Shown here in pieces: positions 1-64,000 of a stretch of 64,000 nt of DNA. This stretch comes from Octopus vulgaris. Taxonomy: Eukaryota. The stretch is from assembly GCA_951406725.2 (NCBI GenBank), contig OX597842.1:19840001-19904000 (forward strand). The letters run 5' to 3'. Positions within the stretch are counted from its first letter, which is position 1; each line of letters starts with the position of its first letter. The translations under genes were made by a program, and so were the position numbers. The notes beneath the pieces were generated by a model that worked only from the letters and a program-made list of their open reading frames with translations, did not search any database and had not been told where the DNA came from.

Positions 1-448
1 ATTCAAGCATCAGAAATCTGAATTAAATATTAACAGAGCAAACTTACACAGACTAGAAAGGCACAGAAAATCAAAGGGGAGAATGTATGGTGTTACAGCT
101 CCTTTCTTGGCAATCGGGGTTACTTCATTGTTGGTAGATGTACCATCCATACTCACAAATAGGTCTCACTTTTTTTCACCAAAAATTTAGATAAAAATCA
201 GGGGTACAAACTATCCAATAGATATCACAGGGATCTGAAGTGGTGCATCGGAGGTCCATGGCATACCCTGGACCTGGGCTTTTCAGTTTTAAAATTGTTA
301 TGGAAACTTTTCTGCAATGTTTACTAGAAAGCAGAAACTGGAAGTTTGGTATTTGGTATTTTTTGACATCCAGTCATCCCAATCTTTAGTTTAAAAATTT
401 TGATAATTGCAAACCCTACTTACAAAGTTATAGTAAGAGTTATCAATA

Positions 449-846
449 GGCGCAGAAGTGGCTGTGTGGTAAGTAGCTTGCTTACGAACCACATGGTTCC
501 GGGTTCAGTCTCACTGTGTGGCATGTTGGGCAAGTGTCTTCTACTATAGCCTTGGGCCGACCAAAGCCTTGTGAGTGGATTTGGTAGACAGAAACTGAAA
601 GAAGCCCGTCGTATATATGTATATATATATATGTGTGTTTGTGTGTCTGTTTGTCCTCCAAACATCGCTTGACAACTGATGCTGGTGTGTCTATGTCCCC
701 GTTACTTAGCAGTTCGGCAAAAGAGAACTGATAGAATAAGTACTAGGCTTACAAGGAATAAATCCTGGGGTCGATTTGATCGACAAAACGCGGTGCTCCT
801 GCATGGCCACAGTCAAATGACTGAAACAAGTAAAAAGAGAAAAAGA
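449..846 (+). mobile_element. tRNA-headed SINE, family 1 (dominant repeat of the window)
   Basis: GTGGCTGTGTGGTAAG...GGTTCCGGGTTCAGTC head with A/B-box-like motifs, internal (TA)/(TG) tract and GACTGAAACAAGTAAAAGAG tail. Further copies at ~5734-6130(+), 12475-12860(-), 19820-20200(-), 21803-22150(+), 42490-43118(-), 56567-56962(+) and 61712-62111(-). Confidence 0.85.
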
Positions 847-929
847 ATATAACCCCCACACACACACACCTTGGTATTGACCCCCTCATCCTTTGCCCTT
901 GTGGCAAATAAAAGAAACCCTTATTATAT

Positions 930-1460
930 ACAACTATCAGCTGAGTTCATTGTGAAGATGGCCCCTCTACTTTCCTTCAACCAGGAAGGGTAATCAGTTT
1001 TTATCTGCTCAGGGCCCATTGCAAAAGGGATCATACAGTGGACATGTCTGAAAGGGCTGAAGACCAGCAATTGCCATTTTGTCAAAACCCTAATAAACTT
1101 TGTCAGGTTTCACTTGAAGAGGAAAATCAGGGTGGAGAGGTAAGTGCTGGCTTCCAAGCAGTTTGTTGAAAGGTGGGTGAGAGAGGTGAGCATTACCTGA
1201 GTGAATGGGCCTTCTCTCAAAGTGTACCTGTATATTGGAGAGGAAAGACCGGGAGAGGGCATCCACCCTGGTGGTCAGGGAGACCTTGGATTTACTGGGC
1301 TTTCGTAACGCGTAGCCCTTGACAGTCCCCCCACTATCAGGTCTCTTACTTTGAATTTCTTTTATTCTTTGTATGACTTTTTACATGCTAAAACCCACAC
1401 TGTACCCTCCCGAATGTTTTCCTTTGTGTTAGCCCTCTGTGGTTAATAAAGAAATTATTA
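930..1460 (+). mobile_element. Decayed 3' end of an L1/Tx1-like non-LTR retrotransposon (copies at ~6215-6745 and ~57050-57580)
   Basis: Plus-strand translation AKGIIQWTCLKGLKT...NFVRFHLKRKIRVER*VLASKQFVERWV resembles L1/Tx1 ORF2 C-termini. It is followed by a T-rich UTR ending in AATAAA. Confidence 0.5.
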
Positions 1461-1475
1461 TAAATCATTTCTTAC

Positions 1476-1724
1476 TCTTTATCTCCAAATCAATTTTTCG
1501 AACGTTAAGGTTGTCATCATCAAATATCCAAGTCAAACATTTCTTAGTTACTTTTTTGATCCAAAGCGTGGAGGTATCTCCATCCTGTGTCACTTTATAG
1601 TCAGGGCCATCAGCGCATGTCTTGTCACATTCATATTTATAATTGCGGCACATCCAAACCACCGGTCGTTTCATATAAGGTATTGTTATCGTAAGGGTGA
1701 GACATCCATTGAGCACAGCAATTC
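1476..1724 (-). CDS. Gene A: Ig-like domain exon of the distal cassette (249 nt, phase 1-1)
   Basis: Acceptor tttcag|GA at 1724 and donor A|gtaag at 1476. Open frame (G)IAVLNGCLTLTITIPYMKRPVVWMCRNYKYECDKTC...STLWIKKVTKKCLTWIFDDDNLNVRKIDLEIK. Length and splice sites are the same in three copies. Confidence 0.85.
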
Positions 1725-2010
1725 CTGAAATAATGAAATCAGTTAAGAAGTTTGCTTCCAAATCATATGTTCCCGGGTTCAGTCCCACTACACTGCACCT
1801 TGGGAAAGTGTCTTCTACTACAGCCTGTGTGGATTTGCTAGATGGAAACTGAAAGAAGCCCATTGTATGTATCTGTGTGTGTGTGTATGTATATGTGTGT
1901 GTGTATATATGTATATACATACACACTTGTGTGTTTCAAAGCCTTGTGAGTGTATTTGATAGATGGAAACTGAAAGAAGCCCTTTGTTTATATATATGTA
2001 TATATATATG

Positions 2011-2619
2011 TAAATAGAAAATTATTATTTCTAAGTCACTGAATGAGAAACATTCAGTAACATTACTCGAGAGTAAGGATTATTTGCCAACATAATATGG
2101 CAGTCCTAGTTAGGATGATTGTTACTGTTATCTAGCCCTAGGAAACACTGCCTCCAGCTGGGTATATGACACATTATCTATGTCCTATGGGATGCTAAAC
2201 TTCCTTGTTTGAAAATATAAGGATGCAGCTAGTGTGTCATATAGCCAGTTGGAGACGATGTTTCCTAGGGCTAAGAACAGTAACAATCGTCCAGACCAGG
2301 ACTGCCACATTATGTTGGCAAATAATCTTTACCCTAGAGTACTGTTACTCAATGTCTTTTGTTCAGAGATTTAGAAATAATTTTCTATTTTTTAGATCAG
2401 TGACTGTGTGTCACTTTGGAAAGTATATATTTTGGACAAGAGTTTAGTGGAGTCATCTCTAGCCGAGCAGTTATTCTGTGCTGATGAAGGGAAATAACAC
2501 AGAGACCATTGGTATGCAGATAGTGTGCTGTATAACCAGCTGGAGATGATGTTTCCTGAGACTAAATAACAGTACCATTCGTCCTAACCAGGACTGCCAC
2601 ATTATGTTGGCAAATAATC

Positions 2620-2623
<4 letters not shown>
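2011..2623 (+). mobile_element. Penelope-like/non-autonomous element family A: inverted repeat, degenerate hammerhead motif, partial direct repeat (second copy ~7480-8093)
   Basis: Arm ~2011-2188 is the reverse complement of ~2217-2392, and part of that arm repeats directly at ~2535-2623. TCTGTG-CTGATGA...GAGA-CCATTGG-TA-TGCAGA lies at 2475-2520. Confidence 0.55.
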
Positions 2624-2657
<34 letters not shown>

Positions 2658-2761
2658 TATACACACAAAATAAGAAAATGGAGGAATAGATTCCTTTCAA
2701 TCATCAACTTCCAGATAATTCCAATTCATATAATTTATTAACTAATTATTTAGATTTAATA

Positions 2762-3976
2762 GGACAGGGCTGTATACTTTCTCCCGTTTTATTTCTATTA
2801 TTCATAGATTGGATCATGAAGGAAACTACGATTGAAAGCCAAACAAGCATTGAATGGACGGATGTGGAAGCTGTAGAAGATCTCGACTTTGCAGATGATA
2901 TAGCGCTGCTTTCGCAAACATAGCCAAATGCAAAATAAAATGTCAAAATTAGAAGCAATAGCTGCCAAACTAGGATTGAAAGTCAACCTCAAATCAAAAA
3001 TTATGCACGTTTATGAAGTAAACTTTGAATGTATTCAACTAGAAACTGGTGAACTAGAGGATGTAGCCGAGTTTATGTATTCAGGTAGTAAGATAACGTT
3101 TTCAGGTGGCACCGACGAAGATATTAAGGTGAGAATAAGTAAGGCAAGGACCGTTTTTCACCTGTTAAAGAAGGTATGGAGTGCAAGTGTAATTTCAATA
3201 AAGAACAAAATAACCTCTCGAAAGAGCTGTTCTTCACTCCTGCTCCAGAGCGTCGGCTGCGGGGTCACTCCGAAAAGCTCTATCTGTGACGATTTCATCT
3301 CAATCGAAGGAGAGGGGCCTTCTCTGTCCGGGTTGCGGTTCCGTGGAATGAGCTGCCGGACGAGATAGTGAAGATGCCGACGACCGCTCGATTCAAAGTC
3401 TCCCTTGACCACAAATGGCCTGAACTCTTTGCATGAACACCACCCTGTACATAACTCCATGTTCCCCTACATGGCCTTTTGCTGTTTGCTTTTTGAGCCC
3501 AAAAATTAACTTAACTTAAGTTAAGAATTTTTAACACTAACGTAAAAGTGGTGTTATTGTATGGGGCTGAGACATGGCAAACAACAGTCAAGTCAAATAA
3601 GCAAATACAATCATTCATCAACAGATGCTTGCGTAGTATACTTAAAATTAGATGGCCCCAACACATACGCAATATGGAGCTATGGCAATGAACAAATCAA
3701 GTTTTGATTAGGGAGCAAATATTTAAGAAAAGGAGGAAGTGGATTGGTAGCACAATTAGAAAAGACACACTAAATGTAGTGAAAAGTGCTTTAAAGTGGA
3801 AACCGGTTGGATATAGAAAGAAAGGTAGGCCTAAGAACTCGTGGCATAGATCAACACAAAAGGAACTAGAGAAAGGAGGACATTCATGGCAGAGTATAAG
3901 TACAGAGGCGAAATATTATGCAACATGGAATTCAATTATGAGTGGCCTATACTCCACGTTGGAGGGTCAAATGTAG
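2762..3976 (+). mobile_element. 5'-truncated, disrupted RTE-clade LINE (reverse transcriptase 3' half)
   Basis: QGCILSP, DLDFADDIALLS, LRIFNTNVKVVLLYGAETW and RWKWIG-like..ALKWKPVGYRKKGRPKNSW motifs. Contains stops and an internal insertion. Confidence 0.85.
3209..3518 (+). mobile_element. CR1/L2-like LINE 3' fragment nested in the RTE (copies ~9584-9897 and ~58820-59129)
   Basis: RLRGHSEKL...RR.AFSVR....WN.LPDEIVKMPTTARFKVSLD is a typical CR1/L2 ORF2 C-terminus. It has a short (TTAAC)n tail, and the RTE frame resumes after it. Confidence 0.7.
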
Positions 3977-3995
3977 GAAACAAGAATATATTTAC

Positions 3996-4034
3996 CACTT
4001 TGGGTGATCTTGTAAATGTTTGCACTTGAGAAAC
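3996..4034 (-). CDS. Gene A: 39-nt exon of the distal cassette (phase 1-1; xFSSANIYKITQS-G)
   Basis: ttttcatcttttacag|GTTTCTCAAG...CAAAGTG|gtaaat; joins in frame to the Ig-like exon at 1724. Confidence 0.8.
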
Positions 4035-6760
4035 CTGTAAAAGATGAAAACAAAAATTTTTGATTTTAAGATGAAATAATTCAAAACAATGTGAATAAAT
4101 GAACACTATATTTCACAGTAATTTGATTGCTAAATGATTAAACCAGCAATATCCGTTTTATGTTCTAAGTGGCCGGGTCCAGCCCCTCACACCTACCCTA
4201 CAATGTCAGTCTAAAAATAAACAATCACATCAGCAAAATGTCAAAACTACAAAATAAAGAATGATTAATTCAAAAACCAAGACTAAATGAGCACTACATT
4301 AAACGAAATAAACTGATTGCTAACGAGTTAAAGTAGCCATACCTGGCACAAAGATTCTACCTGTTTCGTGTTTAAAATGGTAATGGGTCAGCCTTTTACA
4401 CCTGTCTTACAATGTCATTCTAAAAATGAACGGACAAGGACTGCTATGCAAAGAAGTGCTGATCTCTAACTGTGGAGGCAATCTGTGGAAGAGGTGGACC
4501 CTGGAAGGTGCAGGACAAAACGGTGGAACATGAGGGCTTTGGATGTTGAGGCTGACATGTATTGATAAGTGACTGTGATTTCTGGGGATTTGCTCTTCTA
4601 CAGAAGATATGTCAAGCTAATGGAAATCAAGGATGTGGCCAGTATCGGTAATTAGTAAAAGGCACCTGTGCCAGTGACGTGTAATTTATAAATCTTTCCT
4701 CAAAACTTTATTGAGAATTTTCAAAATGTGCTCCATCGGCACAATGGAAATTTCAAATGTATCTGTAGACTTGTGAAACACATTTGGAAGTATTTGAGGA
4801 GTTTATCTTCTGCACTGCTAACTGAATGCATTCTTTAAGTTCAGCTAAAAGATTGCTCCATCTGGGGCATTGTGGTAAAGAAATTAATTGCAATCGTATT
4901 GAAAAAAGCTGTCATGGACAGATAAGGAATGAAAATAAAATTATAAACAAAATTAAAAATTTAATCACTTAACATATATTAAATATGTGAAGCAGAAACA
5001 AAAAGGACCTTTAAAAAAAAGGGTCCAATTTCACTGAAATAGATAATTAATTCTGGGACAGTCTGTATTGAAAACACTTAGCCCTACTCAAATGACCCTA
5101 CACTCTGAAATCTTTACCAAGAACAAAGTCCATGGGGTAAAGAGTGGCTATAAGGGGAATCCAGGTGGGCAGATATGGAGATAACGATGTAAATAAACAA
5201 ATAAAACTGAGTGGGTTAGATATACATCCATGCGTACACGTTAATAGAGAGGAAGCAAAGACTGAAAAATTTCAGACGGAGAATATTCAAGCATCAGAAA
5301 TCTGAATTAAATATTAACAGAGCAAACTTACACAGACTAGAAAGGCACAGAAAATCAAAGGGAAGAATGTATGGTGTTACAGCTCCTTTCTTGGCAATCG
5401 GGGTTACTTCATCTTTGGTAGATGTACCATCCATACTCACAAATAGGTCTCGCTTTTTTTCACCAACATTTTAGATAAAAATCAGGGGCACAACCTATCC
5501 AATAGATATTACAGGGATCTGAAGTGGTGTATCGGTAGTCCATGGCATACCCTGGACCTGGGCTTTTCAGTTTTAAAATTGTTATGGAAACTTTTCTGCA
5601 ATGTTTACTAGAAAGCAGAAACTGGAAGTTTGGTATTTGGTATTTTTTTGACATCCAGTCACCCCAATCTTTAGTTTAAAAATTTTGATAATTGCAAACC
5701 CTACTTACAAAGTTATAGTAAGAGTTATCAATAGGCGCAGAAGTGGCTGTGTGGTAAGTAGCTTGCTTACGAACCACATGGTTCCGGGTTCAGTCTCACT
5801 GTGTGGCATGTTGGGCAAGTGTCTTTTACTAAAGCCTCGGGCCGACCAAAGCCTTGTGAGTGGATTTGGTAGACAGAAACTGAAAGAAGCCCGTCGTATA
5901 TATGTATATATATATATGTGTGTTTGTGTGTCTGTTTGTCCTCCAAACATCGCTTGACAACTGATGCTGGTGTGTCTATGTCCCCATTACTTAGCAGTTC
6001 GGCAAAGGAGAACTGATAGAATAAGTACTAGGCTTACAAGGAATAAATCCTGGGGTCGATTTGATCGACAAAACGCGGTGCTCCTGCATGGCCACAGTCA
6101 AATGACTGAAACAAGTAAAAAGAGAAAAAGATTATAACCCCCACACACACACACCTTCGTATTGACCCCCTCATCCTTTGCCCTTGTGGCAAATAAAAGA
6201 AACCCTTATTATATACAACTATCAGCTGAGTCCATTGTGAAGATGGCCCCTCTACTTTCCTTCAACCAGGAAGGGTAATCAGTTTTTATCTGCTCGGGGC
6301 CCATTGCAAAAGGGATCATACAGTGGACATGTCTGAAAGGGCTGAAGACCAGCAATTGCCATTTTGTCAAAACCCTAATAAACTTTGTCAGGTTTCACTT
6401 GAAGAGGAAAATCAGGGTGGAGAGGTAAGTGCTGGCTTCCAAGCAGTTTGTTGAAAGGTGGGTGAGAGAGGTGAGCATTACCTGAGTGAATGGGCCTTCT
6501 CTCAGAGTGTACCTGTATATTGGAGAGGAAAGACCGGGAGAGGGCATCCACCCTGGTGGTCAGGGAGACCTTGGATTTACTGGGCTTTCGTAACGCGTAG
6601 CCCTTGACAGTCCCCCCACTATCAGGGATCTTACTTTGAATTTCTTTTATTCTTTGTATGACTTTTTACATGCTAAAACCCACACTGTACCCTCCCGAAT
6701 GTTTTCCTTTGTGTTAGCCCTCTGTGGTTAATAAAGAAATTATTATAAATCATTTCTTAC

Positions 6761-7009
6761 TCTTTATCTCCAAATCAATTTTTCGAACGTTAAGGTTGTC
6801 ATCTGCAAATATCCAAGTCAAACATTTCTTAGTTACTTTTTTGATCCAAAGCGTGGAGGTATCGCCATCCTGTGTCACTTTATAGTCAGGGCCATCAGCG
6901 CATGTCCTGTCACATTCATATTTATAATTGCTGCACATCCAAACCACCGGTCGTTCCATATAAGGTATTGTTATCGAAAGGGTGAGACTTCCATTGAGCA
7001 CAGCAGGTC
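6761..7009 (-). CDS. Gene A: Ig-like domain exon of the proximal cassette (249 nt, phase 1-1)
   Basis: tttcag|GA acceptor and A|gtaag donor. Translates (G)PAVLNGSLTLSITIPYMERPVVWMCSNYKYECDRTC...DLEIK. Confidence 0.85.
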
Positions 7010-8120
7010 CTGAAATAAAGAAATCAGTTAAGAAGTTTGCTTCCAAATCATACGATCCCGGGTTCAGTCCCACTACACTGCACCTTGAGAAAGTGTCTTC
7101 TACTACAGCCTGTGTGGATTTGGTAGATGGAAACTGAAAGAAGCCCATTGTATGTTTGTGTGTGTGTGTGTATGTATATGTGTGTGCATATATGTATATA
7201 CATACACATTTGTGTGTTTCAAAGCCTTGTTAGTGGATTTGATAGATGGAAACTGAGCGAAGCCCATTGTTTATATATATATATATATATAGGTTCATGA
7301 GTGGCTGTGTGGTGTGTAGCTTGTTTACCAACCACATTGTTCTGGGTTCAGTTCCACTGCATGACACCTTGGGCAAGTGTCTTCCACCATAGCCTCAGGC
7401 CAACCAAAGCCTTGTGAGTGTATTTGATAGATGGAAACTGAAAGAAGCCCATTGTTTATATAAATGTATATATATATGTAATTAGGAAGTTATTATTTCT
7501 AAGTCACTGAATGAGAAACATTCAGTAACATTACTCGAGAGTAAGGATTATTTGCCAGCATAATATGGCATTCCTAGTTAGGATGATCGTTACTGTTATC
7601 TAGCCCTAGGAAACACTGCCTCCAGCTGGGTATATGACACATTATCTATGTCCTATGGGATGCTAAACTCCCTTGTTTGAAAATATAAGGATGCAGCTAG
7701 TGCGTCATATAGTCAGCTGGAGACAATGTTTCCTAGGGCTAAGGAACAGTAACAATCGTCCTAACCAGGACTGCCACATTATGTTGGCAAATAATCTCTA
7801 CCCTAGAGTACTGTTACTCAATGTCTTTTGTTCAGAGATTTAGAAATAATTTTCTATTTGTTAGATCAGTGACTGTGTGTCACTTTGAAAAGTATATATT
7901 TTGGACAAGAGTTTAGTGGAATCACATCTAGCTGAGCAGTTATTCTGTGCTGATGAAGGGAAATAACCCAGAGACCATTGGTATGCAGATAGTGTGCTGT
8001 ATCACCAGCTGGAGATGATGTTTCCTGAGACTAAATAACAGTAACAATCGTCCTAACCAGGACTGCCACATTATGTTGGCAAATAATCTTTACTTCATAT
8101 ATATATATATATATATATAT

Positions 8121-8654
8121 AATAGAAACATTAAAATTTCTTAGTCTCTCTAAAGGAGACTATGGCAGCGGTACTGGATATTAATAGTTATTGCCAAGCT
8201 AATGTGGTAGTCCATAAATATAAGTCTAAAGCTGCTGTTGATTAGCTCCAAGAACCTGTATGGACTACCATATTAGCTTGGCGATAACAATTAATATCCA
8301 GTACCGCTGCCGTAGTCTCCTTTAGAGAGACTCAGAAATTTTGATATTTCTATTTTTGAAAACCAATAGATGTATTCCACTGAAATTAGGTAAATAATCT
8401 TTCGAAAAGATGATTTGTAGCGACACCTGCTGGGTCTGGCTATTCTGCATTGATAAAGAGTAACTACCCTGAAACATGTCTGCAGATGTCTGACCAGCAA
8501 GGGGAAGCAGCTGACCTTCCCTGTTCGAAGGTTATAATGGACACAGGTTCGTGTGTCATATAGCTAGCTTGAGGCAATGGCCTCTTGGAGCTAATCAACG
8601 GCAGCTTTAGTCTTATATTTATGGACTACCAAATTAGCTTGGCGATAACTATTA

Positions 8655-8657
<3 letters not shown>
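8121..8657 (+). mobile_element. Penelope-like/non-autonomous element family B: inverted repeat, degenerate hammerhead motif, direct repeat (fragment also ~58040-58270)
   Basis: ~8121-8215 is inverted relative to ~8258-8356. Hammerhead-like TCTGCA-TTGATAA-AGAGT(AACT)ACCCT-GAAA-CATG-TC-TGCAGA lies at 8444-8486. The arm is repeated at ~8585-8657. Confidence 0.55.
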
Positions 8658-8687
<30 letters not shown>

Positions 8688-8688
<1 letters not shown>

Positions 8689-8900
8689 CGTCTGCCAGCC
8701 TCGTCTGGCACCTGTGTCGGTGGCACATAAAATCACCCACTACATTCTCGGAGTGGTTGGCATTAGGAAGGGCATCCAGCTGTAGAAACACTGCCAGATC
8801 TGACTGGCCTGGTGCAGCCTTCGGGCTTGCCAGACCCCAGTTGAACCGTCCAACCCATGCTAGCATGGAAAGCAGACGTTAAACGATGATGATGATGATG
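8688..8900 (+). mobile_element. SINE-like repeat with (GAT)n tail
   Basis: GGAGTGGTTGGCATTAGGAAGGGCATCCAGC...CATGCTAGCATGGAAAGCAGACGTTAAACGATGATG. Related copies at ~44990-45195(+), 49149-49387(-), 52180-52550(-) and 54912 onward (-). Confidence 0.7.
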
Positions 8901-9134
8901 ATATATATATATAGACACACATATATATATATATATACACACATATATATAAATATATATATATATACTATATATATATATATATATATATATAAATACA
9001 TATATATATATATATATAAATATATATATATATAAACACACAAAATAAGAAAATGGAGGAATAGATTTATTTCAATCATCGACTTCCAGATAATACCAAT
9101 TCATATAATTTATTAACTAATTATTTAGATTAAA

Positions 9135-10353
9135 TAGGACAGGGCTGTATACTTTCTCCCTTTTTATTTCTATTAGTCATAGATTGGATCATGAAGGAAA
9201 CTACGATTGAAAGCCAAACAAGCATTGAATGGACGGATGTGGAAGCTGTAGAAGATCTCGACTTTGCAGATGATATAGCGCTACTTTCACAAACGTAACT
9301 AAATGCAAAATAAAATGTCAAAATTAGAAGCAATAGCTGCCAAACTAGGATTGAAAGTCAACCTCTAATCAATAATTATGCACGTTAATGAAGTAAACAT
9401 TGAATGTATTAAACTAGAAACTGGTGAACTAGAGGATGTAGCCGAGTTTATGTATTTATGTAGTAAGATAACGTTTTCAGGTGGCACCGACGAAGATATT
9501 AAGGTGAGAATAAGTAAGGCAAGGACCGTTTTTCACCTGTTAAAGAAAGTATGGAGCGCAAGTGTAATTTCAATAAACAACAAAATAACCTCTCGAAAGA
9601 GCTGTTCTTCACTCCTGCTCCAGAGCGTCGGCTGCGGGGTCACTTCGAAAAGCTCTATCTGTGACGATTTCGTCTCAATCGAAGGAGAGTGGCCTTCTCC
9701 GTCCGATTTGCAGATCCGTGGAATAAGCTGCCGTACGAGATAGTGAAGATGCTGACAACTGCTCGATTCAAAGTCTCCCTTGACCACAAATGGCCTGAAC
9801 TCTTTGCATGAACACCACCCTGTACATAACTCCGTGTCCCCCTACATGGCCTTGCTTTTTTGCTTTTTGAGCCCAAAAATTATCTTAACTTAACCTAAGT
9901 TAAGAATTTTTAACACAAACGTAAAAGCGGTGTTATTGTATGGGGCTGAGACATGGCAAACAACAGTCAAGTCAAATAAGCAAATACAACCATTCATCAA
10001 CAGATGCTTGCGTAGTATACTTAAAATTAGATGGCCCGAACACATAAGCAATATGGAACTATGGTAAAGAACAAATCAAGTTTCGATTAGGGAGCAAATA
10101 TTTAAGAAAAAGTGGAAGTGGATTGGTAGCACAATTAGAAAAGACACGCCAAATGTAGCAAAAAGTGTTTAAAGTGGAAACCGGTTGGATGTAAAAAGAA
10201 AGGTAGGCCTAAGAACTCGTGGCATAGATCAACACAAAAGGAACTAGAGAAAGGGGGACATTCATGGCAGAGTATAAGTACAGAAGCAAAAAATTATGCA
10301 ACATGGAATTCAATTATGAGTGGCCTATACTCCATGTTGGAGGGTCAAATGTA
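9135..10353 (+). mobile_element. Disrupted RTE LINE fragment (copy in tandem unit 2)
   Basis: Colinear with 2762-3976, including the nested CR1-like insert, with extra stops and frameshifts. Confidence 0.85.
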
Positions 10354-10373
10354 GGAAACAAGAATATATTTAC

Positions 10374-10412
10374 CACTTTGGGTGATATTATAATTTTGTG
10401 CCCTTGACAAAC
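10374..10412 (-). CDS. Gene A: 39-nt exon of the proximal cassette (CLSRAQNYNITQS-G)
   Basis: cttttacag|GTTTGTCAAGG...CAAAGTG|gtaaat; completes the signal peptide and starts the mature domain. Confidence 0.8.
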
Positions 10413-12119
10413 CTGTAAAAGATGAAAACAAAAATTTTGATTTTAAGATGAAATAATTCAAAACAATGTGAATAAATGAACATTACATTTCACAGTAATT
10501 TGATTGCTAAATGATTAAAGCAGCCATATCTGTTTTATGTTCTAAGTGGCCGGGTCCAGCCCCTCACACCTACCCTACAATGTCAGTCTAAAAATAAACA
10601 ATCACATCAGCAAAATGTCAAAACTACAAGATAATGAATGATTAATTCAAAAACCAAGACTAAATCAGCATTACATTAAACGAAATAAACTGATTGCTAA
10701 CGAGTTAAAGTAGCCATACCTGGCACAAAGATTCTACCTGTTTCGTGTTTAAACTGGTAATGGGTCAGCCTTTTACACCTGTCTTACAATGTCATTCTGA
10801 AAATGAACAGACAAGGACTGCTATGTAAAGAAGTGCTGATCTCTAACTGCGGAGGCAATCTGTGGAAGAGGTGGACCCTGGAAGGTGCAGGACAAAACGG
10901 TGGAACATGAGGGCTTTGGATGTTGAGGCTGACATGTATTGATAAGTAACTGCGATTCCTGGGGATTTGCTCTTCTTCAGAAGATATGTCAAGCTAATGG
11001 AAATCAAGGATGTGGCCAGTATCGGTAATTAGTAAAAGGCACTGTGCCAGTGACGTGTAATTTATAAATCTTTCATCAAAACTTTATTGAGAATTTTCAA
11101 AATGTGCTCCATCGGCCCCCCTGGAAATTTCAAATGTATCTGTAGACTTGTGAAACACATTTGGAAGTATTTGAGGAGTTTATCTTCTGCACTGCTAACT
11201 GAATGCATTCTTTAAGTTCAACTAAAAGATTGTTCCATCTGGGGCATTGTGGTAAAGTAATTAATTGCAATCGTATTGAAAAAAGCTGTCATGGACAGAT
11301 AAGGAATGAAAATAATATTATAAACAAAATTAAAAATTTAATCAATTAACATATATTAAATATGTGAAGCAGAAACAAAAAGGACCTTTAAAAAAAAAGG
11401 TCCAATTTCACTGAAATAGATAATTAATTCTGGGACAGTCTGTATTGAAAACACTTAGCCCTACTCAAATGACCTTACACTCTGAAATCTTTACCAAGAA
11501 CAAAGTCCATGGGGTAAAGAGTGGCTATAAGGGGAATCCAGGTGGGCAGATATGGAGATAACGATGTAAATAAACAAATAAAACTGAGTGGGTTAGATAT
11601 ACATCCATGCGTACACGTTAATAGAGAGGAAGCAAAGACTGAAAAATTTCAGACGGAGAATATTCAAGCATCAGAAATCTGAATTAAATATTAACAGAGC
11701 AAACTTACACAGACTAGAAAGGTACAGAAAATCAAAGGGGAGAATGTATGGTGTTACAGCTCCTTTCTTGGCGATCGGGGTTACTTCATTGTTGGTAGTT
11801 GTACCATCCATACTCACAAATAGGTCTCACTTTTTTTTCACCAAAAATTTAGATAAAAATCAAGGGTACAACCTATCCAATAGATATCACAGGGATCTGA
11901 AGTGGTGTATCGGTAGTCCATGGCACCTGGGCTTTTCAGTTTTAAATTTGTTATGGAAACTTTTCTGCAATGTTTACTAGAAAGCAGAAACTGGAAGTTT
12001 GGTATTTGGTACTTTTTTGACATCCAGTCACCCCAATATTTAGTTTAAAAATTTTAATAATTGCAAACCCTACTTACAAGTTATGGAAAAAAATTAAATA
12101 AAATATAAATAAAACTTAC

Positions 12120-12165
12120 AGACAAATGTTACAAACAAACAGCAGAACAAGATCCATTTAGCCAT
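12120..12165 (-). CDS. Gene A: start/signal-peptide exon MAKWILFCCLFVTFV (+1 nt)
   Basis: ttattttttcag|atcATGGCT...TTTGTCT|gtaagt; hydrophobic core and a phase-1 donor compatible with the 39-nt exons. Confidence 0.82.
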
Positions 12166-14461
12166 GATCTGAAAAAATAATTTGCAAAATTTGCAAAATA
12201 ACAAAGTTTATAACCCAGGGTCCGAGGCTGGTCAGGCTGAGAAAAACAAACAGTCACAATATCATCAGTCACTCTTTAATAGATTTGTGGTCGAGCCTGT
12301 GGCATTGGAGATCTTATTCTTAACTATTTCAAATACTATAGAACGCTGTACAGTAGAGACAAGTGCAGTTTGAACTTGCACAAACACTTTTTGCTACAGC
12401 ATTTTCACGTCAAAATAAACGTTTTCTGAAGAAAATTCTAAATCATTTGAAACTTCTAACTGTGAACATTCTTCTTACTCTTTACTCTTTTACTTGTTTC
12501 AGTCATTTGACTGCGGCCATGCTGGAGCACCGCCTTTAGTCGAGCAAATCGACCCCGGGACTTATTCTTTGTAAACCCAGTACTTATTCTATCGGTCTCT
12601 TTTGCCGAACTGCTAAGTGATGGGGACGTAAACATACCAGCATCGGTTGTGAAGCAATGCTAGGGGGACAAACACAGACACACACATACATATATATGAA
12701 AGGCTTCTTTCAGTTTCCGTCTACCAAATCCACTCACAAGGCATTGGTCAGCCCGGGGCTATAGCAGAAGACACTTGCCCGATATGCCACGCAGTGGGAC
12801 TGAACCCGGAACCATGTGGTTGGTAAGCAAGCTACTTACCACACAGCCACTCCTGCGCCTTCTTGTATAGTTTTTCTGAAAATCCAACAGTTACAGATCA
12901 TGTCAGGTTCCCTGAAACTCCATGGTATTTCCTCGCATTTACAAACTTTGTTTTTTTCTTGGACTTTTGAATGACAACCCTCGTTCTAGTTCAATGCACT
13001 CAAGCACCATAACTCATGTTGCATTCAAAAATCATGCGTCCCCGAAGTCCATCCCCTCCTCACCGTGGTGGGGACACTGGCAACGGGTAGTGTCAGAGCT
13101 ATGCTGTCGGGAACTTCGGTTCCTTGTAGGGCCACCCAAGGCAGATTGGTCTTACACCGAGTGGTATTAGGCCCACAACCCGGCAGACGGTGCTCTGGTG
13201 AAAATCCTCGGAGTGTCTGTTTCAGCAACTGGCGGCTCCTCGGTCTTTGGGTTGTCTCTCTCTCTCTCCACATCTCCTAATGAGTTACCAGTAAGTTACA
13301 GATATTGATAGAGTCTTGAATTTACATTTTTAATGCTTAAAATAAGGAATTAGTTTTCACATTTTGTTTGTTCTTTAATCTATGTCTACATGTAATTCTG
13401 TGAAAGGTACACAGTGTCTGTGTGATATGCAAGACACAACAGCTAAATCTCCCTCATATCACCCATCTTTTCATGTGAAAATCACTCATCCTTTCATTTC
13501 ACCAAGAAAAACAAAAAAACAGTAGAAATTACATTTAAATATTTTCAAAAATTCATGGTGACACCTATTTCAAATGGTACCCTCTAAATTAAAACTACAT
13601 ACAAAAAAAGATAAAATAACGATTTTTATTGAGGAAAATTTTTGGAATGAAATCTTTTTGGAATGGTGGGTTTATGGTCGAGTGTGCACATTGGAGACCT
13701 CTGGCACCCTAGGGCCCTCAGCTGTATCCCTGCTCACAGCTATCGGGCAGAAATGGCTACCTGCATGTGCAAGCCCTGTGGGTCTCCATTGCCCACCTCT
13801 AGGGCAACTCCTTTTCTATTTTGTCTGCTGGGACGTTGAGGTGGTCTGAATTACAACAAACTGTATGTTCCATTCCTTAACCCTTTCTTTACCATATTTC
13901 TGTCGAGATGTTCTGTGTTTCTTTCAATTACTTTAAATATAACAAAGAATTTAGTAAAATAACTTAGTTATCATTAAGATAGTATTAGGAACATAAATTG
14001 TGATTAAGGTTTGGTGGAAGATTTGAATTCAAAACTTAAGAAAACAAGACATTTGTACTACAGAGCCAGAGGTGGTTTCGGTCGGGTTGGTAACAAAAGG
14101 GTTAATGTAAAATTTGAAGAGACAGATTTAAACTTTACACTGTTTCCGCCTCCTCCCCCTTTTTTTTTGAGTTTTATCAATTACTATACAACACTAAAGC
14201 AACTGCATTTTTTGTCTCTTTCTTTCTTCTTGCTGAATGAAAACAAATACCAAATTACAGGTATTTGTATAATTGTGGCCTTCCAGGTAGAATCCTGGTT
14301 TAAACAGTTCTTATAATTTCAGAAAATTTTTGCAACACACACAAATTAATATAATTATTGAAAAGACATAAAATGGATCATAAAATGAAATATCATCTTA
14401 ATTATTAATTTAAGAGAATCAGTATCAGAAAATAGCATATTGATATATTACTGATGTTCAC

Positions 14462-14632
14462 CTTAATTTTACGAAATAATCTTTAATATATATCTTGTGT
14501 TTTTATTACAATACAATCCAATATTTACAACAGAATCTCTTCTTTTTGGACAAACCTTATAGTTGTGGCTTGATGCAATGGGAAGTTTCAAAAACCAACT
14601 GGGAAATACAAACAACGAAAAGAACTTAGTTT
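14462..14632 (-). other. Candidate non-coding 5' exon of gene A (paralogous copy ~63733-63903)
   Basis: Strong polypyrimidine tract ttttatttttttctttcag and an AAG|gtgaac donor. The ATG exon is preceded by an acceptor, so an upstream exon is expected. Confidence 0.3.
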
Positions 14633-17039
14633 CTGAAAGAAAAAATAAAAGATATTATTTTTTAGAATTTTACTGAAAATGTACTGAATTTTTTAAAAAT
14701 TCAAAAAGTAAAAAGGTTATGAGTGGTCATATGGGGTTCTTAAACGAGAATTCCACCAAAAATCAAATTTTCAAACCAGTTTTTTTTAATAGCATAAATG
14801 TTTTTATGGGGACAACAATATTGAAAAACATGAATACATGTTACAGTGAGGAAGAAACAAGAAAGGTGGTTGTGGGATGTGTTAGAAACAACAGGCAGAT
14901 CTCCCTTAAATGACACACCTTTCTTTACTCATAACTTTCTGACAAATGGATATTAATGGATATATCGGAATTTGATGTGAAAAAGTTTTCCGAAGGTGGA
15001 GTGAAAAGTTTTGGAAAATTCACATCAGTTGGCTTTATTTCCTCATAACTTTTGGAAAAATGGATATTTTTTTAGTGGAATTTCCTACAAATATCATTCG
15101 GATTGTGAAGGTAACGATTATATCAGAATTTAATATGTAAACAAAATTTGTGGGCTCACACACATACATAATTACATACACATCGTGAATTCAAACTTGA
15201 TAGAAAAATGTTATATCTGTCAGTATGTGTGTGTGTGTATGTGTGCAAACCTATCATATTTTTTTTTTCATAATAGACTTCAATATTACTCTTTACTCTT
15301 TTACTTATTTCAGTCATTTGGCTGCGGCCATGCTGGAGCACCGCCTTTAGTCGAGGAAATCGACCCCCAGGACTTATTCTTTGTAAGCCCAGTACTTATT
15401 CTATCGGTCTATTACGTACATGTATATGAAAGATAAGGAGTGTAGATGTGTGTTTGGGTGTGATTAACTACAAGTAGATACAGCTGAATATGGCGTGATG
15501 GCGCGTACATCCGTTATCTTTCATAAACAGGGACACACATCTTTCACTTTCTCCTCTCAGAAGCAAATATCGCCTTCCACTCATCATCAAAATAAAAGAA
15601 AAGAAAAGAATTTTTTACGGGAATTTACGAACAATCCGCTGATCAAATTCGACGCTTCTGCAGCCAAAGCCGAAAGATTTCCAGACGTAATTCTTCAGTT
15701 TTGGTAAACAACGTCAGTCACTGACACAAGCTTCTCTTATGGCACAAACGAAGGGGCGGGACTACTTGCGTATAGACGTCACGGCGCGCGCACTTGTGTA
15801 GTCACGCATCCGCACAAGCTAGTCATGACTAGTCAATCCTTACTTTGTGTTTTTGAGTTTTATTTACTTTGTTTAAAAAAAATTCACTAACACTGACCCT
15901 AACCCTAATTTTAGCCTTTCGTTTTTTTTTCATTAATTAATAAATTAATTTAATTGTTACGCGTGTGTCTAAAATTATTCGTTTTGTTTTTGTTTTGAGA
16001 CACACGTGTATTGTTTAAACTATTGTTGGATCTTTTCCTTTTGAAGGCCAGTTTTCAACAATGTTTTATTTTGACACATTCTACCAGTATACGAAGTTTA
16101 AAAGTATTTAGTTAATTAGAAATTGTGTTGAAAACTGGCCTTCAAAAGGAAAAGATCCTTATTATTATTTTGCTGGAGTTTTTTTTCCTCGGTGAAAATC
16201 GTGCAGGTGAAAAGCTTAATAGGGGTGCGGGTGAAATTTCTGAGGTTTCCACCTCACCCCACCCCGATTTCGGGACTCGAAAAAGGATTTTATAGCATAT
16301 TAGGAGATCATAGGAATTCATAGAAAATTTTTTCCGATTCAAACCGAAAAGATTCGTTTAATATTTCGAATTACATAATCTTTTACGGAGATACCCAAAT
16401 CTTTTAAGAGCTTAGGGCCTCGACGGCCCTGCCCAACATTGGAATTTAAAAACACTTACCCGAGAACAAGTATTGCAGTAACGACGACGTAGCATCTGCT
16501 GTCGAAGACTAAAAAGGATGCAAAGTTCTCCACCAATAGAATTAACCACTGCAGCTTCGACGGTTGGGATGTGAGAGCGAGGGGGTACTATGTTCAAAAA
16601 TAAACATTATTTGGTCTCGTACGACACTCGTATACATACATATTGTACATACGGACCCATACAAGCCTATACATATATACAGAGGTGGGCACGGTTAATC
16701 TAAAAGTTCACTTCGTTAATTCTTTGAAAATTCAACGGAAGGTAGGGTTAAGGTTTATTGAACAAGAGGCATACCTACAGTTTAATACCCCACCGACTTC
16801 GTTGCATCAAAACTTCCAAGAAGTCGATACATTTTAACCAAACTTTCACCAAAGGCGCATGAGTGGCTGTGTGGTAAGTAGCTTGCTTACCAATCACATG
16901 GTTCCGGGTTCATTCCCACTGCTTGACACATTGGGCAAGTGTCTTCTACTATAGCCACGGGTCGACCAAAGCCTTGTGAGTGGATTTGGTAGATAAAAAC
17001 AGAACAGGCACACACACACTATGGAAATTACACGGAATC

Positions 17040-17864
17040 GGATCTTTTCCATTTGAACGGTACTTTGTAACATAATTTCTAGGTAACTAAAAAGTTTTAA
17101 ACTTCCTGTACTGGTAGAATGTGTTTATAAAACACCATTTTCTCTTGGCTTTATTGAGAAAATTCTATAGGTTGTAAGATATTTCGTCTTTAATTTCTTG
17201 CATTTCGGCAATTTTAACCAATCACTGGCGTCCATTTATGTAAATAACATTCTGTACATAATGAATATGTCCCTTCTTTATGAAACAGATTGGGTTTATT
17301 TACATTTGTGAAGAACAAAGATACTCTTCCCCCACCCCTAAATCTAAAATAGATTGAAATGCTTAGTTTTTTATAGCAGTGTCGTATGAAATTGTCACCA
17401 ATAATTATAACCCTAGTATCGATCTATTGCATTTCAATCTATTTTAGATTTAGAGTTAGAGTTAGGGTTTGGGGTGGGGGAAGAGTATCTTTTTTCTTCA
17501 CAAATGTAAATAAACCCAATCTGTTTCTTAAACGAGGGACATATTCATACAGCACGGAATGTTATTTACGTCAATGGAGGTAATTGATTGGTTAAAATTG
17601 CCGAAATGCAAGAAATTTTAGACGAAATATGTTACAATATTTATTACGAAATATGTTACAATGTTTTTTACCTCAATAGACGTCCATTGATTGGTTGAAA
17701 TTGCAGAAAGAAAAACAACAAATATCTTACAAACTATAGACTTTTCTCAATAAAGCCAAGAGAAAAAGATGTTTTATAAACACATTCTACCAGTATACGA
17801 AGTTTAAAAGTGTTTAGTTACGTGGAAATTATTTTAAAAAACTGCCGGTCAAACCGAAAAGATC
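17040..17864. mobile_element. MITE family with GGATCTTTTC(GGTTTGA)...(TCAAACC)GAAAAGATCC terminal inverted repeats
   Basis: TIRs at both ends, with internal TTAGGG-like runs. Other full or partial copies at ~16028-16158, 22565-22902, 26815-27320, 36599-36795, 41830-42132 and 43920-44110. Confidence 0.7.
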
Positions 17865-18320
17865 CCCCCATTTTCCTGAAAGTTGATGGAAAAACTCGGA
17901 CCTTGTGAATTTTCCCAAGTCCTCTCCCCACCCTCCCGTTGCGTAGCACGCATTTTGTTCCCTATTCGTTGCCTACACATTGTTTTACATCCATTTGAAT
18001 ATTTTTTCTTTTTCTTTTTTTCTCTTTGATTTCCAGTTCCGGGTCAACACATAGACATTAACCAACACTTTTAAAAAGTTTTATTGTCGAATGTTTTGTC
18101 ATAAATAGGCATATTTTGTACTTACGTTCCGAGGTACAAAATTATGCTCCACCCACCAAATTTATCTGTTCTAATTTCTGAAAAACAAAACGAAAATAAA
18201 AAGCCTTCTTCTATCATACTCTCAACTTTGGTCAACTTGCGTCGCAGGGTCTCGGAGGAGATGATGTTAGTTGAAGCCTACCAAATCTACCACACACAGA
18301 CAACTTCAGCTTTATATATA

Positions 18321-18695
18321 TACTAGCAGTATCGCCCGGGTTTGTTTCGACCCTTTAGAATTGGAATTTTTGAAAAGTAAAAATTTTGCATTATGTAGCT
18401 TGTTATTCTCTTTAAGTGAGCATTTTTCTGGTTGAAATACACCGAAAAATGGCGACACAGCAGTGAAAAAATCGTAAAAAATAGGGATTTTCATAGAAAA
18501 AAGCACCTTTTTGATGTAAATAATTTTTGGTGTTAACATGGTCCGATTTGAATTTCTGCGGAATGAAGAGCGAGCCTTCTTCTATCATACTCTCAATTTT
18601 GGTCAACTTGCGCCGCAGGGTCTCGGAGGAGATGGTGTTAATCGAAGGCTACCAAACCTGCCATACACAGGCAACTTCAGCTTTAAGTATATAGT
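18321..18695 (-). mobile_element. Non-autonomous Helitron-like element (similar copy ~25463-25825)
   Basis: On the minus strand it ends in CTAG-T after a GC-rich CCCGGGCGA subterminal motif, and no TIRs are visible. The region ~18210-18752, including flank, is repeated at ~25365-25885. Confidence 0.45.
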
Positions 18696-18978
18696 TGGAC
18701 TTTTAACCACAACGGCACAAGGGAGACCACTCTGAATCTTAGCTGCCCTCGCTCTGTGATTTCTTTCATAAGCTAAGAATAGGAACTCGAACCCGCGGCT
18801 CTTACCTCGATCACTAAACGGTAAAACAAAGATATTTGTTCGTTATTTAAAGGAAAATTGCTTTAGATTGATCTTTTGTCTCCTGTCTGAGTAACTATTG
18901 AAGAGGCTAGAACATGCGTCTCGACCGAAATCAAAAGGAATTGAGAATGAAGTAAAATGCCACAATCAAATACACTTT

Positions 18979-19207
18979 GGTACTACTAGCGAACAGTGAG
19001 CCCGGGGCGCGCACGGGCGCCACTCACGCTAGCTAGTCGATCCTACGACTTTTTAAACCTAACCCTAACCTTAGTTTTGTTTATAAAAATCATTTATTTA
19101 CTCAGTTTGAAGAATTATTTACTTTGTTCGAAAAATATTAATTAATTTCCTTTGATATGTATTCAGCCTTGAAATACAAACATACGCGCAAGTTCGCTAG
19201 TAGTACC
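18979..19207. mobile_element. MITE with GGTACTAC...GTAGTACC termini
   Basis: GGTACTACTAGCGAAC / GTTCGCTAGTAGTACC TIRs; internal GCGCGCAC and CTAGTCGATCC motifs shared with 24766-24966 and 29347-29531. Confidence 0.7.
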
Positions 19208-19259
19208 ATCTTTCTGAACACTTTGTAAATATGTTTGAGTTGACAAACTAGGGATTCGT

Positions 19260-19790
19260 GTAGAACAGTAAACCATTGGTCGAAACATACCACCACTGAT
19301 ACACCTCATTCCCTTTTTATGTTCGAATTTGGCTGCCCTTTCTAATACACCGATCGACCACAGACACTTTGATCTCGCATGGGCCGTAGCAGATACTGTT
19401 TACTACAAGAACACTCGTGGGAGAAGGAATGTATGGGTCATGGAAGTGAGGTAAGGTTTTAGTGATAGCGACTGTACGACATGCAATGGGTTTTGAAGAT
19501 TTTCCCTGCTTCATTGTAAAAACTTAATTTCTGAGCGTCTAACTAGCTATTACTTCTGCAAGGCATTCCTTCGATATAACTCGACAAAATCAAAACGTTT
19601 CCCTTCGGGTATTTCCGTGGGTTGTGGAGTATAGATATAACGATGGAAGGATGTGATGAGAAAGGTGGGTGGCAGTAACCCAGCTTAATCATTGACGAAA
19701 GGAAAAGATCGTTGCCGGGCCTTATAGGGTGCCGGGTTCGATCCTTTAATCTTTTTATTCGTTTTCTTATGTGTTTTTTTGCTTTTTTTA
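19260..19790 (+). mobile_element. Highly decayed Tx1/L1-like 3' end
   Basis: GAAAGGTGGGTG (ERWV) followed by a stop and a T-rich tail, as in the 930-1460 remnant. Confidence 0.3.
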
Positions 19791-21054
19791 AAGTTTTAGT
19801 CTAAGGTTAAATTAATTACTTTTTTACTTGTTTCAGTCATTTTGACTGCGGCCATGCTGGAGCACCGCCTTTAATCGAGCAAATCGACCCCGGGACTTAT
19901 TCGTTTGTAAGCCCAGTACTTATTCTATCGGTCTCTTTTGCCGAACCGCTAAGTAACGGGGACATAAACACACCAGCATCGGTTGTCAAGCAATGCTAGG
20001 GGGACAAACACACACGCATATATATATACATATATACGACGGGCTTCTTTCAGTTTCCGTCTACCAAATCCACCCACAAGGATTTGGTCGGCCCGAGGCT
20101 ATAGTAGAAGACACTTGCCGAAGATGCCACGCAGTGGGACTGAACCCGGAACCATGTGGTTGGTAAATAAGCTATTTACCACACAGCCACTCCTGCACCT
20201 ATGGTGCATAAAATATATTTTAGTAAATTTTTAAATGATATCATACGAACTCATATAACATTTTTGTTTGTCCTGTCTTGTCGCATTCTGTATAAGATCG
20301 TCCTGATCATAATAAAGATTCCATTTTAAACCTGAAGAAAAAAAAGCTTTGCATATTTCTTCTTAACCCATTTCGTTTGTGTCTGTAAAATCCGCAAATT
20401 TCCAAGAAGAAAACAGAATCGAACTGTCGTTTGCTTCCACGGAAATACCCGAAGTGAAATGTTTTGATTCTGTCGAGTTATATCGAAAGAATGCCAGAAA
20501 TGCCTTGTGGTATTCTTTCCGGCTCTTTCGGAATTCAACCCTTGCGTTCCCCCGGGGGCTAATAAAATATCTGCCAAGTACTGGCAGACAAACGTAGTCA
20601 TGTGCTTACAAATTAAGGAAACGGAGCCCCAATTTTGGCGATCTTTCGTTTTCAGTACAGTTCACATCACTTCTAAACCACGTAGGTTTGTTTATGTTTC
20701 TCCTGAACATGATCGGTGCTTTCCGTAAAAACTTTATTCTTTACGTACGTGGGAGGACAGGGGGCTTTTCTTTTGAAGTCGGCGTAAAGCGAAAGAGAGA
20801 GGAATTGATGTGTGGGCGTGTGTTGATGGGGTGCACGAGGCAGAAAGTGTGGTGTGTATATGAAGTGGTTTTGTTAGTGTGTGTGTGATGACAGAGTGAG
20901 CAATGGATGTATGTGTGTTGATGAGGTTTGCCAGAGAGAAAATGTGTCTGAAGGTGTTTTGCTGGTGTGTGTGCGTCATAGAGAGAGAGAGCCATAACTG
21001 AAATTTCTTTCTTTTACTTTTTGTAGTGAGTGAATGACAGAGAAAGAGGTTATG

Positions 21055-21803
21055 TACCGTAAATCCGCATTTCCCCCTAAAATTTAAGGGTCAAAATCCC
21101 TAGTGCATACTATATACGAGGTTAAAAATGAAAAATATTTTCTAAGCATGTCCGGCAATGTTTATTCAGACGCATTTTGTGATGTCGGGAGTGAAAATAT
21201 CTTAAGCTAAGCCTGAAAGCAATGAAGTCATAAAAGAATCATCCATAACTTGCAGTAAGCAACATTTATTAAACGTTATTACTGTTATTTCTTTATTTTC
21301 TGCAAACAAAATGCACAAAAAAGCTACACGTTTGTATTATGTTATATATACAATAATAATAAAGGACGTTACCGTATAGTTTTACAAACCAAGGACGTTA
21401 TAAAGGTTTAGGCTTTTCAGAGGTACAGCCCCCTAAAAATCTTTCTTAAACGTTATTACTGTTATTTCTTTGTTTTCTGCAAACAAAATGCACAAAAAAG
21501 CTACACGTTTGTATTATGCTATATATACAATAATAATAAAGGACGTTACCGTATACAGTTTTACAAACCAAGGACGTTATAAAGGTTTAGGCTTTTCAGA
21601 GGTACAGCCTAAAAATCTTTCTTAAACGTTATTACTGTTATTTCTTTGTTTTCTGCAAACAAAATGCACAAAAAAGCTACACGTTTGTATTATGTTATAT
21701 ATACAATAATAATAAAGGACCTTACCGTATACATTTTTACAAACCAAGGACATTACATAGACCTCCTTGACTCAAGTTAGAGAAAGGGTGCATATTATAC
21801 ACA
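21055..21803. repeat. DNA-transposon-like element containing a ~177-bp tandem repeat (about 3 copies)
   Basis: Unit AAACGTTATTACTGTTATTTC... starts at ~21271, 21448 and 21625. The element begins TACCGTAAATCC (pogo/Tigger-like end) and is truncated by a SINE. Confidence 0.65.
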
Positions 21804-23571
21804 AGGAGTGGCTGTGTGGTAAGTAGCTTGCTTACCAACCACATGGTTTCGGGTTCAGTCCCACTGCGTGGCACCTTGGGCAAGTGTCTTCTGCTATAGC
21901 CCCGGGCCGACCAATGCCTTGAGTGGATTTGGTAGACGGAAACTGAAAGAAGCCTGTCGTATGTGTATGTTTGTCCCCCTAGCATTGCTTGACAACCGAT
22001 GCTGGTGTGTTTACACCCCGTCACTTAGCGGTTCGGCAAAAGATACCGATAGAATAAGTACTGGGCTTACAAAGAATAAGTCCCGGGGTCGATTTGCTCG
22101 ACTAAAGGCGGTGCTCCAGCATGGCCGCTGTCTGAAACAAGTAAAAGAGAAAGGATACACGGTATGTGTGCATGGCTTTTGTCACAAACATACGTACGTA
22201 CACCTACTGCATACATGTTCATATGCGTGTGCGAGGAGAGATAGAGAGAAGATATACCTTTCGTTTTTGCTTGTTGTTTGCATGTATGTTTATGTAACGA
22301 ACGGTATGCTACGTAGAAAATGATGAGATTGCTTCCATAGAACGACAGCAGTCGAAGTTATACAAAACATTTCTATTTCACCGTTACGTGTGACATCAAC
22401 AATCGCAGAGCATATCTGTACAAGAAAGAGCGCGCCTTATCGACTGCTACCGTTGCAGCCTTACATTTCTACTTGTCCTGTTTTCACCATTACGGCATCA
22501 TGCAACGGACAGATAGTGCAATATCTGTTGATGCGACGATAGTTGTTTCTTTTAATTTAAAAAGGGATCTTTTCGGTTTGAACGGCAGATTTTTCTAGCA
22601 GTGTCATATGAAATTGTCACTCATAATTACGACCCTAGTATCGATCTATTGCATTTCAATGTTTTAAGGTTAGGAGTGGGAGAAGGGTATCTTTTTTTCT
22701 TCAGAAATGTAAATAAACGCAATTTGTTTCATAAACGAGGTACATATTCATACGGCACGGAATGTTTTTCACCTCAATAGACGTCAATGATTGGTTGAAA
22801 TTGCAGAAAAAAAAACATCTCAATAAAGCCAAGAGAAAAAGATGTTTTATAAACACATTCCACCAGTACACGAAGTAAACTGCCGCTCAAACCGAAAAGA
22901 TCCGTAATGTCTGTTGATTCAACGATGGTTGCCCTTTTAAAAATGCTTTCACTTTGGCACCTCACTTCGTAACTCAAAAACCATTACAGACGAAAAGCGA
23001 GATTGGCTGTGTTTCTACAAAATTCCTCGTTTGTATATTTTTATCTTTTTCCCGAAGGGTGGGAAATCCGTGCCCCACTCCCTCGGAAAAAATTTAATTA
23101 AAAATATCCATATTCCTAAGTTGAGGGGAAAAAATCGGATCCTGTGAATCTTCCGAAAGTCCGTTGGCGTAAATCTTTCGTTTCATATTCGTTTAATGCA
23201 CATTTTTCTCACACCCTTTTCACTGGGTTATTTCGCTTTTGTTTCGGTGACCAGGAGTGAAAGTAAAATATTAAGCTTTCCTTTTCGAAAATACTCCGGC
23301 GAACATCAACATTATAAGTTGGAATTTCTCCGTTTTGACGGGAATCTCTCGGATATTTCCAGAGAACCGTTTGAAACTATCTGAAGCAACTTTAAGCAGT
23401 CTAGAAAACTCTCGGTAAAAAAAAATTCAAGCGAAAAGGTATGATTCAAGGGCTGTTATTTGTAGGAAAAACCGTTATTTTCAAAACTCTCCTTAAAGCC
23501 TACTCACAATAAGAAAAAGAAAATTCGCAAATCGGCAGAAAATCTGAATTAACTTTCATGAGAATGTGGGT

Positions 23572-23587
23572 GGCCCTGAAAAGGACC
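23572..23587 (-). terminator. Histone 3' stem-loop of H2B-1
   Basis: GGTCCTTTTCAGGGCC followed by ACCCA on the minus strand. Confidence 0.9.
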
Positions 23588-23619
23588 GTTATTCTTCGAT
23601 GAAGAGAAACGAAGCAAGT

Positions 23620-23997
23620 TTACTTGCTGCTAGTGTATTTGGTGACGGCCTTGGTACCCTCAGAGACGGCGTGTTTGGCCAACTCACCAGGAAGGAGAAG
23701 ACGGACAGCAGTCTGCACCTCACGGCTACTGATGGTCGAACGTTTGTTGTAGTGAGCCAAGCGGCTGGATTCAGAAGCTATTCTTTCGAACAGATCGTTG
23801 ACAAAACTGTTCATGATGGACATAGCTTTGCTGGAGATGCCAGTGTCCGGGTGGACTTGCTTCATCACTTTGTAGATGTAGATGGAATAACTTTCCTTCC
23901 TCTTCTTCTTACGTTTCTTGTCCCCGGCAGGGCGAGAGGTCTTGGCCTTGGAGGCCTTCTTGGCTCCTTTCGAAGCAGTTGCTGGTGCTGGTGGCAT
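23620..23997 (-). CDS. H2B: Histone H2B (125 aa, intronless)
   Basis: [10 protein letters not shown]...[26 protein letters not shown]...TKYTSSK. The true ATG is at 23997; the ORF track starts 8 codons upstream. Confidence 0.98.
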
Positions 23998-24266
23998 AAT
24001 GTCACTTGCTCTACTAATCAACCCTCGTCCACGCTATTTATAATTGACAAGTAGGCTCAGCCGAGCACCTTGCTGACGTTTCGCGCCAATCAATTTCATT
24101 GGTGGAATTTGACAGCAGTCTAATCACGTGACATAAACCCGCTCCTTTTTCGCTCGGCAGTTTGTGACTGCTGGAGCCTCCTGACTGCTATTTAAAGCCA
24201 AAAGCCGCCGTCTTTTTTAAACTTTGGCCGTCTTCTTTGTTGAGAACTACTGTCGAACTTTGAAAT
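23998..24266. promoter_or_regulatory. Bidirectional H2B/H2A promoter (duplicate at 31647-31915)
   Basis: 269-bp divergent spacer with TATAAATA on the minus strand (~24034-24041), CCAAT/ATTGG boxes, TGACGT, TCACGTGA and TATTTAAA (24189-24196). Confidence 0.75.
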
Positions 24267-24644
24267 ATGTCTGGACGTGGTAAAGGAGGAAAAGTAAAGG
24301 GAAAGAGCAAGACCCGTTCGTCCCGTGCCGGACTTCAGTTCCCTGTCGGTCGTATCCACCGTCTTCTCCGTAAGGGAAATTATGCCCAACGTGTCGGTGC
24401 CGGAGCCCCAGTCTACTTGGCCGCTGTGATGGAATATTTGGCTGCTGAGGTGTTGGAATTGGCAGGAAATGCTGCCAGAGATAACAAGAAATCGAGAATC
24501 ATTCCCCGTCACTTGCAGTTGGCCATCCGTAACGACGAAGAATTGAACAAACTTTTGTCCGGAGTGACCATCGCCCAGGGTGGTGTTCTTCCCAACATTC
24601 AGGCTGTTCTTCTGCCCAAGAAAACCCAGAAGGCTTCCAAGTAA
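24267..24644 (+). CDS. H2A: Histone H2A (125 aa)
   Basis: [15 protein letters not shown]...[20 protein letters not shown]; no C-terminal SQ motif, so not H2A.X. Confidence 0.98.
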
Positions 24645-24682
24645 ATTAATTCGGTGGCATTTTTGGCTTTAGCCAAAACAAC

Positions 24683-24698
24683 GGCCCTTTTCAGGGCC
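24683..24698 (+). terminator. Histone 3' stem-loop of H2A-1
   Basis: GGCCCTTTTCAGGGCC. Confidence 0.9.
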
Positions 24699-24765
24699 TC
24701 TCACACTCTGCGTATTCGTCTTCTCTCGACTTAATATTTGCGATTTTTTCGTCTGAAGAATTTTT

Positions 24766-24966
24766 GGTACTACTTCAGAAGAGTGGTCCCGGTGACCGCG
24801 CTAGCTAGACGTGACTAGTCGATCCTTTGTGTTTCTTATTTACTTTAATTCATTTTGTGTTTTATTTACTTTGTTTAGAAATAATTATTTATTTTGTGTT
24901 TTATTTACTTTGCTAGGATCGTCTCGTTGCGAGTGCGCGCACCGGGATCTCTCGTTATGTAGTACC
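24766..24966. mobile_element. GGTACTAC-TIR MITE
   Basis: GGTACTAC...GTAGTACC termini and internal motifs shared with 29347-29531. Confidence 0.65.
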
Positions 24967-27402
24967 GAATTTTTGCATTTTTTCTCACGCAGGGGGAAAC
25001 GATTGGTCTAGTCTCCAGAGATTCGCCACCCGCTTCCATAACATTAGCTTAACCAATATTTCGGAAATGGTAGCTGAGACGTCATTGTAATCAGCTGTTT
25101 TATCTTTACCAATTTACTAAAGAGTGTCATGAAATTGTCATCCATAATTATGACCCTAGTATCAATCTGTTTTAGGGTTTGGAGGGAGGGGATCTTTTTT
25201 TTCGTGTTTCTTAAACGAGAGACATTCATACGGCACAGAACGTTTTCATCTCAATAGACGTCATTGATTGGTTGAAAAAAAAACATCTTACAAACTATAG
25301 AATTTTCTCAATAGAGCCAAGAGAAAAGGATGTTTTATAAATACATTCTACCAGTATACGAAGTCTCAATTTTGGTCAACTTGCGCCGCAGGGTCTCGGA
25401 GGAGATAGTATTAGTCGAAAGCTACCAAACCTACCACACAGACAACCTCAGCATTATATATATATTAGCAGTACTGCCCGGGTCTGTTTCGATCCTTTAG
25501 AATTGAAATTTTTGAAGTAAAAATTTTGCATCATTCTCTTTAAGTGAACATTTTTCTGGTTGAAATACACCGAAAAATGGTGACACAGCAGTGAAAAAAT
25601 CGTAAAAAATAGGGATTTTCATAGAAAAAAGCATTTATTGATGTAAATAAATTTTGGTGTTAACATGGTCCGATTCGAATTTTTTCTTCTACGGAATGAA
25701 GAGCAAGCCTTCTTCTATCATACTCTCAATTTTGGTCAACTTGCACCGCAGGGTCTCGGAGGAGATGGTGTTAGTTGAAGGCTACCAAACCTACCACACA
25801 CAGACAACTTCAGCTTATTAATATAGTTGGACTTTTAACCACAACGGCACAAGGGAGACCACTCTGAATCTTAGCTGCCCTCGCTGTGTTCAAATTCCGT
25901 CGAGGTCGACTTTACCGTTCATCCCTTCGGGGTCGATTAAATAAGCACCAGTTACGCACTGGAGTAGATGCAATCGACTTAATCCCATTGTCCCCTCTGT
26001 GGGTAATAAATAAATAGGTATCTCGGCTGCCGTTACGTTCTGAGTTCAAATTCCGCCGAGGTCGACAAAGTACCAGTTACGCAGTGGGGTCGACATAATC
26101 GACTTAATAACTATGTCTGTCCCCTCTGTGTTTAGCCCCTTGTGGGTAATAAAGTGCACTGTCATGCTTTTAGCTGACAGAAGTGAAAGTAGTCAACTTC
26201 GTGTATTTCCGTCAGGTTTATACCTTCGTTAATTTACGTACCACCACGCTGTTAGGTTTATAAAGTTTATAAATAAATACATTTCATTCCATGTTCTGTT
26301 TAAACTTTATAAATAAATATATTCTTGCATTATTCATTAGTTTTTAAAAAAGAAATCACACCAAATCTGCAAGGATTCTTTCTCTCCAAGTTTTAAATGA
26401 GACATTGCTGGCATAATTTCGTGATGAAAAAAGTTAAAAATGAAGGAAAGAAGTGGGGGTTATAAATTAGAAATGTCTATTTTTGCAGATTAGCATTCCC
26501 CGTCGACTTGAAGCAGGCTATCGACGTGCTAAAAATAACAGCCAAATCTCCAAAACTGCGATAACAGAACGAAAGAAACCTGTAAACAACCTACTCACCT
26601 TTGCACATTCTTCTATCAGAAACCTCCAGCAGTAAACGACAAAGTAAAGATACAGAAAAATAAGTGCGGAAATAACAAAAAATACCCAGCGCAAAACATA
26701 TGCTTCTGGAACTGAAAATGTGCATTATAAGGGGAAAATCGGATCCTGGTCCCCACCCGCCAGGATCGTTTGCGCAAATCCTTTCTATTCATATTCGATT
26801 TCTACACAATTACTGGATCTTTTCGGTTTAAACGGCAGCTTTTTCTAGTGGCGTCATATGAAATTGTCACCCATAATTATGACCCTAGTATCGATCTATT
26901 GCATTTCAATCTGTTTTAGGGTTAGTGGGGAAAGGATATCATTTTCTCTTCAGAAATGTAAATAAACCCAATGTTTCTTAAACGAGGGACATTCATACGG
27001 CACAGAATGTCTCTCTACCTCAATAGAGTATCTTTATTATGATCATGGCGATTTTACATAAAGAGACAATACAGGACAAACAAAAGACAAAGATGCTATA
27101 TGAGGTCGCATAGAGTAAATATTAAAAATTTACTTAAATAATACGTACTTTATATATCGTTCTAAAAACTTAGAACTTCGATTTAAACTGAAACAAAGCC
27201 ACAGAAACACCGTTACCTCAATAGACGTCAGTTTTACAAACACACTAACAGTATACGAAGTTTAAAAGTTCTTAGTTACCTAGAAATTATGTTAAAAACT
27301 GCCGTTCAAACCGAAAAGCTGGAATTTCTCCTGTTTTCGCTATGGAGCGAGGATCTTAAGCATATCAACGGTCGAAAGAGAACACTTAGGATATAACGTG
27401 GC

Positions 27403-27418
27403 GGCCCTAAAAAGGGCC
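27403..27418 (-). terminator. Histone 3' stem-loop of H3
   Basis: GGCCCTTTTTAGGGCC on the minus strand, 30 nt after the stop. Confidence 0.9.
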
Positions 27419-27447
27419 ATTTAATATGCTGACAAAGCAACGGCGAC

Positions 27448-28447
<1,000 letters not shown>

Positions 28448-28480
28448 GCGAACATTCCTAAGCTTATTCAAGAGCATACC

Positions 28481-28496
28481 GGCCCTTTTCAGGGCC
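28481..28496 (+). terminator. Histone 3' stem-loop of H4
   Basis: GGCCCTTTTCAGGGCC-ACCCA. Confidence 0.92.
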
Positions 28497-29346
28497 ACCC
28501 ACTTTTTAATTTAAGTCAACTCTCCTAAATCGCGATGTGCTTCTTCTGTGTTTATTGTTATTTTGCAACTACTGGTATTTAACGCGCCCCTTGGTGGGAA
28601 AACTTTGTTCACACCCTTTTGGGGAAAAAAATTATTTCACACCGATGTACGACCCTTTACGAAATATTTACTTTCGGTCCACACTTTTCGGGGGCGATCT
28701 TTCGGTATAACTATCGTAAGTGGCTTTGTTACATTTCTGAAGATAAACCCTTTACTCCCACCAACCTTGAATCCCCTATATATATAAATACACTTTGTTG
28801 AAATGTATCCGGTACTTCTTCCGAAGTTACGCCTTTTCGGGAAAGCGTTAGGGGTAAGCTCTAGTCCGTGTGTATCATAAGGAAGGGTGGCTTGCCTTTG
28901 CAAATACTGATAGGGCACAGAGTGTCTAAAGCCAACTGGAGGTGTCCTCCTGGGGCTACAAACTACAGTAGCATCCACCCTTAGGGGTTAGCCATATTTA
29001 AATGGCAAATACACGTCACGGTTAGGGGATCGGCTGCACGAAGTATTTGCCCCCAGACCATCTGCGTTTTCTTTATCGTTAAATCAGATATTTCGGGACA
29101 CTTGCATCGCCCTAGTGCAGAATATTCTGTGCAAACACTTGGATGCGATTGCTGATTCACAGGGACTGGCAGATTTCTCTTTAGAAAGTCTAGTAACACT
29201 TAGGAGCATTATTGGTAGCCGTAAGTTTAGTACCCGGTCACCAATCTAATAGACAAGATGTACTTTGCTAACTATAATCGATTGTTCAGTGGAGAAAATC
29301 TGCAGCCTCTTAATGCGGGTGGAGTTTGTTTTTGGCTACGTATTTC

Positions 29347-29531
29347 GGTACTACTTAAGAAGGGCCCGGTGCGCGCGCACTCGCGTTAGCTAGTCATGAA
29401 TAGTCGATCCTACGACGACTACCTAGCAAAGTAAAATAATTTTTTTTACACAAAGTAAATAAAAAACATACAAAATAAGGATCGACTAATTGCGAGTGCG
29501 CGCACCAGGACCACGCTTCTTAAGTAGTACC
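29347..29531. mobile_element. GGTACTAC-TIR MITE (best-preserved copy)
   Basis: Perfect 16-bp TIR GGTACTACTTAAGAAG / CTTCTTAAGTAGTACC plus subterminal inverted GCGCGCACTCGC. Confidence 0.8.
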
Positions 29532-31220
29532 CATATTTCCCTCCGATATTCATGGGATCGGACGGCTGTCTCTGCTAATATCGTTAATGAGCTTTGTTAT
29601 TGCATAATCGTTCCATTGTGCTGAAGACAATCGGAGATGTTAGGAAATTTCATAAAAGTGGGAAAAGTTGGCGGTTTTGCTACGTGCTTCTGTCAGAACT
29701 CCGGCCGCATTTGGAGACTGCAATACTTTAATCCGGGTGCAGGGTTGAATCTGTCTACACTTTTTACCGCTTTTTATCTTCATTGTTTACTTTTCCCTAT
29801 TTAATTTTCATTGTAATTTCATTCCTTTATAAATAACTCATCCGATTTCATATCAGTTATTTAAGCTAACGATTCCTCCGTGGTGGTTTGCAATTTAGAA
29901 ATAGTTTATTCAAATAATAAAGAAATATATAGTATTTTATCAGATCTTCGGTGTTGGAGTTATTGTACTGATGACAAACAAACCCAGCTGCTAACTGCAG
30001 GCGTTACGCCTCGACAGGACAACGCCTTTAATGAAATTTCACATAAATACCTAATTAAATTCTCAGTCGGTTATTAGTTCAGTTTAAGTAAAACATTTCA
30101 TTCCATGTGCATTATTCATTATTTTGTTTTTAAAAAGGAATTCACACCAAATCTACACAAATGACCACCACCGCGATCACATACACACGTGCGTGTGTAT
30201 ATGTGGCTATATGTCTGACTAATGTGTGTGTCTGTATTTATTGTATGTGTGTAAAGTAGTTATGCTTATATTATCCATTATAGTAATATTTGTCTGTTGA
30301 AATCCGTTTTAAGGCGGTCAATAGTTTAATTAAAGATGTGTCTATACATGTGTAATGTATACACATGTATATATATATAATCATGCGAACTTACATAGAC
30401 AATTACAAAGAATGTTATGAGTTCGAATGAGACTTAAAAATTTAGTTGTAATATGACATAAACGAAAACTTGGCTTACTTTTGCCTTTACGAGAACTTCT
30501 TCTGGAGACACGGAAGAGGTACGTTGGCGCATTTAATACTACACACAGGTCTTCGTACACCAGTTAGCCCTGTTTACTTGCCTATTGATGGCTAAAATAT
30601 GAAAATAAGGAAGGTATCAGATGGTTGTTAGTTACAAGCCCTTAACTTTTTCTGAGAGAGCAATTAACAACAATTAAGAATTTGCCTGTTTTCTGTTTTG
30701 TTTTAATTTATAGAATAAAATATTTAAAAATGAATGGACCCGCCCACTTTTTAAACATCTTCGACGCAAACCCCCTTTTTCGGTTACGGTGAATTCGAAT
30801 CTGCAAAATAAATTGGCAAAAAAATAACAATCAACATTTCTAAACTACCACCCGTTTCCTTCATTTTTTACAGAAATCTTTTAGGAACTAACTTATTCTA
30901 AATATGCGGAAAAATACGGACAAAAGTCTCCAAACTATCCTGTAATTACGGTTAAGGTTAGCGCTGGGGGACACCAGACAAAATTGAAGTTGGAGGGATT
31001 TCTTAAATTTCAAAAAAGTATCATTAAAAACTTGCAAACATGTTCGTTTATATATTCGCGTGAGTATACAAATACCTGTGCTTCGATGTACACAAATTGT
31101 TTCCACCCCCAATCCATTCTATGACTGTTGTCTCCTGCGCAAAGCCTGGAGAAATTAACCCCAAAAACATGGATCGCAAATCGGCAGAAAATCTGAATCA
31201 ACTTTCATGAGAATGTGGGT

Positions 31221-31236
31221 AGCCCTGAAAAGGACC
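31221..31236 (-). terminator. Histone 3' stem-loop of H2B-2 (variant)
   Basis: GGTCCTTTTCAGGGCT: the basal pair is G-U instead of G-C. Confidence 0.85.
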
Positions 31237-31268
31237 GTTATTCTTCGATGAAGAGAAACGAAGCAGGT

Positions 31269-31646
31269 TTATTTGCTGCTAGTGTATTTGGTGACGGCCT
31301 TGGTACCCTCAGAGACGGCGTGTTTGGCCAACTCACCAGGAAGGAGAAGACGGACAGCAGTCTGCACCTCACGGCTACTGATGGTCGAACGTTTGTTGTA
31401 GTGAGCCAAGCGGCTGGATTCAGAAGCTATTCTTTCGAACAGATCGTTGACAAAACTGTTCATGATGGACATAGCTTTGCTGGAGATGCCAGTGTCCGGG
31501 TGGACTTGCTTCATCACTTTGTAGATGTAGATGGAGTAACTTTCCTTCCTCTTCTTCTTACGTTTCTTGTCCCCGGCAGGGCGAGAGGTCTTGGCCTTGG
31601 AAGCCTTCTTGGCTCCTTTCGAAGCAGTTGCTGGTGCTGGTGGCAT
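31269..31646 (-). CDS. H2B: Histone H2B, second copy (identical protein)
   Basis: Same translation as 23620-23997, offset 7649. Confidence 0.98.
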
Positions 31647-31915
31647 AATGTCACTTGCTCTACTAATCAACCCTCGTCCACGCTATTTATAATTGACAAG
31701 TAGGCTCAGCCGAGCACCTTGCTGACGTTTCGCGCCAATCAATTTCATTGGTGGAATTTGACAGCAGTCTAATCACGTGACGTAAACCCGCTCCTTTTTC
31801 GCTCGGCAGTTTGTGACTGCTGGAGCCTCCTGACTGCTATTTAAAGCCAAAAGCCGCCCTCGTATTTAGTCGCCAACTCTCTTCTTTGTTGAGAACTACT
31901 GTCGAACTTTGAAAT

Positions 31916-32293
31916 ATGTCTGGACGTGGTAAAGGAGGAAAAGTAAAGGGAAAGAGCAAGACCCGTTCGTCCCGTGCCGGACTTCAGTTCCCTGTCGGTC
32001 GTATCCACCGTCTTCTCCGTAAGGGAAATTATGCCCAACGTGTCGGTGCCGGAGCCCCAGTCTACTTGGCCGCTGTAATGGAATATTTGGCTGCTGAGGT
32101 GTTGGAATTGGCAGGAAATGCTGCCAGAGATAACAAGAAATCGAGAATCATTCCCCGTCACTTGCAGTTGGCCATCCGTAACGACGAAGAATTGAACAAA
32201 CTTTTGTCCGGAGTGACCATCGCCCAGGGTGGTGTTCTTCCCAACATTCAGGCTGTTCTTCTGCCCAAGAAAACCCAGAAGGCTTCCAAGTAA
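31916..32293 (+). CDS. H2A: Histone H2A, second copy (identical protein)
   Basis: Same translation as 24267-24644. Confidence 0.98.
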
Positions 32294-32331
32294 ATTAATT
32301 CGGTGGCATTTTTGGCTTTATCCAAAACAAC

Positions 32332-32347
32332 GGCCCTTTTCAGGGCC
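32332..32347 (+). terminator. Histone 3' stem-loop of H2A-2
   Basis: GGCCCTTTTCAGGGCC. Confidence 0.9.
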
Positions 32348-32622
32348 TCTCACACTCTGCGTATTCGTCTTCTCTCGACTTAATATTTGCGATTTATAAT
32401 CTGTCAAAACTATGTTATTTGGTATTGGTGCCGAATGAATGTTTTATTATTTATTCTTTCACCCGCATAATTTTCACTAGACGAAGAATACTCTTTTGTA
32501 TGGGATCAGGAACCGCTGACCTCAAGGTGTGCGGTACTATTTAAGCAGAGTGGTCCCGGTGTGTTTGAGAATGTTTTTATGAGACACGGCTTTTTTTTTT
32601 TTTACTTATATTCCATACTTTG

Positions 32623-32773
32623 TTTAAAAGCAGCGGATATTTAACAAAAGCTGCTGCTCGGGGTTTCACGTTCCCGTTTGTCGGACAGCTTTGTTTGAAA
32701 TACGGAGGGACTGTCCGGCGAACGGAAGCGTAAAGCCCCGGGTAGCAGCATTAGAATTTCTGCTGCTTTTAAA
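32623..32773. repeat. ~150-bp fold-back (hairpin) element
   Basis: TTTAAAAGCAGCGGA..GCTGCTCGGGGTTTCACGTTCCCGTTTGTCGGACAG pairs with CTGTCCGGCGAACGGAAGCGTAAAGCCCCGGGTAGCAGC..TCTGCTGCTTTTAAA. A probable decayed relative lies at ~34795-34960. Confidence 0.7.
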
Positions 32774-33954
32774 TAAGGCATATTACTCTACTTATGGTAT
32801 TTGAGTACGCTTTTTTCCCACCTTTTTTAACATGTGTTTACTCCGGTGTATGTATATATATAGGAATTGTTTTACACCTATTACACTTTTTTTGGCTTTT
32901 GTGCCAGGGTTAGACCCGTAAGATTCACGATGTGGATTTTCCGAGTCCTCTCCCCCACCCAACCCCTTTCGCGAGCGCGCCTTTTTTTTTTTTTTTTTGC
33001 CATATTCGTTTAGAGGAAGTTTTTACACTATTTTCATATTTTGTTTTTCTGACCGGTTTGACGAGCTAGTGCGTGTGCGCGCACAGGGACCACTCGTCAT
33101 AAATAGTGGTGGGGCTGGAGAAAATGTGTCTGCATTTAAAAAAGGACGGATGCTAGGTGTGAGAGGCCTTGCATGAACACGCCGTGATCCCTTACCAAAA
33201 GGTTTCAGTTAAAATAACAGGGCTCATGGGGTCGGCTATCCTGTTCTTTTCACTTCATATGTCCCTTTTTATTTGTTCTTGTAACTCATTCAATTTCATT
33301 TTCATTGTAAATAATCCATTCGATTTCACTGTAAATAGTTCCATTTCATCCACATGACCCCAAATCATTGTATTGTCCCCATCTATGTAAACCCTTACGG
33401 GTAATAAAGAAATACACTCTTCATAAATAGTACCATGTTATGCTGCAAGCCCCTTATTTTTGTTCGGGGAGAAAAGGGATGGGTGGAAAACTGTAGGGGC
33501 CATGCGCAGGGATGCTGTCGGTGAGGTGAGGGTTGGCAACGAGTATAGTGGAGAGTTCCTGGTAGAAGTAGGCTGTTCACCAAGGTTCAGTCCTCAGCCC
33601 ACTCTTATTCATTAGTCCTCTGGGCAATAGCAGGAATTCATGACAAGCTGACCCTAGGGGCTCCTCTGTGTTGGTGACCTTCGCTTATAGCTGGGTCACT
33701 ACCAAAGCTGAAGGAGAAATTTCAGGTGTGGTAGGCAAGGCTAGAATTGAAGGGCCTTTGGGAAAAGACCATAGTCTTTATGTATATATATATATATTAT
33801 ATGTACGTGTAGAGGTAGGTACGTACATATATGTTTTATTTTATTTATTAATATATTATATATACATAAGTTCAGCAAAAATTTAGATTCAAATGAATAT
33901 GGTACTTATGCACCAGAATTTTGTATGGTGTTATCCATAAAAATTTGCGGGGTG

Positions 33955-34277
33955 ATTATAATCAAAAATAAGCAACAAGAATGACTCTGGTAATTTGGTA
34001 CAATTGTTTCGCACTACAACATTTTATTAAAAGTGGTTGGACTTTACCACCTCATATGTTCTTAAAATTTAAATCCACATCTTTGTATATCTACCTTCTC
34101 TATAATGTTGCCATTTGATTTGAAAATTTTTATATTAATGGAAAACCTATATAATTGGCTGATGAGTACTCAACATCTTAAATCTGTTGTAATACTTACA
34201 GCATTTAATAAAATGATGTAGTGCAAAACAATTGTACCACATTACCGGAGTCATTCTTGTTGCTTATTTTGATTATA
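33955..34277 (+). mobile_element. Penelope-like element family C with hammerhead-like motif and an inverted partial copy
   Basis: TAATTGG-CTGATGA-GTAC...GTGC-AAAA-CAATTG-TA-CCACATTA at 34152-34244. The inverted copy at ~33955-34031 retains GTGC-GAAA-CAATTG-TA-CCAAATTA. Confidence 0.55.
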
Positions 34278-34284
34278 TATATAT

Positions 34285-34560
34285 GTGGAGGCGCAATGGC
34301 CTAGTGGACTCGCAGTCGCAGGATCGCGGTTTCGATTCCCAGACCGGGCGTTGTGAGTGTTTATTGAGCGAAAACACCTAAAAGCTCCATGAGGCTCTGG
34401 CAGGGGGGGGGTGATCCCTGCTGTACTCTTTCTCCCACTCTTCTGTCGGCCTGCTCGCTTAGCCAGCGGGGTGGCGTCCTTCGAAGGCTAAAACAATGCG
34501 AACACATTGTGACCAGCGATATGTAACTACATCTGATGGTCTGGTCGGTCACGTGATCAC
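34285..34560 (+). mobile_element. tRNA-headed SINE, family 2
   Basis: GTGGAGGCGCAATGGCCTAGTGG...GGTTTCGATTCCC head. Copies on the minus strand at ~40430-41010, 50050-50417 and 53485-53870. Confidence 0.8.
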
Positions 34561-35348
34561 ATATACACATATATATCTATATATAGAGAGAGAGAGTTTA
34601 CGAAAATAATCAAAAGACGAAGACAGGTGGTGTACAAAACAAACAGTTGTATTAGTATAATGCTTAGGAATAGAAAAAGTCTTTTACGTTTCGAGCCTAC
34701 GCTCTTCTACAGAAAAAACAAGGAGGGAAAAAGATGTGTGTAGTGGCTAACGATCTATCATGGGGACGGCCATATATATATACATACATACATACTTTTA
34801 TTAAAGCTGCAAATTTATCACAAAACTGTTAATCTGAGTGTCAGGTTTGCATTCAACTGACAGGTGTGATGGAAACATTTCATTCCAACTGTCCAACAGA
34901 CAAGAACATGAAACTCTGAGAAACAGTTTTGTAATAATTGGACAAACATTAATAGAATTTTTATTCATTCAGAAATTATCTTAAATGGAATATATATATG
35001 AATATTATGAAAGAACAGCTTTTATTAAAAATATCAGAATTGATAAGGATATATAAAAATATAGTGTTAGTAAGTTGTTATAACATGCTGTTATATCTTC
35101 TTTATCAGCTGGATATATTTATTGTTATATAAGATATTCCTTTCAACAAATGACTTTTGATATTGATACAGTCACTCTTCTCTATGATGATAAAGACATC
35201 TGTAGTTAATTGTCTTTTTTCAGAGAAGGATATACCACAGAATCAGTTAGATGGTTTCTCTTCCATATCAATGTGTGTCTGTGTTTATCTAAGAGATTTA
35301 TTTGAGAGAACCATTCACCACAGATATCACAATGACATGGTTTCTCTC

Positions 35349-36035
35349 CTAATGAATGAGTCTGTGAGTGGTCAAGTGATCTATTTCAGAGAATGATTCA
35401 CCACAGGTGTCACAATGATGAGACTTCACCCCTGAATGAATACCTTTGTGTCTACTTAATTGTCCCTTTTGAGTGAATGATTTACTGCAGATATCACAGT
35501 GGTAAGGTTTCTCACCTGTATGGATAAATCTGTGAGTGGATAAGTCACCACTTTGAGAGAATGATTTATCACAGATATCACATTGATATGGCTTTTCACC
35601 TGTATGAGTACGTTTATGTACAATTACACCACTTTTGTGAGTGAATGATTTACCACAGATATCACACTGAAATGGTTTCTCTCCTGTATGGATAACCTTG
35701 TGAGCAGCTAAGTTACCATCTCGAGAGAATGATTTACCACAGATATCACACTGAAATGGTTTCTCTCCTGTATGAATACGTTTATGTACAGTTACAGCAC
35801 TTCTTCGAGCAAATGTTTTACCGCAGATATCACACTGATATGGTTTCTCCCCTGTGTGAGTAAGTCTGTGTGTATCCAAGTTAAATTTCATGGAGAATGA
35901 TTTACCACAGATATCACAGTGATATGGTTTCTCTCCTGTATGAGTAAGTTTGTGAGTAGCTATGTAACTCTTTAGAGAGAATGATTTACCACAGATATCA
36001 CAGTCGTATACAGATTTTCCTCTTTCTTTTGGCAT
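35349..36035 (-). CDS. Tandem C2H2 zinc-finger protein, 8 fingers (228 aa)
   Basis: Eight 28-aa CxxC...HxxxH repeats with HTGEKP linkers. ATG at 36035 (MPKERGK); upstream acceptor tctcttatttcag at ~36446. Confidence 0.88.
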   Translation of the reverse strand: MPKERGKSVYDCDICGKSFSLKSYIATHKLTHTGEKPYHCDICGKSFSMKFNLDTHRLTHTGEKPYQCDICGKTFARRSAVTVHKRIHTGEKPFQCDICGKSFSRDGNLAAHKVIHTGEKPFQCDICGKSFTHKSGVIVHKRTHTGEKPYQCDICDKSFSQSGDLSTHRFIHTGEKPYHCDICSKSFTQKGQLSRHKGIHSGVKSHHCDTCGESFSEIDHLTTHRLIH

Positions 36036-38109
36036 CTCTGCAGCTAAAACTAACAAAACTCCAAGATTCTCACACAATTCCTCTTTCTGTAATTTTTTTC
36101 TTCAACAAAATGGTCTGGAAATTTCATTTCTTCTTGTTTCTATATTTTATTCCTAACAAATGTTACAACTGCCATATTTTTATCAAATATAAGCTTTGCT
36201 GATATCTTAAGATGTTGCAAATGTCTTTGTAAATTTATCCAAGTTTATTCAGAATCCAAATTTAGGTTTTACCCATTTCAGAGTGAATCCAAGAAATTTC
36301 ACCAATAATGTCACTCAGAAGAAATATTTACTGAAATTCACAGTTAATTTACATAAACAGGGTTCTTATATCCAGTTCTGTGTAACATCGTCTTCAAAAT
36401 ATGATAAATATTGAGGACGCTTCTGCAGTAAATTTCCTCTGATATTCTGAAATAAGAGAGAAACAACAGTTTAACACAGAGTGTAGCTTTGGTTATGACA
36501 AAGGCTTGGTGTTCATTTATATACGACATTTACTGCTACAATGATAAATCTCATTTAAGAAACAGATTGGGTTTATTTACATTTCTGAAGAGAAAAAGGG
36601 ATCTTTTCGGTTTGACCGGCAGTTTTTTCTAGTGGTGTCATATGAAATTGTCACCCATAATTATGACCCTAGTATCAATCTATTGCATTTCAATCTGTTT
36701 TAGGGTTAGGAGTGGGGGGAAGGGTAATTTTCTTTTTTTTTCCACAAATGTAAATAAACCCAATCTATTTCTTAAACGAGGGACATATTCATACTGCCTT
36801 TAGGCAGTACAAAAACAACAAAAAAGTGGAAGGTGCAGTTATGACGAAAGAAAAGCAGGACAAAAACGATGCATGCAAATGGGTTGGCTGGAGGTAAATC
36901 TAGATGGAAAAGCATGATAAATTTATGAGAACCCGCTGGGACATTAACATATATATAGTTATAATAAAGGGTTATTTGCAACAAGTTGCTTAAACCACAT
37001 ACCGAAAATATTAGAAATAGCAGCCAAATAGGCTACTATTACTATTACTACAAAAATAAGTCTCCACAAACAACAGTATTTGCAACCCAAACAACAGTAT
37101 TTGCAACCCGTATATGGTAAAAGGAATGAAGACAACGAAATCACACAGTCTACTTTATATATATATATATACACATGAGCAAAATACCCCCTCCTCCCGG
37201 CCGTCCAATGGAATGTGCTGAGTTGTCAAACATTTAAACCAAATTTTCTCAAGATAACTTGTCCGACCGCTCCATAGGCCTCCCCTTTGAGAAACACTGA
37301 TTTAACCTAAATTAGGGACACCAGCAAAAGAAGAAATAAAGATAGACTTTTTTCTATTCCAAAGAAAAACGATTTTATTCACAAAAATATGCAACCGAAG
37401 AGTTTAAAGTACCAGTAATTATAAGGCTGTTGACTGGGAGAACACAAACATGGTTTAAACAGTAAGCTTGGCAGGAAAGAAACGTGCCTTTAAGCAGGAC
37501 AAAAACAACAAAAAATGGAAGGTGCAGTTATGTACAGGTTGACGGAAGAAAAGCAGGACAAAAACGGCTTTATTGATCGCATTCTCACCTGGAATATATT
37601 ATTGTAATTTTTTCTCACCTGGAAACGATTTTTGTAATTTTTTCAAAGACTAATACACGCCCTGATACAGTCGGTATCTACAAATCAAATTTAAGTGCAA
37701 TCGGATGGAGGATGCCTGAAATCCAAGAAGACACACAGACAGAACGGATTTTATATAAGAGATTATGAAAAACAGCTTTTATTAAAAATATCAGAATGGT
37801 AGATATTGATGAGTATAAATAAAAAATATAGTGTTTTGTTATAACATGCTGTTATATCTTCTTTATCAGCTGGATATATTTATTGTTATATAAGATATTC
37901 CTTTCAACAAATGACTTTTGATATTGATACAGTCACTCTTCTCTATGATGAGAAATATATCTGTAGTTAATTGTCTTTTTTCAGAGAAGGATATACCACA
38001 GAATCAGTTACATGGCTTCTCTTCCATATCAATGTGTGTCTGTGTTTATCTAAGAGATTTATTTGAGAGAACCATTCACCACAGATATCACAATGACATG
38101 GTTTCTCTC

Positions 38110-39217
38110 CTAATGAATGAGTCTGTGAGTGGTCAAGTGATCTATTTCAGAGAATGATTCACCACAGGTATCACAATGATGTGACTTCACCCCTGAATGA
38201 ATACCTTTGTGTCTACTTAAATGGTTCTTTTGAGTGAATGATTTACCACAGATATCACATTGATAAGGTTTCTCTCCCGTATGAATAACTTTGTGTGTCA
38301 CTAAGTTAACTCTCACAGAGAATGATTTACCACAGATATCACACTGATAAGGTTTCTCACCTGTATGAATAAGTTTGTGTGTAGTTAAGTTACCTTTCAA
38401 AGAAAATAATTTACCACAGATATCACACTGATAAGGTTTCTTGCCTGTATGAGTATGTCTGTGTTTAGCTAAGGCACCATTTCGAGAGAATGATTTACCG
38501 CAGATATCACACTGATATGGTTTCTCCCCTGTGTGAGTAAGTTTGTGTGTATCCAAGTTAAATTTCATGGAGAATGATTTACCACAGATATCACAGTGAT
38601 ATGGTTTCTCTCCTGTATGAATACGTCTGTGACAAGTTAAACCACTACAATTAGAAAATGATTTACCACAGATATCACAATGATATGGTTTATCGCCTGT
38701 ATGAATACGTTTATGTACAGTTACAGCACTTCTTCGAGCGAATGATTTATCACAAATATCACACTGATAAGGTTTCTCACCTGTATGAGTAAGTTTGTGT
38801 TTAGCTAAGTTAACTCTCATGGAGAATGACTTACCACAGATATCACAGTGATATGGTTTCTCACCTGTATGAATATGTTTATGTACAGTTACAGCACTTC
38901 TGCGAATGAATGATTTACTGCAGATATCACAATGATATGGTTTCTCTCGTGTATGAGTAAGTTTGTGTTTAGTTATGTGACAGTTTTGAGAGAATGATTT
39001 ACCACAGATATCATACTGATATAGTTTTTGCTCTGTGTGAATATTTCTGTTAATAGTTAGATTAAGTTTATTTTTAATATGATTTACCACAGATATCACA
39101 ATGATGTGGCTTCTCTCCTGTATGAGTAAATTTGTGAGTAGCTAAGTTAACTTTCACAGAGAATGATTTACCACAGATATCACAGTCATATACAGATTTT
39201 CCTCTTTCTTTTGGCAT
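38110..39217 (-). pseudogene. Paralogous C2H2 zinc-finger gene with 13 finger units and a +1 frameshift in finger 2
   Basis: Same N-terminus, last finger and flanks as 35349-36035, and 421 bp longer (5x84+1). Stop at 39074; fingers 2-3 are degenerate and ten intact fingers follow in the other frame. Confidence 0.75.
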
Positions 39218-39739
39218 CTCTGCAGCTAAAACTAACAAAACTCCAAGATTCTCACACAATTCCTCTTTCTGTAATTTTTTTTCTTCAACAAAATGGTCTG
39301 GAAATGTCCTTTCTTCTTGTTTCTATATTTTATTCCTAACAAATGTTACAACTGCCATATTTTTATCAAATATAAGCTTTGCTGATATCTTCAGATGTTG
39401 CAAATGCCTTTGTAAATTCATCCAAGTTTATTCGGAATACAAATTTAGATTTTACCCATTTCAGAGTGAATCCAAGAAATTTCACCAATAATGTCACCCA
39501 GAAGAAATATTTTACTGTAATTCACAGTTAATTTACATAAACAGGGTTCTTATATCCAGTTCTGTGTAACATCATCTTCAAAATATGATAAACATTGATG
39601 ACGCTTCTGCAGTAAAATTCCTCTAATGCCAATGTCCTCTGATATTCTGAAATAATAGAGAAACAACAGTTTAAGACAGAGTGTAGCTTTGGTTATGACA
39701 AAGGCTTGGGGTTCATTTATATACAACATTTATTGCCAC

Positions 39740-40097
39740 TGTTGTATTTAGGAATGGTCATTTTGCCAGTTTAGCCAATAAAAACACACGCACTATATAT
39801 TTGGTGTTATTTTGCTTCAGTGTTATTTATTTTTTACATTAATCTTAATCTTATTTCGGCCAGAGTTCTTTCGTCACACTCATCAGCTGACGGTTAGTAA
39901 GGAGAGACACACAAATAAGAAAGAAGAAAGCAAAGGACCACTGATGCGGTCACAGGAGTGTGATGAAAGAACTCTGGCCGAAAAAAGATTAGGATTAATG
40001 TAAAAAATAAATAACGTTGAAGCAAAGTAACACCAAATATATAGTGCGTGTGTTTTTATTGGCTAAACTGGCAAAATGACCATTCCGAAATACAACA
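39740..40097. mobile_element. Fold-back element with ~142-bp inverted arms and a ~74-bp spacer
   Basis: 39740-39881 is the near-perfect reverse complement of 39956-40097. Confidence 0.85.
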
Positions 40098-41218
40098 ATG
40101 TCTGTTTCAACACACAATTTCACATAAAAAATCTGGCAAAAGGCTTCAGAAAATACAGACTCAATCTTATATGAACATTGTATTTGAGAGGAGTACAAGG
40201 CCTTAAACAGATAACATTGTGTAACAAGATTTTGGGCCTTGGGTAGCAATTGTTATTTCCTACATGCTTACCCCTAGAAAGTGGAGGCGCAATGGCCCAG
40301 TGGAGTCAACAGATGATCAAGCAGCTTTGTATCGCCTTGAAAAGAGTCTAAAAACGGCCAGAGTTGGAAGAATCTCTCAATCATTTCGTAAGTACTGGAC
40401 CAACAGGATTTATTTCTTTGTATAAGGTTTGTTTGTTCCTTCTCGAGCCATGCCTGGCTCATAAGGGCCGGTTTCCCAGCTTCCTTGGCGAATAGGTTCC
40501 CCACCTGGATGGGACACCGGTCCGTCGCAGGTGAGCGGGTGAGAGAAAGATGTGGCGAAAGAGTGAGTAGAAGTTTCACCATTACCTTCTGCTGGAGCCG
40601 CGTGGAGCTTAGGTGTTTCGCTCATAAATACACACATCGCCCAGACTGATATTTGAACCCATGATCCCTCGACCGCGAGTCCACTACTCTAACCATGTGC
40701 CTCCACATATATATTTATATATATTCTTTGTCCCTTCTCGAGCCATGCCTGGCTCATAAGGGCCGGTTTCCTAGGCGTATAGGTTCCCCACCTGGAACCT
40801 ATACGCAGGTCTATCGAGGTGAGCTGCAAGATGCAGGAAGAATGAATAAGAGAAAGTTGTGGCGAAAGAGTCAGCAGAAGTTCGCCATTACCTTCTGCCG
40901 GAGCTTAGGTGTTTCGCTCATAAACACACACATCGGCCAGTCTGAGATTTGAACCCGCGATCCCTCAACTGCAAGTCTGCTGCTCTAACCACCAGGCCAT
41001 GTGCCTCCACTTTTGTATAAGGTGTAAAGGTGTTTTTTCCCCAAAGTTTACCCACAAGTTTTAATGATTTTAGCTTGTCCATCAATATATTAATTTTATC
41101 AAGCAGAACTTTCTGCCTGTCGAGATGAGCAGAAACAGCTAGATTGAATTAATGAGAGGCACATCCAATCAATGTTATTGATTGGTTGAAATTGCCAAAA
41201 ATTAACAAATTAAACGAC

Positions 41219-41657
41219 AAATATCTTACAAATTATAGAATTTTCTCAATAAAGCCAAGAGAAAAAGATGTTTTATAAACACATTCTACCAGTATACGAA
41301 GTTTAAAAGTGTTTAGTTACGTGGAAATTATTTTAAAAAACTGCCGGTCAAACCAAAAAGATCCCAAATATCTTACAAACTATAGAATTTTCTCAATAAA
41401 GCCAAGAGAAAAAGATGTTTTATAAACATATTCTACCAGTATACGAAGTTTAAAAGTGTTTAGTTACGTGGAAATTATTTTAAAAAACTGCCGGTCAAAC
41501 CGAAAAGATCCCAAATATCTTACAAACTATAGAATTTTCTCAATAAAGCCAAGAGAAAAGATGTTTTATAAACACATTCTACCAGTATACGAAGTTTAAA
41601 AGTGTTTAGTTACGTGGAAATTATTTTAAAAAACTGCCGGTCAAACGGAAAAGATCC
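41219..41657. repeat. 147-bp x3 tandem repeat of a MITE terminus
   Basis: AAATATCTTACAAA...GAAAAGATCC units start at ~41219, 41366 and 41513. Confidence 0.9.
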
Positions 41658-42685
41658 AGACATGTATTCCCTTACGGCTGATGTAGTTTAACTCTCTTTT
41701 TTTTCAAGGCTTGAGCACCAATTGAAGAATTCAAATTTGATGGCAAAGAATCCAAATTAAATTGAAAACGTCTGTGGCTGTGTGGTAAGTAGCTTGTTTA
41801 CCAACAACATGGTTCCGGGTTCAGTCTCTTGGTTTTATTGAGAAAATTCTAGAGTTTGTAAGATATTTGTTGTTTTTTTCTTCAATTTCTGCAATTTCAA
41901 CCAATCAATGACGTCTATTGAGGTGAAAACATTCTGTGCCGTATGAATATGTCCCTCGTTTAAGAAACAGATTGGGTTTATTTACATTTCTAAAGAAAAA
42001 AAGATGCCCTTTCCCCCAACCCTAACCCTAAATTAGATTGAAATGCAATAGATCGATACTAGGGTCATAATTATGGGTGACAATTTCATATGACACCGTT
42101 AGAAAAAACTGCCGTTCAAACCGAAAAGATCCAACAGATTAAATAAGAACAACACACAGTACCTGTTTCTGGTAAACCCCCCCCCCTTCATCATACTCTT
42201 AAAACATCGTTTTACGTTCTTCTAAAAACTTTCAACCGAATTTTTATGAACATTTGTTATAGGATAGGTAGTCGTTTTAGGATCGACTAGTCACGACTAA
42301 CTTGTGCGAGTGCGCGCACCGGGACCACTCTTCTTAAATAGTACCAACATCTTAGTTATTCCAATTTTTAAATTCGCATTTACATTGTGCGAGACCCTTC
42401 CGTGTATGGATTAAAACAATTATTTTCCTCCTTCAGTTTCTTTCCGATAATTTACTGAACACACAAAAAAAAAAGTTCAAGTGAATAATACTCTCTCTTT
42501 ACTTGCTTCAGTCATTTGACTGCGGCCACGCTGGAGCACAGCCTTTAATCGAGCAACTCGACTCCGGGACTTATTCTTTTGTAAGCCCAGTACTTATTCT
42601 ATCGGTCACTTTTGCCGAACCGCTAAGTAACGGGGACATAAACACACCAGCAATTCTCAAGCAATGTTAGGGGGACAAACACACA

Positions 42686-42737
<52 letters not shown>

Positions 42738-44107
42738 TACGACGGGCTTCTTTTCAGTTTCTGTCTACCAAATCCACTGACAAGGCTATAGTAGAAGACA
42801 CTTGCTCAAGGTGCCACGCAGTGGGACTGAACCCGAAACCATGTGGTTTTGGTGGGGACAAACAGACACACAAACACATATATATACACCAGCATCGGTT
42901 GTCAAGCAATGCTAGAGGGACAAACACAGTCACACACATATATATATACATCTATACGACAGGCTTCTTTTAGTTTCCGTCTACCAAATCCACTCACAAG
43001 GATTTGGTTGGCTCGAGGCTATAGTAGAAGACACTTGCCCAAGGTGCCACGCAGTGGGACTGAACCCGGAACCATGTGGTTGGTAAGCAAGCTACTTACC
43101 ACACGGCCACTCCTGCGCAATACTGACACATTAATGATAAATCTAGAGAGAGATGCCCAGCCAAGGTAGACAATGACAGAATAAATATAACACTTACGTA
43201 TTATATAATAGACCCAGTGTAGAGGAGGAAGATATCACACTAAATCCAAGGTGGACAATGACAGTAAGCAGGTAACATAGAGATCCAGCAAGGAACAAGT
43301 CGCAGTACGTTCAAGCAAGTCAGAAATTAAACCGAGGTCGACTTTGCCTTTCATCCTTTCGGGGTCGATTAAATAAGTACCAGTTACGTACTGGTGTCGA
43401 TATAATCGACTTAATCTGTCTGTCTGTCCTTGTTTGTCCCCTCTGTGTTTAGCCCCTGGTGGGTAGCAAAGAAATAGGTATATAGGATCCGGCAACGAAG
43501 TCGCAGAACGTTGAGGCAGTCAGAACTTTAGCCAAGGAAGCGAATGATGGCTTCGTAAGAAATTCTAGGTTTTACCATGAATGCTGAATTATATTTTTAA
43601 GATCAACGTAGTAAAGAATGCAGGAGATAAATTATTGATATTGTTAATTAGCAATCACGTCTATTAAATTAAATGTTGGCTAATTATCTGTTAAACGAAC
43701 GAGACAAGTAATAATGTAGGCGAGGGTCCATCAACGGCAGGGAATGAAAAATATTGCGGGAAAACGTACAATGGGGAAGTAACTCTGCATTTAGAGAATT
43801 CTTTAATTCACACCTGGGGTTATTTCGAGTTCAGTTAAAATATCAGTTACACGTGGTAGTCCTGGGACTTTTTTTTTGGGGGGGGGGTATTGCCCACAAG
43901 GGGCTAAATATAGAGGTTCGGATCTTTTCGGTTTGAACGGCAGTTTTTTCCTAGCGGTGTCATATGAAATTGTCACCCACAATTATGAGCCTAGTATCGA
44001 TCTATTGCATTTCACTTTTTTGTTAGGGTTAGGGTTAGGGGTGGGGGAAGGGTATCTTTTTTTTCTTCAGAAATGTAAATAAACCCAATCTGTTTCTTAA
44101 ACGAGGG

Positions 44108-44344
44108 ACATATGTATATATACATATACATATATATATACATATATACTGGGATAATTGCTTAGTATACATATATATATATACATGTACATATATATAC
44201 ACACACATATATATATATATATACACACACATATATATATATATATACACACATATATATATATACATGTATATATATATACATATATATATATACACAC
44301 ATATATATATATATATATATTTACATATACACATATATATATAC

Positions 44345-44377
<33 letters not shown>

Positions 44378-44860
44378 CATATATGCATACATATATATAT
44401 ATATATACGTACATATATGTATACATATATATATATACATATACTTATATATGTATACATATATGCATACATATATATATACGTACATATATGTATACAT
44501 ATATATATATACATATACATATACTTACATATATATGTATACATATATATATATACATATACATATACTTACATATATATGTATACATATATATATATAC
44601 ATATATATATACATACATATATATGTATACATATACATATATATATATATATATACATATACATACATATATATATACATACATATATATGTATACATAT
44701 ACATATATATATATATATACATATACATACATATATATATATACATACATATGTATACATACATATGTATACATGTATATATATACATATATATATATAT
44801 ATCATCATCATCATCATCATGATGATATATATATATATGTATATATATACATGTATATAT

Positions 44861-44925
<65 letters not shown>

Positions 44926-44954
44926 CATATATATGTATACATGTATATATATAC

Positions 44955-44990
<36 letters not shown>
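44108..44990. repeat. Compound (TA)/(TACA)/(TATG) microsatellite, ~0.9 kb
   Basis: Almost pure alternating purine-pyrimidine sequence with a short (CAT)n(GAT)n core at ~44801-44826. Confidence 0.97.
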
Positions 44991-44992
<2 letters not shown>

Positions 44993-45192
44993 CATTTGCC
45001 AGCGTCGTGTGGCACGTAAAAAGCACCCACTACACTCATGGAGTGGTTGGCGTTAGGAAGGGCATCCAGCCATAGAAACATTGCCAAATCAGACTGGGCC
45101 TGGTGCAGCCTTCTGGCTTCCCAGACCCCAGTTGCACCATTCAACCCATGCTAGCATGGAAAGCGGACGCTAAATGATGATGATGATGATGA

Positions 45193-45250
<58 letters not shown>

Positions 45251-45788
45251 AATGTATATCTGAACCACACTGTTCCAACATGGCCTGGCAGAAGTGTTCA
45301 GGTTTTTTACTTTTACCCAGGAGCAGATAGGTCAATTACATCAGACACCATTGTTCAATTAGTAATTATTTCATTGATCCCAGAAAGATGGAAGGCAAAG
45401 TCGACCTTGGCAGGATATGAACCCAGAATGTAAAGACAGATGAAATTCTGATATTTGATGAGATATCCGACCTCTGCGAATTTCTTAAGATCCCCCACCC
45501 ACCCTCCACACAAACGCACGCAAACACATATTTTCTACATTGTGGTTTTGAGACTTTTTTAATACTGATTAGAGATCAATAACTGTTTTATGTTGTCGAG
45601 TAAATCAGAATTTGTTGTCTGAAGACATAGAAATAGAATCGAACAAAATATTCAGCACAAACAAAATCCTGGTGTCTGAAATCGAATGAGATATTTCTGT
45701 TTATGAAAGTGAAAGTAATTCAGACAATAACTCGGTGACAAAGAAAACGAACTTGTATCTGACTGTAACAAATGTTTGAATACTGTTT

Positions 45789-46910
45789 AGGAGCGGCTGT
45801 GTGGTAAGTAGCTTGCTTACCAAACACATGGTTCCAGGTTCAGTCCCACTGCATGGCACCTTGGGCAAATGTCTTATACTATAGCCTCAGGCCAACCAAA
45901 GCCTTGTGAGTGGATTTGGTAGACGGAAACTGAAAGAAGCCCATCGTATGTATATATATATATATAGGTGTAGGAGCGGCTGTGTGGTAAGTAGCTTGGT
46001 TACCAACCACATGGTTCCGGGTTCAGTCCCACTGCGTGGCACCTTGGGCAAATATCTTCTACTATAGCCTCGGGCCGACCAAAGCTTTGTGAGTGGATTT
46101 GGTAGACGGAAACTGAAAGAAGCCCATCGTATGTATATATATATATAGGTGTAGGAGCGGCTGTGTGGTAAGTAGCTTGGTTACCAACCACATGGTTCCG
46201 GGTTCAGTCCCACTGCATGGCACCTTGGGCAAGTGTCTTCTACTATAGCCTCGGGACGACCAAAGCCTTGTGAGTGGATTTGGTAGACGGAAACTGAAAG
46301 AAGCCCATCGTATGTATATATATATATAGGTGTAGGAGCGGCTGTGTGGTAAGTAGCTTGGTTACCAACCACATGGTTCCGGGTTCAGTCCCACTGCATG
46401 GCACCTTGGGCAAGTGTCTTCTACTATAGCCTCGGGACGACCAAAGCCTTGTGAGTGGATTTGGTAGACGGAAACTGAAAGAAGCCCATCGTATGTATAT
46501 ATATATATAGGTGTAGGAGCGGCTGTGTGGTAAGTAGCTTGGTTACCAACCACATGGTTCCGGGTTCAGTCCCACTGCATGGCACCTTGGGCAAGTGTCT
46601 TCTACTATAGCCTCGGGACGACCAAAGCCTTGTGAGTGGATTTGGTAGACGGAAACTGAAAGAAGCCTGTTGTATATATGTATATATATATATATATGAT
46701 TGTGCGTGTTTGTGTTTGTCCCCCTAGCATTGCTTGACAACCGATGCTGGTGTGTTTATGTCCCCGTGACTTAGCGGTTCGGTAAAAGTGGACCAATAGA
46801 ATAAGTACTGGGCTTACAAAGAATAAGTCCCAGGGTCGAGTTGCTCGATTAAAGGCAGTGCTCCAGCATGGCCGCAGTCAAATGACTGACACAAGTAAAA
46901 AGAGAAAAGA
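45789..46910 (+). repeat. Head-to-tail array of five SINE-1 5' halves (181-bp period); the last copy runs into a full SINE tail
   Basis: AGGAGCGGCTGTGTGGTAAG at ~45789, 45972, 46153, 46334 and 46515. Confidence 0.92.
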
Positions 46911-46911
46911 G

Positions 46912-47620
46912 ATTGGACCTAGTCACAGTGATTTCCAGGAGACAAAACCATTTGACCTTCTTTTATTTTTCCCTCCTAGTTTGTTGGAAGCGATTACTGT
47001 GCAGAACCATTGCTACACAGAATATAAGCAATGTGGTAGAAAGGACCATTTCTGGCCACCCACATGCTTAGATGAAATCCAAGCATTTTCTGCTATAAAT
47101 ATAATAATGAGAATAAGCAAGTTACCCAGAATAGCAAACGATTGGAGCAGCGAAGAAGCTTTTAGTGACTTTCATGTTTCCAGTATCATGATAGAGACAG
47201 GATTTTTAAAACTGTCACAATACCTACACTGAAGACACTAGTAGTGGGCCAGTAGGTGGAGAACCAAACTGGTCCCTTATTTAAAATAAGACCTTCATCA
47301 TAATGCTTATAAATGAGTCTCTAACCATAAGATACTTTTATCTTGTTTCACTTTCATTTTCAAAGAGTACTCATTTGTTTTTGTTTATATGTTAATATAA
47401 TAGTTTTAGCCATTTTCTATACTTTTTATGACTTTAGATGTGTTCTTAAGCAATACTATTACCAAAAACCATATTCTGATATACCCTCATAAATGCCTAG
47501 CCATTTATGAGGGTAGGGTGAGGTACAAAGACAGAGTATGTTTCCCACAGTACATGCTTGGCAAAATAGCAAATGGCTGATCAAAGTTTGCAAGATCTGT
47601 GAAGTCAATTCCTAAACAGG
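46912..47620 (+). pseudogene. Decayed piggyBac-family (PGBD-like) transposase fragment
   Basis: PFDLLLFFPPSLLEAI...DEIQAFSAINIIM...DWSS...IM...FLKLSQYLH, then LFKIRP and FPQYM.GK remnants; stops and frameshifts present. Confidence 0.65.
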
Positions 47621-50049
47621 GAAAATTGTGGGTTCAATTCCTAAACAGGGAAAAGGGGACACTACTGTAAGCTAAATGGCCCTTAAAACATGCACCAATT
47701 TTGTTTCTTTACTTGTATAATCACAATCGTACGATTATGCAAAAAAAAATATTCCTAAAAATATAGAAGTTACGAGAAGTTATATGCTGAGCTTAAGGCA
47801 AACTTTTGCCATATTTTCTCTGCAAAACTACTTAAAAATGTCTTCCAATGGCTTTATGATAAAATATTAACCCACTGGTGGGGTAGTTCTGTATTTTTTC
47901 GTGATTAATGCAGTGGGGTATGGAGAACCCCATTAATAGTTTTAGCCATTTTTTTTAGTACTTTTTATGACTTTAGATGTGTTCCTAAGCAATAATATTA
48001 CCAAAAACTGTATTCTAGAAGCAATGTTATAAATCCTAATTCATTCCCAGAAAAATATTTTACCTCTAAAATTTATAAAACTTGTAAATAAATGACATCA
48101 CAGTGTGTCAGTAGAGATAGTGTTAGTTGAAGGCTGCAAAACCTGCCACACACACAGACAACTTCAGCTTTATATATATAGATATATCGTGCAATGCCAC
48201 TCCCTGTAAGAAGCATTTGTGCCAGTTCATGTAAAAAGCACACATGCTGATCCATGTGGTTATTCAACTTACTCCTTCCCCTGAAATTGCTGGCCTTGTG
48301 CCAAAATAATGTCAAATACAATAATGCCTTGATATATGAGTTAATTTCTTCCTGGAGATTGCTCCTAAAGGGAAAACTCATAAAGCAAAGCAATAATTTC
48401 CCATAGAAGCAATGTTATAAATTGTAATTCATTCCCAGAAAAATATTTTACCAATAAAATTTATAATACTTGTAAATAAATGACAATAAAACAACAGTAG
48501 AATGTAAAGAATATTTTATGTAAAGTCAAAAACAATGTCAAGATCATTTAGAATAGACAAAACATATATAATTGTTTTCTGAATCACTTTGAAAAGACTC
48601 AGGGACACCATCATTTGTAGACGTGACAACTGATTCACAAGCAAAGAAACTTGCAAAGTTCTCTGCAAAACTATTTTAAAATGTCTTCCAATGGCTTTAT
48701 GATGAACCATCTTAACCCACTGGTGGGGTAGTTCTGTATTTTTCATCATTGGTGTGGTTGGGGTATGGAGAACCCCATTAATAGTTTTAGCTTATTTTTT
48801 AATATTTTCTATGATTTTGATGTGTTCCTAAGCAATAATATTACCAAAAACCATATTCTGATATAATGTGTTTAACATGTAAACAAAAACGAGCGAGTAC
48901 TCTTTGAAAATGAAAGTGAAACTAGATAAAAGTATCTTATGGAGGGGAGAGTGGTCCTTTCATATTCACTGTTTACTCATTGTTTGCACTCTCATCCTCA
49001 TCACTCTGAGCAAAGAAGTCGATGCAGATGTGCATCGCATGTTGCAAGCAGATTGGCTTGGAGAACTTTTGGAAGAAATTTCTTGTTTTGTGATCTTTTG
49101 ACCTGGAGCATAATGACCATCTTTGTATGAAATCTTCATGATAACATCATCATCATCATCGTTTAACGTCCGCTTTCCATGCTAGCATGGGTTGGACGGT
49201 TCAACTGGGGTCTGGGAAGCCAGAAGGCTGTGCCAGGCCCAGTCTGATCTGGCAGTGTTTCTATGGCTGGATGCCCTTCCTAACGACAACCACTCCATGA
49301 GTGTAGTGGGTGCTTTTTACGTGTCACCGGCACAGGTGCCAGGGGAGGCTGGTAACAGCCACGATCAGATGGTGCTTTTTACATGCCATCTTGGAGGTAA
49401 TTCTTTAGATGCTGAGAAATGTCGAATCTTATTTTCCATGTCTTTCCTCAAATATGGATGGGTTTTGTCTTGCAATGATGAATTTGGTCCTCCACCAACT
49501 TCAGTCCCGATTCCCTCAGAAACTTTCAGACCCCTGATAGCTGTTTGAGGGTTTGCCATGAACATATTGTATGCATTTATTCCTGCAACATTGAGTATGG
49601 TGAAGAAAACTGTAACTGGCCAGCATCGAGTATTTCTGGAAACATCGTACATGGAACACAATTGATCCACCACGGGTCCAACCCCTCCTTTAGTAATGTT
49701 GTAGAAGGTTCTAATCTCTGCTTTTCTTTTTTCTTTCGTACTTACATCAATTGCAGCATCATGATGCATTGTACTCCATAGGACGACAATTTTACCTTTC
49801 GTGGGAACATATGGGGTCAGTGTAACATCCTTCTGGAAACCAAACAAGCTTGTATATTCAGTTCTGCCTCTTGTGGCAACAAACTGAGGGGGAAGTTCTA
49901 TCTTGTTCTTTCTGAAAGGGTCAACAAATGTTAATCTATAATTCTCCAAGAGATTAACTCTAAATCCATAACTTGTAAACCAATTATCCATGGTAATATT
50001 TCTTCCAGACCCTTTTATATGAGACCCCAACCATTTTACCACTGCTGCT

Positions 50050-50417
50050 GTTGCTGTTGAGTGTAGCGATCTTCGTCCCTGTGGGAGAAGTCCGAAACGT
50101 GGTCCTTTGCTATTCGTAAGACCCGCAGGAGAGAAAGCAGGTCAACCCCCGACACTGAGAGCATCGACGGATGGATGAATGCGCATCCAGGCTCAGTGGT
50201 TGCGTAGGAAGTCGGGGACAAGAAACAGGAAGAAAAGGTGAGAGAAAGTTGGGGCGAAAGAGTACAACAGGGGTCGCCACTACCCCTTGCTGGAGCCTCA
50301 TGGAGCTTTAGGTGTTTTTCGCTCAATAAACACATACAACGCCTGGTCTGGAAATCAAAACCGCGATCCTCTGACCACGAGTCCGCTGCCCTAACCATTG
50401 GGCCATTGCGCCTGCAC
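50050..50417 (-). mobile_element. SINE-2 insertion with a 13-bp target-site duplication
   Basis: TACCACTGCTGCT at 50037-50049 and 50418-50430 flanks the SINE; removing it restores the transposase frame. Confidence 0.85.
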
Positions 50418-50871
50418 TACCACTGCTGCTCCTGAATTACCTATAGAAGGGCCTTCTGCTTGTTTCCCCAAGTAGACCTCCATATATGATGCATAGAAAG
50501 TTTTAGCATCGGCCAAAAGAAAAAATTTTTATGCCATATTTTGCTGGTTTAAAATGGATAGTTCTCTGTAAAGGCAGCCAACATTTCATCTACTCTCGCA
50601 TACACTGAGACATTATAATTCAAGATACACTTAGCCATAAATTTCTCAAAGGACTTTCTAAAAGGTGCAATCTTATCCTCTCGCCTCCTTTCAGCTCAGG
50701 TATGGATGTCATCAAACCTCAGAGACCTCAGCAAGAAATGAAACTTCTGCAAAGATATAGTTGCTGGAAAAATTTTAATTCCTGTACCGTCCGTTGCCCA
50801 AACATCTTCCATATTCGTTTGGTTGCCTGTAAAACTCCCAACAGATAAAGAAGTCCTATTGTAGCTTTCAT

Positions 50872-51956
50872 TACTCTTTTACTTGTTTCAGTCATTTGAC
50901 TGCGGCCATGCTGGAGCACCGCCTTTTAGTCGAGCAAATCGACCCCAGGACTTATTCTTTGTAAGCCTCGTACTTATTCTATCGGTCTCTTTTGCCGAAC
51001 TGCTAAGTTACGGGGATGTAATCACACCAGCATCGGTTGTCAAGTGATGTTGGGGGCACAAACATAGACACACAAACACACACGTTTATATACATATATA
51101 CGACGGGCTTCTTTCAGTTTCCGTCTATCAAATCCACTCACAAGGCTTTGGTTGGCCCCAGGCTATAGTAGAAGACACTTGCCCAAGATGCCACGCAGTG
51201 GGACTGAACCCAGAACTATGTGGTTGGTAAGCAAGCTACTTACCACACAGCCACTACTACGCCTACATATATACGACGGGCTTCTTTCAGTTTCCGTCTA
51301 CAAAATCCACTCACAAGGCTTTGGTTGGCCTGAGGCTATAGTAGAAGACACTTGCCCAAGATACCATGCAGTGGGACTGAACCCGGAACCATGTGGTTGG
51401 TAAGCAAGCTACTTACCACACAGCCACTCCTACGCCTACATATATACGACGGGCTTCTTTCAGTTTCCGTCTATCAAATCCACTCACAAGGCTTTGGTTG
51501 GCCTGAGGCTATAGTAGAAGACACTTGCCCAAGATGACACGCAGTGGGACTGAACCCGGAACTATGTGGTTGGTAAGCAAGCTACTTACCACACAGCCAC
51601 TCCTATGCCTACATATATACGACGGGCTTCTTTCAGTTTACGTCTATCATATCCACTCACAAGGCTTTGGTTGGCCCCAGGCTATAGTAGAAGAAACTCG
51701 CCCAAGATGCCACGCAGTGGGACTGAACCCGGAACTATGTGGTTGGTAAGCAAGCTACTTACCACACAGCCACTCCTATGCCTACATATATACGACGGGC
51801 TTCTTTCAGTTTACGTCTATCAAATCCACTCACAAGGCTTTGGTTGGCCCCAGGCTATAGTAGAAGACACTCGCCCAAGATGCCAGGCAGTGGGACTGAA
51901 CCCGGAACCATGTGGTTGGTAAGCAAGCTACTTACCACACAGCCACTCCTGCACCT
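50872..51956 (-). repeat. SINE-1 with five tandem 5' halves (173-bp period)
   Basis: GACGGGCTTCTTTCAG units at ~51102, 51275, 51448, 51621 and 51794. Confidence 0.92.
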
Positions 51957-52879
51957 AAGTGTCTCTTTTTACCTATCTTCATATTTTCGTTGTTTATTGT
52001 CAATGTAGATATTACTGCAAGCTTCGAATTCATTCAGAAGTTCTTGTCTGAGAAACAAAGACCTTTACAGCAGACACAGGTTTTGCTGCTCCTCTTGGGT
52101 CCTGGGGAATCCTGGTAATTGTTCTGTGCACGTGTATGCCATGGAAGGCATGGGGGAATTCCTTTCCAGAAAGTTCCATTATCATCATCATCATCGTTTA
52201 ACGTCTGTTTTCCATGCTAGCATGGGTTGGATGGTTCAACTGGGGTCTGGGAAGCCAGGAGGCTGCACCAGGCTCCAGTTTGATCTGGCAGTGTTTCTAT
52301 AGCTGGATGCCCTTCCTAATGCCAACCACTCCGTGGGTGTAGTAGGTGCTTTTAATGTGTCACCGGCACAGAAGCCAGTCAAGGCAGCGCTAGCAACGGC
52401 CACGATCGGATGGTGCTTTTTACATGCCACCGCCACGGAGGCCAGTCAGGGCGGCGCTGGCTACGGCCACGTTCGGATGGTTCCCTTACGTGCCACCGAC
52501 ACTGGTATCACAGCTACAAATTCCATTGATGTTGATCGATTGCAATTTTGATTTGCCCCAAAAATGTTTTTCTCTGTTCCTGGAAGTCTGCTGTTCATCT
52601 TCATCATCAGCTTCTTCCCTTCCTTCTAAAGAATCATCTGGTGAAGTCTGCAACATGCCATCTGCTTCAGTTCCTCCCTCATCATCTCATATTTCTTCCT
52701 CAGCTTTACTCTCTTCTTTTGGAAGCAATTTCTTGTCTTACGATCTTTTGACCTGGGGCACAACGAGCATCTTTTTATGGAATCTTCATGATAACATCTT
52801 AGAGGTACCAGGTTCAATTCTCTTCATTTGGTTCTTCGTCAAGAAATGATTCTCATTCTTCTATGTCTAATTCAAGTCT

Positions 52880-53437
52880 TCAAGTTTTCTACTCTATGGC
52901 TCAGAAACCTGGATGTTATCAAAGAAGCTTGAGAGGCGGTTGGATGGAACCTACACTCGCCTCCTTATGAGAGCTCAAAATCTCTTGTGGAAGCGTCATC
53001 CAACCAAAGTACATATATATGGGAAATTACCACCCGTGTCATCTCTTGTAAAAGGTAGAAGAGTCCAGTTTGCTGGACATTGTTGTAGAGCTGAAAACGA
53101 GGTAATTTCTGCTCTTCTCCTCTGGAAGCCATCTACTCATAATACCAGAGGGTGCACACTCTCCTACCCTGATGTAATCTCCAGGGATACAGGCATCCAG
53201 CAACAGGACCTCTGTAATGCCATGATGGACCGTGAAGTCTGGTGTAGCATGGTAAATTCCATTGTCTCGACCACAGTCGCGATACCAGAGGGCGCACACT
53301 CTCCTACTCTGATGTAATCTCCAGGGATACAGGCATCCAGCAACAGGACCTCCGTAATGCTATGATGGACTGTGAAGTCTGGCGTAGCATGGTAAATTCC
53401 ATTGTCTTGACCACGGTCAAACAATGATGATGATGAT
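52880..53437 (+). mobile_element. RTE-clade LINE 3' end with an internal ~140-bp duplication and a (TGA)n tail
   Basis: LERRLDGTYTRLLMRA...RRVQFAGHC.R...LLLWKP. ATACCAGAGGG...GACCAC repeats at ~53142 and ~53282. Confidence 0.8.
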
Positions 53438-54911
53438 GTCTAATTCTCTCCCAATTTTGCCATTTGTCTGTCGTAGTTCACTGTGGTGGAAGCACTCCAT
53501 CGGTTACGACGACGAGGGTTCCGATTGATCCGAATCAACGGAACAGCCTGCTCGTGAAATTAACGTGTAAGTGGCTGAGCACTCCACAGACACGTGTACC
53601 CTTAAGGTAGGTCTCGGGGATATTCAGCGTGACACAGAGAGTGACAAGGCCGGCCCTTTGAAATACAGGTGCAACAGATACAGGAAGTAAGAGTGAGAGA
53701 AAGTTGTGGTGAAAGAGTACAGCAGGGATCACCACCATCCCTGCCGGAGCCTTGTGGAGCTTTAGGTGTTTTCGCTCAATAAACACTCACAACGCCCGGT
53801 CTGGGAATCGAAACCGCGATCCTACGACTGCGAGTCCACTACCCTAACCACTGGGCCATTGCACCTCCACTGTTCGCTGTGAACCTGAAAGGAAAGATTT
53901 TGCACCTTTTATGGCATTCACAAACATCCATTAACACAAAAAAACGTTGGACACTTGACAATAATTTATAATTTTATGCAAGAAATAATTAGCGTTTCAG
54001 ATATAAAAATAAATAAACAATTATACAGAAAAAGAAATAAAATCGCAAAAGGTCCTTGACTTGCTTAAAGAAAACAACTTCCAGGCCAGATTCCCGAAGC
54101 AGTAGGAATTGTGGGGCCAGTGTACAAATCCTAAACCAAAAGAAACACAAACAGGAGGTGCAGCAAGTACCCTTATAGGGATCACCGAACGCATTCTGTA
54201 AGGCAAGGCGCCAACAATGGTAAGAACTTCACTGTGGCAAATGTCACAGGTGGAAGAAATGGTTCACACTTCATTTCCTATTCTTAAGGATTTTGTTCTT
54301 GTTGGCTACGGAAGCAGTGACCCTTTGATTATAATTGAAGATATTTATGCTAAAGCAATGGGTATACATATGCAAATGTACCCCACCGACTTTGTTTCTT
54401 CATAACTTCTGGAAAAATGGGTATTTTTAAATGAAAATTTTGAGAAATACCTTTAAGAAAGTGTAGATTGCAATTATATTGGAATAGCACACGTTGGTGG
54501 GACACCACACACACACATACACATCACATTCTTTTGCATTCTAAGATTCAGTCAAAATTTTCAAATTTGGAATATTCATGTAATTTTCCATGCTGAATCT
54601 GCTACCGCTCACTTTTTCTGGACATAATTTTTTAAAAAGTGGACCTTTTCTGTTTGTGTTTTTCCCTTCAGCTCCTTCGGTTTCAAATTTATTGATTTCG
54701 AGTTTAGTGTATTGATGTAGTTTTGTCTGTTAATTATATAAATGAAATTAGTTGTTGTCCTAAGTTGATAAATATACAGTTAATAGCTTTTAAGATTTTT
54801 AAACTCCCAGTAAAAGACGGAGCAGAGTTTTGGAAAAAATATTGCTAAAATATGGATATAATTTATTTAAAAAAACCAACTATGCCAATGCAGTCAGTGA
54901 AAGTCTTATTA

Positions 54912-56192
54912 TCATCATCATCATCATCATCATCATCATTTAACGTCCGCCTTCCATGCTAGCATGGGTTGGACGGTTCAACTGGGGTCTGGGGAGCCCG
55001 AAAGCTGCACCAGTCCAGTCAGATCTGGCAGTGTTTCTACAGCTGGATGCCCTTCCTAACGCCAACCACTCCGAGAGTGTAGTGGGTGATTTTATGTGCC
55101 ACCGACACAGGTGCCAGACGAGGCTGGCAAACGGCCACGCTCGGATGATGTTTTTTATGTGCCACCGACACAGGTGCCAGACGAGGCTGGCAGACGGCCA
55201 CGCTCGGATGGTGTTTTTATGTGCCACCGACACAGGAGCCAGATGAGGCTGGCAAACGGCCACGATCGGATGGTGCTTGTTACGTGCCCACAGCACGGAG
55301 GCCAGTCGATGCGGTACTGGCTACGGCCATGTTCGGATGGTTTTCTTGTGTGCCACGTGCCACCGGCACTGGTACCACAAAGATACAAATTCCATTGATG
55401 TTCATCTATTTTGATTTGTTTTGATTTTCACTTGCCTCAACAGGTCTTCACAAGTGTCACAAGAAGGAAGGTATGCACAGGCGGACTGACTACGTCCCAG
55501 GTAGGGACCATGGGTTATGGCCTGACTAGTCTTGCCGGGTCTTCGGATGGTGTTTTTATGTGCCACCGACACAGGTGCTAGATGAGGCTAGCGAACGGCC
55601 ACGATCGGATGGTGTTTGTCATGTGCCCACAGCACGGAGGCCAGTCGATGCGGTACTGGCTACGGCCACTTTCGGATGGTTTTCTCTTGTGTGCCACCGG
55701 CACTGGTACCACGAAGATACAAATTCCATTGATGTTCATCTATTTTGATTTGTTTTGATTTGATTTTGATTTTCACTTGCCTCAACAGGCCTTCACAAGT
55801 ATCACAAGGAGGAAGGTATGCACAGGTGGACTGACTACGTCCCAGGTAGGGGCCATGGTTTATGGCCTGACTAGTCTTGCCGGGTCTTCGGATGGTGTTT
55901 TTATGTGCCACCGACACAGGTGCTAGATGAGGCTGGCGACGTCCCAGGTAGGGGCCATGGTTTATGGCCTGACTAGTCTTGCCGGGTCTTCGGATGGTGT
56001 TTTTATGTGCCACCGACACAGGTGCTAGATGAGGCTGGCGAACGGCCACGATTGGATGGTGTTTGTTGTGCCCACAGCACGATGGCCAGTGATGCGGTAC
56101 TGACTACCGAATTATTTCTTCTTTCCAGACATCAGTTGAACCGTCCAACCCATGCTAGCATGGAAAGCAGATGCTAAACGATGATGATGATG
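54912..56192 (-). repeat. SINE-derived complex tandem repeat bracketed by inverted SINE tails
   Basis: TTTTATGTGCCACCGACACAGGTGC subunit recurs about 6 times, with a larger duplication. CCATGCTAGCATGGGTTGGACGGTTCAACTG at ~54954 is inverted at ~56133-56163. Confidence 0.75.
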
Positions 56193-56228
56193 AAAAGAAC
56201 ACAAATTGTAGTGTTCTTATACTGATGT

Positions 56229-56362
56229 TTATTTTGTAAAATATTTATAGCCAAAGAAAGCGAGTCCGACAAGGATTGCAGCAAGGATCAGTGAGCCAAA
56301 AATGATTCCGACAATCTCAAGTATACTGTAGGTTTTTGGTTTAGGAGGTTCAGGTTTCGGAT
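56229..56362 (-). CDS. Gene B: terminal exon with Pro/Lys stalk, transmembrane helix and 6-aa tail
   Basis: ttgtttgtcaattgcag|AT, then (N)PKPEPPKPKTYSILEIVGIIFGSLILAAILVGLAFFGYKYFTK*; phase matches the Ig exon donor. Confidence 0.85.
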
Positions 56363-57596
56363 CTGCAATTGACAAACAATAAAATATATACCTTTTGTTT
56401 TTAATAAAAAATAGTAATATCTCCCAAGCTTGACCATTTTCATACTAAACTATTAAAAAATACTTTCGTTTCTATTATACATATTCCATTTCAAAGTGAT
56501 CTAAAGGAAAAGTCCCCATCAAAATTTCCAGTAACACTATGTTGCACACATGAGCTTGGTTATATAAAGCCTTGTGAGTGGATTTGGTAGACGAAAACTG
56601 AAAGAAGCCCGTCGTATATATGTGTGTGTTTGTGTGTCTGTTTGTCCCCCTAGCATTGCTTGACAACCGATGCTGGGGTGTCTACGTCCCCGTTACTTAG
56701 CGGTTCAGCAAGAGAACCAATTTGGTAGATGGAAACTGAAAGAAGCCCGTCGTATATATGTGTGTGTTTGTGTGGCTGTTTGTCCTCCAAACATCGCTTG
56801 ACAACCGTTGCTGGTTTGTCTACATCCCCGTTACTTAGTGGTTCGGCAAAAGAGAACTCATAGAATAAGTACAAAGAATAAATCCTGGGGTTGATTTGCT
56901 CGACTAAAGGCGGTGCTCCAGCATGGCCACAGTAAAAATGACTGAAACAAGTAAAAAGAGAAAGATAATATAACCTCCACACACACACACCTTGGTATTG
57001 ACCCCCTCATCCTTTGCCCTTGTGGCAAATAAAAGAAACCCTTATATACAACTATCAACTGAGTCCATTGTGAAGATGGCCCCTCTACTTTCCTTCAACC
57101 AGGAAGGGCAACCAGTTTTTATCTGCTCGGGGCCCATGGCAAAAGGGATCATATAGTGGACATGTCTGAAAGGGCTGAAGACCAGCAACTGCCATTTTGT
57201 CAAAACCCTAATAAACTTTATCAGGTTTCACTTGAAGAGGAAAATCAGGGTGGAGAGGTAAGTGCTGGCTTCCAAGCAGTTTGTTGAAAGGTGGGTGAGA
57301 GAGGTGAGCATTACCTGAGTGAATGGGCCTTCTCTTAGAGTGTACCTGTATATTGGAGAGGAAAGACTGGGAGAGGGTATCCACCCTGGTGGTCAGGGAG
57401 ACCTTGGATTTACTGGGCTTTCGTAACGCGTAGCCCTTGAAAGTGCCCCCAAACTATCAGGGATCTTACTTTGACTTTCTTTTATTCTTTGTATGACTTT
57501 TTACATGCTAAAACCCACACTGGACCCTCCCGAATGTTTTCCTTTGTGTTAGCCCTCTGTGGTTAATAAAGAAATTATTATAAATCATTTCCTTAC

Positions 57597-57845
57597 TCTT
57601 TATCTCCAAATAAATGTCTGCAGCTTTAAGGTTGTCATCATTAAATCTCCAAATCGAACATTTCTTAGTTACTTTTCTGATCCAAAGCGTGGAGGTATCT
57701 CCACTATGTGTTACTTTATAGTCAGTGCCGTTAGCGCATGTTCTGTCACATTCATATTTATAATTCTGGCACTTCCAAACCACCGGTCGTTTCATATTAG
57801 GTATTGTTATCGAAAGGGTGAGGTTTCTATTGAGCACAGCAGGTC
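57597..57845 (-). CDS. Gene B: Ig-like domain exon (249 nt, phase 1-1)
   Basis: tttcag|GA ... A|gtaagg. Translates (G)PAVLNRNLTLSITIPNMKRPVVWKCQNYKYECDRTCANGTDYKVTHSGDTSTLWIRKVTKKCSIWRFNDDNLKAADIYLEIK. Confidence 0.87.
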
Positions 57846-58294
57846 CTGAAATAAAGAAATCAGTTAAGAAGTTTGCTTCCAAATCACATGGTCCTGGGTT
57901 CAGTCCCACTACACAGCACCTTGGGAAAGTGTCTTCTACTACAGCATCAACCTTGTGAGTGGATTTGGTAGATGGAAATTGAAAGAAGCCCATTGTATGT
58001 ATATGTGTGTGTGTGTATGTGTGAGTGTGTGCGTGTGTATGTATGACTGGCAGTGTGAAGCGGCTGACCTCCCTTGTTCGAAGGTTATAATGGACACAGT
58101 TTGTGTGTCAAATAGCTAGCTTGAGGCGATGGCCTCTTGGAACTAATCATCGACAGCTTTAGTCTTATATCTATAGGACTGCCATATTAATATGGCGATA
58201 ACAATTAATTTCCAGTAACGCTGCCGTAATCTCTTTTAGAGAGACTTAGTAATTTTAATATTTCTATTATATATATATATATATATATATAAGA

Positions 58295-59587
58295 GCAACT
58301 TACCAAGGAATGTCATACCGAGTCTTGCAGGGAAACGGAGCTACAGATAAATTTGAAGTAAAAACAGGAGTTCGACAGGGCTGTATCCTTACTCCCTTTT
58401 TATTTCTATTAGTTATAGATTGGATTATGAAGGAAACTACGATTGAAAGCCAAACAAGCATTGAATGGACGGATGTGGAAGCTGTAGAAGATCTCGACTT
58501 TGCAGATGATATAGCGCTGCTTTCATAAACATAGCCAAATGCAAAATAAAATATCAAAATTAGAAGCAATAGCTGCCAAAGTAGGATTGAAAGTCAACCT
58601 CAAATCAATAATTATGCACGTTAATGAAGTAAACATTGAATGTATTCAACTAGAAACTGGTGAACTGAAGGATGTAGCCGAGTTTATGTATTCAGGTAGT
58701 AAGATAACGTTTTCAGGTGGCACCGACGAAGATATTAAGGTGAGAATAAGTAAGGCAAGGACCGTTTTTCACCTGTTAAAGAAAGTATGGAGCGCAAGTG
58801 TAATTTCAATAAACAACAAAATAACCTCTCGAAAGAGCTGTTCTTCACTCCTGCTCCAGAGCGTCGGCTGCGGGGTCACTCCGAAAAGCTCTATCTGCGA
58901 CGATTTCATCTCAATCGAAGGAGAGTGGCCTTCTCCGTCCGATTTGCGGATCCGTGGAATAAGCTGCCGGACGAGATAGTGAAGATGCCGACGACCGCTC
59001 GGTTCAAAGTCTCCCTTGACCACAAATGGCCTGAACTCTTTGCATGAACACCACCCTGTACATAACTCCATGTTCCCCTACATGGCCTTTTGCTGTTTGC
59101 TTTTTGAGCCCAAAAATTAACTTAACTTAAGTTAAGAATTTTTAACACTAACGTAAAAGTGGTGTTATTGTATGGGGCTGAGACATGGCAAACAACAGTC
59201 AAGTCAAATAAGCAAATACAATCATTCATCAACAGATGCTTGCGTAGTATACTTAAAATTAGATGGCCCCAACACACACGCAATATGGAGCTATGGCAAT
59301 GAACAAATCAAGTTTTGATTAGGGAGCAAATATTTAAGAAAAGGAGGAAGTGGATTGGTAGCACAATTAGAAAAGACACACTAAATGTAGTGAAAAGTGC
59401 TTTAAAGTGGAAACCGGTTGGATATAGAAAGAAAGGTAGGCCTAAGAACTCGTGGCATAGATCAACACAAAAGGAACTAGAGAAAGGAGGACATTCATGG
59501 CAGAGTATAAGTACAGAGGCGAAATATTATGCAACATGGAATTCAATTATGAGTGGCCTATACTCCACGTTGGAGGGTCAAATGTAG
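58295..59587 (+). mobile_element. Disrupted RTE LINE fragment (longest copy)
   Basis: KTGVRQGCILTPFLF and DLDFADDIALLS reverse-transcriptase motifs; same nested CR1-like insert. Confidence 0.88.
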
Positions 59588-59606
59588 GAAACAAGAATAT
59601 ATTTAC

Positions 59607-59645
59607 CACTTTGGGTGATCTTGTAAATGTTTGCACTTGAGAAAC
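59607..59645 (-). CDS. Gene B: 39-nt exon (CFSSANIYKITQS-G)
   Basis: cttttacag|GT...G|gtaaat; identical to 3996-4034. Confidence 0.82.
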
Positions 59646-61363
59646 CTGTAAAAGATGAAAACAAAACTTTTTGATTTTAAGATGAAATAATTCAAAACAA
59701 TGTGAATAAATGAACACTATATTTCACAGTAATTTGATTGCTAAATGATTAAACCAGCAATATCCGTTTTATGTTCTAAGTGGCCGGGTCCAGCCCCTCA
59801 CACCTACCCTACAATGTCAGTCTAAAAATAAACAATCACATCATCAAAATGTCAAAACTACAAAATAAAGAATGATTAATTCAAAAACCAAGACTAAATG
59901 AGCATTACATTAAACGAAATAAACTGATTGCTAACGAGTTAAAGTAGCCATACCTGGCACAAAGATTCTACCTGTTTCGTGTTTAAACTGGTAATGGGTC
60001 ATCCTTTTACACCTGTCTTACAATGTCATTCTAAAAATGAACAGACAAGGACTGCTATGTAAAGAAGTGCTGATCTCTAACTGTGGAGGCAATCTGTGGA
60101 AGAGGTGGACCCTGGAAGGTGCAGGACAAAACGGTGGAACATGAGGGCTTTGGATGTTGAGGCTGACATGTATTGATAAGTGACTGTGATTTCTGGGGAT
60201 TTGCTCTTCTTCAGAAGATATGTCAAGCTAATGGAAATCAAGGATGTGGCCAGTGTCGGTAATTAGTAAAAGGCACCTGTGCCAGTGACGTGTAATTTAT
60301 AAATCTTTCATCAAAACTTTATTGAGAATTTTCAAAATGTGCTCCATCGGCACAATGGAAATTTCAAATGTATCTGTAGACTTGTGAAACCAATTTGGAA
60401 GTATTTGAGGAGTTTATCTTCTGCACTGCCAACTGAATGCATTCTTTAAGTTCAGCTAAAAGATTGCTCCATCTGGGGCATTGTGGTAAAGAAATTAATT
60501 GCAATCATATTGAAAAAAGCTGTCATGGACAGATAAGGAATGAAAATAAAATTATAAACAAAATTAAAAATTTAATCACTTAACATTTATTAAATATGTG
60601 AAGCAGAAACAAAAAGGACCTTTAAAAAAAAAAGGGTCCATTTTCACTGAAATGGATAATCAATTCTGGGACAGTCTGTATTGAAAACACTTAGCCCTAC
60701 TCAAATGACCCTACACTCTGAAATCTTTACCAAGAACAAAGTCCATGGGGTAAAGAGTGGCTATAAGGGGAATCCAGGTGGGCAGATATGGAGATAACGA
60801 TGTAAATAAACAAATAAAACTGAGTGGGTTAGATATACATCCATGCGTACACGTTAATAGAGAGGAAGCAAAGACTGAAAAATTTCAGACGGAGAATATT
60901 CAAGCATCAGAAATCTGAATTAAATATTAACAGAGCAAACTTACACAGACTAGAAAGGCACAGAAAATCAAAGGGGAGAATGTATGGTGTTACAGCTCCT
61001 TTCTTGGGGATTGGGCTTACTTCATTGTTGGTAGATGTACCATCCATACTCACAAATAGGTCTCACTTTTTTTTCACCAAAAATTTAGATAAAAATCAAG
61101 GGTACAACCTATCCAATAGATATCACAGGGATCTGAAGTGGTGTATCGGTTGTCCATGGCATACCCTGGACCTGGGCTTTTCAGTTTTAAAATTGTTATG
61201 GAAACTTTTCTGCAATGTTTACTAGAAAGCAGAAACTGGAAGTTTGGTATTTGGTATTTTTTGACATCCAGTCACCCCAATCTTTAGTTTAAAAATTTTA
61301 ATAATTGCAAACCCTACTTACAAGTTATGGAAAAAAATTAAATAAAATATAAATAAAACTTAC

Positions 61364-61409
61364 AGAGAAATGTTACAAACAAACAGTAGAACAAGATCCA
61401 TTTAGCCAT
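61364..61409 (-). CDS. Gene B: start/signal-peptide exon MAKWILFYCLFVTFL (+1 nt)
   Basis: ttttttcag|atcATG...CTCT|gtaagt. The four exons sum to 46+39+249+134 = 468 nt, i.e. 155 aa plus stop. Confidence 0.85.
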
Positions 61410-64000
61410 GATCTGAAAAAATAAATTTCAAAATTTGCAAAATAACAAAGTTTATAACCCAGGGTCCGAAGCTGGTCAGGCTGAGAAAAACAAACAGTCA
61501 CAATATCATCAGTCACTCTTTAATAGATTTGTGGTCGAGCCTGTGGCATTGGAGATCTTATTCTTAACTATTTCGAATACTATAGAACGCTGTACAGTAG
61601 AGACAAGTGCAGTTTGAACTTGCACAAACACTTTTTGCTACAGCATTTTCACGTCAAAATAAACGTTTTCTGAAGAAAATTCTAAATCATTTGAAACTAT
61701 GAACATTCTTTTTACTCTTTACTCTTTTACTTGTTTCAGTCATTTGACTGTGGCCATGCTGGAGCACCGCCTTTAGTCGAGCAAATCGACCCCGGGACTT
61801 ATTCTTTGTAAACCCAGTACTTATTCTATCGGTCTCTTTTGCCGAACTGCTAAGTGACGGGGACGTAAACATACCAGCATCGGTTGTGAAGCAATGCTAG
61901 GGGGACAAACACAGACACACACATACATATATATATATACATATATATGAAAGGCTTCTTTCAGTTTCCGTCTACCAAATCCACTCACAAGGCATTGGTC
62001 AGCCCGGGGCTATAGCAGAAGACACTTGCCCAAGATGCCACGCAGTGGGACTGAACCCGGAACCATGTGGTTGGTAAGCAAGCTACTTACCACACAGCCA
62101 CTCCTGCGCCTTCTTGTATAGTTTTTCTGAAAATCCAACAGTTACAGATCATGTCAGGTTCCCTGAAACTCCATGGTATTTCCTCGCATTTACAAACTTT
62201 TATTTTTTTTCTTGGACTGTTGAATGACAACCCACGTTCTAGTTCAATGCACTCAAGCACCATAACTCATGTTGCATTCAAAAATCATGCGTCCCCAAAG
62301 TCCATCCCCTTCTCACCGTGGTGGGGACACTGGCAACGGGTAGTGTCAGAGCTATGCTGTCGGGAACTTCGGTTCCTTGTAGGGCCACCCAAGGCAGTTT
62401 GGTCTGACACCGAGTGGTATTAGGCCCACAACCCGGCAGACGGGGCTCTGGTGAAAATCCTCGGAGTGTCTGTTTCAGCAACTGGTGGCTCCTCGGTCTT
62501 TGGGTTGTCTCTCTCTCTCTCTCCACATCTCCTAATGAGTTTGCAGTAAGCTTCAGATATTGATAGAGTCTTGAATTTACATTTTTAATGCTTAAAATAA
62601 GGAATTAGTTTTCACATTTTGTTTGTTCTTTAATCTATGTCTACATGTAATTCTGTGAAAGGTACACAGTGTCTGTGTGATATGCAAGACACAACAGCTA
62701 AATCTCCCTCATATCACCCATCTTTTCATGTGAAAATCACACATCCTTTCATTTCACCAAGAAAAAATAAAAAAAACAGTAGAAATTACATTTAAATATT
62801 TTCAAAAATTCATGGTGACACCTATTTCAGGTGGTACCCTCTAAATTAAAACTACATACAAAAAAAGATAATATAACGATTTTTATTGAGGAAAATTTTT
62901 GGAAAGAAATCTTTTTGGAATGGTGGGTTTATGGTCGAGTGTGCACATTGGAGACCTCTGGCACCCTAGGGCCCTCAGCTGTATCCCTGCTCACAGCTAT
63001 CGGGCAGAAATGGCTACCTGCATGTGCAAGCCCTGTGGGTCTCCATTGCCCTCCTCTAGGGCAACTCCTTTTCTATTTTGTCTGCTGGGACCATGAGGTG
63101 GTCTGAATTACAACAAATTTTACGTTCCATTCCTTAACCCTTTCATTACCATATTTCTGTTGAGATGCTCTGTGTTTCTTTCAATTAATTTTAAATATAA
63201 CAAAGAATTTAGAAAAATAACTTAGTTATCATTAAGCTTGTGTTAGGAACATAAATTGTGACTAAGGTTTGGTGGAAGATTTGAATTCAAAACTTAAGAA
63301 AACAAGACATTTGTACTACAGAACTAGAGAAGGTTTCGGTCAGGTTGGTAACAAAAGGGTTAATGTAAAATTTGAAGAGACAGATTTAAACTTTGCACTG
63401 TTTCCGCCTCCTCCCCCTTTTTTTTTTAGTTTTATCAATTACTATACAACACTAAAGCAACTGCATTTTTTGTCTCTTTCTTTCTTCTTGCTGAATGAAA
63501 ACAAATACCGAATTACAGGTATTTGTATAATTGTGGCCTTCCAGGTAGAATCCTGGTTTAAACAGTCCTTATAATTTCAGAAAATTTTTGCAACACACAC
63601 AAATTAATATAATTATTGAAAAGACAGCATGGTGTTTCACTTTCTGGATCATAAAATGAAATATCATCTTAATTATTAATTTAAGAGAATCAGTATCAGA
63701 AAATAGCATATCGATATATTACTGATGTTCACCTTAATTTTACGAAATAATCTTTAATATATATCTTGTGTTTTTATTACAATACAATCCAATATTTACA
63801 ACAGAATCTCTTCTATTTGGACAAACCTTATAGTTGTGGCTTGATGCAATGGGAAGTTTCAAAAACCAACTGGGAAATACAAACAACGAAAAGAACTTAG
63901 TTTCTGAAAGAAAAAAATAAAAGATATTATTTTTTAGAATTTTACTGAAAATGTACTGAATTTTTAAAAAATTCAAAAAGTAAAAAGGTTATGAGTGGTC

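Follow-up and report, generated by a model that had tools for sequence, protein, structure and literature searches.

The Ig-like exons of the window (64,000 nt of Octopus vulgaris contig OX597842.1, with positions counted from its first letter) belong to a multigene family with a predicted V-type Ig fold, in which segments are exchanged between copies and amino-acid replacements exceed the neutral expectation. The products are likely surface or secreted proteins that bind, or are bound by, a rapidly changing partner, with microbes or parasites as the most likely candidates; we give this reading a probability of about 0.55. This uncharacterised octopod family yielded 80 exon matches in the genome, and a single cluster of it comprises 12 near-identical genes. 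Each gene runs from a signal exon through one to four cassettes, consisting of a 39-nt and a 249-nt exon each, to a single last exon.

Two of the genes were located on the minus strand of the window. In gene A, the coding part of the signal-peptide exon (12120..12165) is followed by the 39-nt exon of domain 1 (10374..10412, likely the signal-peptide end plus the first strand), the domain 1 Ig-fold exon (6761..7009), the 39-nt exon of domain 2 (3996..4034, linker and first strand) and the domain 2 Ig-fold exon (1476..1724), part of database model P0001. Both Ig-fold exons are 249 nt long, in phase 1 and bounded by AG..GT. Past the intron at 1..1475, to the left of the window, gene A continues with domains 3 and 4 and a last exon (G000:C29:19836198, 19829640 and 19828508) whose third codon is a stop. 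Gene B has a signal-peptide exon (coding part 61364..61409), a 39-nt exon (59607..59645), an Ig-fold exon (57597..57845) and a last coding exon (56229..56362) encoding a proline-rich stalk, a membrane helix and a 7-residue tail ahead of the stop. The 39-nt exon at 3996..4034 has exactly the sequence of its counterparts in gene B and in gene A domain 3. Contigs from three of four runs joined a 39-nt exon to an Ig exon across the intron, and one contig passed from the end of an Ig exon back to another Ig exon. Assembly duplicates are unlikely because every exon is 3–27 residues from its nearest neighbour. No paper on the family appeared among the results listed for searches by topic and by gene identifiers; its identifiers were absent from the text and supplement of PMC13230822, from PMC9258296 and from part of the PMC9712504 supplement.

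The domain model (pLDDT 86–96) is a predicted beta-sandwich with V-type strand order. Among the best 50 of 999 aligned structures it matched a nanobody VHH (Z 10.8, rmsd 2.6 Å, 93 residues) and CD8 alpha (Z 10.5); with CD2 included, these V-set domains align over 91–93 residues at Z 10.3–10.8, but identity is 8–12%. Canonical V-set domains are marked by a B–F disulfide and a D-x-x-x-Y-x-C motif. The B–F cysteine pair is absent from the octopus domains, whose cysteines stand at 25, 32, 36 and 62 and whose strand F has Trp-x-Phe; six of the 26 close cluster exons carry an extra Cys at codon 7. Trp 23, invariant in 26/26 exons and inside a predicted strand, probably corresponds to the strand C tryptophan of the Ig fold, the strand letters being our own assignment. 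Out of 71 members, 2 matched Pfam V-set (best E 0.066) and 7 matched I-set (best E 1.4e-4), short of a canonical match in either case, and neither profile matched the three window exons. Along the predicted strands, invariant residues (27 of 82) alternate with variable ones, and residues of the buried pattern are fixed. With exposure read from strand alternation only, the variable residues would lie on the surface; they occur throughout the two sheets and at either end of the domain and favour no single face.

The preliminary description had taken the exons to diverge faster than their introns, almost only by amino-acid changes, and had concluded that they are under diversifying selection. Its counts were correct. 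Between exons 1476–1724 and 6761–7009, 10 of 249 nt differ, affecting 8 codons and 7 residues, vs. 5 of 576 nt in the adjacent downstream intron (900–1475; p = 0.004), and the two 39-nt exons of gene A are 7 nt and 5 residues apart (p = 0.0002 vs. introns). The gene B Ig exon differs from the 6761 exon in 20 of 82 whole codons and from the 1476 exon in 22, while Cys 25, 32, 36 and 62 and Trp 23, 54 and 65 are common to the gene A and gene B exons. Yet the introns of the duplicated unit taken together differ at 149 of 4796 positions (3.1%), which is not distinguishable from the 4.0% of the Ig exon (p = 0.26), and the upstream intron (1725–2011) differs at 16 of about 285 (5.6%; the comparison with the exon, run with 15, gave p = 0.54). 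Likewise, nine replacement changes to one silent change are expected by chance from the numbers of sites (p = 0.35). Only the downstream intron is quiet, as part of a low-divergence tract common with the domain 1 cassette (260..1620, permutation p = 0.002) that also covers the exon's 3′ half.

The cassette at 1476 proved to be a hybrid, with the front of the next cassette (domain 3) and the back of the 6761 cassette (domain 1). The breakpoint falls between 1622 and 1613, within exon 1476–1724: among the informative exon sites, 6 of the 9 lying 5′ of 1622 agree with domain 3, and 16 of the 19 lying 3′ of 1613 agree with domain 1. The upstream flank (150 nt) has 1 difference vs. domain 3 and 7 vs. 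domain 1, and the downstream flank (300 nt) has 17 and 3, respectively. The downstream intron is therefore quiet because of a recent crossover. Conversion restricted to introns had been named as an alternative cause of the low intron divergence; exchange is indeed the cause, but it took place inside the exon. Unequal crossing-over between 5.3-kb cassettes may thus have provided gene A with both an extra domain and a new hybrid one. Recombination was also detected across the 26 exons (PHI-like p = 0.0005), and conversion would reshuffle an old pool of surface residues. Given the intron comparison and the crossover, the single gene A pair was rejected as evidence of selection.

Diversifying selection is supported by the family instead. 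For the 26 close cluster exons among the 80 matches the M0 estimate of dN/dS was 1.93, and it was 2.29 for the 20 closest, a set that drops six more divergent exons (LRT against 1 of 15.8 and 15.1), so that with more copies the ratio stayed above 1. The pN/pS ratio was 1.55 (codon bootstrap 1.01–2.72), or 1.87 (1.19–3.2) with transition correction. In simulations that assume a panmictic family, a value of 1.93 was reached in 1 of 556 neutral runs with gene conversion (1/292 fully neutral, 0/264 with doublet mutations). Doublet mutations as the cause of the excess were ruled out by the latter runs and by the ratio of 2.17 obtained without the 7 multi-step codons. No sign of GC-biased conversion was found, as 30 minor replacement alleles were toward A/T and 19 toward G/C (unpolarised). 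Singletons made up 9 of 70 replacement variants vs. 74 of 115 variants in the 3′ intron, replacement variants being mostly common to several copies. The 23 distant exons gave a dN/dS of 0.47; the excess therefore belongs to the young cluster. The intact membrane segments of five genes are conserved (pN 0.045, pS 0.144). The signal peptide shows replacement differences only (pN 0.077, pS 0), which counts against our preferred reading.

Neutral birth-and-death, in which segmental duplication together with histone and zinc-finger genes, conversion and relaxed surface constraint would produce the same patchwork without positive selection, has several results on its side. The crossover accounts for the gene A pair, the genes lie within repeated units alongside histone genes, and 7 of 12 last exons contain stops. 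Distinct-mutation counts also fit intron rates: replacement mutations did not exceed the intron-rate prediction (73 vs. 70; 125 vs. 145), and a tree-free count gave a non-significant N/S of 1.36–1.39 (p = 0.08–0.17; p = 0.03 and 0.10 when the spectrum was taken from introns). Against the selection reading, exons exceed introns only modestly and to a degree that varies with the method (pN 0.136 vs. 0.055–0.075 or 0.09–0.10 in introns), and the dN/dS denominator is carried by only about 50 silent sites, which are possibly constrained (15 changes seen vs. 21 expected, p = 0.10). Site models on one tree gave M2a/M1a and M8/M8a statistics of 63.7 and 63.4, but the M2a/M1a statistic reached up to 65.6 in 40 null runs with conversion. 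For this reason the codon-model check was not used as proof of selection and lists of selected sites are soft; versions with segment trees and gamma rates gave 27–74, without a matching null run. Single-pair exon-vs-intron contrasts and standard site tests thus mislead in converting gene families. Nevertheless, we regard the neutral account as improbable: besides the rarity of 1.93 among neutral runs, length, frame and splice sites are intact in 26/26 cluster exons, and the 27 invariant residues should drag a neutral average well below 1 (0.23–1.14 in 40 runs).

To our knowledge, little is known about the molecular basis on which octopuses discriminate microbes, parasites and other individuals. 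The young cluster of small foldable proteins, with a whole-domain dN/dS near 2, offers direct candidates for expression and testing. With about twice the amino-acid changes of neutral drift, the family likely encodes surface or secreted proteins that either recognise a rapidly changing partner, for instance a pathogen, or evade it; binding to, or being bound by, such a partner would be the likely reason for the excess. Selection may maintain numerous variants at intermediate frequency around an unchanging core. The last exons of the 12 genes fall into five membrane forms, four with a stop after a hydrophobic stretch (GPI-like) and three with a stop at codon 3 (anchorless), the hydrophobic ends scoring 2.7–3.3; an O. 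sinensis model ends at the same early stop as the codon-3 exons. The predicted products are small antibody-fold proteins, either membrane-bound, lipid-anchored or secreted. Membrane and GPI-like forms could serve in adhesion or capture, whereas multi-domain forms lacking an anchor, e.g., gene A, could be soluble binders or decoys. In the five intact membrane forms the tail ends at most about 10 residues past the helix, with no ITIM/ITAM seen, and more distant relatives have longer tails; the 7 residues of gene B would leave little room for signalling on their own.

Short tails, GPI-like forms and small Ig-fold proteins would also suit adhesion in self, kin or gamete recognition, where the variants would form an identity code that is read through like-to-like binding or by a counterpart on sperm, on eggs or on the cells of other animals. 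Variability over the whole predicted surface agrees with this, as does a residue pool that is also present in O. sinensis at 50 of the 51 variable sites. We consider it unlikely, as the diversity measured is between paralogs of one assembly and anchorless four-domain forms fit it less simply. An improbable alternative is that combinations of cassettes label the identity of an animal's own cells, in nerve, skin or sucker, as in Dscam or clustered protocadherins. RefSeq isoforms numbered up to X18 at one O. sinensis locus differ in their cassettes, but they may reflect reads that were assigned to the wrong one of several near-identical paralogs; every cassette comes with a linker exon of its own, database models place cassettes in series, and developmental codes need no dN/dS near 2 by themselves.

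More tentatively, the octopus may have independently evolved a germ-line Ig-fold recognition repertoire resembling CEACAM/PSG, with crossovers within the domain exon, membrane, GPI and secreted decoy forms and a pathogen arms race; if true, this would be the first point of entry to how cephalopods specifically recognise non-self. Parts of PMC2832619 describe CEACAM/PSG as clustered Ig genes shaped by diversification, gene conversion and birth-and-death, whose products are secreted, GPI-anchored or membrane-bound with short tails, the GPI forms arising from a stop within the membrane exon. The two systems are alike in their clustering and evolution, and the stops in the octopus DNA may yield the same three anchor forms through membrane-exon changes. 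Such a route repeated in a mollusc would be a clear convergence. The octopus domains differ in being all repeats of one V-like module with four cysteines of their own, in lacking an ITIM/ITAM tail (five intact membrane forms) and in having variable sites not confined to the CFG face. No sequence homology to CEACAM N domains was found: when solved structures were searched by profile at E ≤ 10, CD2 was the sole hit (E 0.27, not significant). In the fold comparison, the best 50 of 999 aligned structures were filled by antibodies, with CEACAM N domains absent.

Among molluscs, parts of PMC7494358 describe Biomphalaria PTC2 and GRC as polymorphic transmembrane clusters linked to schistosome resistance by mapping. 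Like the octopus family, these are clusters of hyperdiverse single-pass membrane proteins; in PTC2, however, silent divergence exceeds replacement divergence, the reverse of the octopus pattern, and the octopus family is known from sequence, not from resistance mapping. Snail proteins were not among the named hits of the family. Kinship with an uncharacterised Haliotis rufescens repeat protein, P0065 (E 6.5e-11), is unproven, the profile comparison being weak (probability 46%); it shares tandem Ig-like repeats, a similar Cys-x3-Cys and Trp pattern, a stalk and a membrane helix.

The window spans G000:C29:19840001-19904000. Both of its Ig-fold genes lie on the minus strand and have the same layout: a signal-peptide exon comes first, then cassettes that pair a 39-nt exon with a 249-nt one, all in phase 1, and a single last exon. 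Gene B (exons within 56229-61409) is complete in the window and encodes 155 residues, comprising one domain, a stalk, a membrane helix and a 7-residue tail. The 401-residue product of gene A has four domains, of which two are encoded to the left of the window, and in the gene's last exon the third codon is a stop. Database proteins containing the window exons, from Octopus vulgaris, O. sinensis and O. bimaculoides, are uncharacterised or hypothetical. The junction between the 39-nt exon and the Ig exon was present in contigs of three of four runs (three studies; that these are RNA is a guess), which supports splicing in some family member, in an unspecified tissue.

The structure predicted from 71 aligned sequences has a pLDDT of 86-96 across the domain and superposes on V-type Ig domains over 93 residues, at Z 10.8 and an rmsd of 2.6 Å. 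The canonical B-F cysteine pair is absent from the domain, and comparison with Pfam gave weak matches only. Searching 1.84 billion proteins with a profile returned 39 matches. Among the 20 for which names were retrieved, 14 are octopod proteins (Octopus, Argonauta), three lack a name, and the other three, all weak, are single proteins of an abalone, a hemichordate and a bacterium. At least 80 exon matches were found in the genome, and 75 of 81 distinct translated genomic matches have an open frame and both splice sites.

All counts of the preliminary description were reproduced. Its claim that Ig exons diverge faster than introns fails for the gene A pair (1476-1724, domain 2; 6761-7009, domain 1), as the exons differ at 4.0% of sites vs. 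3.1% for all duplicated-unit intron (p = 0.26), with 0.9% in the downstream and 5.6% in the upstream intron. The changes are indeed almost only amino-acid changes (nine replacement, one silent), but as a selection signal this is unremarkable (p = 0.35). The 39-nt exons (3996-4034 and 10374-10412) are the sole pair standing out (7/39, p = 0.0002); since two further copies match the 3996 copy exactly, this difference is old variation of the 10374 lineage, not rapid divergence of the two. Adjacent double substitutions are common in introns (four pairs among 41 differences between 1-2011 and 5285-7294, with about one expected).

Near-identity links the cassette at 1476 to the domain 3 cassette over about 1800-5284 and to domain 1 over about 260-1620, and the latter match accounts for the quiet downstream intron. 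Affinity at informative sites changes between 1622 and 1613, and 7 of the 10 exon differences counted previously sit in the 5′ part, for which the domain 3 lineage is the source. The pattern is most simply explained by unequal crossing-over, with its breakpoint in the exon, of two cassettes lying 5.3 kb from each other; this event would have converted a three-domain gene into the four-domain gene A with a new hybrid domain; two sister genes of gene A are three-domain. For two sites of the 5′ part, which agree with domain 1, an extra exchange or mutation is needed.

Across the 26 close exons of the cluster, pN was 0.136 and pS 0.092 (pN/pS 1.55, codon bootstrap 1.01-2.72), and the flanking introns gave 0.055-0.075 by pairwise and 0.09-0.10 by multiple alignment. 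With an in-house implementation of GY94 models, dN/dS was 1.93 for the 26 exons and 2.29 for the 20 closest. Recombination among the exons is strong (p = 0.0005), and PMC10127084 describes recombination, biased conversion and multi-base changes as sources of false positives in selection tests; therefore, simulations were run. In 40 runs combining purifying and neutral sites with conversion, the site-test statistic rose as high as 65.6 (observed, 63.7), so the test is untrustworthy here and was discarded as proof of selection, and whole-exon dN/dS ranged from 0.23 to 1.14. The diversifying selection proposed earlier does not hold as a pairwise argument but stands for the family: with every site neutral the observed 1.93 was reached in 1 of 292 runs, and with doublet mutations in 0 of 264. 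We consider positive selection itself very probable. Neutral conversion, which would dispense with selection, has the conversion-inflated site test on its side and these simulated dN/dS values against it, and we regard it as improbable.

No G/C bias was seen among the variants. Weighing against selection, distinct mutations gave no clear replacement excess (N/S 1.36-1.39, p = 0.08-0.17), their numbers agreeing with intron rates. The excess resides in variant frequency: replacement variants are mostly common to several copies (9 singletons in 70), downstream intron variants mostly private (74/115), and the short upstream flank resembles the exon (6/24 private). Such sharing is consistent with selection holding an old variant pool in play while conversion reshuffles it. 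The same residue pool is combined into new mosaics in ten O. sinensis domains, which have at least two residues in common with O. vulgaris exons at 50 of 51 variable sites. In the predicted structure, the 14 codons flagged in all five tree partitions occupy loops and alternating strand positions of both sheets, not one face. Purifying selection was detected in the membrane segment (five genes) and was not seen in the signal peptide.

The 12 last exons of the cluster fall into three predicted anchor forms. In five, the encoded membrane helix is followed by a short tail. Four, judged by eye and hydrophobicity, are GPI-signal-like, with small residues before a hydrophobic stretch and a common GGA-to-TGA stop directly after it (G000:C29:19955009, 19983089, 20149494 and 20325453). 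The remaining three, all in three- and four-domain genes, stop at codon 3, and one O. sinensis model terminates at the same early stop. The same three forms are described for the CEACAM family in PMC2832619, the GPI ones arising via stops in the membrane exon; on the octopus side the forms are predicted from DNA. The octopus family would resemble CEACAM/PSG in way of working and is reminiscent of the snail PTC clusters (PMC7494358); the tests run did not place the octopus genes in either group. Literature searches aimed at the Ig-fold family or its gene names found no published description of it. We judge the feature to be real. Our best reading, at a probability of roughly 55%, is a family of recognition proteins, on the cell surface and secreted, that is driven by an external partner which itself changes fast (most likely pathogens) and in which anchorless forms may act as soluble binders or decoys. 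The partner's identity is the weak step of this reading. Recognition of self, kin or gametes is a distinctly less likely option, and an internal cell-identity code seems unlikely.

In window 23500-39500 and across G000:C29:19.74-20.20 Mb, histone H2A/H2B genes (in places H3/H4 as well), with copies 98-100% identical, and a C2H2 zinc-finger gene have been duplicated together with the Ig genes, each unit measuring roughly 55-150 kb; from 20.20 Mb onward the block is inverted. Because of this co-duplication, two database models (P0014, P0041) are fused to histone H2B. The same 246-249 nt exon occurs elsewhere, in clusters and single copies, at loci L094-L100 (C29, 7.2-7.6 Mb), L082-L084 (C29, 0.33-0.35 Mb), L071-L074 (C29, 27.4 Mb) and L086-L093 (C2, C4, C5, C16, C23, C28); in the database models for some of the L071-L100 copies, an Ig-like domain of a second type and longer tails follow the exon. 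The copies L105 (C19), L103 and L104 are decayed or partly duplicated, with splice sites missing or stops present. Every cassette of the window has, in the intron between its 39-nt and Ig exons, broken reverse-transcriptase fragments, presumably LINE-like, and a nested insert (2690-3970, 9060-10350 and 58300-59585). A SINE-like repeat forms head-to-tail arrays on opposite strands at 45785-46910 and 50868-51957, the period being about 181 nt in the first and about 173 nt in the second.

What the first reader, a model, noticed from the sequence alone, without database searches (positions are those of the whole stretch)
56229..61409. Hidden complete gene: 155-aa type-I membrane protein with a non-canonical Ig-like domain
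Seen: four minus-strand exons give MAKWILFYCLFVTFLCFSSA-NIYKITQSGPAVLNRNLTLSITIP...VVWKCQNYKYECDRTC...STLWIRKVTKKCSIWRF...LEIK-NPKPEPPKPK-TYSILEIVGIIFGSLILAAILVGLAFFG-YKYFTK. The ORF track shows only a SINE-fused piece. Knowledge: the spacing of LTLSI, VVW and STLWI.KV matches Ig B, C and E strands, and phase-1 symmetric exons are typical of Ig superfamily genes. However, the canonical B- and F-strand cysteines are replaced (LTLSI; W.F), and four other cysteines are invariant across copies. The 6-aa tail suggests a ligand, adhesion or co-receptor role rather than direct signalling (inference). I do not recognise the family.
Basis: partly seen in the sequence, partly recalled or inferred. Interest (0 to 1): 0.75.

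Follow-up and report, generated by a model that had tools for sequence, protein, structure and literature searches.

The report
Fast-evolving octopus antibody-fold surface protein
An intact octopus gene encodes a small protein predicted to sit in the cell membrane with one antibody-like domain; it is a patchwork of its neighbours in an apparently unstudied, fast-changing gene cluster and likely serves as a binding surface in an arms race with microbes.

Summary
Observation confirmed. Four minus-strand, GT-AG, phase-1 exons give the 155-aa frame. AlphaFold gives a confident beta-sandwich (pLDDT 94) that matches I- and V-set Ig domains. It lacks the B-F cysteines and has a CxxxC loop instead. 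The gene is one of 12 tandem paralogues with 1-4 domains. Five end in a transmembrane helix with a short tail, four in a tail-less GPI-like end, three in a stop before the anchor. This copy is a three-part mosaic of three neighbours. The domain exon diverges faster than its introns (0.11 vs 0.04; dN/dS 1.7, CI 1.0-3.2), with strong recombination. Named close relatives are uncharacterised proteins of Octopus and Argonauta. Family splice junctions appear in contigs from four studies, but expression of this copy and its tissue are not shown. Best reading: a non-signalling, CEACAM-like ligand or decoy under pathogen-driven selection (0.5), convergent with CEACAMs rather than a member. This scan noted the same cluster before on neighbouring DNA. 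My paper searches found no description of it.

The parts
63827..63903 (-). upstream exon (77 nt, AG..GT), no ATG, in frame with exon 1; likely 5' UTR, could extend the N-terminus if the exon beyond the window is used
   Evidence: present in O. sinensis and O. vulgaris gene models P0008, P0016, P0018
61364..61412 (-). exon 1: 3 nt leader, ATG at 61409, hydrophobic signal-peptide core (residues 5-15)
   Evidence: helix 3-17 in the model of homologue P0013; SignalP not available
59607..59645 (-). exon 2, 39-nt phase-1 micro-exon: end of signal peptide and Ig strand A; of the type found inside multi-domain paralogues
57597..57845 (-). exon 3, 249-nt phase-1 exon: Ig strands A'-G, CxxxC loop, covarying C25/C62 pair, two N-glycosylation sequons
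56229..56362 (-). exon 4: Pro/Lys stalk, transmembrane helix (about residues 125-148) with three small-xxx-small motifs, 6-aa tail, stop; 211 of 211 nt identical to exon 4 region of paralogue H
60600..64000 (-). 5' block, 98-100% identical to paralogue G (C29 about 20.04 Mb), best or tied-best in 14 of 14 windows
59100..60600 (-). middle block, 98-100% identical to an internal module of paralogue C (or J/G)
56100..58850 (-). 3' block, 98-100% identical to the second module and anchor exon of paralogue H, except exon 3 (94%)
1476..14633 (-). 5' part of the neighbouring four-domain paralogue C (upstream exon near 14633, exon 1 at 12165, micro-exons at 10412 and 4034, domain exons at 7009 and 1724); continues out of the window and ends in a stop at the start of its anchor exon

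Best explanation
The gene encodes a 155-aa protein predicted to be a glycosylated type-I membrane protein with one non-canonical Ig domain, which likely acts as a non-signalling ligand or decoy that binds a fast-changing partner, most likely of microbial or parasite origin. How it would work: a cleaved signal peptide (inferred) delivers one Ig domain (fold predicted with high confidence) on a short stalk. The core lacks the B-F disulfide and is likely braced by a C32-C36 loop bond and a C25-C62 bond (inferred from conservation and covariation). The outward residues of the GFCC' face and the DE loop vary most between copies (shown, with faces assigned by strand alternation), so they likely form the binding surface. 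The 6-aa tail has no ITIM, ITAM or YxxM motif and the helix core has no charged residue, so any signal would have to pass through a partner; small-xxx-small motifs may pair helices (inferred). Diversity is made in the germ line. Every coding exon is phase 1, so unequal crossing-over or conversion between near-identical introns can add, delete or swap modules without breaking the frame; this copy is such a mosaic (shown). Nonsense changes in the anchor exon turn sister genes into likely GPI-anchored and secreted forms, as in the CEACAM/PSG family.
For: Fold: pLDDT 94-98 over the domain; 11 hits at E<=0.001, I-set and V-set; Z 10-11, rmsd 2.3-2.9 A over 82-93 residues for nearly all rows; weak I-set in 7 of 64, Ig_3 in 7 of 64. 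Cysteines: C25 and C62 are both present in 26, both absent in 32 and split in 6 of 64 (Fisher p 1.5e-11; 7e-4 in the 44 exons outside the cluster; relatedness not corrected). Cluster: 12 genes with 1-4 modules; 5 TM, 4 tail-less, 3 stop before the anchor. Selection, tree-free: exon more divergent than 500 nt of downstream intron in 226 of 231 pairs, 0.113 vs 0.042; codon positions 1 and 2 more divergent than 3; dN 0.146, dS 0.088, ratio 1.67; this copy vs H module 2: 15 of 249 exon differences (12 replacement and 2 silent codons) against 20 of 2024 in introns, p 1e-6. Face: 20 of 22 core positions invariant; entropy 1.13 bits on outward GFC positions vs 0.52 on ABED (12 vs 9 positions, p 0.011). 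Recombination: PHI-like p 0.0002; mosaic. Splicing of the family. Analogy: PMC2832619 passages describe TM, GPI and secreted CEACAMs, GPI forms arising from stop codons in TM exons, and a CFG face that is the least conserved; the PMC8860441 abstract describes pathogen-driven selection with gene conversion.
Against: No ligand, tissue or cell type is known; 'pathogen' rests on analogy. The dN/dS interval reaches 1.0. The tree-based tests (M0 omega 2.0; M2a vs M1a 2dL 59.7) are my own implementation and are inflated by the recombination they sit on. All 12 residues that separate this copy from H module 2 also occur in other paralogues, so its exon excess can come from conversion of old variants rather than new selection on this copy. 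Variation is not confined to one face. 169 of 231 31-mers of exon 3 are shared with other copies, so the contigs cannot be assigned to this gene; the exon 1-2 junction was not tested and an exon 3-4 junction is not visible in the cut tables. None of the family proteins I scanned has a clear ITIM or ITAM, although P0048 has YNMM repeats by eye, so the inhibitory parent that a CEACAM-style decoy would protect is not identified.
Confidence: 0.5

Rival explanations
1. Self or non-self tag: the copies are cell-surface identity codes that bind like-with-like or a cognate paralogue, as Hydractinia Alr1/Alr2 do, serving tissue self-recognition or neuronal wiring.
For: Clustered, diversified, non-canonical Ig genes lacking the pin cysteines, as in Alr (PMC9546547 passages). 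Variation is highest on the GFC face, the usual homophilic face (recalled). Structure hits include ZIG-8, NCAM2, RIG-5 and KIRREL3 domains. Phase-1 modules allow combinations, and O. sinensis models list many isoforms.
Against: No signalling tail in any of the 12 genes, whereas many Alr tails carry ITAM/ITIM. Conversion spreads variants across paralogues, which would blur a code. Secreted forms fit decoys better.
Confidence: 0.2
2. Reproductive recognition protein (sperm, egg, spermatophore or oviducal gland), diversified by sexual selection or conflict.
For: Reproductive proteins also evolve fast, and the CEA family includes secreted placental members (PMC2832619 passages). Distant look-alikes occur in abalone.
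Against: Exon-3-like sequence is held by runs of at least four studies of one organism, with spliced junctions, which suggests it is not confined to one rare tissue; tissues are not given. Many paralogues with three anchor types are more typical of immune clusters (recalled).
Confidence: 0.12
3. By-product of an unstable segmental duplication interleaved with histone and zinc-finger genes; this copy is a recent chimera with little function of its own, and the stop-codon copies are decaying.
For: Histone and C2H2 genes lie between the copies; this copy is a mosaic; 7 of 12 anchor exons carry premature stops; broken exon-3 copies exist elsewhere.
Against: 22 of 22 cluster domain exons are open with intact splice sites, and 20 of 22 core positions are invariant while the surface varies faster than introns. 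The stops recur at the same two codons in several genes.
Confidence: 0.12
4. Assembly artefact: a mis-join of near-identical repeats made this gene.
For: Its blocks are 98-100% identical to three different neighbours.
Against: Its exon 3 differs from every other cluster exon by at least 14 of 246 nt. One contig (X4, 123 nt) is 2 letters from this copy, while the nearest other copies are 5 letters from it over that stretch.
Confidence: 0.04

Closest known systems
Uncharacterised Octopus and Argonauta gene models (O. sinensis LOC115225115, LOC115225116, LOC115230624; O. vulgaris hypothetical proteins; O. bimaculoides LOC106881157, LOC106868859; Argonauta hians GAB1602944.1)
   Same: Same family: 55-89% identity over exon 3 among the 17 hits, same exon modules.
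   Different: None of the 17 hits equals this gene; several models fuse neighbours (one joins H2B to paralogue H). All are unnamed and without function.
Vertebrate CEACAM/PSG family
   Same: Tandem cluster; variable domain number; TM, GPI and secreted forms arising by stops in or before the TM exon; least conserved CFG face; gene conversion (PMC2832619 passages, PMC8860441 abstract). CEACAM1 and CEACAM7 N domains align at Z 10.3 and 9.9.
   Different: 9-10% structural identity, tied with antibodies and titin; no sequence hit. Domain shorter, split over two exons, with a CxxxC loop; the same domain type is repeated rather than N plus constant domains; no ITIM/ITAM member in the cluster. A convergent analogue.
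Hydractinia Alr family
   Same: Invertebrate cluster of Ig genes whose domains lack the B-F cysteines and are missed by Pfam (PMC9546547 passages).
   Different: Alr domain 1 mostly lacks the C-strand Trp (kept here in 61 of 64) and has C''; Alr proteins have an Fn3-like region and many have ITAM/ITIM tails.
CD2/CD58/SLAM adhesion pair family
   Same: Small Ig domain; CD58 (1qa9_B) matches at TM 0.69. Lack of the B-F bond in CD2/CD58 domain 1 and TM/GPI forms of CD58 are recalled.
   Different: No sequence link; vertebrate-specific (recalled).
Haliotis tandem-Ig membrane proteins (LOC124119024, LOC124122840)
   Same: CxxxC loop before strand D and a similar D-E-F stretch; found by the family profile.
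   Different: Weak: hhalign probability 51%, 49 columns; E-values add up repeats. Uncharacterised themselves.

Membership tests
Immunoglobulin superfamily (V/I-set fold) | Greek-key beta-sandwich A-A'-B-C-C'-D-E-F-G | tested here: met
   strand order; all listed hits are Ig domains
Immunoglobulin superfamily (V/I-set fold) | C-strand tryptophan and E-strand hydrophobic core residue | tested here: met
   W23 in 61 of 64; position 53 Leu/Ile/Phe/Val/Met in 64 of 64; features as listed in PMC9546547 passages
Canonical V/I-set Ig domain | B-F disulfide (pin) | tested here: not met
   Positions 12 and 67 are mostly Ile and Phe, Cys in none of the five commonest residues (register inferred). PMC9546547 accepts pin-less domains as IgSF, so this bars 'canonical', not IgSF.
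Canonical V/I-set Ig domain | EF-loop Asp and tyrosine corner | tested here: not met
   This gene has Cys62 and Trp65; Asp is kept in 20 of 64 relatives, Trp65 in 63 of 64
V-set versus I-set | C'' strand (V-set only) | tested here: inconclusive
   Only isolated bridges after C'; Foldseek favours I-set, VIA ties V and I
CEACAM/PSG | Sequence homology to CEACAM N domain | tested here: not met
   Profile search of PDB sequences gave 2 hits at E<=10, neither a CEACAM; 9-10% identity in structural alignments
CEACAM/PSG | Cluster with TM, GPI and secreted members, diversified N domain, conversion (mode of evolution) | tested here: met
   GPI use inferred from the recalled signal consensus, no predictor run
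CEACAM/PSG | ITIM- or ITAM-bearing members | tested here: inconclusive
   None in the 12 cluster genes or clearly in scanned models; distant member P0048 has a long tyrosine-bearing tail
CEACAM/PSG | Binding of microbial adhesins | not testable with these tools
   needs binding assays
Hydractinia Alr | V plus I domains, Fn3-like region, tail often with ITAM/ITIM | tested here: not met
   One domain, 12-aa stalk, 6-aa tail against PMC9546547 passages
Hydractinia Alr | Allele-specific homophilic binding | not testable with these tools
   needs cell aggregation assays
Molluscan FREPs | Ig domain joined to a fibrinogen domain (recalled) | tested here: not met
   The 155-aa frame has no room for one; no fibrinogen family in Pfam scans
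Dscam-type exon arrays | Mutually exclusive choice among alternative Ig exons (recalled) | tested here: inconclusive
   Domain-to-next-module junctions show tandem use, and each gene has its own leader and anchor exon; long-range splicing across genes not tested

The most novel reading that the evidence does not exclude
The cluster is the octopus's own germ-line recognition system: frame-neutral two-exon Ig modules are reshuffled between genes by crossing-over (and perhaps by read-through splicing), giving each animal a different set of membrane, GPI and secreted binders. It would be a CEACAM/KIR-like system built independently in molluscs, used for immune discrimination or for telling own tissue from foreign.
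Probability: 0.25. Interest if true: 0.85.

Novelty: new variant of a known kind. Interest (0 to 1): 0.55.

Why it matters
Little is known about how cephalopods recognise pathogens or self; a 2026 methods paper calls octopus immunity poorly understood (PMC13230822, abstract). This family gives concrete, testable candidates. It has about 80 domain exons, is barely seen by Pfam, is mis-modelled in annotations, and shows the marks of a recognition arms race. It would be an independent origin of the CEACAM pattern (TM, GPI and secreted forms from one anchor exon). This single-domain copy is the simplest member to express and solve. The gene alone is ordinary in size and topology; the interest lies in the cluster.

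Tried and rejected
Pfam on exon 3 and exon 4 alone: nothing significant. PDB sequence profile: 2 hits at E 0.9-1.3, one a titin D-E strand match. Homodimer prediction for the domain of homologue P0013: no verdict, score 0.08 against a mark of 0.32, alignment not used. ESM Atlas with homologue P0026: best 0.90 adenovirus E3 CR1, then V-set clusters at 0.87-0.89; leads only. Run search: no holder on record as RNA, and no tissue given; RNA status rests on the junctions. Contig depth was not used as expression. Share of words (0.71 in X1) rejected as proof that this copy is expressed, since 73% of its 31-mers are shared. No squid or cuttlefish name among 37 of 52 profile hits looked up or 26 of 26 word-index hits; 15 long repeat proteins were not looked up, and database coverage of squids is unknown, so absence is not shown. 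Tissue from papers: 12 gene ids not found in the 3 text supplements of PMC9712504, one further file unreadable; its marker tables may hold the answer. Literature: searches listed no paper on this family; passages of PMC9068888, PMC11703226, PMC9258296 and PMC13428168 did not mention it. Subscription papers are not covered. Dropped rows: 15 of 78 exon hits (off-frame, partial, broken, one duplicate) were left out of alignment A1; the selection set is the 22 exons of the 12 complete cluster genes only. Adaptor coupling of the DAP12 type rejected: no charged residue in the helix core.
Full report
Observation. Testing all GT/AG boundaries near them gives the 155-aa frame from exons 61409-61364, 59645-59607, 57845-57597 and 56362-56229, all joined in phase 1. 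Hydropathy shows an N-terminal core at residues 5-15 and a helix at about 125-148; there are two sequons and a 6-aa tail. An upstream exon at 63903-63827 and one about 2.4 kb beyond the window match O. sinensis models, so the coding part is complete but the gene is longer than reported.

Family. Exon 3 has 82 matches among 132 scored candidates in the own genome, 70 of them on the window's contig. All 17 longer database hits are uncharacterised Octopus proteins, none equal to this gene. A profile of 64 exons found 52 representatives. Of the 37 with a look-up, 25 are Octopus, 2 Argonauta, 4 Haliotis, 1 lamprey obscurin-like, 1 bacterial and 4 unnamed; 15 long proteins were not looked up. A second search gave 24 Octopus and 2 Argonauta of 26. 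The abalone link is weak (probability 51%). The family is therefore at least octopod-wide.

Fold. AlphaFold on exon 3 with the 64-row alignment gives mean pLDDT 94.2 and seven strands. On homologue P0013 the micro-exon supplies strand A, so one domain is built from a 39-nt and a 249-nt exon. Foldseek returns titin, obscurin, NCAM2, ZIG-8, PD-L1, CD58 and antibody domains, TM 0.55-0.74. VIA gives Z 10-11 to V- and I-set domains, including CEACAM1 N at Z 10.3, all effectively tied. Pfam sees I-set weakly in 7 of 64 members. The C-strand Trp is kept in 61 of 64, the B and F positions hold Ile and Phe, and Trp replaces the tyrosine corner. C32 is invariant, C36 is in 58 of 64, and C25 and C62 come and go together; another subfamily has a covarying pair around the FG loop instead. 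Disulfides are inferred, since I had no coordinates.

Cluster. Searches with exons 1, 2 and 4 and the fetched regions define 12 complete genes over about 0.6 Mb, which I label A-L; the finding is D. They carry 1 to 4 two-exon modules. Genes A, B, D, H and K keep the helix and a short tail. E, F, I and L stop inside the helix at a shared codon, leaving small residues, a spacer and a hydrophobic end, which fits the recalled GPI consensus. C, G and J stop at the start of the anchor exon and would be secreted. PMC2832619 (passages) describes the same three forms in CEACAMs, with GPI signals arising from stops in TM exons.

This copy is a mosaic. In 250-nt windows its 5' part matches G at 98-100%, the region around exon 2 matches an internal module of C, and the 3' part matches the second module and anchor of H. 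Its micro-exon is of the internal type. A crossing-over that removed upstream modules explains this (inferred); phase-1 symmetry keeps such products in frame. Exon 3 itself is at least 14 nt from every other cluster exon, which argues against a simple mis-assembly.

Selection. Across the 22 cluster exons dN is 0.146 and dS 0.088 (ratio 1.67, bootstrap 1.0-3.2). The exon is more divergent than its downstream intron in 226 of 231 pairs. D and H module 2 differ at 6% of exon sites but 1% of flanking intron sites, with 12 replacement and 2 silent codons. My own codon models give omega 2.0 and favour a selected class (2dL 59.7), but recombination is strong (38% of informative site pairs incompatible; PHI-like p 0.0002), which inflates such tests. 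The 12 residues all occur in other paralogues, so the picture is a shared pool of surface variants shuffled by conversion while introns are homogenised. The core is fixed (20 of 22 positions). Outward GFC positions and the DE loop vary most (faces assigned by alternation).

Expression. Twenty of 23 listed runs from 7 studies hold part of exon 3; none is on record as RNA. Contigs from four studies show loose ends that are splice junctions: micro-exon to exon 3 in X1, X3 and X4, domain exon to next micro-exon in X3 and X5, and a paralogue's anchor exon in X5. So the family is transcribed and spliced as modelled. These contigs cannot be assigned to D, because 73% of its 31-mers are shared; one X4 contig is nearer to D than to any other copy. 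The exon 1-2 junction is untested and no tissue is known.

Mechanism. Shown: frame, cluster, three C-terminal types, mosaic origin, fixed core with variable surface, family splicing. Predicted: Ig fold, signal peptide, helix. Inferred: disulfides, GPI and secreted fates, a binding role for the GFC face, and the partner. I commit to a non-signalling ligand or decoy for microbial or parasite molecules (0.5), by analogy with CEACAMs (PMC8860441, abstract and outline). Rivals are an Alr-like self code (0.2; PMC9546547 passages), a reproductive role (0.12), a duplication by-product (0.12) and an assembly artefact (0.04).

Known and new. It is an IgSF member by fold but not a canonical V- or I-set domain, and not a CEACAM, Alr or FREP by the tests listed. 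Eight paper searches found no description (listings seen, passages read as cited); PMC9068888 passages on coleoid gene clusters do not mention it. This scan had already noted the cluster from neighbouring windows with a similar CEACAM reading; I recorded my reading before looking, and those notes are not independent support. Verdict: real, new variant of a known kind, interest 0.55.

Noticed in passing
window 23620-24644, 27448-28447, 31269-32293: A histone cluster (H2B/H2A pair twice, H3/H4 pair once) lies between paralogues C and D. A database model fuses H2B to paralogue H (P0014), so histone genes may be part of the repeated unit.
   Followed up: partly
window 35349-36101 and 38110-39141: Two C2H2 zinc-finger frames on the minus strand; an O. 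sinensis isoform (P0002) splices the Ig domains into an exon near 39653-39531.
   Followed up: no
L038 and L044 (G000:C29:19989725 and 20156389): A second, 43-nt leader exon lies 0.6-0.8 kb upstream of exon 1 in paralogues F and I; O. sinensis isoforms start with this type.
   Followed up: partly
P0017, P0024, P0027, P0042, P0043, P0048; L052, L062, L063, L068-L071: Dispersed members on other contigs join the domain to a second cysteine-rich domain with no Pfam match; Argonauta members are of this type, so it may be ancestral. P0048 has a long tail with two YNMM repeats.
   Followed up: partly
P0004, P0007: O. sinensis models join two micro-exons directly, skipping a domain exon; possible because all exons are phase 1.
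   Followed up: no
window 56229-56235: The stop codon overlaps an AATAAA, and no other poly(A) signal was found in the next 900 nt.
   Followed up: no
G000:C29 7.22-7.64, 16.4-16.5, 18.2-18.6, 27.39-27.47 Mb and 0.28-0.36 Mb: Further sub-clusters of more divergent members, some with different cysteine sets.
   Followed up: partly
window 49365-50141: A 258-aa frame that looks like a piggyBac-type transposase fragment (recalled resemblance, not tested).
   Followed up: no
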